From Pseudodesulfovibrio mercurii (GTDB taxonomy: Bacteria; Desulfobacterota; Desulfovibrionia; Desulfovibrionales; Desulfovibrionaceae), in contig NC_016803.1 in assembly GCF_000189295.2 (NCBI RefSeq), positions 1,290,001 through 1,322,000 on the forward strand: 32,000 nt of DNA. The letters are read 5' to 3'. The notes beneath the pieces are model-generated. The model was not told where the DNA came from. It saw nothing but the letters and a program-made list of their open reading frames with translations, and searched no databases. Position numbers and translations under genes: made by a program. Each line of letters starts with the position of its first letter. Positions within the stretch are counted from its first letter, which is position 1. This document shows, in pieces, positions 1 through 32,000 of the stretch.

Positions 1-701
1 AGGAGCTGTTCGGCCACGAAAAGGAGGCCTTCACCGGGGCCAACCGGGGCCAGAAGGGCATCCTGGAGGCGGCCGACGGGGGCACGGTATTTTTCGACGA
101 GATCGGCGAGCTGCCGCTGAACATGCAGGTCAAGCTGCTCAGGGTGTTGCAGGAGCGCAATTTCCTGCGCGTGGGCGGGACCAAGGAGATTCCGGTGGAC
201 ATCCGGGTCATTGCGGCCACCAACTGCGACCTGCACGAACTGGTGGAGCAGGGCGAGTTCCGCCAGGACCTCTACTACCGGCTGAACGTGGTCACCCTGC
301 ACGCCCCGCCCCTGCGCGAGCACCGCGAGGACATCCCCATCCTCATCGGCCACTTCCTGGAAAAGCACCGCCAGCCGGGCCAGACCATCAACGCCATCGA
401 CCAGGACACCCTGGACATCCTCATGTCCTACCCGTTCCCCGGCAACGTGCGCGAGCTGGAAAACATCGTCCAGCGGGCGCTGGCCCTGGGCCAGGGCACG
501 ACCTTCACGCCCGAGTTGCTGCCCGCCGAGATAGCGGCGACCGAGACCAAGGCCCCGCTGCCCACCCTGGAGGACATGGAGAAATCCTACATCAAGAAGG
601 TGTTGGCCTCATCGGCCGGGAACAAGACCCAGGCCGCGCGCATCCTGGGCATCGACCGCGTGTCCCTGTGGCGCAAGATCAAGCGCTACCACCTGGAATA
701 G
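1..701 (+). CDS. sigma54-dependent transcriptional activator (NtrC/Fis-family bEBP), 5'-truncated by the window edge
   Basis: Frame 3 is open from nt 3. Translation reads [13 protein letters not shown] (GAFTGA-type loop), [13 protein letters not shown] (Walker B), [16 protein letters not shown] and [11 protein letters not shown]. The C-terminus is a Fis-type HTH ([25 protein letters not shown]). Stop TAG at 699-701. Confidence 0.9.
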
Positions 702-705
702 CGCC

Positions 706-2805
706 CTACTGCGCGGCGTTCTCCGCCGCGCCGTCCGCAAGGTCCGCATTGTCCGCATCACACAGGGCGATGGCGGCGGCCTCCTCCATGGTCGTGACGT
801 AGCGGATGTCCAGCCCCTCGACCACCTCGTCCTCGATGGACCTGACCCCGGCCTCGCAGCCGCGCGGCAGGATGACCACGGGGATGCCCGCGCTCCGGGC
901 GGCCATGAGCTTTTCGCGCACCCCGCCCACGGGCAGGACCTCGCCCAGGAGCGACAGCTCGCCGGTGGAGGCCACGTCCTGGCGCACCGGCCGTCCGGTG
1001 AGCAGGGAGAGGAGCGCGATGGTGATGGCCACGCCTGCGGAGGGCCCCTCCTTGGAGACCGCGCCCGCCGGGATGTGCACGTGGATGTCCGAGGTGGCGT
1101 AGAACTCCGGGTCGATGCCGAAGGCGGCCGCGTGGCTGCGACAAAAGCTCAGGGCGGTCTGGGCCGACTCGCGCAGGACCTCGCCCAGGGAGCCGGTCAG
1201 GATGAGCTGCTTGGAGCCGCGCATGCGGGCCGCCTCCACGAAAATGATCTCGCCGCCGATCTCGGTCCAGACCAGGCTGGTGGCCAGCCCGACCTTGGGC
1301 CGCTTCTGGGCCGCGGTGGAGGTGAACGGCGGCGCGCCGAGCAGTTCCTGGAGCATGGCCCGGTCCACGGTGACCGCGCCCGCGCCCTCGGTCAGGACCC
1401 GCTTGGCCAGCTTGCGGCAGAGCGAGGCGATCTGCTGCCTGAGCCTGCGCAACCCCGACTCGCGGGCATAGCCCCGGATGAGCAGGTCCACGGTCTCGTC
1501 CGGGACGGTCACCAGCTTCTCGTCCAGGCCGTGCTGGGCCAGGACCTCGGGAATGAGGTAGCGGGTTGCAATCTGCAACTTCTCCCCCGGCGTGTAGCTG
1601 GGGAACTCGATGACCTCCAACCGGTCGCGCAACGGCGCGGGCAAACGCTCCACCCCGTTGGCCGTGCAGATGAACAGGGCTCCGGACAGGTCGAAGGGCA
1701 GCCCCAGGTAGTGGTCCACGAAGGCGGTGTTCTGCTCGGCGTCGAGCATCTCGAGCAGAACCGACGTGGCGTCGCCCTGGAAGTCCTGGACCGCCTTGTC
1801 CACCTCGTCGAGCATGATCACCGGGTTGCGGGTGCCGACCTTGCGCAGCCCCTGGATGATCCGGCCGGGCATGGCCCCGACGTAGGTCCGCCGGTGGCCG
1901 CGCAGCTCGGCCTCGTCGCGCAGTCCGGCCAGGGACAGGCGCATGAACTTGCGCCCCAACGCCTCGGCGATGGCCTTGCCGATGGAGGTCTTGCCCATGC
2001 CCGGAGGGCCCGTGAAGCAGAGCACGAACCCGCGCAGGTGCTGGGCGCGCAGGCTCTGCTCCCACAGCTCGGCCACGTACCGGCGCAGCTTGGTCAGGTT
2101 GACCGGCTTGCCCAGGTACTGGTCCGCGCCCCGGCGCATGGCGTCCACCGCGGTCTTCACCGTGGCGTAGCCGGTGATCATGATGACCTTGGTGTCGGGC
2201 CAGCGCCTGCGCAGGACCTGCAACAGCTCCATGCCGTCCATGCCCTCCATCTTCAGGTCCGAGACCACGATGTTGGCCGGTTCGCGCTCCATGGCGGCCA
2301 CGGCCTCGAGCCCGTTGCCCACGGCCTCCACGTCGTAGCCGTCGGCCTCGAACACGATGGTCAGGTTCTCGCGGGCGATGAGCTCATCATCCACCAAAAG
2401 GATGCGCGGATTGCGCCGAGCGCACAGGCTCTTGACCGCCAGGAACTCCAGGACCCGGTCCTTGACCCGTTGCAATCCGTAATGGCGGGCGTTCAGGACC
2501 TCCTCGGCCCTGGCGATGTCCAGGTTGTCGCGGGTGGCCGTGTTCCACGGCAGGGAGAGGATGACCTCGAGAAAATTGAGGCTGATGGCGTATTCGGGCG
2601 AGGCCGGGTCAACGCTGTCCATGCGGTCGCACTCGGCGCGGGCCGTATCCAGGATTTCCGGCGGCAGCCCGGCGGATTCCACCTGCTCGCGCAGGGAGTC
2701 GTGGGCCCGGACCGGGGCGGCGGCGGGCGGTGCGGAGGGAGTCTCCACCGCGACGGGCGCCGCTTCCCGAGGGGTGGAAGCCTTGCGTTTGCCGAACCAG
2801 CCCAT
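706..2805 (-). CDS. Lon-family ATP-dependent protease with an internal response-regulator receiver domain (REC-AAA+-Lon_C) and no LAN N-domain
   Basis: AGGAGG lies 8 nt upstream of the ATG at 2805. A Lon pre-ATPase helical segment is present (SLPWNTATRDNL..HYGLQRVKDRVLEFLAV). The REC domain covers about aa 134-248 (RILLVDDE, VVSDLKMEGMDG, IMITGY, YLGKP). AAA+ motifs are GPPGMGKTS, VIMLDEVDK and RGHRRTYVGAMPG. The protease domain has KEGPSAGVA (Ser) and GGVREKLMAA (Lys). Confidence 0.85.
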   Translation of the reverse strand: MGWFGKRKASTPREAAPVAVETPSAPPAAAPVRAHDSLREQVESAGLPPEILDTARAECDRMDSVDPASPEYAISLNFLEVILSLPWNTATRDNLDIARAEEVLNARHYGLQRVKDRVLEFLAVKSLCARRNPRILLVDDELIARENLTIVFEADGYDVEAVGNGLEAVAAMEREPANIVVSDLKMEGMDGMELLQVLRRRWPDTKVIMITGYATVKTAVDAMRRGADQYLGKPVNLTKLRRYVAELWEQSLRAQHLRGFVLCFTGPPGMGKTSIGKAIAEALGRKFMRLSLAGLRDEAELRGHRRTYVGAMPGRIIQGLRKVGTRNPVIMLDEVDKAVQDFQGDATSVLLEMLDAEQNTAFVDHYLGLPFDLSGALFICTANGVERLPAPLRDRLEVIEFPSYTPGEKLQIATRYLIPEVLAQHGLDEKLVTVPDETVDLLIRGYARESGLRRLRQQIASLCRKLAKRVLTEGAGAVTVDRAMLQELLGAPPFTSTAAQKRPKVGLATSLVWTEIGGEIIFVEAARMRGSKQLILTGSLGEVLRESAQTALSFCRSHAAAFGIDPEFYATSDIHVHIPAGAVSKEGPSAGVAITIALLSLLTGRPVRQDVASTGELSLLGEVLPVGGVREKLMAARSAGIPVVILPRGCEAGVRSIEDEVVEGLDIRYVTTMEEAAAIALCDADNADLADGAAENAAQ

Positions 2806-3122
2806 GACCGTTGCCTCCTGCTACCCGTTGAACGGAGAAACATCGCCTTTTCACAAGCGATGACGCCTTATTGGCCTATAATAGTTACCTATCACGCTAA
2901 CTTGAAGTTGTTAAGGTTGCAATAAGCAACATCGGCCCATTTTGCCCCACCCCGATCCGAACCAACTTTTTCCAGGAACCGCGCCGCCCGGTAAAAAGGG
3001 CTTAACTCCTTGGCATACCGCATTTTCACCCCACTCGATCCAGGCCCTTCCGAAAAGCCGTTTACCGGGGAAAAACCGCTTTTTTCGCCCGTGTCACCAC
3101 CGGGGCCACTTCAGCCGCGACA

Positions 3123-3219
3123 CCGTTGCATCCTGCATCACCGCCGGAAACCGCCGAATGGCGGCGTATAGCCATATTCCGGCTGGAAATCGGGGGGCGA
3201 CCGTTGCATTTGGCATCAC
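3123..3219 (+). promoter_or_regulatory. Pair of direct-repeat motifs CCGTTGCAT-N3-GCATCAC (3123-3141 and 3201-3219), candidate activator (UAS) binding sites
   Basis: Read directly from the sequence. The two 19-nt copies share 16/19 positions and start 78 nt apart. They lie about 170 and about 90 nt upstream of the sigma54-like element at 3292-3307. Confidence 0.3.
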
Positions 3220-3291
3220 ACTGAGTCCCCACACAGGGTCGTCTTTTTATTTAATCTATATTTTTCAACATGTTGCACTGGATATCGGACT

Positions 3292-3307
3292 TGGCATGTG
3301 TTTTGAT
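3292..3307 (+). promoter_or_regulatory. Candidate sigma54 (-24/-12) promoter TGGCATG-N4-TTGAT
   Basis: The sequence is TGGCATGTGTTTTGAT against the consensus TGGCACG-N4-TTGCW. The GG and TTG spacing is correct, but the -12 GC is replaced by GA. It lies upstream of the 3370/3511 ORF. Confidence 0.25.
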
Positions 3308-3510
3308 TCACAAGCCTGAACGCAGAGGTGAACAGGCAACCTCCAAACCTAAAAGCTAGGAGTTGAGACATGGCCCTCTTCAATGCAGTCAAGCAAGTTG
3401 TGGACAGGCATTATGCGGCGCAGGCCGCGGCAAACTGCAACACGTGCAGTGTGGGCACGTGGGTCGTCTGCCATGAAAATCATTTATTGGAGAAATCGGG
3501 AGGCTCTTCG

Positions 3511-3981
3511 ATGAAGGCATTTTTCAAGCGAATCACCGGCACCCGCCGCCAACCCGTCACCACCGCTCCGACTGTCGCGGCGGCTGCCGCCGCCGACTGC
3601 GGCTGCCGCGAGAAGCAGCAGTGCAAAATCCTCATCGTCTGCAAGGGCCAGGAGTTCTCCCGGGGCATCGCCGACTACGCCGTGGACATGGCCTGCAAGA
3701 CCCGCAGCTCCCTGGTGGCCCTGAACATCGACGAGTCCGGCAGGGACTTCGCCGGGTTCCGCAGCCAGGCCGAACGCAACATCGAATACTTCAACAAGAA
3801 GGCGGCCGACGCGGGCCTGACCTTCCGTCACGAGATCCAGCAGGGGGACGAGAACGCCATCGTCGCCCGGATGCACGAAACCGATCCGAGCTTCCGTTAC
3901 GTCATGGACGACTCCGCAGCCGTCTGCAAGAACAGGAGCAGCATTCCCGTGTACACCCGAGCCACGTTGCGGGCGAGATAA
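3511..3981 (+). CDS. Hypothetical protein, weakly universal-stress-protein-like fold; alternative upstream start at 3370
   Basis: GGGAGG lies 7 nt upstream of the ATG at 3511. GC3 rises sharply from 3511 onward. The product has a KILIVCKG..ALNIDES..IVARMHE alpha/beta-like pattern without a clear ATP-binding motif. It sits 45 nt upstream of the SLC13 permease on the same strand. Confidence 0.55.
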   Translation: MKAFFKRITGTRRQPVTTAPTVAAAAAADCGCREKQQCKILIVCKGQEFSRGIADYAVDMACKTRSSLVALNIDESGRDFAGFRSQAERNIEYFNKKAADAGLTFRHEIQQGDENAIVARMHETDPSFRYVMDDSAAVCKNRSSIPVYTRATLRAR

Positions 3982-4026
3982 ACTCCGCCCGCAACGTCGA
4001 AACATCACGTTTCCCAAGGACGTAAC

Positions 4027-5826
4027 ATGACCCCGGAAATCATAACGGTTCTGGCCGTTCTCGTATTCGCCGTACTTCTCTTCATCTTCGAATGGGTCCG
4101 GGTGGACGTGGTCGGCATCATCATGATGGTGCTCCTGCCCCTGCTTGGCCTGGTCACGCCGCAACAGGCCATCAGCGGACTGAGCAGCAACGCCGTCGTC
4201 TCCATCATCGCGGTCATCATCATCGGCGCCGGGCTGGACAAGACCGGCGTCATGAACTCCATGGCCCGCGTCATCCTGCGCTTCGCGGGCAAGAGCGAAT
4301 CGCGGATCATGACGCTCATCGCGGGCACGGTGGCCCTCATCTCCGGCTTCATGCAGAACATCGGGGCGGCCGCCCTGTTCCTGCCTGCGGCCAAGCGCAT
4401 CGGCAACCAGACCGGCGTGCCGGTGGGGCGGCTGCTCATGCCCATGGGCTTCTGCGCCATCATCGGCGGCTGCCTGACCCTGGTCGGCTCCAGCCCGCTC
4501 ATCCTGCTCAACGACCTGATGGTCGTGGGCGGCAAGAAGTACGAGGCCTTCGGCCTGTTCAGCGTGACCCCCGTGGGCCTGCTGCTCGTGGCCGCCGCGC
4601 TGCTCTACTTCATCCTGCTCGGGCGGTTCATCCTGCCCAACCGGTCCGAGGACGAAAGCTCCGGCCCCATGTCCTCCATCCTGACCGGGACCTACAACAA
4701 CGTCGGCTCCCTGTTCGAGCTGGCAGTGCCCGCCGACTGGAGGAACGACGCCCCGCTCAAGGCCCTGGACCTGCGACCCATCTACTTCTGCACCCTGGTG
4801 GCCATCTGCCGCGAGAACGGCAAGCAGCACATCTTCGCGCCCCTGCCCGACGAGATCATCCGGCCGGGCGACCAGATCGTGGTCGTGGGCCCGCAGGAGT
4901 TCGTGGAGCACCTGGCCGAGGACCTCGGCTGGGAACTGCGGCCGGAACTGACCACCTTTGCCGAGGAACTCTCCCCCAACAACGCGGGCATCATGGAGGG
5001 CATCGTCACCCCCCGGTCCGAGTTCATGGGCAAGACCATCGCCGAACTACGCATCCGGGAACGATTCCAGGTCTCTCCCCTGGCCATCTTCCGGGGCGAA
5101 AAGATCTTCGTCAGCGGGCTTTCGGACATCATCATCGAGTCCGGCGACGCCCTGCTCCTGCACGGACGGTGGGAGATGTTCCACATGCTCAAGGGGCTGC
5201 CCGACCTGGTCTTCACCGAGACCGTCAAGGGCGAGCTGCTGCGCACGGACAAGGCCAAGATCGCGCTGATGTGGCTGGCCGTGTCCCTGGTCATGATCCT
5301 GGGCTTCCACGTCCAGCTGTCCATCGCGCTCCTGACCGGCGCCCTGGGCATGGTCCTGACCAAGGTCCTGACCATCGACGAGGCCTACCAGTCCGTGGAC
5401 TGGATGACCGTGTTCCTGCTCGGCGGGCTCATTCCCCTGGGCATGGCCTTCGAGAACACGGGCGCGGCCAAGTTCATCGCGGACACCATCATGGCGGCCC
5501 TGGGCACGCCGTCCGCCCTGGTCCTGCTGGCGGTCATCGGCGTGCTGACCTCCTTCTTCACCCTGGTGGCCTCCAACGTGGGTGCCACGGTCCTGCTCGT
5601 CCCGCTGTCCATGAACATGGCCCTCAATGCGGGCGTGGACCCCAGGGTGGCCGCCCTGACCGTGGCCGTGGCCGCGTCCAACACCTTCGTTCTGCCCACC
5701 CATCAGGTCAACGCGCTGATCATGCGCCCGGGCGGGTACCGCACCATCGATTACGTCAAGAGCGGGGCCGGGATGACCGTGCTTTACATGGTTGTCATGT
5801 TGTCCGCCTTGATGCTATTCTACTGA
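4027..5826 (+). CDS. SLC13/DASS-family anion permease with two central TrkA-C (RCK_C) domains
   Basis: 599 aa. N- and C-terminal polytopic membrane halves (LSSNAVVSIIAVIIIGAGLDKTGVMN; ASNVGATVLLVPL..ASNTFVLPTHQVNALI) flank two soluble repeats (..IRPGDQIVVVGPQE.. and ..IESGDALLLHGRWE..), which is typical of RCK_C. Confidence 0.88.
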   Translation: MTPEIITVLAVLVFAVLLFIFEWVRVDVVGIIMMVLLPLLGLVTPQQAISGLSSNAVVSIIAVIIIGAGLDKTGVMNSMARVILRFAGKSESRIMTLIAGTVALISGFMQNIGAAALFLPAAKRIGNQTGVPVGRLLMPMGFCAIIGGCLTLVGSSPLILLNDLMVVGGKKYEAFGLFSVTPVGLLLVAAALLYFILLGRFILPNRSEDESSGPMSSILTGTYNNVGSLFELAVPADWRNDAPLKALDLRPIYFCTLVAICRENGKQHIFAPLPDEIIRPGDQIVVVGPQEFVEHLAEDLGWELRPELTTFAEELSPNNAGIMEGIVTPRSEFMGKTIAELRIRERFQVSPLAIFRGEKIFVSGLSDIIIESGDALLLHGRWEMFHMLKGLPDLVFTETVKGELLRTDKAKIALMWLAVSLVMILGFHVQLSIALLTGALGMVLTKVLTIDEAYQSVDWMTVFLLGGLIPLGMAFENTGAAKFIADTIMAALGTPSALVLLAVIGVLTSFFTLVASNVGATVLLVPLSMNMALNAGVDPRVAALTVAVAASNTFVLPTHQVNALIMRPGGYRTIDYVKSGAGMTVLYMVVMLSALMLFY

Positions 5827-5834
5827 CATCCGAC

Positions 5835-5869
5835 GGGGCGCCGGTAATCATTACCGGCGCCCTTTTTTT
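5835..5869 (+). terminator. Rho-independent terminator after the SLC13 gene
   Basis: A 12-bp perfect stem GGGCGCCGGTAA/TTACCGGCGCCC (5836-5862) with a 3-nt loop, followed by seven T residues (5863-5869). Confidence 0.75.
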
Positions 5870-6009
5870 GGCAAATGAGGACCAGGCCCCCTGTAACCTA
5901 TAGCCCGCAAAGGATTTTTTCATCGACATTACGCCTCGGCCAGGAAGGACGACTGTCCATCCATCACGGCCGCCCGGGGCGTTTTTGCCGTATTGAAGGA
6001 GAGAAACGA

Positions 6010-7632
6010 ATGAAGACACCGTTGTCGAAGACCTTTGTCGAAACATTCCTCGGGAACGCGCCCGGATGGTACAAACTGACCATCATCGCCTTTCTCGTGC
6101 TCAACCCCGTGCTCATGCTCACGGTAGGCCCGTTCATCGCCGGATGGGCGCTCATCGCCGAGTTCATCTTCACCCTGGCCATGGCGCTCAAATGCTACCC
6201 GCTGCCGGCGGGCGGCCTGCTCGCCCTGGAAGCCGTGATCATGGGCATGACCTCCCCGGAGACCGTGTATCATGAAGCCCTGAAGAACTTCGAAGTCATC
6301 CTGCTCCTGATCTTCATGGTCGCGGGCATCTACTTCATGAAGGACTTCCTCCAGTTCACCTTTACCCGCATCCTGGTGCGCGTGCGCTCCAAGAAGGTCA
6401 TCGCCCTGCTGTTCTGCCTGGCCGGCGCGTTCCTGTCCGCCTTCCTGGACGCCCTGACCGTGACCGCGGTCATCATGGCCGTGGCCTTCGGTTTCTACAA
6501 CATTTACCACCGGTTCGTGTCCGGCAAGGGCGCGGGGGACACCCACGACCTGATCGACGACGACGGCGTCAAGGACACCAGCCGCGAAGAGCTGCTCCAG
6601 TTCCGGGGCTTTCTGCGCAACCTGATGATGCACGGCGCCGTGGGCACCGCGCTCGGCGGCGTGTGCACCCTGGTGGGCGAGCCGCAGAACCTGCTGGTGG
6701 GCGGCGAGATGGGCTGGCACTTCGTGCCCTTCTTCCTGCATGCCGCGCCCGTGACCATGCCGGTCCTGGCCATGGGCCTGCTGACCTGCCTCGCCGTGGA
6801 GCAGTTCCACATCTTCGGCTACGGCTACCAGCTGCCCGGCAACATCCGCTCCTTCCTGCTGGAGACCGCCGTGCAGATGGAGGTAAAGCAGGGCGCCAAG
6901 GGCAAGCTCAAGCTGGTCCTCCAGGCCTGCACCGGCATCTGGCTGATCCTGGCCCTGGCCTTCCACCTGGCCGCGGTCGGCCTCATCGGCCTGTCGGTCA
7001 TCATCCTGCTGACCGCCTTCACCGGCATCACCGAGGAGCATCAGCTGGGCCACGCCTTTGAGGAGGCCCTGCCGTTCACCGCCCTGCTTGTGGTCTTCTT
7101 CTCCGTGGTCGCGGTCATCCACTCCCAGGAGCTGTTCACCCCGATCATCGAATTCGTCCTCAGCCTGAAGGGACAGAACCAGCTGGTGGCCTACTTCGTC
7201 GCCAACGGCCTGCTCTCCTCCATCTCCGACAACGTCTTCGTGGCCACGGTCTACATCTCCGAGACCAAGCTGCACTTCATCAACGTGCTGGGCGCCATCC
7301 CGGACATCGGCATGACCGGGCAGGCCCTGATGGAAAAGATGACCGATCCGCACCTGGCGCGGGCCGACGTGCTGGCCACCCTGCCGCAGAACGCGGCGGC
7401 CCTGGTCAAGGAGACCATGGAGCACTTCGACAAGCTGGCCGTGGCCATCAACACCGGGACCAACATCCCGTCCGTGGCCACCCCCAACGGCCAGGCGGCC
7501 TTCCTGTTCCTGCTGACCTCGGCGCTCGCCCCGGTCATCCGTCTCTCCTACGGAAGAATGGTCTGGCTGGCGCTGCCGTACACCATCACCATGTCCCTGA
7601 CCGGACTGATGGCCGTGTACGTCTTCCTCTAG
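6010..7632 (+). CDS. nhaB: Na+/H+ antiporter NhaB
   Basis: GGAGAG RBS upstream of the ATG at 6010. The N-terminus ([82 protein letters not shown]) is near-colinear with my recollection of E. coli NhaB. The ORF-track start at 5875 is rejected. Confidence 0.9.
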
Positions 7633-7660
7633 GCCTTCATTCCCAAGTCATCCAATGCGC

Positions 7661-7695
7661 AAGGGCTCCCGAGACCATCTCGGGAGCCCTTTTTT
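7661..7695. terminator. Rho-independent terminator after nhaB, partly usable by the convergent minus-strand gene
   Basis: A 14-bp stem AAGGGCTCCCGAGA/TCTCGGGAGCCCTT with a 3-nt loop, followed by a T-run on the + strand. It lies between convergent stops at 7632 and 7718. Confidence 0.7.
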
Positions 7696-7717
7696 CGCGG
7701 GTCGGCGGGAAATGCGG

Positions 7718-8422
7718 TCAGGGCTGGGTGGCCAGGATGCGCTCGCGGAGACGGTCGAGACGGTCGCTGGTCTGGAGGCGGAAGATGTCGCCGATGGCCC
7801 AGATGGTCGCCAAGGCGGTGGATGCCGCGTCGGCACGGACGGCCGTGTAGTCCTCCCGGACCTGATCGATGGTCGCGCCCACGAACTGCTGGACCTTGTC
7901 GATCTTGGCGTGCACGTGGCCGATGGCCTTGTTCAGGGAGTCGCGGCCGTCGCCGGTCAGGCTCTCCAGGACCAGGAAGGCGGAGAAGAGATTGTAGAAG
8001 AGATGGTCCAGGTCGGACTCGTAGTTCCAGTAGTCCCAGGCCCAGCGCAGCCTGCCGAACCGGGCGCAGCCCGAAGCCGCGATGATGACCAGCATCATCT
8101 CCACCAGGGCGTCGTCGGCCCGACGCCGGGAGGTCACCCGGCAGCGGTCGTTGTGGATGGCGGTCATCTCGACCATGTCGATGGACTTGGTGTTCACGAA
8201 GTAGCGGCACAGCTCGAAGATATTCAGGACCGCGCGACAGGTCCCGGTCTCCCGGCCCTCGGCGTCCACCTCGCGACAGCGGTCGCAGTGGTAGGCCGTG
8301 CGGCGGCAGACGAAGTCCGCCGCAGGCTTCCTGCCCCGGAATTCCACGGTCAGGCGGGCGATGTCGGCCTGGACCTCCAGTTGCTCGATGCCGTCCAGGG
8401 TGACGAGAAACGTGAACTTCAT
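7718..8422 (-). CDS. Hypothetical cysteine-rich protein (234 aa), likely co-transcribed with mgsA
   Basis: A long ORF with host-like codon bias that starts 25 nt downstream of the mgsA stop on the same strand. The N-terminal half carries FVCRR, HCDRC, GTCRAV, ELCRY and DRCRV. The C-terminal half looks helical. I recognise no family. Confidence 0.6.
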   Translation of the reverse strand: MKFTFLVTLDGIEQLEVQADIARLTVEFRGRKPAADFVCRRTAYHCDRCREVDAEGRETGTCRAVLNIFELCRYFVNTKSIDMVEMTAIHNDRCRVTSRRRADDALVEMMLVIIAASGCARFGRLRWAWDYWNYESDLDHLFYNLFSAFLVLESLTGDGRDSLNKAIGHVHAKIDKVQQFVGATIDQVREDYTAVRADAASTALATIWAIGDIFRLQTSDRLDRLRERILATQP

Positions 8423-8447
8423 GCGGGCCTCCCTCGATGGGCGTGCG

Positions 8448-8912
8448 TTACTTCAGGGCCCGATCGGCGTACTCGAAATAGCGCCCCGGCTTGATGCAGA
8501 ATTCGTGGTCGAAATAGGCCGAGGAGATCAGGAACTCGGCCGAGGAGCGGTTGCTGGCCGTGGGGATGTTGTAGAGCACGGCCAGGCGCAGCAGGGCCTT
8601 GACGTCCACGTCGTGGGGCTGCGGCTCCATGGGGTCCCAGAAGAAGATGAGCACGTCCACCTTGCCGTCGCTGATCATGGCCCCGAGCTGCTGGTCGCCG
8701 CCCAGGGGGCCTGACTTGAGGCGCTGGACGCGCTTGGGCTCCTGTCCCCGGGCAACGCCCTCGGCCAGCAGGGACTCCACCAGCCGCCCGGTGGTCCCGG
8801 TGGCGATGAGGTTGTGCGGGATCATGGCCTCGCGGTTGCAGGCGATGAAGTCGAGCAGTTCTTCCTTGCAGTTGTCGTGGGCGACCACCGCGATGTTCTT
8901 GATCCTGTCCAT
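8448..8912 (-). CDS. mgsA: Methylglyoxal synthase
   Basis: GGAGG lies 4 nt upstream of the ATG at 8912. Product motifs are MDRIKNIAVVAHDNCK, LIATGTTG, SGPLGGDQQLGA, DVLIFFWDP, HDVDVKALLRLA and NIPTA, matching conserved MgsA motifs. The start at 8975 is rejected. Confidence 0.9.
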   Translation of the reverse strand: MDRIKNIAVVAHDNCKEELLDFIACNREAMIPHNLIATGTTGRLVESLLAEGVARGQEPKRVQRLKSGPLGGDQQLGAMISDGKVDVLIFFWDPMEPQPHDVDVKALLRLAVLYNIPTASNRSSAEFLISSAYFDHEFCIKPGRYFEYADRALK

Positions 8913-9040
8913 GACGCCTCCGGGCGTGGTCTCGGGGCCGCGACGGGCCGTCGGCCCCCAGGGGTTTCCTACCACCTGCGGGGGGCCGCGACAAGCCGGG
9001 CCGGACCGTGCGACCCAGCTCCGAAATTCGCCTGCCCGCC

Positions 9041-9069
9041 TTGACGCAACGCGGGTCGATAGTTACCAT
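9041..9069 (+). promoter_or_regulatory. Candidate sigma70-type promoter for bfr (TTGACG-N17-TACCAT)
   Basis: TTGACG at 9041-9046, an exact 17-nt spacer, and TACCAT at 9064-9069. It lies about 110 nt upstream of the bfr ATG. Confidence 0.35.
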
Positions 9070-9079
9070 TCGCACTATC
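9058..9079. promoter_or_regulatory. Inverted repeat GATAGT-N10-ACTATC overlapping the putative bfr -10 box; candidate Fur/PerR-type operator
   Basis: Perfect 6-bp arms at 9058-9063 and 9074-9079. The sequence is AT-rich relative to its surroundings, resembles GATAAT-type Fur half-sites, and sits in front of an iron-storage gene. Confidence 0.3.
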
Positions 9080-9177
9080 AATGTATGCCTCAGGTATGAC
9101 CTATTGAGCAACCGCAACGACAAAGCCCGGTCGGACCGCGCAAGGCGGGCCGCCCCGGCGATCAAAGGAGAGAACCA

Positions 9178-9711
9178 ATGGCTACCAAGGAAGAACGGCG
9201 CGCGAAAGTCGTCGAGGTCCTGAACCAGGCCCGGTCCATGGAACTGCAGGCCATCCACCTGTACATGAACCAGCACTACAACCTGGACGACATGGACTAC
9301 GGCGAGCTGGCCTCCAACATGAAGCTCATCGCCATCGACGAGATGCGCCACGCCGAGCAGTTCGCCGAGCGGATCAAGGAGCTGGGCGGCGAGCCCACGG
9401 ACAAGAAGTCCAAGCCCGTGCAGCGCGGCCAGAAGATCGACGTCATCTACGACTACGACTCCAACGAGGAAGACGACACCATCGACGCCTACAACCAGTT
9501 CCTGCTGGTCTGCCGCGAAAACGGCGACTCCATCAGCGAGAAGCTGTTCGAGACGATCATCGACGAGGAGCAGGCCCACTTCAACTACTTCGACGCCATC
9601 AAGGGACACATCGCCAACCTGGGCGACACCTTCCTGTCCCGCATCGCCGGCACGCCCTCTTCCACCGGCCTGGCCGACCAGGGCTTCGTCATCAAGAACC
9701 AGAGCGCCTAA
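9178..9711 (+). CDS. bfr: Bacterioferritin
   Basis: AGGAGAG RBS. Product motifs are ..KVVEVLNQARSMELQAIHLYMNQHYNLDDMDYGELASNMKLIAIDEMRHAEQFAERIKELGGEP.. and ..IIDEEQAHFNYF... The ferroxidase ExxH motifs and the heme-ligand Met in DEMRH are present. It is strongly similar to my recollection of D. desulfuricans Bfr. Confidence 0.92.
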   Translation: MATKEERRAKVVEVLNQARSMELQAIHLYMNQHYNLDDMDYGELASNMKLIAIDEMRHAEQFAERIKELGGEPTDKKSKPVQRGQKIDVIYDYDSNEEDDTIDAYNQFLLVCRENGDSISEKLFETIIDEEQAHFNYFDAIKGHIANLGDTFLSRIAGTPSSTGLADQGFVIKNQSA

Positions 9712-9734
9712 CCGCACCCACGGTCCAAAACGAC

Positions 9735-9767
9735 AAGGGCCCGGCCAGTCTGACTGGCCGGGCCCTT
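9735..9767. terminator. Bidirectional terminator hairpin between bfr and the convergent aldehyde dehydrogenase gene
   Basis: A 14-bp stem AAGGGCCCGGCCAG/CTGGCCGGGCCCTT. A T-rich tract (GTCGTTTTGG) follows on the minus strand. On the plus strand the T-run is 9 nt away. Confidence 0.6.
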
Positions 9768-9789
9768 CCATATGATTTTTACGCGAGGG

Positions 9790-11154
9790 TCAGTCGCGGA
9801 TGACCGACTTGACGTTCACGAACTCGCGGATGCCGAAGGCGGAAAGCTCGCGGCCGAAGCCGGAGCGCTTGATGCCGCCGAAGGGCAGGAGCGGATCGCT
9901 GCGGACCTGGCCGTTGACCACCACCGCGCCCGCCTCGATGCGCCGGGCGAAGGCCAGTCCACGCTCGCCGTCCCCGGTCCAGACCGAGCCGCCCAGGCCG
10001 AAGGGGGTGTCGTTGGCCATGGCCACGGCCTGATCCTCGTCCGTGGCCCGGAAGACCAGGGCTACGGGGCCGAACAGCTCCTCGTGGCAGACGTCGGCGT
10101 CGAAGGGCGCGTCCACGATGATGCTCAGGGGGTAGAAGGCGCCGTCGCCCTCGGGCAGGACCCCGCCCTTGACGACCTTGCCGCCCGCCGCCTTGCAGCG
10201 CTCCACCTGGTCGTGCAGGTCGGCGCGCAGGCCGGTGGAGGACATGGGCCCGACCACGGTGTCCTCGGCCATGGGATCGCCCATCGTGAGCTTGTCCATC
10301 TCCCGGCTCAAGGCCTCGACAAAGGCGTCGAAGACCTCGTCCATGACGATGAAGCGTTTGGCCGCGATGCAGGTCTGGCCCGCATTGCCGCAGCGGGAGA
10401 TGGCCCCGACCCTGGCGGCCTTGTCGAGGTCGGCGTCGGCCAGGACCACGAACGGGTCGCTGCCGCCCAGCTCCATGACGCATTTCTTGAGGCGCGCCCC
10501 GGCGGCCGAGGCGACCTTGCTCCCGGCGCCCTCGCTGCCGGTCAGGCTGACGCCGATGACCGAGTCGTGGTCCAGGACGGCCTCCACCTGGCGCGCCCCG
10601 ATGAGCAGGGTGCGGAAGACGTTGTCCGGGAAGGCGGACTCGCGGAAGGCGGACTCGATGGCCAGGGCGCACTGGGGCACGTTGGAGGCGTGCTTCAGGA
10701 CCACGGTGTTGCCGGCCATGAGCGTGGGCGCGGCCACGCGCAGGACCTGCCAGAAGGGGAAATTCCAGGGCATGACCGCCAGGACCGTGCCCATGGGGGC
10801 GAAGTCCACATAGGCCTCCTGTCCGCTGCCGGACACGGGCATGGAGGCGAGCATGGCCTGCCCGTTCCGCGCATAGTAGTCGCACACGGCCGCGCACTTG
10901 AGGACCTCGGCCCGGCCGAAGGTCACGGGCTTGCCCATCTCCTCGGCCATGAGGGCGGCGAACTCGTCGGCCCTGGCCCGGAGCACCTGGGCCAGGCTGA
11001 GCAGGCACTCGGCGCGGTAGGCGAAATCGGTGGTCTTCCAGGTTGCGTAGCCCCCGGCGACCTCGCGCACGGCTGCGGCGGTCTGTTCGGGGGTGAACTC
11101 GTCAAATTGCCTCGTGACCTTGCCGGTCAACGGATTGGTGCTCTGCAGGGGCAT
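9790..11154 (-). CDS. NAD(P)+-dependent succinate-semialdehyde dehydrogenase / aldehyde dehydrogenase family protein
   Basis: GGAG lies 6 nt upstream of the ATG at 11154. ALDH motifs are FPFWQV, VVLKHASNVP, VMELGGSDP (catalytic Glu), NAGQTCIAAKRF (catalytic Cys), EELFGPV and PFGGIKRSGFGRE. Length and N-terminus resemble Sad/YneI-type SSADH. The start at 11226 is rejected. Confidence 0.85.
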   Translation of the reverse strand: MPLQSTNPLTGKVTRQFDEFTPEQTAAAVREVAGGYATWKTTDFAYRAECLLSLAQVLRARADEFAALMAEEMGKPVTFGRAEVLKCAAVCDYYARNGQAMLASMPVSGSGQEAYVDFAPMGTVLAVMPWNFPFWQVLRVAAPTLMAGNTVVLKHASNVPQCALAIESAFRESAFPDNVFRTLLIGARQVEAVLDHDSVIGVSLTGSEGAGSKVASAAGARLKKCVMELGGSDPFVVLADADLDKAARVGAISRCGNAGQTCIAAKRFIVMDEVFDAFVEALSREMDKLTMGDPMAEDTVVGPMSSTGLRADLHDQVERCKAAGGKVVKGGVLPEGDGAFYPLSIIVDAPFDADVCHEELFGPVALVFRATDEDQAVAMANDTPFGLGGSVWTGDGERGLAFARRIEAGAVVVNGQVRSDPLLPFGGIKRSGFGRELSAFGIREFVNVKSVIRD

Positions 11155-11188
11155 GTCGCTACTCCGAATACATACGTTTGAAACACCC

Positions 11189-11204
11189 CGGCACGGAGGG
11201 TGCG
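11189..11204 (+). promoter_or_regulatory. Candidate sigma54 promoter CGGCACG-N4-GTGCG facing the acyltransferase/galE genes
   Basis: The sequence is cGGCACGgaggGTGCg, with correct GG-N10-GC spacing relative to TGGCACG-N4-TTGCW. A chance match is plausible in GC-rich DNA. Confidence 0.2.
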
Positions 11205-11229
11205 GGGTGCGATAACCGGTTTCCAATGG

Positions 11230-11245
11230 TGCGGAATTGGTGCCG
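11230..11245 (-). promoter_or_regulatory. Candidate sigma54 promoter (minus-strand CGGCACC-N4-CCGCA) upstream of the aldehyde dehydrogenase gene
   Basis: The reverse complement of 11230-11245 is CGGCACCAATTCCGCA, with correct GG-N10-GC spacing. It lies about 77 nt upstream of the ATG at 11154. Confidence 0.2.
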
Positions 11246-11488
11246 GGCCGAGTGGCGGGTCCGGCCCAAGCTCCGGGCTTATGCCAGATCGGACGGGTTG
11301 TCCAGCATCAAGTCCAGCCGGACATGATGCGGTGCGCGACATCCCGGTGACGGATGCGCTCCGGGCACCATTAGGACTGGACAAAAGCGGCGGATTCGTT
11401 GAACCTGTACGCGCTCAAAGGGAATGGGCCCACCGAGGAGAACCGCACGACAACCCCAACCCCGCCACAGGGAGTCCGCCCATCGATC

Positions 11489-12373
11489 ATGGCCGCCATG
11501 AAACCAACCGAATCACCCGCCGGCAGCGTCGTCGTCGAGGACCTGGCCTCGGCCGTCAACTCGGTGCTGCGCATCACGGCCACCCTGATCATCTACCTCT
11601 TCCACTGCCACGGCCTCTACGGCCGGGGCGACAGCCGTCCGCTCTTCTACGCCTTCGCCTTCTTCCTATTCCTGTCCGGCTATTACGCCATGGTCCGGCG
11701 CGAGAACGCCGTGCGCTGGATCAGGCGGCGCCTGCGGCGCATCTATATCCCGTACTGGCTGGTCATCACCGTGGTGGTGCTCAGCAACTGGGCCGTCCAG
11801 TACAAGCCCGTCGGGGTCAAGGAGCTGTTTTTCCTGCTCATCGGGGGGAATCTCTTCATCGAGGACAAGCTCTACGTCATCGCCTGGTTCATCTCGGTGA
11901 TCATCTTTCTCTACTGCTGCGTCTTCCTGATGGCCTATTTCAGGAGCATGGCCCTGCGCTTCCTCCTGGCCGTGGCCCTGGTCTACATCATGTCCCACTA
12001 CCGCATCCCGGTCTATTTTTACGTGGCCTTCACCATCGGCTGGTCCCTGCACTATCTCCTGCTCCGGAGCGGACTGAGCCGGGCCGTCCTGCCCCTGTCG
12101 CCGGGCGCGGCGCGCACCCTGCAACGCGTCTACGGGCCGCTGCTGACGGTCCAGAACTTTTCCTACGAGTTCTTCCTGGTCCACGGCGGGGTCCTGCTGC
12201 TGTTCAACAAGCTCCTCAAGGCCTCCTACGGCGAGGCCCTGTATGCCGGAATCGCCGTGACGATGATCAACGCCATGATCCTGAAGGAACTCACCCGGCG
12301 GATCGAGCTGTTCATCGACGGACGCCGCGCGGCGGCCGGAACGGGCGGCGACGCGAAACGGTCCCCCAATTGA
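11489..12373 (+). CDS. Membrane acyltransferase-3 family protein (putative polysaccharide O-acyltransferase); start uncertain (11399 TTG, 11489 ATG or 11498 ATG)
   Basis: Polytopic and hydrophobic. It has an AT3-like N-terminal R..H signature (SVLRITATLIIYLFHCHG), then FFLFLSGYY, and C-terminal FSYEFFLVHGGVLLL. No convincing RBS precedes any candidate start. Confidence 0.65.
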   Translation: MAAMKPTESPAGSVVVEDLASAVNSVLRITATLIIYLFHCHGLYGRGDSRPLFYAFAFFLFLSGYYAMVRRENAVRWIRRRLRRIYIPYWLVITVVVLSNWAVQYKPVGVKELFFLLIGGNLFIEDKLYVIAWFISVIIFLYCCVFLMAYFRSMALRFLLAVALVYIMSHYRIPVYFYVAFTIGWSLHYLLLRSGLSRAVLPLSPGAARTLQRVYGPLLTVQNFSYEFFLVHGGVLLLFNKLLKASYGEALYAGIAVTMINAMILKELTRRIELFIDGRRAAAGTGGDAKRSPN

Positions 12374-12427
12374 TGCCGATTTCTTGAACCGCCCCGCGCA
12401 ACGGGGCACGGAACAAAGGATTTCGCC

Positions 12428-13453
12428 ATGAAAATCAAAAAGGTATTGGTCTCCGGAGGTGCCGGGTACATCGGCACCCACACCTGCATCGAGCTCATCG
12501 CCGCAGGCTTCGAGGTGGTCTGCGCGGACAACTTCTGCAACAGCTCGCCCGTGGCCATGGAGCGGGTGGAGCAAATCACCGGCACGGCCATCCCGGTGCA
12601 TCGCATGGACTTCTGCAGGCTGGACGAGGTCGAGGCCCTGTTCCGCGAGGAGGCCATCGACGCGGCCATCCACTTCGCCGGGCACAAGGCTGTGGGCGAG
12701 TCCGTGGCCAAGCCGCTCAAGTACTACGAGAACAACCTGCTCAGCCTGATCAACCTGTGCAAGGTCATGGGCAAGGGCAAGGCCAGGAACGTGGTCTTCA
12801 GCTCCTCGGCCACGGTCTACGGCCTGTCCGACAAACTGCCCCTGACCGAGGAGACGCCGACCAGCGCCTACAACCCCTACGGCCGGACCAAGCTGTACAT
12901 CGAGGAGATCCTCAAGGACCTCCACGCGGCCGAGCCAGGCTGGAACGTGTCCATCCTGCGCTACTTCAACCCAGTGGGCGCGCACCCGTCGGGGCTCATC
13001 GGCGAGGACCCCTCGGACATCCCCAACAACCTCATGCCGTACATCTCCCAGGTGGCCGTGGGACGGCTCGAAAAGCTGCGCATCTTCGGCAACGACTACG
13101 ACACCCCGGACGGCACGGGCGTGCGCGACTTCATCCACGTGGTGGACCTGGCGCGCGGGCACGTGGCCGCCCTGCGCAAGCTTGAGGAGGAGCCCGGCTA
13201 CATGGTCCACAACCTGGGCACGGGCAAGGGGTGCAGCGTGCTCGAACTGGTCCACGCCTTCGAGCGGGTCAACGGGGTGCCCATCCCCTACGAGATCGTC
13301 GGCCGCCGCCCCGGCGACGTGGCCGCCAACTACGCCGCCACGGACAAGGCCCGGCGCGAGCTGGGCTGGGAGGCCACCCACACCATCGAGGACATGGTCC
13401 GCGACACCTGGCACTGGCAGTCCGAAAACCCCAAGGGATACGCGGAAGACTAG
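12428..13453 (+). CDS. galE: UDP-glucose 4-epimerase
   Basis: Motifs are VLVSGGAGYIGTH (Rossmann GxxGxxG), SSSATVYG, YGRTK (YxxxK), LRYFNPVGAHPSG, NNLMPYI, DGTGVRDFIHVVDLA and GWEA. 341 aa, colinear with GalE. Confidence 0.92.
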   Translation: MKIKKVLVSGGAGYIGTHTCIELIAAGFEVVCADNFCNSSPVAMERVEQITGTAIPVHRMDFCRLDEVEALFREEAIDAAIHFAGHKAVGESVAKPLKYYENNLLSLINLCKVMGKGKARNVVFSSSATVYGLSDKLPLTEETPTSAYNPYGRTKLYIEEILKDLHAAEPGWNVSILRYFNPVGAHPSGLIGEDPSDIPNNLMPYISQVAVGRLEKLRIFGNDYDTPDGTGVRDFIHVVDLARGHVAALRKLEEEPGYMVHNLGTGKGCSVLELVHAFERVNGVPIPYEIVGRRPGDVAANYAATDKARRELGWEATHTIEDMVRDTWHWQSENPKGYAED

Positions 13454-13486
13454 GCCCGCGAACCGACAGCGAATACGAGGCGCACC

Positions 13487-14641
13487 ATGACCGTCCTGGC
13501 CGTCCTGTCCCTGCTGCTCCTGGCGTACACCATCGCCGGGTACCCGCTGCTCCAGACGGCCGTGGCCCGGTTCAGGCCCCGGCCCGTGGACGCGGCCGAC
13601 CCGACCGACACGGACGCTCCGGTGTCGGTCGTCATCTGCGCCCGCGACGAGGGACCGCGCATCCAGACGCGCATCGCCAACCTCCTGGCCATGGACTACC
13701 CGGCCGAACGGTTGGAGGTCATCGTGGTCTCGGACGGGTCCGTGGACGGCACGGACGAGGCGGTCCTCGGCTACGGCGACCCGCGCGTCCGGCTGATCCG
13801 CCAGGACCGGCCCATGGGCAAGGCCGCCGCCCTCAACGCGGGCGTGGCCGCCGCCTCCCACGACCTGCTGCTCATGGGCGACGCCCGCCAGACCTTCGCC
13901 CCGGACGTGGCCCGCCTGCTCCTGTCCCATTTTCACGATCCAACGGTGGGCGCGGTCTCGGGCCGCCTGGAAATCCGCCCCGAGCACGGCTCGGGCGCGG
14001 CCTCGGGCGTGGGCGCGTCCTACTGGAGTCTCGAAGTCCGGCTGCGCGCCGCCGAATCCGCCGGGGGCTCTGTCATCGGCGTGACCGGGGCCATATACGC
14101 CCTGCGCAAGGTCTGCTTCGCCCCCCTGCCCGAGGGCACGGTCCTGGACGACGTGCTCATCCCCATGCGCGCGGCCCTCAAGGGGTACCGCGTCCTCTAC
14201 GACACGCGCGCCGTGGCCGTGGACGCCAAGCCGGTCTCGGACGCGGGCGAGAGCGCCCGCAAGGTGCGTACCCTGTACGGCAACCTGCAACTCCTGCGCC
14301 TGGCCCCGGAACTCTTCCTGCCGTGGAAGAATCCGCTCTGGTTCCGGTTCGTCTCGCACAAGATCCTGCGCCTGTTCCTGCCGCTCTTCTTCGGCGGGGC
14401 GCTGATCTTCAGCCTCGCGGCCGGTGGGTGGCTGAGCTGGTTCGGGGTGCTCCAGGCCGTGGGCTGGCTGGCTGCCTGGTACGCCTGGAAGACGAAGAAC
14501 AATTCGCGGCCGGGCCGGGTGCTGTCCGCCCTGCTGCTCCTCAACCTGGCCGTGATCCGGGCCTGGGTCCGCTTCCTGCGCAACGACGATCAGGTCTGGA
14601 GCGCGGCGTCGTCCAACCATCCCGGCGACCGGGAAGGCTGA
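13487..14641 (+). CDS. Membrane-anchored family-2 glycosyltransferase (synthase-like topology)
   Basis: An N-terminal TM segment, then VSVVICARDEG, EVIVVSDGSVDGT, LLLMGDARQ, VTGAIYALRK, a degenerate QxxRW position (ARKVRTLYG), and three C-terminal TM segments. Confidence 0.85.
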   Translation: MTVLAVLSLLLLAYTIAGYPLLQTAVARFRPRPVDAADPTDTDAPVSVVICARDEGPRIQTRIANLLAMDYPAERLEVIVVSDGSVDGTDEAVLGYGDPRVRLIRQDRPMGKAAALNAGVAAASHDLLLMGDARQTFAPDVARLLLSHFHDPTVGAVSGRLEIRPEHGSGAASGVGASYWSLEVRLRAAESAGGSVIGVTGAIYALRKVCFAPLPEGTVLDDVLIPMRAALKGYRVLYDTRAVAVDAKPVSDAGESARKVRTLYGNLQLLRLAPELFLPWKNPLWFRFVSHKILRLFLPLFFGGALIFSLAAGGWLSWFGVLQAVGWLAAWYAWKTKNNSRPGRVLSALLLLNLAVIRAWVRFLRNDDQVWSAASSNHPGDREG

Positions 14642-14679
14642 CCGACCGTTACCCCGCCACGGCCCGATGCCCGGCGCCG

Positions 14680-15792
14680 CTACTTGGCGGCCAGAATGTC
14701 CAGGTACAGGGTTTCGTAGGTATCGACCATCTTTTGCAGCGAGTACTCCGCCAGGGCGTGGTCGCGCCCCCTTTCCCCCATGGTCCGCCGAAGATCGGCC
14801 GAACCGGCCAGGCGGCTGAGGGCCTCGGCCAGGGCCCCGCTGTCCGCCGGGGGGACCAGCAGGGCCGTGTCGTCGTCCACCAGGACCTCGGGCACGCCGC
14901 CCACCGTGGTGGCGACAATGGGCAGCTTCGCCAGCATGGCCTCGATCATGCCCAGGGGCAGCCCCTCCCACAGGGACGGGAGCACGTAGACGTCGAAGGC
15001 CGGGAGGATTCGCGAGACGTCGCTGCGGTAGCCGGGGAACAGGAACACGTCGTCCACCCCCAGGGCCCGGGCCCGGGCCGTGAGGTCGTCCCGCAGCGGC
15101 CCCTCGCCGATGACCAGGAAGCGCGCCTCCGGGAACCGTTCCTTGACGGCCGGGGCGGCGGCCACCAGGTATTGCAGCCCCTTCTGCTCGTTGAGGCGCA
15201 GGGCGGTCCCGATGACCAGTTTGCCCTCCAGCCCGAACTCCCGCTTCAGGGACTCCCGGTCCTCCGGGTGGTCGAACAGGCCGACGTCGATGCCGTTGTG
15301 GATGACCAGGGACTGCTCGGCGGGCAGGCCGACCCGGTCGGCCCAATAGCGCTGCAGGTGGTAGCTGACCATGACCATGGCGTCGTTGAACCGGGCCAAC
15401 ATCCGGCCGATCCGCCGATGCTTCGCCCCCATGGACAGGATGCTGGAGTGCTCGGTATAGACCCTGGCCACCCGGCGTTTCCCCAGGCAGCCGAGGGTGG
15501 CGTAGAAGAACGGCTTGTAGTCGTGGCTGTGCACGACGTCGATGCCGTGCCCGTCGACCACCTTGCGGATGGCCAGGGGCAGCCCCGGATGGAACCCCTC
15601 GCCGTAACCGAGGTCCAGGACGGTGGCCCCGGACGCCTCCAGCTTGTCCCGGATGACGTCGGGCGTGCTCAGGCACAGGATGAAGTATTCGAACCGCTCC
15701 CTGTCGCCCTTCCTGACCAGGTCCAGCATGACGTTTTCGAGCCCGCCGAACCCGTTGCCGATGATGACGTGCATGACGCGGAGTTTCTTCAT
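14680..15792 (-). CDS. Family-4 (GT1-fold) glycosyltransferase
   Basis: MKKLRVMHVIIGNGFGGLE, then the C-terminal EX7E-type region (LPSLWEGLPLGMIEAMLAKLPIVATTVGGVPEVLVDDDTALLV). The ATG at 15792 is preferred over 15864. Confidence 0.85.
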   Translation of the reverse strand: MKKLRVMHVIIGNGFGGLENVMLDLVRKGDRERFEYFILCLSTPDVIRDKLEASGATVLDLGYGEGFHPGLPLAIRKVVDGHGIDVVHSHDYKPFFYATLGCLGKRRVARVYTEHSSILSMGAKHRRIGRMLARFNDAMVMVSYHLQRYWADRVGLPAEQSLVIHNGIDVGLFDHPEDRESLKREFGLEGKLVIGTALRLNEQKGLQYLVAAAPAVKERFPEARFLVIGEGPLRDDLTARARALGVDDVFLFPGYRSDVSRILPAFDVYVLPSLWEGLPLGMIEAMLAKLPIVATTVGGVPEVLVDDDTALLVPPADSGALAEALSRLAGSADLRRTMGERGRDHALAEYSLQKMVDTYETLYLDILAAK

Positions 15793-15850
15793 GGCCGCTT
15801 CAGTTCTCCCTGCCCGTTTGTCTTCCCGCATGCGACCCCTGGCACGAGGC

Positions 15851-17824
15851 TCACTTTTTCCCACCCATGGCGATATCCGCCAGCTCGCGGCGTGCGCGCT
15901 CCCAGTCGTCCGGGTTCACGGACCAGCTGATGCCGCCGTGCACGTAGGTCGGGTCGCTCTTGTCCGTGACGCCCAGTTCCCACAGGCTCTTGGGCACCAT
16001 CTTCCTGACCAGGGCGTCCACGGCCTCGGGATCGACCGCACGCGCCATCCGCAGATACTCGTAGTCCTGCAATCCGCGACGCCACAGCTTCAGGCGCAGG
16101 CTGGCGATGGGGCCGAGCAGGTTGCAGCTCTCCTCCGGGTAGACCGTATCCGTGCCCGGATAGAACAGCAGACCGTCCCCGTTGCCGTATCCGTTGCCCC
16201 ATGCGCCGTACTTGGGATGGGGTTCGCTCTTCCTGCGTCCGAAGGTGCACGCCTCCTTGAAGACGTTGACCCGGAACTTGGTGAAACTGGGGTTGCTGTA
16301 GTTGGTCCCCGCCCAGTAGAACCACCGGTCGATGTTGTGCTTGAACTGAATCCAGCCGTTCACGCGCAGGGCCACGCCGTCGTCCTCTATCATGAACGTC
16401 CCCGCCGAGGGTCGCCAGCCGTTGTAGGACATGACCTTGCCGTTTTCGGCCTTGAGCTTGGCCAGGGCCTTTTCGTAGACGTCCGTCTGCCCCCAGAGCT
16501 CGAAGGCGATGTCCACCGACGGCATGTACCGCTGTTTCCGGGGCAGCGACACGGTGCACAGGGTCTGGAGTTCCCGGCCCGGACCGGGGTTCTCCTTGAC
16601 CCAGCGGGCCCACTTCTCCACTTCGGCGTAGGCCTTCTCCCCGTGGGGCTCGTCCTTCAGGTAGAGGAAGCACTCCACGTCGGGATAGTTCTTCTTGAAG
16701 AACTTGACCACCTTGTCGGTGTTTTTCCACATGGAATCCTTGCTGTAGCGGTCCCATTTGCGCTTCAGGGTCCCCCACCCGCCGTAGGTGCCCACGGAGT
16801 AGACGTCGGACGGCATGCCGTAGCCGGGCCCCTCGTAGGCGTGCTCCGCAGTGAACAATTTCCCGTCGTAGACCTTGTCCAGCCGGGAGAACTGTTCCTT
16901 GTAGAACAGCTCCATCCCGTCGGTTATCAGGTGAATCCTGTGCCGCTTGGCCATCTGGAAATAGCGGTACCAGGCCGTGTCCATGATCTCCCGCTTTTCG
17001 GGGGTCACGACGCCCGCGTCCCGCCACCGGATTCCGGTGAACCGCTCGTAGACGTCCTCGCAATTGATCCAGACCATGGTCCTGGCGTTGTACGTGTCGG
17101 GCAGGTCCAGGGGCAGCACCTCCAGCTCGACGGGCAGTTCGACGGGATTGCCGCCCCTCTCCTCGATCCTCAGCCCGCCCTTGTACACGCCGGGCTCGGC
17201 GTCGCGCGGGACGTAGATGTCCACCCACACGGCCTGATTCTCGCCCTTGGGTATGGAAAAGGCCCCCACGGCCTCCAGGGGCTCGGCGATATCGGGGTAG
17301 AACTTGTTCGCGTTGGGGCGGTCCGCGAACCGGCCTTTGGACTTGCCCTTGGGCAGGCTGTACGGCAGTTGCAGCTTCTCGGGCACGTGCCGCTCGTCGT
17401 AGGTGGGCGTGTAGGCCAACTGCGAAAGCCCGGTGATCTTGAGGTAGCGGACGAAAAACAGTTCGATGTTTCTGCCGCGGTAGTCGAACACCCCGTCGCC
17501 CTCGGCCTTGCGCGAGGAGATCCGCCCACCGTTGTCGGACACCAGGTCGCTCATGGACACGCGGACGTCCCCGGCCTCCCCGCCGGCGCTCTCGATCACG
17601 GCGTTGAAGTCGATGACCTCGTCGCGGGCCGCGAACAGGTGAACGACCTTGCCGTCCCACACGCTGTTCCGGACGTCCCGGCCATTGGTGGCCCGCAGTT
17701 CATCCTTGACCACCTTGTCCTCGCCGTTGTTGACCCAAACGGCCGTGATGGACCCGGCGCGGGCGTTGACGCCCCACGCAACGATGCTCAGAACCACCAG
17801 AATCGCGCAATACACTCTCTTCAT
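15851..17824 (-). CDS. Secreted DUF4091 / GH123-like glycoside-hydrolase-type protein
   Basis: Signal peptide MKRVYCAILVVLSIVAWGVNARA|GS. C-terminal features I associate with DUF4091 are GDGLLFYPG, GPIASLRLKLWRRGLQDYEYL. It lies inside the polysaccharide operon. The family call is from recollection only. Confidence 0.65.
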   Translation of the reverse strand: MKRVYCAILVVLSIVAWGVNARAGSITAVWVNNGEDKVVKDELRATNGRDVRNSVWDGKVVHLFAARDEVIDFNAVIESAGGEAGDVRVSMSDLVSDNGGRISSRKAEGDGVFDYRGRNIELFFVRYLKITGLSQLAYTPTYDERHVPEKLQLPYSLPKGKSKGRFADRPNANKFYPDIAEPLEAVGAFSIPKGENQAVWVDIYVPRDAEPGVYKGGLRIEERGGNPVELPVELEVLPLDLPDTYNARTMVWINCEDVYERFTGIRWRDAGVVTPEKREIMDTAWYRYFQMAKRHRIHLITDGMELFYKEQFSRLDKVYDGKLFTAEHAYEGPGYGMPSDVYSVGTYGGWGTLKRKWDRYSKDSMWKNTDKVVKFFKKNYPDVECFLYLKDEPHGEKAYAEVEKWARWVKENPGPGRELQTLCTVSLPRKQRYMPSVDIAFELWGQTDVYEKALAKLKAENGKVMSYNGWRPSAGTFMIEDDGVALRVNGWIQFKHNIDRWFYWAGTNYSNPSFTKFRVNVFKEACTFGRRKSEPHPKYGAWGNGYGNGDGLLFYPGTDTVYPEESCNLLGPIASLRLKLWRRGLQDYEYLRMARAVDPEAVDALVRKMVPKSLWELGVTDKSDPTYVHGGISWSVNPDDWERARRELADIAMGGKK

Positions 17825-17867
17825 GCTACCTCACCTCATTCCCGGCCTTGGGGGAATAACCGCAATC

Positions 17868-17891
17868 CCGGCATGATGGGCGATGCCGGGA
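17868..17891 (-). other. Intercistronic hairpin CCCGGCAT-N8-ATGCCGGG between GT2 and the DUF4091 gene
   Basis: An 8-bp perfect stem read from the sequence with no strong T-tract after it. This may be a processing, attenuation or weak termination site. Confidence 0.25.
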
Positions 17892-17943
17892 CATCAAACG
17901 TTCCCTGAACGGTCTTCCCCGATTCATCCGATTCGGCACGCCG

Positions 17944-18855
17944 TCACTCCGCCTGCTTCACGGCGTAAGTGGAACGCTGCAACACCAACTGCCCTATCAA
18001 GTGTTTGTAGGCATAAACATTCATGGGATTCAACACCAATGCCAGCAGGGCGTGTTTCCATGTCTTGAAAAAAAGATTCCCCTGATACCGCTTGGAAAAA
18101 CGGACGTGCTGCCAGGAGAGCGCGTCACGCAACGACATGTTGCGGAGCGGGTGCTCGCGATAGAAATCGGTGACCAGCCGTCGTTCGCTGGAATAGGTGA
18201 AACGGGCCCGGCGCCGCGTGATCGAGTTGTGGCCCCGGCGGATAAGGGCGCAATACTCGTCATGGGAGAGATGGGGGCCTCTGGAGGCCATCTCCAGGAT
18301 GAACTTGAAATCCTCTCCGAGTTTAAGCTCCGTATCGAAGCGCAACCCGTTCACGACGCTCATCCTGTACGCGACCGAATGCAGTCCATAATACATTCCG
18401 TAGCGCAACAGGAATTCCATAAACCCGTCCACATCGACGTCCGGCGCGGGGAACATGTTGTCCACGGGCTGGCGTTCGGAATCCGCTGAATCATGCATCT
18501 GGAAACGGCCGAACACGCCGACGACCTCCGGGTTGCCGTCGAGCAACTCGACCTTCCGGCGCAGATTCCCCGGCAACTGCTGATCGTCGGCATCAATGAA
18601 CGTGACGTAATCGCCCGTACACGCATCCAAGCCGAGGTTGCGCGCGCTGCTCACGCCGCCGTTGCTCTTCCAGATCGCCTTGAACCGCTCGTCGTCGGCA
18701 TATTTTTCGGCAACGGCGGACGATCCATCCGTCGAACCATCGTCAATGAAGATCAATTCGAAATCGGGGTAGTCCTGGCCCAGCACGGATTCGATGGCGG
18801 GGCCCACGAACGCTTCGCAATTATAACACGGCATGATAACTGAAATCTTGGACAT
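17944..18855 (-). CDS. Family-2 glycosyltransferase
   Basis: AGGAG lies 6 nt upstream of the ATG. Motifs are ISVIMPCYNCEAFVGPAIESVLGQDYPDFELIFIDDGSTDGS, SNGGVSSARNLGL and YVTFIDADD (DxD). Confidence 0.9.
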   Translation of the reverse strand: MSKISVIMPCYNCEAFVGPAIESVLGQDYPDFELIFIDDGSTDGSSAVAEKYADDERFKAIWKSNGGVSSARNLGLDACTGDYVTFIDADDQQLPGNLRRKVELLDGNPEVVGVFGRFQMHDSADSERQPVDNMFPAPDVDVDGFMEFLLRYGMYYGLHSVAYRMSVVNGLRFDTELKLGEDFKFILEMASRGPHLSHDEYCALIRRGHNSITRRRARFTYSSERRLVTDFYREHPLRNMSLRDALSWQHVRFSKRYQGNLFFKTWKHALLALVLNPMNVYAYKHLIGQLVLQRSTYAVKQAE

Positions 18856-18997
18856 ACCCGGCTCCTACAGGTGAAACTCGATTTTCCTTGATCCGATCAC
18901 CCCGCAACCAGCCCTGCGCCGAAGAGGGCAAAGGCTCCGGGAGGCGGCCCGCATCCGGCTTCGCGATGCGCGCGGCATCCTCTTCCAACGCGGCCCG

Positions 18998-20455
18998 TCA
19001 GGACCCCTGCGCCTTGGACCGGCGCCATCGCCGGGGCAGCATGTCGAGGGCCATGACCAGCTTGTCCCGGCCGAACAGGTACAGGGTGGCCACGTAAGCC
19101 AGGCCGCCGATGCCGATCTTCATGGCCAGCATCTGCCAGAGGGGGGCGTGCAGGGCCATGCCCGCGCCATAGAGCGCGCACCCCATGAGGACGTTGGCCA
19201 GCAGGATGCTCCGTACCCGGCTGGCCAGCGTGCCTATGTCCAGTCCGATGGAATGGAGCAGGAATCCGCAGTACAGGATGCTCAGGAGCGGGTAGACCGT
19301 CACCCAGACGAGCAGCGAGGCGTTGACGCCCTTCCACAGGGCCAGGCCGAGCAGCGTGCCGCCGATGGCCACCAGCTGGATCAGCACGTAGTGGACCTGT
19401 TCCGTGACCTTGCCCAGGGCCATCAGGGCGATGGACGCATAGTTCTCGGCCAGCTTGAACACGTTGGCCGCGCAAAATATCTTCAACGGCAGGACCGCCG
19501 CGCCCCACCCCGTGCCGAGCAGGACGAACACGGCCTCGTCGGCGCAGAAAAACAGCATGACGAAGAAGGGCAGCAGGAGCATGGCCTGGAACTCGGCCAC
19601 CTTGAGCGTCCACTCCCGCATGGACTCGGGATTGTCCTTGTCCTTGGAGATGTAGGGGTAGAGCACCCGGTTGATGATGGTCACGATCTTTTCGAAGGGG
19701 ATGTTGGCCAGGCGCTTGGCAAAGGTGTAGCCGCCGAGAAAGCTGGCCGCGCCCAGTTTGCCCAGGATGAAGACGTCCACGCTGTTGTAGAGCTGGCCGA
19801 CGACATTGCGCAGGAAGACCTTGATGCCGAAGGAGAGGATGTCACTGATCTCCGTGAAGCGGATGCGGAAGGCTGGCCGGATTCGGCGAAAATAGGCGAA
19901 AACCAGGAATTGGGCCGTCTCGATGAGCAGCCACTGCGCGGCCAGGGCCCAGACCCCGAAACCGGCCAGGGCCATGCCCAGGGTGGCGAACGAGGTCATG
20001 ATCCGCGCCCCGGTCTCCACCTTGGCGATGATGTCGAACCGGGTGTCCCTGGCCAGCAGGCTCCACAGGAGCGACTTGGGGGCGCCCACCAGAAAGATCA
20101 GGTTCTGGAAGATGATCAGGGCGACCAGGCGCGGTTCGCTGAATATCCAGGCCATGACCGGCGCGGCGGCCAGCCCTATGCAGTACATGATCAGGCCCGC
20201 CAGGAAGGAGAGCCCGTAGAGTGCGCGGATCTGATATTCCGTAACCTCGTCCGCCTGAACCACGGCCGCGCTGATGCCCATCAGGCAGATGGAGTTGGCG
20301 AACACGGTGAACAGCCCGGCCAGGGCGACCAGGCCGTAGTCCTCCGGGGTCAGCAGGCGGGCCACCAGGATGGTCACGCTCCAGGTGATGATCTGGCCGA
20401 GGAGGCTCGTGCCGCCCATCCAGGCAAGACTCTTTTTTACGGACAGCTGTTTCAT
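18998..20455 (-). CDS. wzx: Wzx-type oligosaccharide flippase (MOP/polysaccharide biosynthesis protein family)
   Basis: 485 aa with about 12-14 hydrophobic spans. The N-terminus (GQIITWSVTILVARLLTPEDYGLVAL) is typical of the Polysacc_synt family. Its ATG overlaps the upstream stop (ATGA). Confidence 0.8.
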   Translation of the reverse strand: MKQLSVKKSLAWMGGTSLLGQIITWSVTILVARLLTPEDYGLVALAGLFTVFANSICLMGISAAVVQADEVTEYQIRALYGLSFLAGLIMYCIGLAAAPVMAWIFSEPRLVALIIFQNLIFLVGAPKSLLWSLLARDTRFDIIAKVETGARIMTSFATLGMALAGFGVWALAAQWLLIETAQFLVFAYFRRIRPAFRIRFTEISDILSFGIKVFLRNVVGQLYNSVDVFILGKLGAASFLGGYTFAKRLANIPFEKIVTIINRVLYPYISKDKDNPESMREWTLKVAEFQAMLLLPFFVMLFFCADEAVFVLLGTGWGAAVLPLKIFCAANVFKLAENYASIALMALGKVTEQVHYVLIQLVAIGGTLLGLALWKGVNASLLVWVTVYPLLSILYCGFLLHSIGLDIGTLASRVRSILLANVLMGCALYGAGMALHAPLWQMLAMKIGIGGLAYVATLYLFGRDKLVMALDMLPRRWRRSKAQGS

Positions 20456-21639
20456 TTAGCCTCAGGCTCCCGGATTTGTTCCTCAAAACCATTGAAAATG
20501 AGGCCGACGCGCCCCTTTCCGTCCTGGGTTACGCGTTCCATCATGGCCTGGAAGCAGCGTACGTAACGTTCCTCGGAGAGGACCGTCTCCGCCCTGCGCC
20601 TGCCCGCCCCGCCCATGCGTCTGCGAAGGCCCGCGTCGGCGAGCAGCACGCGGATTCTGGCCGCCAGGTCCTGCGGGTCCTCCGGGGCCACGAGAAAGCC
20701 CGTCTCACCATCGACGACCACATTGGGGATGCCGCCCACCCTGGTCCCTATGCACGGCTTGCCGCAGGCCATGGCGTCGATGAAGACGCGGCCCATGCCC
20801 TCGGAGCGGGCGGGATTCACGAGCACGGCGCAGCGCCCGAGAAAGTCCCCTACCCGGTCGTAGTCGATGGGCTTGAGGAACTCCACATTGTCGATCCCGG
20901 CGGCCAGGGCCTTCCAGCGGCTGAACTCCGGCTCGTGGCAGTGCCCCCTGACAATGAGGCGATACTCGGGAAACTCCGGCCGGATCAGCCTGAAGGCTTC
21001 GAGAAGGACGTCCACGCCCTTGCGATAGAACGGAAAACCCAGGCAGCAGATGAAGGGCTCCTCGTCCTCGGAGGGGACGAAGTGGCGGATGGGCATGTAG
21101 TTGTGAAACATGAAGACCGGCTTGCGCTCGAGCAGAAACCGCCATTCCTCGAACTGGTCCCGGTTCAGGATCTTCACGCAGTCGGCGGCCAGCAGGGAGA
21201 CCGTGCCCAGCAGGGTGTACGTCTTCCGCTTGAGCCAGCCGACCTTGCGCCCGGCCAGCTGCGCGTCCTTGGCGTCACGCAGGTGTCCGTTGACCTCGAC
21301 CACCAGCCGGGCGCCGGAAAACAGCTTGGCCAGGACCCCGATGAGCCCCAGGGTCAGCGGATCGTAGCAGACGATCACATCGACCTTCTCCCGCCGGGCC
21401 AGCCGGACGGCCCGGACGGCCAGGGCCACGGCCCGACGAATCATCCGCCAGCGGGTCCACGGTTGGGCCGGTGGCTGGACGTGCAGCCTGGCCCGGCCGA
21501 ACTCCGCGCCGTCGTGGGCCGTGTCGCCGGTGACCAGGACGTGAAACGCGTAGTCCTCGGGCATGTCCTCGTACCGGGACCGGAAGAGCGGCGCGTCGAG
21601 AGACCCCTTCGGCGGGAGTATGTCCAATATCTTCAGCAC
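20452..21639 (-). CDS. Family-4 (GT1-fold) glycosyltransferase
   Basis: C-terminal NPARSEGMGRVFIDAMACGKPCIGTRVGGIPNVVVDGETGFLV. The GTG at 21639 is preferred: GGAG lies 6 nt upstream, immediately after the upstream gene's TGA at 21651-21653. The alternative is the GTG at 21696. Confidence 0.8.
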   Translation of the reverse strand: MLKILDILPPKGSLDAPLFRSRYEDMPEDYAFHVLVTGDTAHDGAEFGRARLHVQPPAQPWTRWRMIRRAVALAVRAVRLARREKVDVIVCYDPLTLGLIGVLAKLFSGARLVVEVNGHLRDAKDAQLAGRKVGWLKRKTYTLLGTVSLLAADCVKILNRDQFEEWRFLLERKPVFMFHNYMPIRHFVPSEDEEPFICCLGFPFYRKGVDVLLEAFRLIRPEFPEYRLIVRGHCHEPEFSRWKALAAGIDNVEFLKPIDYDRVGDFLGRCAVLVNPARSEGMGRVFIDAMACGKPCIGTRVGGIPNVVVDGETGFLVAPEDPQDLAARIRVLLADAGLRRRMGGAGRRRAETVLSEERYVRCFQAMMERVTQDGKGRVGLIFNGFEEQIREPEAK

Positions 21640-21650
21640 GGTCTTCTCCG

Positions 21651-22673
21651 TCAGCCCCGCTCTTTCATCAATTGCATAAGGTGCCCACGCAAGCACGCCG
21701 CGTGGCTGCGCAGGGAATATTTCCCCCAGGCCTCGGCGTGGGCGGCCATGCCGACCTTCCGGCGCAGCTCCGGCTCCAGGACGAGCCGGGTGACGATCCG
21801 CTCGAAGTCGTCGACCGTGTTCGCGAAAAAGCCGGTCTCGCCGTCCCGGACCACGAGTCTCTCGGCGGCGGTGGGATGGATGACGGCGGGCAGCCCGGCG
21901 GCCATGTAGCTCAGGACCTTGTTCGGATCCTTGAGGTGTTGCAGGTTGGACGTGTCCCGCCAGCGAAAGGCGATGTCGGCCAAGAGCATCTCCCTGGGCC
22001 AGGTGGCGTTGTCGAAGGTTCGGTATTCGATCCAGTCGTGCTCGCCCGTCCGGTTCGTGTCGTAGACCACCCTGCAGCCGAACCTGTCCTTCATGCGGCG
22101 CAGGACGGGCAGGATGGCGTTGTTCTGCGGCTGGTTCAGCGAGACGCCGGTCCAGTACAGGACGACCCCGCGCGTGGCGTCGGTCGCCTCCTTGAAGTGA
22201 AATTCATTGTCGTCGTTGTAGATCTGCCTCGGCAGCTCAAGGGGACGCATGCCCGCCCTGCGCACCACCTCCCCCAAGAGCGGGGTGGCGATGAGACAGC
22301 CGTCCAGCAGCGCGAACCGTTTCGCGGCCCTTCGCTCGGTGGACAGGTAATACAGTTTTTTCGCGTACCGGCGCAGCCGGTTCTCCTCGTAGACCGACGG
22401 GTAGAGGAAGGTGTCCTGGTAATCCAGGAGCATGATCTTGCCCGCCCGCTTCAGCGCCTTCAGCACATCCAGCTCGGGGATGTATTTGATGAAGATCAGG
22501 ACGTCGAAGCCCATCAGCTCATCGAGGTCGAAGGGTTCCCACCGGAAATAGCCGCACTCGACCCCGCCCGCGCGGAGGAGTTCCCCGGCCACCTTGACCC
22601 CGGATTGCGTAAAGGAATTGGCGTCGGTGCGCGGACCGAACCCAACCTTGAAAACGGACTTGTCGTCAGGCAT
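21651..22673 (-). CDS. Divergent glycosyltransferase-like protein (only the C-terminal GT-B half is recognisable)
   Basis: LSYMAAGLPAVIHPTAAERLVVRDGETGFFANTVDDFERIV resembles the GT1 nucleotide-sugar-binding half. I recognise no N-terminal half. It is translationally overlapped (8 nt) with the upstream GT4. Confidence 0.55.
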   Translation of the reverse strand: MPDDKSVFKVGFGPRTDANSFTQSGVKVAGELLRAGGVECGYFRWEPFDLDELMGFDVLIFIKYIPELDVLKALKRAGKIMLLDYQDTFLYPSVYEENRLRRYAKKLYYLSTERRAAKRFALLDGCLIATPLLGEVVRRAGMRPLELPRQIYNDDNEFHFKEATDATRGVVLYWTGVSLNQPQNNAILPVLRRMKDRFGCRVVYDTNRTGEHDWIEYRTFDNATWPREMLLADIAFRWRDTSNLQHLKDPNKVLSYMAAGLPAVIHPTAAERLVVRDGETGFFANTVDDFERIVTRLVLEPELRRKVGMAAHAEAWGKYSLRSHAACLRGHLMQLMKERG

Positions 22674-23910
22674 GGGATTCCTTCTTCGTGATTTCCCGGT
22701 CCACGGCCTCGTGCATCCGCCCGACCACCGCGTCCCAGGAGTAGCGGGACAGGGCCAGTTCGCGCCCTTCCGCGCCCAGACGACGCCGGGCGTCCTCGTC
22801 GTCCATCAGTTCCAGGCAGCGCCGGGCAAAGGGTGCGGCCTCGTCCTCGATGCGCAGGTGGCGGCCGTCCTCGCAGAGGATGCCCTCGCAGCCGAGCGCG
22901 GTGGAGAGCACGGCCTTGCCCATGGCGAAGGCCTCCAGGATCTTGAGCCGGGTCCCGCCGCCGAAGCGCAGGGGCACGACCACCACCGAGGCCTCGCGGA
23001 CAAAGGGGCGCACGTCGTCCACCGTGCCGGTGACGACCACCCCGGCCGCCGGGTCGTGCAACGCCTGAACGTCCGGGTGGGGGCTGCGCCCCACGATGGT
23101 GATGCGGGCTCCGGGCCGGGCGGCCCGGATGGCGGGCAGGATGTCGCGGACGAACCACTTCATGCCGTCGATGTTCGGCAGCCAGTCCATGGACCCGACG
23201 AAGACCAGATTGTCCGCCCGTCCGGGGGCATCGGCGGGATCGTCGGCCGGGGTGTAGAAATTCACGTCCACGCCGTTTTCCACCAGGACGCCCTTGCCCT
23301 GTCCGGCCAGGGCGTCTATCTGGCCGCCGTCCTCGCCGGACACGGCCAGGACCATGCCCGCCTCGCGGAAGGCCCGCGTCTCGAAACGGCGCATGTTCCG
23401 GGCGTGCAGTCCCAGGGCCAGGCGACGCGGCAGGGAACGCTCCAGGTCGCGCATGCGTTCCGCGATCTGGTACTCCACGTTGTGGGCGTTCAGGGTCGTG
23501 AAGGGCGCGCCGCCCCCGTTGCCCAGGCCGCCCAGGCCGCCCGCCAGGTGGATGGTGTCCACGTGCACCAGGTCGTAGTTCGGGGCGAGTTCCCGGAACC
23601 GGGCCGCGAAGTCCGCCTTCGCGTACTTGACGGTCGAGACCGGCAGCCCCCTGATCAGGGCGGCCAGCAGGTCCGACGGCGCGGCGGGCCGGTTGAGATC
23701 GGGATTCTCCATGCCGAAAATCTCCCGCACGCCCAGGGCTGCCGCCGCTTTGCGCCAACCGGCCTCCACCGCGGGGTCGATGAAATGCAGCACGTCCACG
23801 TCATAGCGGTCCACGAACCCGGAAAGGATGTTCCACGTCCGGATCTTGGCCCCGGTATCCAGCGGATACGGCGGACGGGCCGTGGCGAACAGCACGCTTC
23901 CCCTGCTCAT
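22666..23910 (-). CDS. Family-4 (GT1-fold) glycosyltransferase
   Basis: MSRGSVLFATARPPYPLDTGAKIRTWNIL, then VVVVPLRFGGGTRLKILEAFAMGKAVLSTALGCEGI. The ATG at 23910 overlaps the upstream stop (ATGA). The start at 24000 is rejected. Confidence 0.85.
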   Translation of the reverse strand: MSRGSVLFATARPPYPLDTGAKIRTWNILSGFVDRYDVDVLHFIDPAVEAGWRKAAAALGVREIFGMENPDLNRPAAPSDLLAALIRGLPVSTVKYAKADFAARFRELAPNYDLVHVDTIHLAGGLGGLGNGGGAPFTTLNAHNVEYQIAERMRDLERSLPRRLALGLHARNMRRFETRAFREAGMVLAVSGEDGGQIDALAGQGKGVLVENGVDVNFYTPADDPADAPGRADNLVFVGSMDWLPNIDGMKWFVRDILPAIRAARPGARITIVGRSPHPDVQALHDPAAGVVVTGTVDDVRPFVREASVVVVPLRFGGGTRLKILEAFAMGKAVLSTALGCEGILCEDGRHLRIEDEAAPFARRCLELMDDEDARRRLGAEGRELALSRYSWDAVVGRMHEAVDREITKKESHA

Positions 23911-25049
23911 GCGCCCGCCCTCTCCATGACTTCGCGCATGGCGTCCGCGATGCGCCGCACGCAGGATTCCGGGTTGAAGCGGTCCCTGTCCACCAGGCAC
24001 CGCCCGCGCATGGCGCGCAGCCTGTCCGGGGCGTCCAGCAACCCCTCCACCGACTCGACGAGCGTGGGCACGTCGTTTCGCTTCATGACGATGCCGGTCT
24101 CGCCGTGGGTGACGATCTCGGGGATGCCCATGGAGTCCGAGACCACGGCGGGCAGCCCGCAGGCCTGGGCCTCCTTGAGGACGTTGGGGTAGGCGTCGTG
24201 CCGGGCGGGATGGAGGATGAGCGAGGCGGAGAGGTACTCCTCCATGAGCGTCCCGAAGGGCACCAGGCCCAGGTGGCGCGCCCCCTCCGGCAGGGGTTTG
24301 TCCGCAGCCACGCCCACCAGCACCAGTTCAAGTCCGGGCCGGCGGCGGCGAAGCTCGGTGAAGGCCTCGAAGACCAGATCCCCGCCCTTGCGGTGGAACT
24401 CCGTGGCCGCGAAGAGCAGCTTTTCCTTGCGGTCGGCCAGGACCCGGTCCGCGTCCGGGTAGGGAATCTTGCACGCGGTGGGGGCCACCATGACCCGTTC
24501 CGGCGGCAGGCCGTAGTCATCGATCATGGACCGGCGGGTGCACTCGCTGTAGGTGAAGACCAAATCCTTGGCCTGCATGGAGGCCCTTTCGAGTTCGTAG
24601 AACCGCTCCCTGATCCGGGGGAAATGCCTGGGCATCCAGTCGGGCCAGACCCGCTCGACCATGGCCACGTTCTGGTCGTGGTAGGAGAAATGGACCATGC
24701 CCGGCGCCTTGACCGGGCCGAAGAGGCAGCCCACCTGGAAGGTCGCGCCGATCCCGGCGGTGCGGTCCAGGGCCTTCTGGAAACGCCGGGTCCTGGCGCC
24801 GAACGCCGACGGGGTCTTGGCGGCCCACTCCAGCTGGCGGTGGTACTCCCGGCGCAGGTCCATGGGCCGGGCCAGGAGCGCCTTGGCCAGGCAGGCGCAA
24901 CCGATCCGCTTCTTCACGAAGGGGGTGTCCGCGTTGACCATGGCCACGTCGAAGGACTTCGCCAATCCGGCGTACAGCCAGTTCTTGCTGGTCCCGGCCT
25001 GGAGGTTCGGGCTGGCCCACTGGTCAAGGATGAACAGCGGCGACTTCAC
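23907..25049 (-). CDS. GT1/GT4-like glycosyltransferase with an atypical N-terminal half
   Basis: C-terminal LILHPARHDAYPNVLKEAQACGLPAVVSDSMGIPEIVTHGETGIV. 380 aa. Confidence 0.75.
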   Translation of the reverse strand: MKSPLFILDQWASPNLQAGTSKNWLYAGLAKSFDVAMVNADTPFVKKRIGCACLAKALLARPMDLRREYHRQLEWAAKTPSAFGARTRRFQKALDRTAGIGATFQVGCLFGPVKAPGMVHFSYHDQNVAMVERVWPDWMPRHFPRIRERFYELERASMQAKDLVFTYSECTRRSMIDDYGLPPERVMVAPTACKIPYPDADRVLADRKEKLLFAATEFHRKGGDLVFEAFTELRRRRPGLELVLVGVAADKPLPEGARHLGLVPFGTLMEEYLSASLILHPARHDAYPNVLKEAQACGLPAVVSDSMGIPEIVTHGETGIVMKRNDVPTLVESVEGLLDAPDRLRAMRGRCLVDRDRFNPESCVRRIADAMREVMERAGA

Positions 25050-25104
25050 GACAATTCCTCCCCGCTCCCCGGCGACATCCGCGTTCCGGCGCTTCGGCGA
25101 GGGC

Positions 25105-26427
25105 TCATTTCGGCTTCCTCATGGTGTACCGCCTTCTTCCGGCAAGGGGGGCATTCTCCGGCAGGTCCGGGGTTTCCGACGGGACCGGGGCTTCCCGGAC
25201 CGGGACTTCCGCTACCGGGACTTCCACCGGGAAGGGGCTCTCCATGGTCAGGACCCGCTCACGGATCATGGCGATGCTCAAGACGAAATAGAGGACGATG
25301 TGGTAGCCCCAGGAGAGGAACATGCCTCCGGCCATGAAGCCTATCAGAGCCAATCTGATCCCCCGCCCGAGCCAATCGTTCTCGTCCGTGGGCTTGGCCC
25401 GCTTGTACGCGGAAAAGAGCATGCCCATGAACACGATGAAACCGGGGATGCCCAGTTCGACGCCCACCTGAATAAAGGAATTGTGCGCCTCGCTCCAACG
25501 GCCGCCGGAGTTGACCTGTCCTTCCGCCACCCGGAAGGTATCGACGCCGGTGCCCAGTATCGGATTCCGCTTGAACAGGGTCCACCCGTTCTCCCAGATA
25601 TCCATCCGGCCCCCCTTGGACGTCATGTTGTAATCGCTTTCCAGGGTGAAGACGGAACTGAACCGGGCCAGATCCTCGGCGGGGGCGAGCGCCATGATGA
25701 CCGCCAGGGCCAGGGCGCCCAACAGGCCGATCCGGACCATCCCCTTGAACCCCTTGGAGAACCCCCAGGCCGCCACGGTGACGAGGGCCGCCACCAGGCC
25801 GCCCCTGGACTGGGTCAGGACCACGGCGCCTACGCCGATGACGGTGAGCAGGTACAGTCCCCACTTGTACATCGGCTTGACGAACTTGGCGGACGGCAGG
25901 ATGAGGGCGAGCCCCATGATGAAAAAGAGCGCGGTGTCGTTGGGATCGTAGGACCAGTTCGCCGCGACCCTGTTCCCCTCGACGTACCTCGGGGCGACGA
26001 AGCAGATCACCCCCATGACGAACAGGGTCAGCGCTATCCCGCCCAGGCTGTACCGGAAATCGTCCCGCTGGTTCACCTGGCAGTTGAGCGCCAGCAGAAC
26101 GACACAGAAATACATGCAGAATTCCTTGAAGAAGGAAAGCGAATGGGATGGATAGATGCCCGTGAAGATGCTGACGAACATGATCGCCAGCATGGCGGCG
26201 AACCAGCGGAAGGTCATGGAGCGCCAGAACAATGCCAGCCGAGGCTTGGCCAGGCCCTGGTGCGACACAATCGCCAGCATGAGCACGATGGACATGACCA
26301 GGACCAGGCGCAGGGGCCACAGTACGCGAAAGACCTCCTGGACCCGTCCGAGCAGGATGAGCGGCATGGCCATCAGCAGCCAGTCCATAAAACGTGGCCG
26401 CCTTACGGGGCCGAACGCCTGATTCAT
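25105..26427 (-). CDS. wzy: O-antigen ligase/polymerase family membrane protein (Wzy-like)
   Basis: 440 aa starting MNQAFGP (the ATG at 26427 overlaps the upstream stop as ATGA). Multiple TM spans, LTQSRGGLVAAL, a periplasmic loop with GTGVDTF..SEAHNSFIQVGVELGIPGF (Wzy_C-like), and a Pro/Glu/Val-rich C-terminal tail. The 811-aa ORF-track model is an artefactual 5' extension. Confidence 0.85.
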   Translation of the reverse strand: MNQAFGPVRRPRFMDWLLMAMPLILLGRVQEVFRVLWPLRLVLVMSIVLMLAIVSHQGLAKPRLALFWRSMTFRWFAAMLAIMFVSIFTGIYPSHSLSFFKEFCMYFCVVLLALNCQVNQRDDFRYSLGGIALTLFVMGVICFVAPRYVEGNRVAANWSYDPNDTALFFIMGLALILPSAKFVKPMYKWGLYLLTVIGVGAVVLTQSRGGLVAALVTVAAWGFSKGFKGMVRIGLLGALALAVIMALAPAEDLARFSSVFTLESDYNMTSKGGRMDIWENGWTLFKRNPILGTGVDTFRVAEGQVNSGGRWSEAHNSFIQVGVELGIPGFIVFMGMLFSAYKRAKPTDENDWLGRGIRLALIGFMAGGMFLSWGYHIVLYFVLSIAMIRERVLTMESPFPVEVPVAEVPVREAPVPSETPDLPENAPLAGRRRYTMRKPK

Positions 26428-27638
26428 TGTGCGGTCTCCCGTAATTTCACGCCCTCGGCCACTTCGCCGTAAAAGGCGACGTGCCGGCGGGCCCAGTCCC
26501 GGGTCCCGAATTTCCGGCCGGTCTGGTCGAATGCGGCCCTGCCGTGGCGCTGCCTGAGCTCGCCGCTGCTTACGTAGGCGGCATACCCCTCCCAGAGGGC
26601 GGCCAGGTCGCCGGTGGGATACAGGGTCCCGTCGAGGCCGCTTTCGACCACGTCCACGTTCCCGCCCACGGCGGGGGCCACGATGGGGAGCCCGTAGGAA
26701 CGCGCTTCCAGCAGGCACATGGGCGTGCCCTCCCAGGTGGATGTCTGGACCAGGATATCCGCCCCCCGATAGACCGTGTCCATGTCCGAAACGAACCCGG
26801 TGAAGACCACCCGATGACGGATGCCGAGGGATTCGGCCAGGGCCTCCATGTCGGCCTGCAACTCGCCGTTGCCGACGATGAGGTAATTGATGTTCGAGCC
26901 CGGATTCTCCGTCATTTCCCGCCGGATCAGCTCCAGGTACAGGGGGAAGTTCTTCTGCGGGCAGATCCTGCCCACGTTGATGACCACCAGCCCTTCGGGG
27001 TCGAGGCCGTACCGTTCGACCAGTTCCCTGCGGGCCTCGGCCCTGCCGGATTCCAGGGCCGCGTACTCGGGCTCGGGCCGTTTGATGGCGTTGATGATGG
27101 ACGCGGTCCGGACCTTGCCCGGATCGGGGAAGGAACTGGCCAGAATCTCCCTGGAACAACCGATGACGCCGTCCGACATGCGCAGGCCGATCAGCTGGCA
27201 GTTCCGGATGAACCAGGACATGGCCCCGGAGGGCAGGACAAGGCCGTGCAGGGTGTAGACGACCGAGCCGTCGAGCAGGCCGAGCATGCGCATGAGCACC
27301 GCGTAGTACAGGGACTTGTAGCAGTGGCAGTGAACGACCCGGACGCCCTGCTCGCGGAGACTGGCGGCCAGCCGGTACAGGAGTCTCGGGGAAAACCGGC
27401 TGTGGGTGCGGAACACGCGGGCGAACCGGCTGACGTCCCCCAGGGCGTTCATCAGGTTGTCGTTCCGCTGCGCACCGGCCCGTTCCTCGACCACCACGTA
27501 GAGCAGACATTCCAGGCCCAGCCCGCGAAGGCTGCGGCACAACTCCACCGCGACCTTTTCCCGGCCGCCGAAGTCGCCGGAAAAGGAGACGTGGGCGATG
27601 GCGCCCGTCCCGGGACTATGCTGCGTTGAACCGGTCAT
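26424..27638 (-). CDS. Family-4 (GT1-fold) glycosyltransferase
   Basis: GGREKVAVELCRSL, VVHCHCYKS, then VQTSTWEGTPMCLLEARSYGLPIVAPAVGGNVDVVESGLDGTL. The start lies 1 nt after the upstream stop. Confidence 0.85.
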   Translation of the reverse strand: MTGSTQHSPGTGAIAHVSFSGDFGGREKVAVELCRSLRGLGLECLLYVVVEERAGAQRNDNLMNALGDVSRFARVFRTHSRFSPRLLYRLAASLREQGVRVVHCHCYKSLYYAVLMRMLGLLDGSVVYTLHGLVLPSGAMSWFIRNCQLIGLRMSDGVIGCSREILASSFPDPGKVRTASIINAIKRPEPEYAALESGRAEARRELVERYGLDPEGLVVINVGRICPQKNFPLYLELIRREMTENPGSNINYLIVGNGELQADMEALAESLGIRHRVVFTGFVSDMDTVYRGADILVQTSTWEGTPMCLLEARSYGLPIVAPAVGGNVDVVESGLDGTLYPTGDLAALWEGYAAYVSSGELRQRHGRAAFDQTGRKFGTRDWARRHVAFYGEVAEGVKLRETAQ

Positions 27639-27639
27639 G

Positions 27640-30465
27640 CTACCCCTGCGGCCTGCTGATGCCCACGGTGACGGTTTTGGCCTGGTGGCGGATGGTGTCG
27701 ATGGGGCGGGTCATTTCTTCGATGGCCTTGTTCAGGATGGTCAGGATGTCGGCGAGGCGCGCCTCGGTGGCGCAGATGGCCTCGGACTGGTTGACCAGCC
27801 AGAGCATGTAGTTGGCCAGGCTTGCGGCCACCCGGGCGGGCAGGGCCGAGTCCGTGGCGCCCGAGGCGATGCGCTCCACGCACAGGTTCAGGGCCGTCAG
27901 CAGCGCGGCGCGGTCGAAGGTGGCCGTGTTTTCGAGCATCCCGCCGATGAGCACGCGCGCCTTGCGGAAGGGCTCGGCGTGGGAGTCGATGGCCTTGGCC
28001 GCGGACACGCCCCACCAGTGGCCGGCCACGGTCTCGAGCACGAAGTCCAGGCCGCCGCCCGCGCGGGGCACCTTGACGGTCGCCTCGGCCACGCGGTCGA
28101 AGCGGTCCTCGTCCTCGGCGCAGAACACGATGGGCGAGCCGTTGTGCGCCTTGAAGATGGTCGTCTCCTTGACCGTGTCCGTGACGACCATCTCGGGCAG
28201 ATCCGAGGCCATGACCAGGGTCAGGGGCTCGGTGGACAGGTCGATGTGCTTCTTGTCCTCGGTGACGTCGCACGGGATGGATTTATAGCACAATTCCGAG
28301 AGCTTGATGCGCACTTCCTGGGCCGCGATGCAGTTCGCGCCGTTGCCGACCAGGGCCCAGTAGCGGTGCACCGGGGCGTACTTGCGGGCCACCTCGGCGA
28401 TCTGCTCCTTGTTTTCCAGGACCTTGTCGATCAGCCCGGGCAGCCCCTCCAAGGCCTCGATCTCCTTGAGGATCGTCCCCTTGTCCAGGGTGCCGAGGAT
28501 GTCCGCCAGCCAGAGGGACAGGAGCTTGCCCGCCGCGATCTGGGAGTAGAACGCCTTGGTCGAGGCAACGGCCATCTCCACGTCGCGGCCGTTGGAGGTG
28601 TAGATGTGCGAGTCCGACTTCTGGACCAGGGGCGAGTTGCGCCGGTTGACGATGCAATTGACCCACGCGCCCCGGTCGCGGCACAGGTCCACCACCCGGT
28701 TGGTGTCCGTGGTCGTGCCCGACTGGGAGACCGGGATCAGGAACACGTCGTCCATGCGCTCGTCGCCCATGAAGCCGATGAGTTCGGAGCCGGTGTAGGA
28801 CTCGATGGACATGCCCGTGTCGGCCAGGGTGCGGCGCAGGAGCTGGGCCACGGCCATGGCGGCCACGGCAGCCGTGCCCTGGCCCACGCAGATGATCCGG
28901 CGGATGGGCCGGGTCGCGTCGCGGAACCGCTCCACCAGGGCCGGGCCGCGCCCGAAGCCCTCGGGCAGGAACTCCACCTCGCCGTTTTTCTTGAGATATT
29001 TTCCGTGCAGAGTGTTGCGCACCGAGTCCGGGGCCTCGTGGATTTCCTTCTCGATGTAGTGGGCGTACTCGCCCCGGAAGATGTCGCGCGAGAAGATCTC
29101 GATCTTCTCCTCGGCCAGCTCCACCGGCCCGCCGTTGTCCAAGTAGCGGGCCACGGGCACGGCGTCGGCCGGGTCGGTGTCGCGCAGGACCACGGACACC
29201 CCGCCCTGGCGGTGCACGGCCACCGGGAAGGAGCTGCGGGCCCGGGCGGCCATGCCGTAGGCCTCGCTGGCCACCAGCCAGCCGTCCTGGGTGCGGCCGA
29301 TGTAGAAGGACTGGCCCGACCCCTTCTGGGCCAGGAACTGGGAGTCGAAATCATTGAGGTTCTGCATGACCACGGCCAGCGACCCCTCGCACCGCCGGAG
29401 CACGTTGCGGAAGCGCTCCTCGGCGTCGCCGGTGTCCTCCACGCCCAGGTGGAAGAGCACGGGCAGGATCTTGGCGTCGGTCGAGATGGCGGGCGGGATG
29501 TGCGCGCCCTTGGACAGGACCGTCTCCTCGACCAGGGTGCGGTAGTTGTCCACGTCGCCGTTGAGCACGAACATGGTCTTTTCGAGCCCGGTGGACATGT
29601 CGCCCTCGACCAGGCCGTCGACCGGGTGGCAGTTGGGAACGGAGATGATCCCGTTGGAGGCCCAGCGGGTGTGGGCGATGATGTTCAGGGTTTCCAGCCC
29701 CTGGGACATGGTCCACAACAGGTCGTCATGCTTGATGAACTCGCGCAGGGCCGCGCCGTTGTCCCCGAGCTGGCCGACCAGCTGGGCGACCTTGTACAGG
29801 AAGCGGCAGGCGGTCCGGCCGTCGTTGAGCTTGCGCACCAGGACCTGGCGGGTGTCGGCGTTGCCGATGGAGCTGCGCTCGGCCAGTTCCTGTTTCTGCG
29901 CCGGGGTCAGGTCGACCTCGGGGTCCACGCCCGCGGGCAGGACAAAGGCCAGGGCCACGCCCGCCGAGTCGCGGCCGCGCACCTCGAGCTTGTCGATGGA
30001 CTGCAGGACCTGCTCGGCCCCCCAGGCCAGGAAATGGCGGTCGCGCGCCTCGGGGTTCGCGGCCAGTTCGCCGGGCATGAGCGCCAGGGTCCGGTCCACG
30101 TTGACCAGGACCTCGCGCTCGATCTGCCACAGGTAGTCGTCCAGGGCCTCGCGCAGGGACTCCAGCGCATCCGTGCGCGGCCCCTGCTCCAGCTTGACGG
30201 CGGCCGCGTTGCGCAGCGCCCGGATGGAGTCCCGGATGCCCGACAACGCCCGCCGCGCCTCGGGATCGCCCACCAGCCGCATATGCAGCCCGAAGGACAT
30301 GAGGTCGTAAAACCGCCCGGCCAGCTCCGCCAAAGGACCGGCGGCCGAAAGCAGGTCGTCACTCTTCCGGGCCTCGGCAAAGGACGCGTCGAGCCCGCCC
30401 AGCCAGGACACGTCGGGCACGGTCAGCCACAGCCTGTTGCTCAAGAAACTCGCGATGCCGCACAT
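27640..30465 (-). CDS. Atypical 941-aa GlmS-like class-II glutamine amidotransferase with tandem SIS domains (sugar-phosphate aminotransferase)
   Basis: GGAGAGGGAG RBS. N-terminal MCGI nucleophile, then LEVRGRDSAG only at aa 160-169. Further motifs are IIAHTRWASNG, VLNGDVDNY, STDAKIL and HYIEKEIHEAPDSVRNTL. SIS1 has VGQGTA..VSQSGTTTDT..VASTKAF and SIS2 has LVGNGANCIAAQEVRIKLSE..KKH. The C-tail is HQAKTVTVGISRPQG (compare GlmS LAKSVTVE). Confidence 0.85.
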   Translation of the reverse strand: MCGIASFLSNRLWLTVPDVSWLGGLDASFAEARKSDDLLSAAGPLAELAGRFYDLMSFGLHMRLVGDPEARRALSGIRDSIRALRNAAAVKLEQGPRTDALESLREALDDYLWQIEREVLVNVDRTLALMPGELAANPEARDRHFLAWGAEQVLQSIDKLEVRGRDSAGVALAFVLPAGVDPEVDLTPAQKQELAERSSIGNADTRQVLVRKLNDGRTACRFLYKVAQLVGQLGDNGAALREFIKHDDLLWTMSQGLETLNIIAHTRWASNGIISVPNCHPVDGLVEGDMSTGLEKTMFVLNGDVDNYRTLVEETVLSKGAHIPPAISTDAKILPVLFHLGVEDTGDAEERFRNVLRRCEGSLAVVMQNLNDFDSQFLAQKGSGQSFYIGRTQDGWLVASEAYGMAARARSSFPVAVHRQGGVSVVLRDTDPADAVPVARYLDNGGPVELAEEKIEIFSRDIFRGEYAHYIEKEIHEAPDSVRNTLHGKYLKKNGEVEFLPEGFGRGPALVERFRDATRPIRRIICVGQGTAAVAAMAVAQLLRRTLADTGMSIESYTGSELIGFMGDERMDDVFLIPVSQSGTTTDTNRVVDLCRDRGAWVNCIVNRRNSPLVQKSDSHIYTSNGRDVEMAVASTKAFYSQIAAGKLLSLWLADILGTLDKGTILKEIEALEGLPGLIDKVLENKEQIAEVARKYAPVHRYWALVGNGANCIAAQEVRIKLSELCYKSIPCDVTEDKKHIDLSTEPLTLVMASDLPEMVVTDTVKETTIFKAHNGSPIVFCAEDEDRFDRVAEATVKVPRAGGGLDFVLETVAGHWWGVSAAKAIDSHAEPFRKARVLIGGMLENTATFDRAALLTALNLCVERIASGATDSALPARVAASLANYMLWLVNQSEAICATEARLADILTILNKAIEEMTRPIDTIRHQAKTVTVGISRPQG

Positions 30466-30497
30466 GATGCTCCCTCTCCTTGTCGTCGCGGACGGCG

Positions 30498-31901
30498 CTA
30501 GCGTTTGTACTTGTCCTCAAGGCGGACGATGTCGTCCTCGCCCAGATAACTGCCGGTCTGGACCTCGATGAGCTCCAGGAGGATCTTGCCCGGATTTTCA
30601 AGCCGGTGGACGTTGCCCAGGGGGATGTAGGTGGATTCGTCCTCGCCGAGGAGGAACTCCTTGTCGCCGTTGACGATCTTGGCAGTTCCCTTGACCACCA
30701 CCCAGTGCTCGGCCCGGTGGAAATGCTTTTGCAGGGACAGGACCTCGCCCGGTTTGACGATGATCCGCTTGACCTGGAAACGGTCGTCCGCCGAAATGGA
30801 CTCGAAGCTGCCCCAGGGGCGGTAGACCACCTTGTGCGCCTCGGTCTCGGGGCGCTTGGCGGCCTTGAGGCGGCGGATGACCGACTTCATGTTGTCCAGC
30901 TTGTCGTTGGCGGCCACGAAGACCGCGTCCTGGGTCTCCACCACGGTGGCGTTGTCGAGCCCCAGGGTGACCACCAGCCGCCCGGAGGAGCGCACGTAGC
31001 TGTTGTGCGTGTCCTCGGCGACCACGTCCCCGAGCAGGCTGTTGCCCGCCGCGTCGCGGGGGTGCATGTCGTGCAGGCTCTTCCAGGAGCCCAGGTCGCG
31101 CCAGGCCATGTCGATGGGCACCACCTCGATGGAATTGACCTTCTCCATGACCGCGTAGTCGATGGAGTCCGACGGGCAGCGCCCGAAATCCTCCTCGCCC
31201 AGCCGGATGAAGTCCAGATCCTTGTAGCTGTTGGCCACGGCCGTCCGGCAGCTGTCGAGGATGGCCGGGGCGTGCTCGGCCAGGGCGTCCAGGTAGCTCG
31301 ACGCCTTGAACAGAAAAATGCCGCTGTTCCAGAGGTACTGGCCCGAGGCCAAATATTCCTCGGCCGTCTCGCGCGCGGGTTTCTCCACGAAGCTGTCCAC
31401 GCCGAAGACGCCTTCGGACACGGCCCCGCCCTTGCGGATGTAGCCGTAGCCCGTGTGGGGGTGGTCCGGGACCACACCGAAGCAGACGAACCGGCCCTGT
31501 TCGGCGCGCTCGCAGCCCAGGGACACGGCCCGCCCGAAGGCCTCGGGGTCGGCGATGGAGTGGTCGGCGGGCATGACCAGCAGGACCGGATCGCCGCCGT
31601 GCTCCATGAGGGCGGCCACGGCCGCCGCCGGGGCGGTATTGCGGCCGAAGGGCTCCAGGACCATGCGCCCGGAGGTGCCGAGCTTGCGCAACTGTTCGGC
31701 CACCAGGAAGCGGTACTCGGTGTTGCAGACCACGATGGGTTCCACCGCCTCGGGCAGGGACGCGCAGCGCGCCACGGCGTCGGCAAAGAGCACGCGGCCC
31801 TCGGAGACCTCGATGAACTGTTTGGGGTACAGGGTCCGGGACAGGGGCCAGAGCCGGGTGCCCTCTCCGCCGCAAAGTATGACCGGTTGCAAAGACTTCA
31901 T
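30498..31901 (-). CDS. manC: Bifunctional mannose-1-phosphate guanylyltransferase / mannose-6-phosphate isomerase
   Basis: GGAGGAGAG RBS. Motifs are VILCGGEGTRLWPLSRTLYPKQF, LVMPADH, GYGYI, YLWNSGIFLF and a C-terminal cupin (RPWGSFESI, VKRIIVKPGE.LSLQKHFHRAEHWVVVKGTA, VHRLENPG, GEDDIVRLEDKY). Confidence 0.92.
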   Translation of the reverse strand: MKSLQPVILCGGEGTRLWPLSRTLYPKQFIEVSEGRVLFADAVARCASLPEAVEPIVVCNTEYRFLVAEQLRKLGTSGRMVLEPFGRNTAPAAAVAALMEHGGDPVLLVMPADHSIADPEAFGRAVSLGCERAEQGRFVCFGVVPDHPHTGYGYIRKGGAVSEGVFGVDSFVEKPARETAEEYLASGQYLWNSGIFLFKASSYLDALAEHAPAILDSCRTAVANSYKDLDFIRLGEEDFGRCPSDSIDYAVMEKVNSIEVVPIDMAWRDLGSWKSLHDMHPRDAAGNSLLGDVVAEDTHNSYVRSSGRLVVTLGLDNATVVETQDAVFVAANDKLDNMKSVIRRLKAAKRPETEAHKVVYRPWGSFESISADDRFQVKRIIVKPGEVLSLQKHFHRAEHWVVVKGTAKIVNGDKEFLLGEDESTYIPLGNVHRLENPGKILLELIEVQTGSYLGEDDIVRLEDKYKR

Positions 31902-31931
31902 GTTCTCTCCTCCACGTTATTGATGGAAAAC

Positions 31932-31959
31932 CCGCGCTGAAGGTTGCGCGGCCCCGCGC
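31932..31959 (-). terminator. GC-rich alternative hairpins downstream of the partial upstream gene; weak terminator candidate
   Basis: CCGCGC(31932-31937)/GCGCGG(31946-31951) and GCGCGG/CCGCGC(31954-31959). On the minus strand the distal stem is followed by GTTTTCC. Confidence 0.3.
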
Positions 31960-31961
31960 GG

Positions 31962-32000
31962 CTAGTCCCCTCTGATGCCGTGACGCTTCATCAGGTCGTA
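31962..32000 (-). CDS. 3' end of an unidentified minus-strand gene (last 12 codons plus stop); the tail resembles the end of a Fis-type HTH
   Basis: The reverse-complement translation is YDLMKRHGIRGD*. The pattern (hydrophobic-x-K-x-x-G-I) resembles bEBP/Fis C-termini, but 12 aa is too few to assign. Confidence 0.3.
   Translation of the reverse strand, partial: YDLMKRHGIRGD

Follow-up and report, generated by a model that had tools for sequence, protein, structure and literature searches.

Control of Lon proteolysis normally acts by way of the N-domain of the enzyme, of degrons, or of adaptors; the locus described here encodes a Lon that carries a two-component receiver domain. The gene lies in a 32,000-nt stretch of Pseudodesulfovibrio mercurii DNA (the window). 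It encodes a protein of 699 aa, here called REC-Lon, opens at the most upstream start codon possible in the ORF listing, and is preceded by a Shine-Dalgarno sequence (AGGAGG, 2819-2814) 8 nt from its ATG. An earlier note, made from the letters alone, had described the product as a Lon with a complete receiver (REC) in front of its ATPase and no substrate-recognition N-domain, and had expected a domain scan to call Response_reg, AAA, and Lon_C without LON_substr_bdg. Our Pfam scan gave this pattern. We found Response_reg at aa 135-244 (nt 2074-2403; E 1.6e-27), close to the aa ~134-248 (nt ~2062-2406) estimated in the note, followed by AAA (262-400), Lon_lid (424-474), and Lon_C (480-681; E 1.9e-70), and no LON_substr_bdg (PF02190) was found in the protein. 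The receiver match covers positions 1 to 110 of the 111 in profile PF00072, and the residues by which the note had recognized it are all present: VDDE at 138-141, D183 in VVSDLKM, T211 in IMITGY, and K233 in YLGKP.

The note had also judged the protein to be colinear with E. coli Lon from the helical segment before the ATPase. Consistent with this, phmmer aligned residues 35-127 of REC-Lon with E. coli Lon 251-343 and residues 253-683 with Lon 343-773 (6u5z). Because the alignment splits in this way, REC is cleanly inserted at Lon residue ~343, and nothing in the protein corresponds to Lon 1-250. A check of motifs and alignment showed that Walker A and B (GPPGMGKT, 266-273; LDEVDK, 332-337), the pore-loop Tyr, the Arg finger, the lid, and the Ser-Lys dyad are kept; as the note had supposed, the dyad is intact, with Ser589 corresponding to E. 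coli S679 and Lys632 to K722. In NCBIfam, the protein scored 669.2 bits with TIGR00763 ("lon"; cutoff, 608.05), in two stretches, and 87 bits with the LonB model TIGR00764, so REC-Lon is clearly LonA derived. With NF008053 (PRK10787) it reached 528.4 bits, below a stricter cutoff of 891. The NCBIfam matches of the receiver include CpdR and RssB receivers. Thus, REC-Lon is confirmed as a LonA-type protease carrying an inserted CheY-like receiver and lacking the substrate-binding N-domain. In place of that domain are, as had been noted, about 35 Ala/Pro-rich residues (9 Ala and 6 Pro among the first 36). Residues 1-31 are predicted to be disordered (pLDDT <50), and the only conserved part of aa 1-35 is the N-terminal tip, M-x-F/W-F-x-K, in which F4 is at least 90% conserved.

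We then placed the insertion on a predicted structure. In the AF2 model of the monomer (pLDDT 80), the N-terminal segment forms helices at 36-44, 49-63, 70-84, 97-107, and 112-130, and the insertion point falls after helix alpha0 and before strand beta1 of the AAA+ fold. The insert itself is a canonical REC at 134-257, with five strands alternating with five helices, 3-residue linkers on both sides, and a hinge at 257-259. A Foldseek search with this model returned only ordinary LonA structures, with a gap of ~125 columns in each alignment and TM-scores, normalized by target length, of up to 0.89. The features of the locus are collected in Table 1.

Table 1. Features of the REC-Lon locus, with positions in the window (nt unless marked aa)
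Feature	Position	Strand	Basis or remarks
C-terminal 232 aa of the sigma54 enhancer-binding response regulator (EBP; DVU3305 type)	3..701	+	Sigma54_activat, AAA_lid_14, HTH_8
REC-Lon gene, LonA-type protease of 699 aa	706..2805	-	ORF, Pfam, NCBIfam, homologs of 54-93% identity
Lon_C protease domain, aa 480-681	763..1368	-	PF05362, E 1.9e-70
Catalytic dyad, Ser589 and Lys632	1039-1041 (Ser589); 910-912 (Lys632)	-	Align with E. coli S679/K722
Lon AAA+ lid domain, aa 424-474	1384..1536	-	PF22667, E 3.8e-16
AAA+ large subdomain, aa 262-400	1606..2022	-	Pfam AAA; Walker A 266-273 = nt 1987-2010
AAA+ landmarks: Walker B 332-337, pore-loop Y308-V309, R395	within 1606..2022	-	Motifs, conserved columns
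Inserted receiver domain, (beta-alpha)5, with 21-residue alpha5, aa 134-257	2035..2406	-	PF00072, AF2
Codon of Asp183, predicted phosphorylation site	2257..2259	-	Motif and conservation
Lon helical segment, aa 36-130 (E. coli Lon 251-343)	2416..2700	-	Alignment to 6u5z and 3m6a
AAA+ helix alpha0, closing the helical segment, HYGLQRVKDRVLEFLAV	aa 112-130	-	AF2
Ala/Pro-rich disordered N-terminus in place of the Lon N-domain, aa 1-35	2701..2805	-	pLDDT, composition
Perfect EBP palindrome, GTTGCAATAAGCAACA (predicted site)	2916..2931	.	111-126 nt upstream of REC-Lon ATG
EBP palindrome, 1 mismatch, GTTGCATCCTGCATCA (predicted site)	3125..3140	.	~165 nt upstream of sigma54-like promoter
EBP palindrome, 1 mismatch, GTTGCATTTGGCATCA (predicted site)	3203..3218	.	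~85 nt upstream of sigma54-like promoter
Sigma54-type promoter-like element, TGGCATGTGTTTTGAT	3292..3307	+	2 mismatches; end 63 nt from ATG at 3370
Conserved small protein of 203 aa, weakly Usp-like; first gene of divergent operon	3370..3981	+	Usp matches of orthologs
CitMHS/TrkA_C anion transporter, putative DVU3299-type target	4027..5826	+	Pfam, synteny in L001/L003
NhaB-type Na+/H+ antiporter, third gene of divergent operon	5875..7632	+	Pfam NhaB E 7e-220, synteny in L001/L003

The same architecture was found in all 120 top protein clusters of homologs (54 to 93% identity). The earlier note had proposed surveying the distribution and gene neighborhood of such fusions; our survey of the genome collection recovered REC-Lon in at least 80 species genomes of Thermodesulfobacteriota and Nitrospirota. 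The large proteins that topped the representative search (P0122-P0137) were considered as other REC-Lon architectures and rejected, as Pfam shows them to be tandem-AAA Lons without REC. We scored conservation in two alignments, of 18 and 58 sequences, the larger reaching down to 53% identity. Invariant in both were D139 and D140 of the acidic pocket, the phosphoacceptor D183, T211, the aromatic switch residue Y230, Walker A and B, Y308, R395, S589, and K632. K233 was invariant in the 18 sequences and at least 90% conserved in the 58, and V309 of the pore loop was at least 90% conserved, not invariant. The spacing from LPW to GKT was 189 aa in 18 of 18 aligned REC-Lons, and nearly all of the 80 loci from the genome survey had the equivalent 567 nt. 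An assembly or frameshift artifact is already refuted as the source of the fusion, since the gene is one unbroken ORF with a Shine-Dalgarno sequence, the architecture recurs across the 120 clusters, and 80 independent genomes carry it, among them the complete chromosomes CP195092.1, NZ_CP104854.1, and NZ_CP050700.1.

The earlier note had stated that no cognate kinase lies in the window. This is true of the window, where Pfam on the ORFs found no histidine kinase within the 32,000 nt, but not of the neighborhood. A gene for a HAMP-HisKA-HATPase_c kinase immediately precedes that of the partner EBP in the syntenic loci L001 (91% identical) and L007 and in the more distant L003 and L005; in the syntenic relatives its position corresponds to ~0.6 to 2.1 kb left of the window. 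The window lacks a kinase because its edge cuts into the HK-EBP operon. The EBP gene is itself cut by this edge: the remaining fragment matches residues 212-443 of the L001 EBP at 98% identity and converges on REC-Lon, with stop codons 4 nt apart. Across 45 well-flanked REC-Lon loci, a kinase was near the gene in 36, and both the kinase and the EBP adjoined it in 30, in four different arrangements; at about one third of these loci, there was no HK/EBP within 6 kb.

The receiver of REC-Lon is most similar to that of the partner activator. It shares 43 to 54% identity with the REC of the adjacent EBP and scores 92 to 106 bits against partner EBPs, versus 75 bits for the best among all PDB receivers. 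Comparing the two receivers for co-variation, with L052 and L060 left out (there the EBP receiver had been taken twice), gave a within-genome identity of 0.473 versus 0.461 across genomes, and the nearest-neighbor control split evenly (16 up, 16 down). This comparison yields no usable signal, and we do not claim that the two receivers co-evolve.

The shared intergenic region (2806-3369) lies between REC-Lon and the divergent operon. Using the EBP motif GTTGCA-N4-GCAACA (Table S9 of PMC3333781), we counted 11 matches in the window, versus 1.84 expected; none of 100 shuffles reached 11, and the matches clustered in 2806-3442. Three predicted palindromic sites, one perfect and two with 1 mismatch, fall within the intergenic region, and EBP sites are kept in eight orthologous intergenic regions. 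The sigma54-like element is not significant on its own, but its two blocks, TTGGCA and TTGAT, do not vary across the eight orthologous regions, and it would drive the divergent operon. On the REC-Lon side, a search of the minus strand of 2806-3369 gave no sigma54 promoter at up to 2 mismatches, and a scan with the sigma70 consensus upstream of the gene called no promoter. However, a conserved TTAACA (2914-2909, minus strand) adjoins the perfect palindrome, with TGnTA at 2894-2890 (minus strand); judged by their conservation, these look like a sigma70-type promoter of REC-Lon. The 203-aa protein encoded first in the divergent operon had no Pfam match in the window copy, and its orthologs matched Usp below threshold (E 0.016 and 0.0007). 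Its gene adjoins REC-Lon in 27 of the 45 well-flanked loci. No Rfam family reached the gathering threshold anywhere in the window, the 564-nt intergenic region included.

The REC-Lon family was first noted in Desulfovibrio vulgaris (Rajeev et al. 2011, PMC3333781), where DVU3303, annotated in D. vulgaris Hildenborough (DvH) as "ATP-dependent protease La, truncation," was proposed to be the Lon-protease response regulator of a three-component system, DVU3303-3305. The same authors voiced the hypothesis of gating by phosphorylation and reported a DAP-chip peak between DVU3301 and DVU3303. Later work found pairwise cofitness above 0.9 among the three genes DVU3303:DVU3305, the values for Lon, HK, and EBP all having one sign (Trotter et al. 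2023, PMC10102598); as DVU3303 heads the DVU3303-3305 operon, polarity may account for this. Under chlorate, disrupting the system improves growth of DvH, while the proposed target DVU3299 is needed for growth (PMC10102598). The DvH papers tie the pathway to ion, pH, and oxyanion stress. Thus, the architecture, the three-component context, and the idea of phosphorylation gating were published in 2011 and are not new. The earlier note knew of no characterized Lon of this architecture, which Rajeev et al. and Trotter et al. had described. Our literature searches for a named or characterized receiver-Lon found nothing beyond the DvH papers, and they turned up no structure and no phosphotransfer, ATPase, oligomerization, or proteolysis measurements for any family member.

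Judged by context and by the ortholog list of the 2011 paper, REC-Lon is probably orthologous to DVU3303. In both, REC and Lon form one polypeptide with a HAMP kinase and a sigma54 REC-EBP as neighbors, and in both a divergent operon of Usp-like and membrane-transport genes has a sigma54 promoter (here, a promoter-like element) and the shared intergenic region has GTTGCA-N4-GCAACA activator sites (here, predicted). The asymmetry is also shared: in DvH the sigma54 promoter serves the divergent operon only, with none ahead of the Lon gene (PMC4641369). The loci differ in that REC-Lon here is monocistronic and convergent with the HK-EBP operon, whereas DVU3303 leads a Lon-HK-EBP operon, and in that the divergent operon here includes NhaB.

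Compared with canonical LonA proteins (E. coli Lon, B. subtilis LonA, Meiothermus LonA, and human LONP1), REC-Lon is ~50% identical over the AAA+ and protease domains, but it is without E. coli residues 1-250 (LAN/LON_substr_bdg and most of the long helix) and a REC of ~125 aa separates alpha0 from beta1 of its AAA+ fold. The absence of the LAN N-domain and the presence of an extra element within the AAA+ region recall LonB and LonC; however, the LonB insert is a transmembrane hairpin between Walker A and B, whereas that of REC-Lon is a soluble REC before beta1, and LonC, unlike REC-Lon, has a degenerate ATPase. A further likeness is to NtrC1/DctD/NtrC-type regulators, in which REC also lies directly N-terminal to AAA+ beta1 and Walker A and is joined via an extended alpha5. 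The sequence of REC(Lon) is likewise nearest to NtrC-family receivers (AtoC, NtrX, NtrC1, DctD, and FleR), above all that of the partner EBP. The AAA+ module, in contrast, belongs to the Lon clade and has neither a GAFTGA loop nor a sigma54 interaction (Pfam found no Sigma54_activat in the protein), alpha0 precedes REC instead of following it, and the output is proteolysis rather than transcription. As in the ClpXP adaptors RssB and CpdR, a phosphorylatable receiver would decide when an AAA+ protease degrades specific proteins, but those are separate polypeptides acting on ClpX, whereas the receiver of REC-Lon sits covalently inside its own ATPase.

That two-component phosphorylation gates proteolysis is the most sensible interpretation and an attractive hypothesis. 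REC-Lon is probably the phosphorylation-gated, proteolytic response regulator of a branched three-component system. A membrane HAMP histidine kinase encoded left of the window would phosphorylate two receivers. One belongs to the sigma54 activator, which would bind GTTGCA-N4-GCAACA in the intergenic region and switch on the operon for the Usp-like protein, the anion transporter, and NhaB; the other would be the REC built into Lon, and we infer that the neighboring kinase passes phosphate to its Asp183. In the model, REC appears to be wired into the AAA+ module by its two short linkers, one from alpha0 to REC beta1 and the other from REC alpha5 to AAA+ beta1, and this beta1 is predicted to lead straight into the Walker A loop. 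Because the linkers are short and beta1 meets Walker A, we propose that a phosphorylation-induced movement of the alpha4-beta5-alpha5 face of REC alters hexamer assembly and/or ATPase activity. A Lon lacking the substrate-binding N-domain would in this way be turned on by phosphorylation of REC, by a logic akin to that with which NtrC1/DctD-type receivers control their own AAA+ rings; by analogy, the direction of regulation is presumably activation. For the specific step, in which phosphorylated Asp183 would directly activate the Lon motor by way of the rigid alpha5-beta1 link, acting on hexamer assembly or ATPase, we consider the chances evenly balanced.

An unlikely alternative is that REC is a built-in adaptor or substrate-docking module: the ring would be constitutively assembled and active, and phosphorylated REC, placed where other Lons have the N-domain, would recruit one or a few specific substrates, as the free receivers RssB and CpdR do for ClpXP. 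Candidates would be the EBP, a domain of a transporter, or the Usp-like protein. Pfam finds nothing else in place of the missing N-domain and REC is the only extra module, both of which fit docking, as do the CpdR and RssB receivers among its NCBIfam matches and the frequent co-encoding of the small Usp-like protein. Rigid 3-residue linkers and a strictly fixed insertion length nevertheless look more like allosteric coupling to AAA+. Docking and gating are not mutually exclusive.

It is also conceivable, though improbable, that REC-Lon mainly shapes the signaling through negative feedback and is not an output branch: it would act as a sink for phosphate that the EBP would otherwise receive from the kinase, and/or degrade the EBP or the kinase to end the response. 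Two closely related receivers serving one kinase would suit this, and an EBP site abutting a putative REC-Lon promoter without a sigma54 element is compatible with autoregulation; in addition, the opposite chlorate phenotypes of the system and DVU3299 in DvH are not easily explained by simple activation (PMC10102598). Same-sign cofitness of Lon, HK, and EBP opposes antagonism of the EBP by Lon, unless that effect is polar, and a full ATPase plus protease would be an expensive phosphate sink. Very improbable, finally, is that REC is a pseudoreceiver relic that merely stabilizes the hexamer in the stead of the N-domain, with phosphorylation irrelevant. LonA truncation studies have established that constructs without the N-domain need help to hexamerize, which would suit this reading, but a relic would hardly keep D139, D140, D183, T211, Y230, and K233 invariant or at least 90% conserved across 58 sequences, nor its gene linked to a kinase.

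Phosphorylation gating of proteolysis by REC remains the reading we prefer. REC-Lon occurs widely among sulfate reducers and other Thermodesulfobacteriota and in Nitrospirota, and because of this and because the insertion geometry is unusually rigid and conserved, it is a good, tractable target for structure-function work. If the gating is true, the family would provide the first demonstrated response regulator with an ATP-dependent protease as its output domain, and it would be a natural case of an AAA+ protease whose gate is a domain inserted beside the P-loop and not an N-domain or adaptor. Reading the two-component signal directly, such a Lon would give a stress pathway a compact posttranslational output branch.

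The receiver-Lon is encoded by a single uninterrupted open reading frame that begins at the furthest-upstream start codon possible, with a Shine-Dalgarno AGGAGG 8 nt 5′ of it. The earlier note had read the product as a Lon protease with a receiver spliced in front of its AAA+ module and no N-domain, and had called for a domain scan. The Pfam scan of the 699-aa protein returned Response_reg, AAA, Lon_lid, and Lon_C, and no match to LON_substr_bdg. When aligned to E. coli Lon (6u5z), residues 35 to 127 correspond to residues 251 to 343 and residues 253 to 683 to residues 343 to 773; the first 250 residues of E. coli Lon have no counterpart. Both parts meet at residue 343; therefore, the receiver is a clean insertion at a single point of Lon. 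The receiver, ATPase, and protease residues that the note had named are all intact, and its description of the protein was confirmed. The NCBIfam model for endopeptidase La (TIGR00763) matches in two stretches with 669 bits against a cutoff of 608, and the stricter NF008053 stays below its cutoff.

Features of the receiver-Lon (aa positions) and of the surrounding DNA (window positions)
Feature	Position	Strand	Detail
Receiver-Lon gene	706-2805	-	699 aa
Response_reg	aa 135-244		Pfam, E 1.6e-27
AAA	aa 262-400		Pfam
Lon_lid	aa 424-474		Pfam
Lon_C	aa 480-681		Pfam
Phospho-pocket residues	VDDE, D183, T211, K233		Present
Walker A	aa 266-273		Present
Walker B	aa 332-337		Present
Catalytic dyad	Ser589, Lys632		E. 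coli S679, K722
C-terminus of a sigma54 enhancer-binding protein (EBP), last 232 residues	3-701	+	Pfam Sigma54_activat, AAA_lid_14, HTH_8
203-aa protein	3370-3981		No Pfam family
Perfect EBP palindrome, GTTGCAATAAGCAACA	2916-2931		111-126 nt upstream of receiver-Lon ATG
EBP palindrome, one mismatch	3125-3140		
EBP palindrome, one mismatch	3203-3218		

We modeled the protein with AF2 using a 58-sequence alignment (mean pLDDT, 80; pTM, 0.66). Residues 1 to 31 are predicted to be disordered, and residues 36 to 130 form the five helices of the Lon helical segment, the last being AAA+ helix α0 (112 to 130). The receiver has a textbook (βα)5 fold at 134 to 257 with an α5 of 21 residues; a low-confidence hinge of three residues (257 to 259) follows, and AAA+ strand β1 (261 to 265) runs directly into the P-loop. 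Both connections between receiver and Lon are about three residues each. Foldseek searches of the PDB returned conventional LonA chains only (target-normalised TM-scores of at most 0.89), each aligned with a gap of about 125 columns, and found the receiver insertion in no solved structure. These data demonstrate that, apart from the missing N-domain, the receiver-Lon has the complete motor and protease of a LonA, with a fully competent receiver rigidly spliced between α0 and β1. Separately, the otherwise variable, disordered N-terminus carries a conserved tip, M-x-(F/W)-F-x-K (residues 1 to 6; 2788-2805), whose F4 is at least 90% conserved in 58 sequences; a role as degron or targeting signal is possible.

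The same Pfam domain set was found in the best 120 protein clusters (54 to 93% identity), except in two truncated entries of 468 and 402 aa; these clusters include Pseudodesulfovibrio, Maridesulfovibrio, Salidesulfovibrio, Paucidesulfovibrio, Desulfoplanes, Syntrophobacterales, Desulfobaccales, and others. Scanning genomes with an alignment confined to the 189-residue junction-plus-receiver segment yielded at least 588 confirmed relatives. The best 80 of these cover practically the entire segment (residues 9 to 189 in one locus at a contig end) and come from Desulfovibrionales, Desulfobulbales, Desulfobacterales, Syntrophobacterales, Desulfobaccales, Desulfomonilaceae, Desulfarculales, and Nitrospirota/Thermodesulfovibrionales, the closest being Desulfovibrio caledoniensis lm2024 (95%). 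The single reading frame and the complete chromosomes among these best 80 of at least 588 loci exclude an assembly artefact as the origin of the fusion. The LPW motif lies exactly 189 residues from the Walker-A GKT in 18/18 aligned members, down to 54% identity. D139, D140, D183, T211, Y230, and K233 are invariant or reach at least 90% conservation in both alignments, of 18 and of 58 sequences (K233, at least 90% in the 58), as are the ATPase and protease motifs, which are invariant except for pore-loop V309 (at least 90%). An exhaustive search of 50%-identity representatives gave a one-stretch, receiver-containing match only for one full-length protein (P0121) and three fragments. The family is compact and of single origin; its architecture is real and selected. 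The same search returned unusual Lon architectures that have no bearing on the receiver-Lon (P0122 to P0137): several of 889 to 1,379 aa and one of 3,865 aa have two or three tandem AAA+/Lon_lid modules followed by a single Lon_C, with neither receiver nor N-domain, and P0129 combines a single AAA module with two Lon_C domains.

As the earlier note had stated, there is no kinase in the window, at least among the 21 ORFs scanned (21.7 to 22.6 and 24.2 to 26.4 kb lay outside the scan), but this absence is due to where the window is cut. At a syntenic metagenomic locus, L001, whose Lon is 91% identical to ours, a HAMP-HisKA-HATPase_c kinase (477 aa) precedes a REC-Sigma54-HTH_8 activator (443 aa), and our EBP fragment is 98% identical to residues 212 to 443 of that activator. 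Therefore, the kinase gene is expected about 0.6 to 2.1 kb left of the window. The trio also occurs in Maridesulfovibrio hydrothermalis and in a distant deltaproteobacterial MAG. Of the 45 genome loci that extend 4.5 kb or more to both sides, 36 have a kinase, 31 the activator, and 30 both, and four different relative arrangements occur. Thus, the linkage is conserved despite rearrangement. In the window, the EBP and receiver-Lon genes converge (701-706) with stop codons 4 nt apart and no terminator-like hairpin between them, and their convergent transcription would lead to collision.

Divergent from the receiver-Lon are genes for the 203-aa protein, a CitMHS/TrkA_C anion transporter, and an NhaB antiporter (Pfam). 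A small protein of the 203-aa type is a companion in 27/45 loci, which makes it a candidate partner or substrate of the receiver-Lon. CNTC...C-H in its N-terminal part may be a metal site; in orthologs, the C-terminal part weakly resembles Usp, and their sub-threshold Usp matches agree with the UspA-type domains remarked in the D. vulgaris Hildenborough system (PMC3333781). Farther along, the NhaB gene and a ferritin-like gene flank the genes for a DUF6901 protein (7718-8422) and an MGS-like-domain protein (8448-8975). No gene is called at the DUF6901 position in L001 (5.1 to 5.2 kb), so this gene may be specific to our genome. Within a polysaccharide-biosynthesis cluster (glycosyltransferases, flippase, GH123-like), the stretch 21700-26420 has many long overlapping ORFs on both strands, and a GC3-based caller placed only one ORF there; this ORF, at 22594-24192(+), encodes 532 aa without a Pfam match and has unusually high first-position GC.

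Exactly this system was described in D. vulgaris Hildenborough as DVU3303-DVU3304-DVU3305 (Rajeev et al. 2011, PMC3333781, section 15), where pairs of orthologs are also noted for further Desulfovibrio species and for Desulfomicrobium, Thermodesulfovibrio, Thioalkalivibrio, and Dechloromonas. The DAP-chip peak of DVU3305 lies between DVU3301 and DVU3303, and its ortholog-based motif is GTTGCA-N4-GCAACA (e.g., GTTGCAAAAAGCAACA; Table S9); one site, at -122, belongs to D. salexigens Desal_0384, a gene with the annotation "response regulator receiver protein." We found 11 matches to this motif in the window against 1.84 expected (0/100 shuffles reached 11), clustered between the receiver-Lon and the divergent operon. 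When eight orthologous intergenic regions are aligned, the three tabulated palindromes stand out as conserved islands, as do a TTAACA/TGnTA pair adjoining the Lon-proximal palindrome and a sigma54-like TTGGCA...TTGAT (3292-3307), 63 nt upstream of the divergent operon's ATG at 3370. The -12 element of the latter, TTGAT rather than the usual TTGC, is invariant in the eight regions, from Pseudodesulfovibrio to Maridesulfovibrio. Our intergenic search found no sigma54-like element upstream of the receiver-Lon, as in D. vulgaris, for which Kazakov et al. (2015, PMC4641369) give DVU3302-3298 as the sigma54-dependent target and mark DVU3303-3305 as having no such promoter. Thus, the window matches the published system at the DNA level, and the receiver-Lon is very probably its DVU3303-type member. 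A further one-mismatch palindrome (GTTGCAGATTGCAACC, 1564-1580) lies within the receiver-Lon codons for ..EKLQIAT..; a chance match, a side effect of peptide conservation, and an internal binding site are all conceivable.

In D. vulgaris, pairwise cofitness among the genes DVU3303:DVU3305 exceeds 0.9, they are detrimental in chlorate, and the likely relevant target is the anion transporter DVU3299 (Trotter et al. 2023, PMC10102598). However, DVU3303 is the first gene of its operon, so the cofitness could be a polar effect. D. vulgaris also has a canonical Lon, DVU1337, adjoining ClpX; therefore, its receiver-Lon is an accessory paralog.

The Lon receiver is closer to that of the partner activator (43 to 54% identity; 92 to 106 bits) than to any solved receiver (best PDB receiver, 75 bits on the same scale), and the likeness spans α1 (IARENL) and reaches the extended α5. 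Testing the two receivers for co-variation yielded no usable signal after removal of two extraction errors. We infer a branched pathway in which one kinase would phosphorylate both receivers, the activator arm inducing the transporter/Usp operon and the Lon arm adding a proteolytic output. Phosphorylation may be relayed via α5 to β1 and the P-loop or to the subunit interface and, by analogy with NtrC1/DctD-type receivers, may control ring assembly or ATPase activity. That it directly gates proteolysis has an even to slightly better than even chance of being right. The receiver could instead be a built-in docking site for a substrate or adaptor, following RssB/CpdR logic in cis, or the protein could serve as a phosphate sink or as a feedback protease on the activator or kinase. 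The strictly conserved phospho-chemistry speaks against a pseudo-receiver.

The interpretation in the earlier note, direct gating in a Lon architecture not known to be characterised, is partly supported: our literature searches found no study of the biochemistry or structure of a receiver-containing Lon, but architecture and gating hypothesis were both published in 2011 (PMC3333781), with genetic support in 2023. The gene, from a Pseudodesulfovibrio-like organism, is no new discovery but a further member of a known, biochemically unexplored kind, and a good target for experiments. Added here are the α0/receiver/β1 insertion topology with its three-residue linkers and fixed 189-residue spacing, the wide distribution of the family, and the paralogy of its receiver with that of the partner activator.

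Follow-up and report, generated by a model that had tools for sequence, protein, structure and literature searches.

The window analyzed here, a stretch of 32,000 nucleotides of Pseudodesulfovibrio mercurii DNA, carries a 941-residue open reading frame that we infer to encode a catalytically competent long-form GlmS with EC 2.6.1.16 chemistry. We consider it likely that this long form is the housekeeping type of GlmS in Pseudodesulfovibrio and Salidesulfovibrio, and that the gene in the window is an extra copy, situated in an exopolysaccharide (EPS) operon, which raises the supply of glucosamine-6-phosphate (GlcN-6-P). GlmS performs the first committed step to UDP-GlcNAc, is close to universal, and is an antibiotic target. 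The window protein belongs to a widespread clade that departs from the textbook GlmS architecture while keeping the catalytic residues that we checked, except for the substitutions T76S, H77N, and S303A.

The 941-Residue ORF Is Intact and Belongs to a Large Family

The ATG-start ORF in the ORF list spans exactly 27640–30465 on the minus strand and is preceded by a strong Shine-Dalgarno sequence. The gene and the parts of its product are arranged as follows:

27640..30465, minus strand: long-form GlmS (glutamine:fructose-6-phosphate amidotransferase type), complete ORF of 941 aa (ORF list, Pfam, full-length homologues, AF2/Foldseek)
30471..30482, minus strand: Shine-Dalgarno sequence AAGGAGAGGGAG, 5 nt 5' of the ATG that gives Met-Cys1 (direct sequence reading)
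30460..30462, minus strand: Cys2 codon, which becomes the Cys1 N-terminal nucleophile once Met is removed (alignment to E. coli GlmS)
30022..30447, minus strand: N-insert, aa 7–148, 136 extra residues, an autonomous all-helical domain placed after strand beta1 and before helix alpha1 in the glutaminase fold (alignments, AF2)
29071..30021, minus strand: class-II (Ntn) glutaminase core, aa 149–465, with further expansions at aa 174–256, 283–292, and 414–440 (Pfam, alignments)
27958..29070, minus strand: linker and two SIS subdomains (isomerase/synthase domain), aa 466–836 (Pfam, alignment, Foldseek)
27682..27957, minus strand: C-insert, aa 837–928, a helical module of 92 residues directly before the catalytic tail (alignments, AF2 model)
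27640..27681, minus strand: catalytic C-tail A929-K930-TVTV, followed by a GISRPQG extension and the stop codon (alignment)

Pfam identifies GATase_6 and SIS domains in the protein, with SIS at 2e-15, while PGAP gives it no name beyond "SIS domain-containing protein". We can practically dismiss the concern, raised in the initial annotation, that the long ORF is an artefact in which two genes have been fused through an undetected frameshift or misassembly. Independent genomes and metagenomes contain hundreds of full-length homologues that are colinear with it and have the same insert positions and lengths, and we conclude on this basis that the ORF is real. In addition, its GC3 of 0.95 is uniform along its length and typical for coding DNA here, and the AF2 model (pLDDT 86) is confident throughout, inserts included; we found nothing in favor of a fusion.

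The window protein has at least 120 full-length matches, and clustering at 50% identity divides the long-form family into more than 150 clusters, with 439 representatives at E<1e-30. Most members are 1100–1260 aa long, and most possess a C-terminal domain of about 200 aa that is absent from the window protein. Among species-representative genomes the long form occurs at 299 loci, in Desulfobacterota, Rhodospirillales, Competibacteraceae, Polyangiaceae, and other groups; the plasmid collection contained no long-form homologue. Our literature search found nothing relevant on this family or on glmS in Pseudodesulfovibrio or Desulfovibrio. The family is large, unnamed, and uncharacterized, and it joins the canonical two-domain enzyme to added helical modules. 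Because annotation pipelines label its members "SIS domain-containing protein", glmS seems to be missing from whole genera when metabolism is reconstructed automatically.

Catalytic Residues of GlmS Are Retained

The translation bears out the motif series by which the gene was first recognized (MCGI, RGRDSAG, HTRWAS, NGDVDNY, YIEKEIHEAP, SQSGTT, VASTKAF, KKH, and AKTVTV, in that order), and our alignments agree that it is a GlmS homologue carrying conserved large inserts. Window protein and E. coli GlmS share 27.5% sequence identity, with 355 residues of the window protein having no E. coli counterpart. We compared more than 20 catalytic and binding residues of the E. coli enzyme, which are kept across the long-form family apart from the three substitutions named above. 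In the glutaminase domain, Arg26, Arg73, the Trp74 gate, His86, the Asn98/Gly99 oxyanion hole, and Asp123 correspond to R163, R267, W268, H280, N302, G303, and D330, all invariant, while Thr76 is replaced by Ser and His77 by Asn. The SIS phosphate-binding motifs S-Q-S-x-x-T and V-A-S-T-K are kept (S580, Q581, S582, T585, V633, S635, and K637), as is T531 in the same region (aa 466–836); the third substitution is that of Ser303 by Ala. The isomerase/synthase residues Glu481, Lys485, Glu488, His504, and Lys603 correspond to E717, K721, E724, H740, and K930, again invariant. An apparent EDKKH at the position of the isomerase Glu, reported earlier, proved to be a misassignment: the E. coli GELKH motif holds Lys503 and His504, equivalent to K739 and H740, and the true Glu488 sits in KLKEISY, where the window protein reads KLSELCY and keeps the Glu as E724. 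Family-wide, identity in the tail region is 93%.

Taken by residue conservation, the reaction would proceed by hydrolysis of glutamine at the N-terminal Cys, passage of ammonia through the Trp-gated channel, capture of fructose-6-P as a Schiff base on Lys930, and amination and isomerization to glucosamine-6-P involving Glu724 and His740. Structural comparison is consistent with this assignment. Foldseek with the AF2 model gives a TM of 0.73 to the closed form of E. coli GlmS (PDB 2J6H; see also 1JXA) over the full length and TM values of 0.85–0.88 to isomerase domains. The long form shares with bacterial GlmS the Ntn Cys1 glutaminase, the two-SIS isomerase domain, and the AK(S/T)VTV tail with its Schiff-base Lys. 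It differs in adding the beta1-alpha1 helical domain, the glutaminase expansions, and the 92-aa pre-tail module, and in the position of the tail, which ends the protein in bacterial GlmS but has another 7 residues behind it in the window protein and about 200 in most of the family. At 941 aa, the protein lies outside the compact 600–700-aa GlmS/GFAT architecture, and its scores reach about half of the curated GlmS cut-offs (TIGR01135, 196 bits against 418; PRK00331, 218 bits against 381).

GFAT1/2, at about 680 aa, also exceed bacterial GlmS in length, with extra sequence within the glutaminase domain that carries phosphorylation sites and is used for regulation. Human GFAT1 (PDB 6R4E and others) is the best PDB match to the long form, both by sequence (E 6e-26) and by Foldseek (E 5e-27); GFAT1/2 lack both the domain that follows the Cys1 strand in the long form and the pre-tail module, and their tail is C-terminal. 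Weak NCBIfam matches to SIS-only relatives were also obtained, with NagB-II at 4e-11. These relatives (NagB-II/GlmD deaminase, FrlB deglycase, and AgaS) share the two-SIS sugar-phosphate binding domain but lack the glutaminase domain and Lys-tail, both of which are present in the window protein.

Could the GlmS scaffold instead have lost catalysis and become a sensor or regulator responding to sugar phosphate or glutamine, its helical inserts serving for output? The extra domains match no Pfam family, and hybrid histidine kinases are frequent neighbors of the long-form gene (27 loci), both of which would favor such a role. However, Cys1, the Asn/Gly oxyanion pair, the Trp gate, Glu488, His504, and Lys603 do not vary among more than 70 diverse members, which would be unexpected for a non-enzyme, and Pfam found no DNA-binding or signaling domain. 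We regard the sensor hypothesis as highly improbable. Cys1 itself is kept in 11 of 12 aligned family sequences, the exception (P0082) appearing to be N-terminally truncated. Clustering of the neighbors at 86 long-form loci yielded just lineage-specific synteny and generic histidine kinases.

Conserved Helical Inserts May Regulate the Long-Form GlmS

The extra length had been assigned to two places. Large N-terminal and pre-tail inserts do exist, but together they cover only 228 of the 355 residues without E. coli counterpart; the others lie at aa 174–256 (57 residues in four pieces), 283–292, 414–440, and 514–520, with 7 more after the tail VTV. The inserts are also neither low-complexity nor non-conserved, as had been contemplated: their lengths are fixed (about 1% gaps), and they are 34–40% identical among distant members, against 56–65% for the catalytic cores. 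Four residues of the N-insert (D110, W113, Q114, and W148) are invariant in the family, and AF2 predicts this domain by itself with a pLDDT of 95.6 and a pTM of 0.88. Pfam searches covered the full-length protein, each insert on its own, and the C-terminal extension found in long relatives; no family was matched in the inserts or the extension. A profile of the N-insert retrieved only generic helical proteins from PDB sequences (E>0.08), and its AF2 model found no fold match in the PDB by Foldseek (best E 0.77).

The inserts would probably exert allosteric or oligomeric control over the Cys1 site and tail closure. A broader proposal, which we put forward tentatively and hold to be possible rather than probable, is that the long form constitutes an undescribed class of GlmS in which the helical domain that follows the Cys1 strand and the pre-tail module, joined in most members by the C-terminal domain, act as a built-in allosteric switch. 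Such a switch would gate glutaminase activation and tail closure in place of the RNA or protein controls of canonical glmS (the ribozyme, GlmY/GlmZ, and GlmR), in an enzyme that would have displaced the canonical essential one in at least one lineage, with Tn7 following. An Rfam scan at gathering thresholds for upstream RNA regulators (the glmS ribozyme and others) in the window and three relatives returned only a tRNA. The family probably represents a new way of regulating GlmS, and it provides a natural experiment in how added modules are tolerated, or put to use, in ammonia channeling and tail closure.

Tn7-Like Elements Treat the Long-Form Gene as glmS

To our knowledge, the GlmS C-terminus is among the most conserved protein segments known, and it is because of this conservation that Tn7 uses the end of glmS as a safe landing site. 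The 3' end of the window gene contains a corresponding sequence, which we compared with the TnsD-binding site of attTn7 and its seven TnsD-critical bases (PMC2918618):

27658..27693, minus strand: 36-bp stretch homologous to the attTn7 TnsD-binding site, with 7/7 TnsD-critical bases kept at the corresponding codons (sequence comparison, PMC2918618)

No Tn7 is present in the window. Where the 3' flank of a Desulfovibrionaceae locus is readable, however, Tn7-type right ends begin 4–7 bp past the long-form stop codon (10 of 14 loci), and at one locus (L011) a complete tnsABCDE lies behind the long-form gene. These right ends lie 28–31 bp beyond the last Val codon of AKTVTV, compared with 31 bp past AKSVTV for attTn7::Tn7 in E. 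coli. At three other loci in Desulfovibrionaceae, homologous TnsA genes that are 54–60% identical lie behind canonical glmS of 607–608 aa; the full tnsABCDE is present at two of these loci, while the third keeps only tnsA and a TnsB fragment. Judged from sequence, Tn7-like elements evidently use the long-form gene as their glmS attachment site in relatives of the window organism; in these orthologues, as in bacterial GlmS, the 3' end serves as attTn7.

Pseudodesulfovibrio Probably Relies on the Long Form as Its Housekeeping GlmS

In Pseudodesulfovibrio relatives, the orthologue stands alone at a conserved locus without polysaccharide neighbors, where it is 80–89% identical between species. We compared this distribution with that of the canonical enzyme by way of the 120 nearest matches listed to the canonical GlmS of Paucidesulfovibrio (67–100% identity). 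The named organisms among these matches represent about ten other Desulfovibrionaceae genera, and none of the named organisms is a Pseudodesulfovibrio or Salidesulfovibrio; nor does a canonical GlmS occur within the 86 long-form loci that we fetched. The solitary conserved locus, the Tn7 ends in attTn7 register, and the lack of a canonical Pseudodesulfovibrio GlmS among the 120 nearest matches listed together suggest that the long form probably serves as housekeeping GlmS in Pseudodesulfovibrio. Most likely, it is the resident enzyme of both Pseudodesulfovibrio and Salidesulfovibrio and has displaced the canonical 607-aa enzyme, which appears to be absent. The family would then illustrate how a divergent homologue can displace an essential enzyme while a mobile element follows the change. 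The initial annotation had allowed that this might be the sole, ordinary GlmS of the organism, from a family already characterized; it probably is the sole GlmS type in the lineage, yet its family is uncharacterized and out of the ordinary.

A specially regulated second isozyme beside an undetected canonical housekeeping GlmS, comparable to NodM in rhizobia, strikes us as a fairly unlikely alternative. It would accord with the occurrence of the family in Rhodospirillales and other lineages where canonical GlmS may also exist, and with the fact that the negative result for Pseudodesulfovibrio covers the 120 nearest canonical matches listed. Yet about ten sister genera are present among those same matches, Tn7-like elements lie behind canonical glmS in sister genera and behind the long form in Pseudodesulfovibrio, and the identity between species at a conserved solitary locus is high. 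If the long form does coexist with canonical GlmS in Alphaproteobacteria or other lineages, a specialized role there would be favored.

Short forms, about 940 aa long, stop no more than a few codons from the attTn7 insertion register, and an NJ tree does not unite them in one clade. None of the three short forms examined outside Desulfovibrionaceae, however, adjoins a Tn7, and the notion that short forms arose by Tn7 insertion truncating the long-form gene is unsupported speculation.

The Window Gene Is Probably a Precursor-Supply Copy in an EPS Operon

The placement of the window gene in a polysaccharide operon between manC and a GT4 gene, as first described, holds for this copy, with the following neighbors:

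30498..31901, minus strand: manC (GDP-mannose pyrophosphorylase / mannose-6-P isomerase), upstream operon partner, 32 nt from the long glmS
26424..27638, minus strand: GT4 glycosyltransferase, with its start codon 1 nt past the glmS stop; first gene of a variable Wzx/Wzy-type polysaccharide cluster

The manC and long-glmS module is common to the window and genome lm2024. The latter, a complete genome, has two copies of the long form: L007, which is syntenic with the solitary locus, and L017, which is manC-linked as in the window. The two are 99.6% identical in nucleotide sequence over 2.7 kb, from ORF nt 109 to 27 bp beyond the stop codon. P. karagichevae also carries an EPS-linked copy, where manC linkage is probable. 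By analogy with these two genomes, the window gene would be a second, manC-linked copy, accompanied by a resident copy elsewhere in its own genome.

On the basis of its operon position, the window protein had been proposed to be a dedicated amidotransferase of the polysaccharide cluster, acting on another keto-sugar phosphate rather than serving as housekeeping GlmS. The recurrence of the manC-linked arrangement in lm2024, and probably in P. karagichevae, is compatible with this proposal, as are the scores under the curated glmS cut-offs and the three substitutions near the active sites. Nevertheless, the residues for catalysis and sugar-phosphate binding match those of GlmS, Tn7 treats the long-form gene as glmS, orthologues stand at solitary loci, and no association with polysaccharide genes is seen across more than 80 family loci. 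Likewise, no conserved operon partner or metabolic neighbor hinting at another pathway was found in any lineage examined (86 loci). Because the EPS-linked copy in lm2024 matches the solitary resident one at 99.6% identity, it cannot differ from it in specificity there. A different substrate for the window enzyme is unlikely on these sequence comparisons, and we consider the proposal of a dedicated, non-housekeeping amidotransferase improbable.

An extra GlmS copy for precursor supply, rather than new chemistry, would explain the window gene. It would be co-transcribed with manC and the glycosyltransferases, and its likely job would be to provide more GlcN-6-P, and hence UDP-GlcNAc, when the EPS locus is expressed, with gene conversion keeping it nearly identical to the resident copy. 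Secondary GlmS enzymes that boost amino-sugar supply are known from glycan and signal-molecule loci, such as NodM in rhizobia and PtmA/PtmF in Campylobacter. The window copy appears to be a comparable secondary GlmS inside a glycan locus, but whereas those enzymes are canonical in length or split and have diverged from the housekeeping copy, the window copy is of the long form and would be near-identical to the resident one.

Gene structure and operon setting

The 941-codon ORF, which opens with ATG, spans window positions 27640-30465 exactly on the minus strand in the window's ORF list, and its GC3 of 0.95 matches that of the real genes of the window. The ATG has a strong Shine-Dalgarno sequence (AAGGAGAGGGAG) 5 nt ahead of it, indicating that the product begins Met-Cys-Gly-Ile. 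The initial annotation proposed a gene dedicated to its operon, which holds for this copy: 32 nt separate the manC stop from its start, and 1 nt separates its stop from the start of a GT4 glycosyltransferase gene. No promoter-like or terminator-like site was found at the manC, glmS and GT4 junctions examined. The surrounding ~20 kb form a Wzx/Wzy-type polysaccharide cluster with five GT4 or GT4-like and two GT2 genes, together with genes for a Wzy_C protein, a flippase, a GH123-like protein, an acyltransferase and an epimerase/dehydratase. The GH123-like protein (657 aa; 15851-17824, minus strand, between GT4 and GT2 genes) gave weak matches to the GH123 N-terminal and catalytic domains and may be a glycan trimming or processing enzyme. 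At 706-2805 (minus strand), the window also encodes a Lon-type protease with AAA, Lon_lid and Lon_C domains in which a response-regulator receiver replaces the usual N-terminal substrate-binding domain, an uncommon architecture.

A complete GlmS in a non-canonical frame

The 941-aa protein matches GATase_6 and SIS in Pfam, and every motif quoted in the initial annotation was found in the translation. Its top matches are the NCBIfam glmS models, yet it reaches only about half of the curated cut-offs (196 bits versus 418 for TIGR01135; 218 versus 381 for PRK00331). Among solved structures, human GFAT1 (E 6e-26) is the nearest by sequence, followed by E. coli GlmS (1e-22). AlphaFold2, given 76 homologues as input, produced a model that was confident overall (pLDDT 86, pTM 0.83), with disorder confined to residues 726-741 (the His-loop) and 922-941 (the tail); Foldseek searches with this model returned GFAT/GlmS structures exclusively, with TM-scores of 0.73 against 2J6H, the closed form of the E. 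coli enzyme, and 0.85-0.88 against isomerase domains. The missed cut-offs and the GFAT/GlmS fold support the earlier view of a non-canonical GlmS.

To map individual residues, we aligned the protein and eleven diverse homologues with E. coli GlmS. In E. coli numbering, the glutaminase residues Cys1, Arg26, Arg73, Trp74, His86, Asn98/Gly99 and Asp123 are kept, as are the synthase residues Thr302, Ser347/Gln348/Ser349/Thr352, Val399/Ser401/Lys403, Glu481, Lys485, Glu488, Lys503/His504 and Ala602/Lys603. Among mapped residues, only three are changed: Thr76 (Ser here), His77 (Asn) and Ser303 (Ala). The isomerase Glu had been placed at EDKKH, a misassignment: the corresponding GELKH holds His504 (H740 here), while Glu488 belongs to KLKEISY (KLSELCY in this protein) and is kept as E724. 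At the level of sequence, then, the complete GlmS catalytic apparatus is conserved in the long form, the family of ~940-1260-aa GlmS proteins to which this protein belongs.

Location and conservation of the extra length

Alignment identified 355 residues in the 941-aa protein that have no counterpart in E. coli GlmS, distributed as follows.

Segments of the 941-aa protein with extra residues relative to E. coli GlmS
aa 7-31 and 38-148: N-insert, 136 extra residues, between strand beta1 and helix alpha1
aa 174-256: glutaminase-domain expansion, 57 extra residues in four pieces
aa 283-292: glutaminase-domain expansion, 10 extra residues
aa 414-440: glutaminase-domain expansion, 27 extra residues
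aa 514-520: linker/SIS-region expansion, 7 extra residues
aa 837-928: C-insert, 92 extra residues, directly before A929-K930
aa 935-941: tail extension, 7 extra residues, after VTV of the tail

Hence the two large inserts described initially are both real but hold only about two thirds of the excess, the rest being spread elsewhere. Nor are they low-complexity, non-conserved sequence: their lengths are constant over 76 family members (~1% gaps), distant members share 34-40% identity within them, compared with 56-65% in the cores, and D110, W113, Q114 and W148 are among the insert residues that do not vary. Identity in the tail region reaches 93%. Modelled alone, the N-insert forms an all-helical domain (pLDDT 95.6) that had no significant match among PDB folds (best E 0.77), by profile among PDB sequences, or in Pfam. 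The N-insert emerges directly behind the Cys1 strand, while the lid-forming tail follows the C-insert without a gap, and we speculate that the two might modulate activation, channel closure or oligomerisation.

A widespread class of GlmS

The query is matched over 100% of its length by more than 120 full-length homologues, and an exhaustive search over 1.84 billion cluster representatives gave more than 150 clusters at 50% identity and 439 with E<1e-30. Scanning one genome per species located 299 long-form loci, from Pseudodesulfovibrio, Salidesulfovibrio, Desulfomonilaceae and Syntrophaceae, from Rhodospirillales (Nitrospirillum, Niveispirillum, Rhodocista, Oleisolibacter, Magnetospirillum), and from Polyangiaceae, Competibacteraceae and others. 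NCBI labels the homologues simply as "SIS domain-containing protein", and we found no description of the family in the literature; the long form is a widespread, so far undescribed GlmS class.

Most members are 1100-1260 aa long, the ~940-aa form being a minority, and the longer ones carry an extra ~200-aa C-terminal extension following ...AKTVTVGISRPQ that has no match in Pfam. Short forms (~940-960 aa) are not monophyletic in a neighbour-joining tree of the family alignment, implying that the ~200-aa domain was lost at least three times. They end within a few codons of the expected Tn7 insertion point; Tn7 insertion was considered as the cause of truncation but is unsupported, as no Tn7 lies near the three short forms examined from outside Desulfovibrionaceae (L004, L091, L092).

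Tn7-like elements behind the long form

The long-form gene stands solitary amid unrelated genes in P. thermohalotolerans (whose orthologue is 89% identical), P. piezophilus, Desulfomonile and other genomes. ORF clustering over 86 loci recovered lineage-specific synteny alone and no common metabolic partner, and no known RNA element was found upstream of the gene; the polysaccharide-operon position is hence not a family property. The proposal of a different keto-sugar phosphate substrate is unsupported, given this lack of a shared partner and the conserved catalytic apparatus.

Tn7 targets the long form in relatives. Of the 14 Desulfovibrionaceae loci whose 3' flank could be read, 10 carry a Tn7-type right end (TGTGGG..ACAATAAAGTTGTTAAC) downstream of the solitary copy, beginning 4-7 bp past the stop and mostly showing two or three repeated TnsB-type sites. 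Four of the 10 contain TnsA genes, and one (L011) has a full tnsA-B-C-D-E set with TniQ/TnsD and TnsE_C domains.

Tn7-like elements behind long-form glmS
L006 12827-14258
L011 12834-20620
L009, L010, L012-L016 and L018, just after the stop

Several of the 10 insertions are remnants with the end alone left; that in L006 includes IS elements and Colicin_D/immunity and Imm32 cargo.

Mitra et al. 2010 (PMC2918618) place the TnsD binding site in the final 36 bp of glmS, the part coding for the active-site tail, with Tn7 inserting ~25 bp downstream of that site. In E. coli attTn7::Tn7 we measured the end at 25 bp past the stop and 31 bp past the last Val codon of AKSVTV; in long-form loci it lies 28-31 bp past the homologous Val codon of AKTVTV. 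The seven extra codons after AKTVTV in these loci merely occupy the Tn7 spacer. If +23 is the last stop-codon base, the window copy and all the other long-form genes keep, at homologous positions, 7/7 of the bases reported to be critical to TnsD binding.

The L011 TnsA is 57-62% identical to those of Tn7-like elements in Enterobacter, Citrobacter, Aeromonas and Vibrio. A homologous TnsA gene (54-60% identical) immediately follows canonical 607-608-aa glmS in Desulfovibrio sp. UCD-KL4C, Paucidesulfovibrio longus and a Desulfovibrio MAG, with full tnsABCDE in the first two and only tnsA plus a TnsB fragment in the MAG. Related elements thus follow the long form in Pseudodesulfovibrio and canonical glmS in sister genera.

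Probable displacement of canonical glmS

As a proxy, we searched Paucidesulfovibrio canonical GlmS against 5.8 billion proteins and retained the best 120 matches (67-100% identity). Named organisms comprised Maridesulfovibrio, Humidesulfovibrio, Fundidesulfovibrio, Solidesulfovibrio, Oleidesulfovibrio, Desulfocurvus, Desulfocurvibacter, Paucidesulfovibrio and several Desulfovibrio species; none in these best 120 was Pseudodesulfovibrio or Salidesulfovibrio, of which the same database includes well over a dozen genomes. Together with Tn7 targeting, the solitary locus and 80-89% interspecies identity, this makes displacement the most economical reading: the long form probably displaced canonical glmS in the Pseudodesulfovibrio/Salidesulfovibrio lineage and serves as its housekeeping GlmS. 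The suggestion that the family is non-housekeeping finds no support in the conserved solitary locus and the Tn7 result.

Three further Desulfovibrionaceae loci have a Ham1p-like (RdgB/ITPase) gene upstream of canonical glmS.

Ham1p-like gene with canonical glmS
L088 3378-5858, adjoining
L089 329-5859, two genes between
L090 3316-5854, adjoining

A probable second, manC-linked copy

The complete genome of "Desulfovibrio caledoniensis" lm2024 has two long-form copies. One (L007) matches the solitary P. thermohalotolerans locus in synteny; the other (L017) has manC and long glmS in common with the window, the nucleotide identity being 90% across 4.25 kb. Positions 10109-12853 of both loci, which come from CP195092.1, form a 2745-bp tract of 99.6% identity running from ORF nt 109 to 27 bp beyond the stop, so that the copies differ in the first ~36 codons alone (18 residue differences there). 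This looks like gene conversion between the resident and EPS-linked copies. Because the 5' end of the window gene is L017-type, the manC-linked copy predates the split of these organisms, and in lm2024 gene conversion has made it match the resident copy. Judged from these comparisons of sequence, the window gene is most likely a second, manC-linked copy of long-form glmS.

In lm2024, the manC-glmS pair heads an exosortase-type EPS locus (GAF kinase, sigma-54 activator, manC, glmS, EpsH, DUF3485, deacetylase, then glycosyltransferases), and P. karagichevae has the same junction; the window cluster instead has a Wzx/Wzy-type gene set without EpsH. The shared pair beside differing EPS gene sets suggests that manC and long glmS make up a conserved module for precursor supply, bordering an EPS locus whose content varies. 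The P. karagichevae contig NODE_41 (L084 1-1271) opens inside long glmS at aa 520, followed, like L017, by an EpsH exosortase gene; such an assembly break is the expected effect of a second, near-identical genome copy.

Beyond the architecture, operon structure and duplication observed here, the long-form enzyme would convert Fru-6-P and glutamine to GlcN-6-P by the GlmS mechanism, and the window copy, with manC supplying GDP-mannose, would raise amino-sugar supply during expression of the EPS operon.

Long-form glmS often has a hybrid histidine kinase beside it. A hybrid PAS/HAMP histidine kinase-receiver protein adjoins the gene on either side in 27 loci from different phyla, often accompanied by a Peripla_BP_6 protein.

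Hybrid histidine kinase neighbours
L002 6025-9761
L004 13285-17819
L074 14343-17201
~24 other loci

The adjacency could be chance, given how abundant kinases are and that single-linkage clustering lumps them together, or it could hint at regulation.
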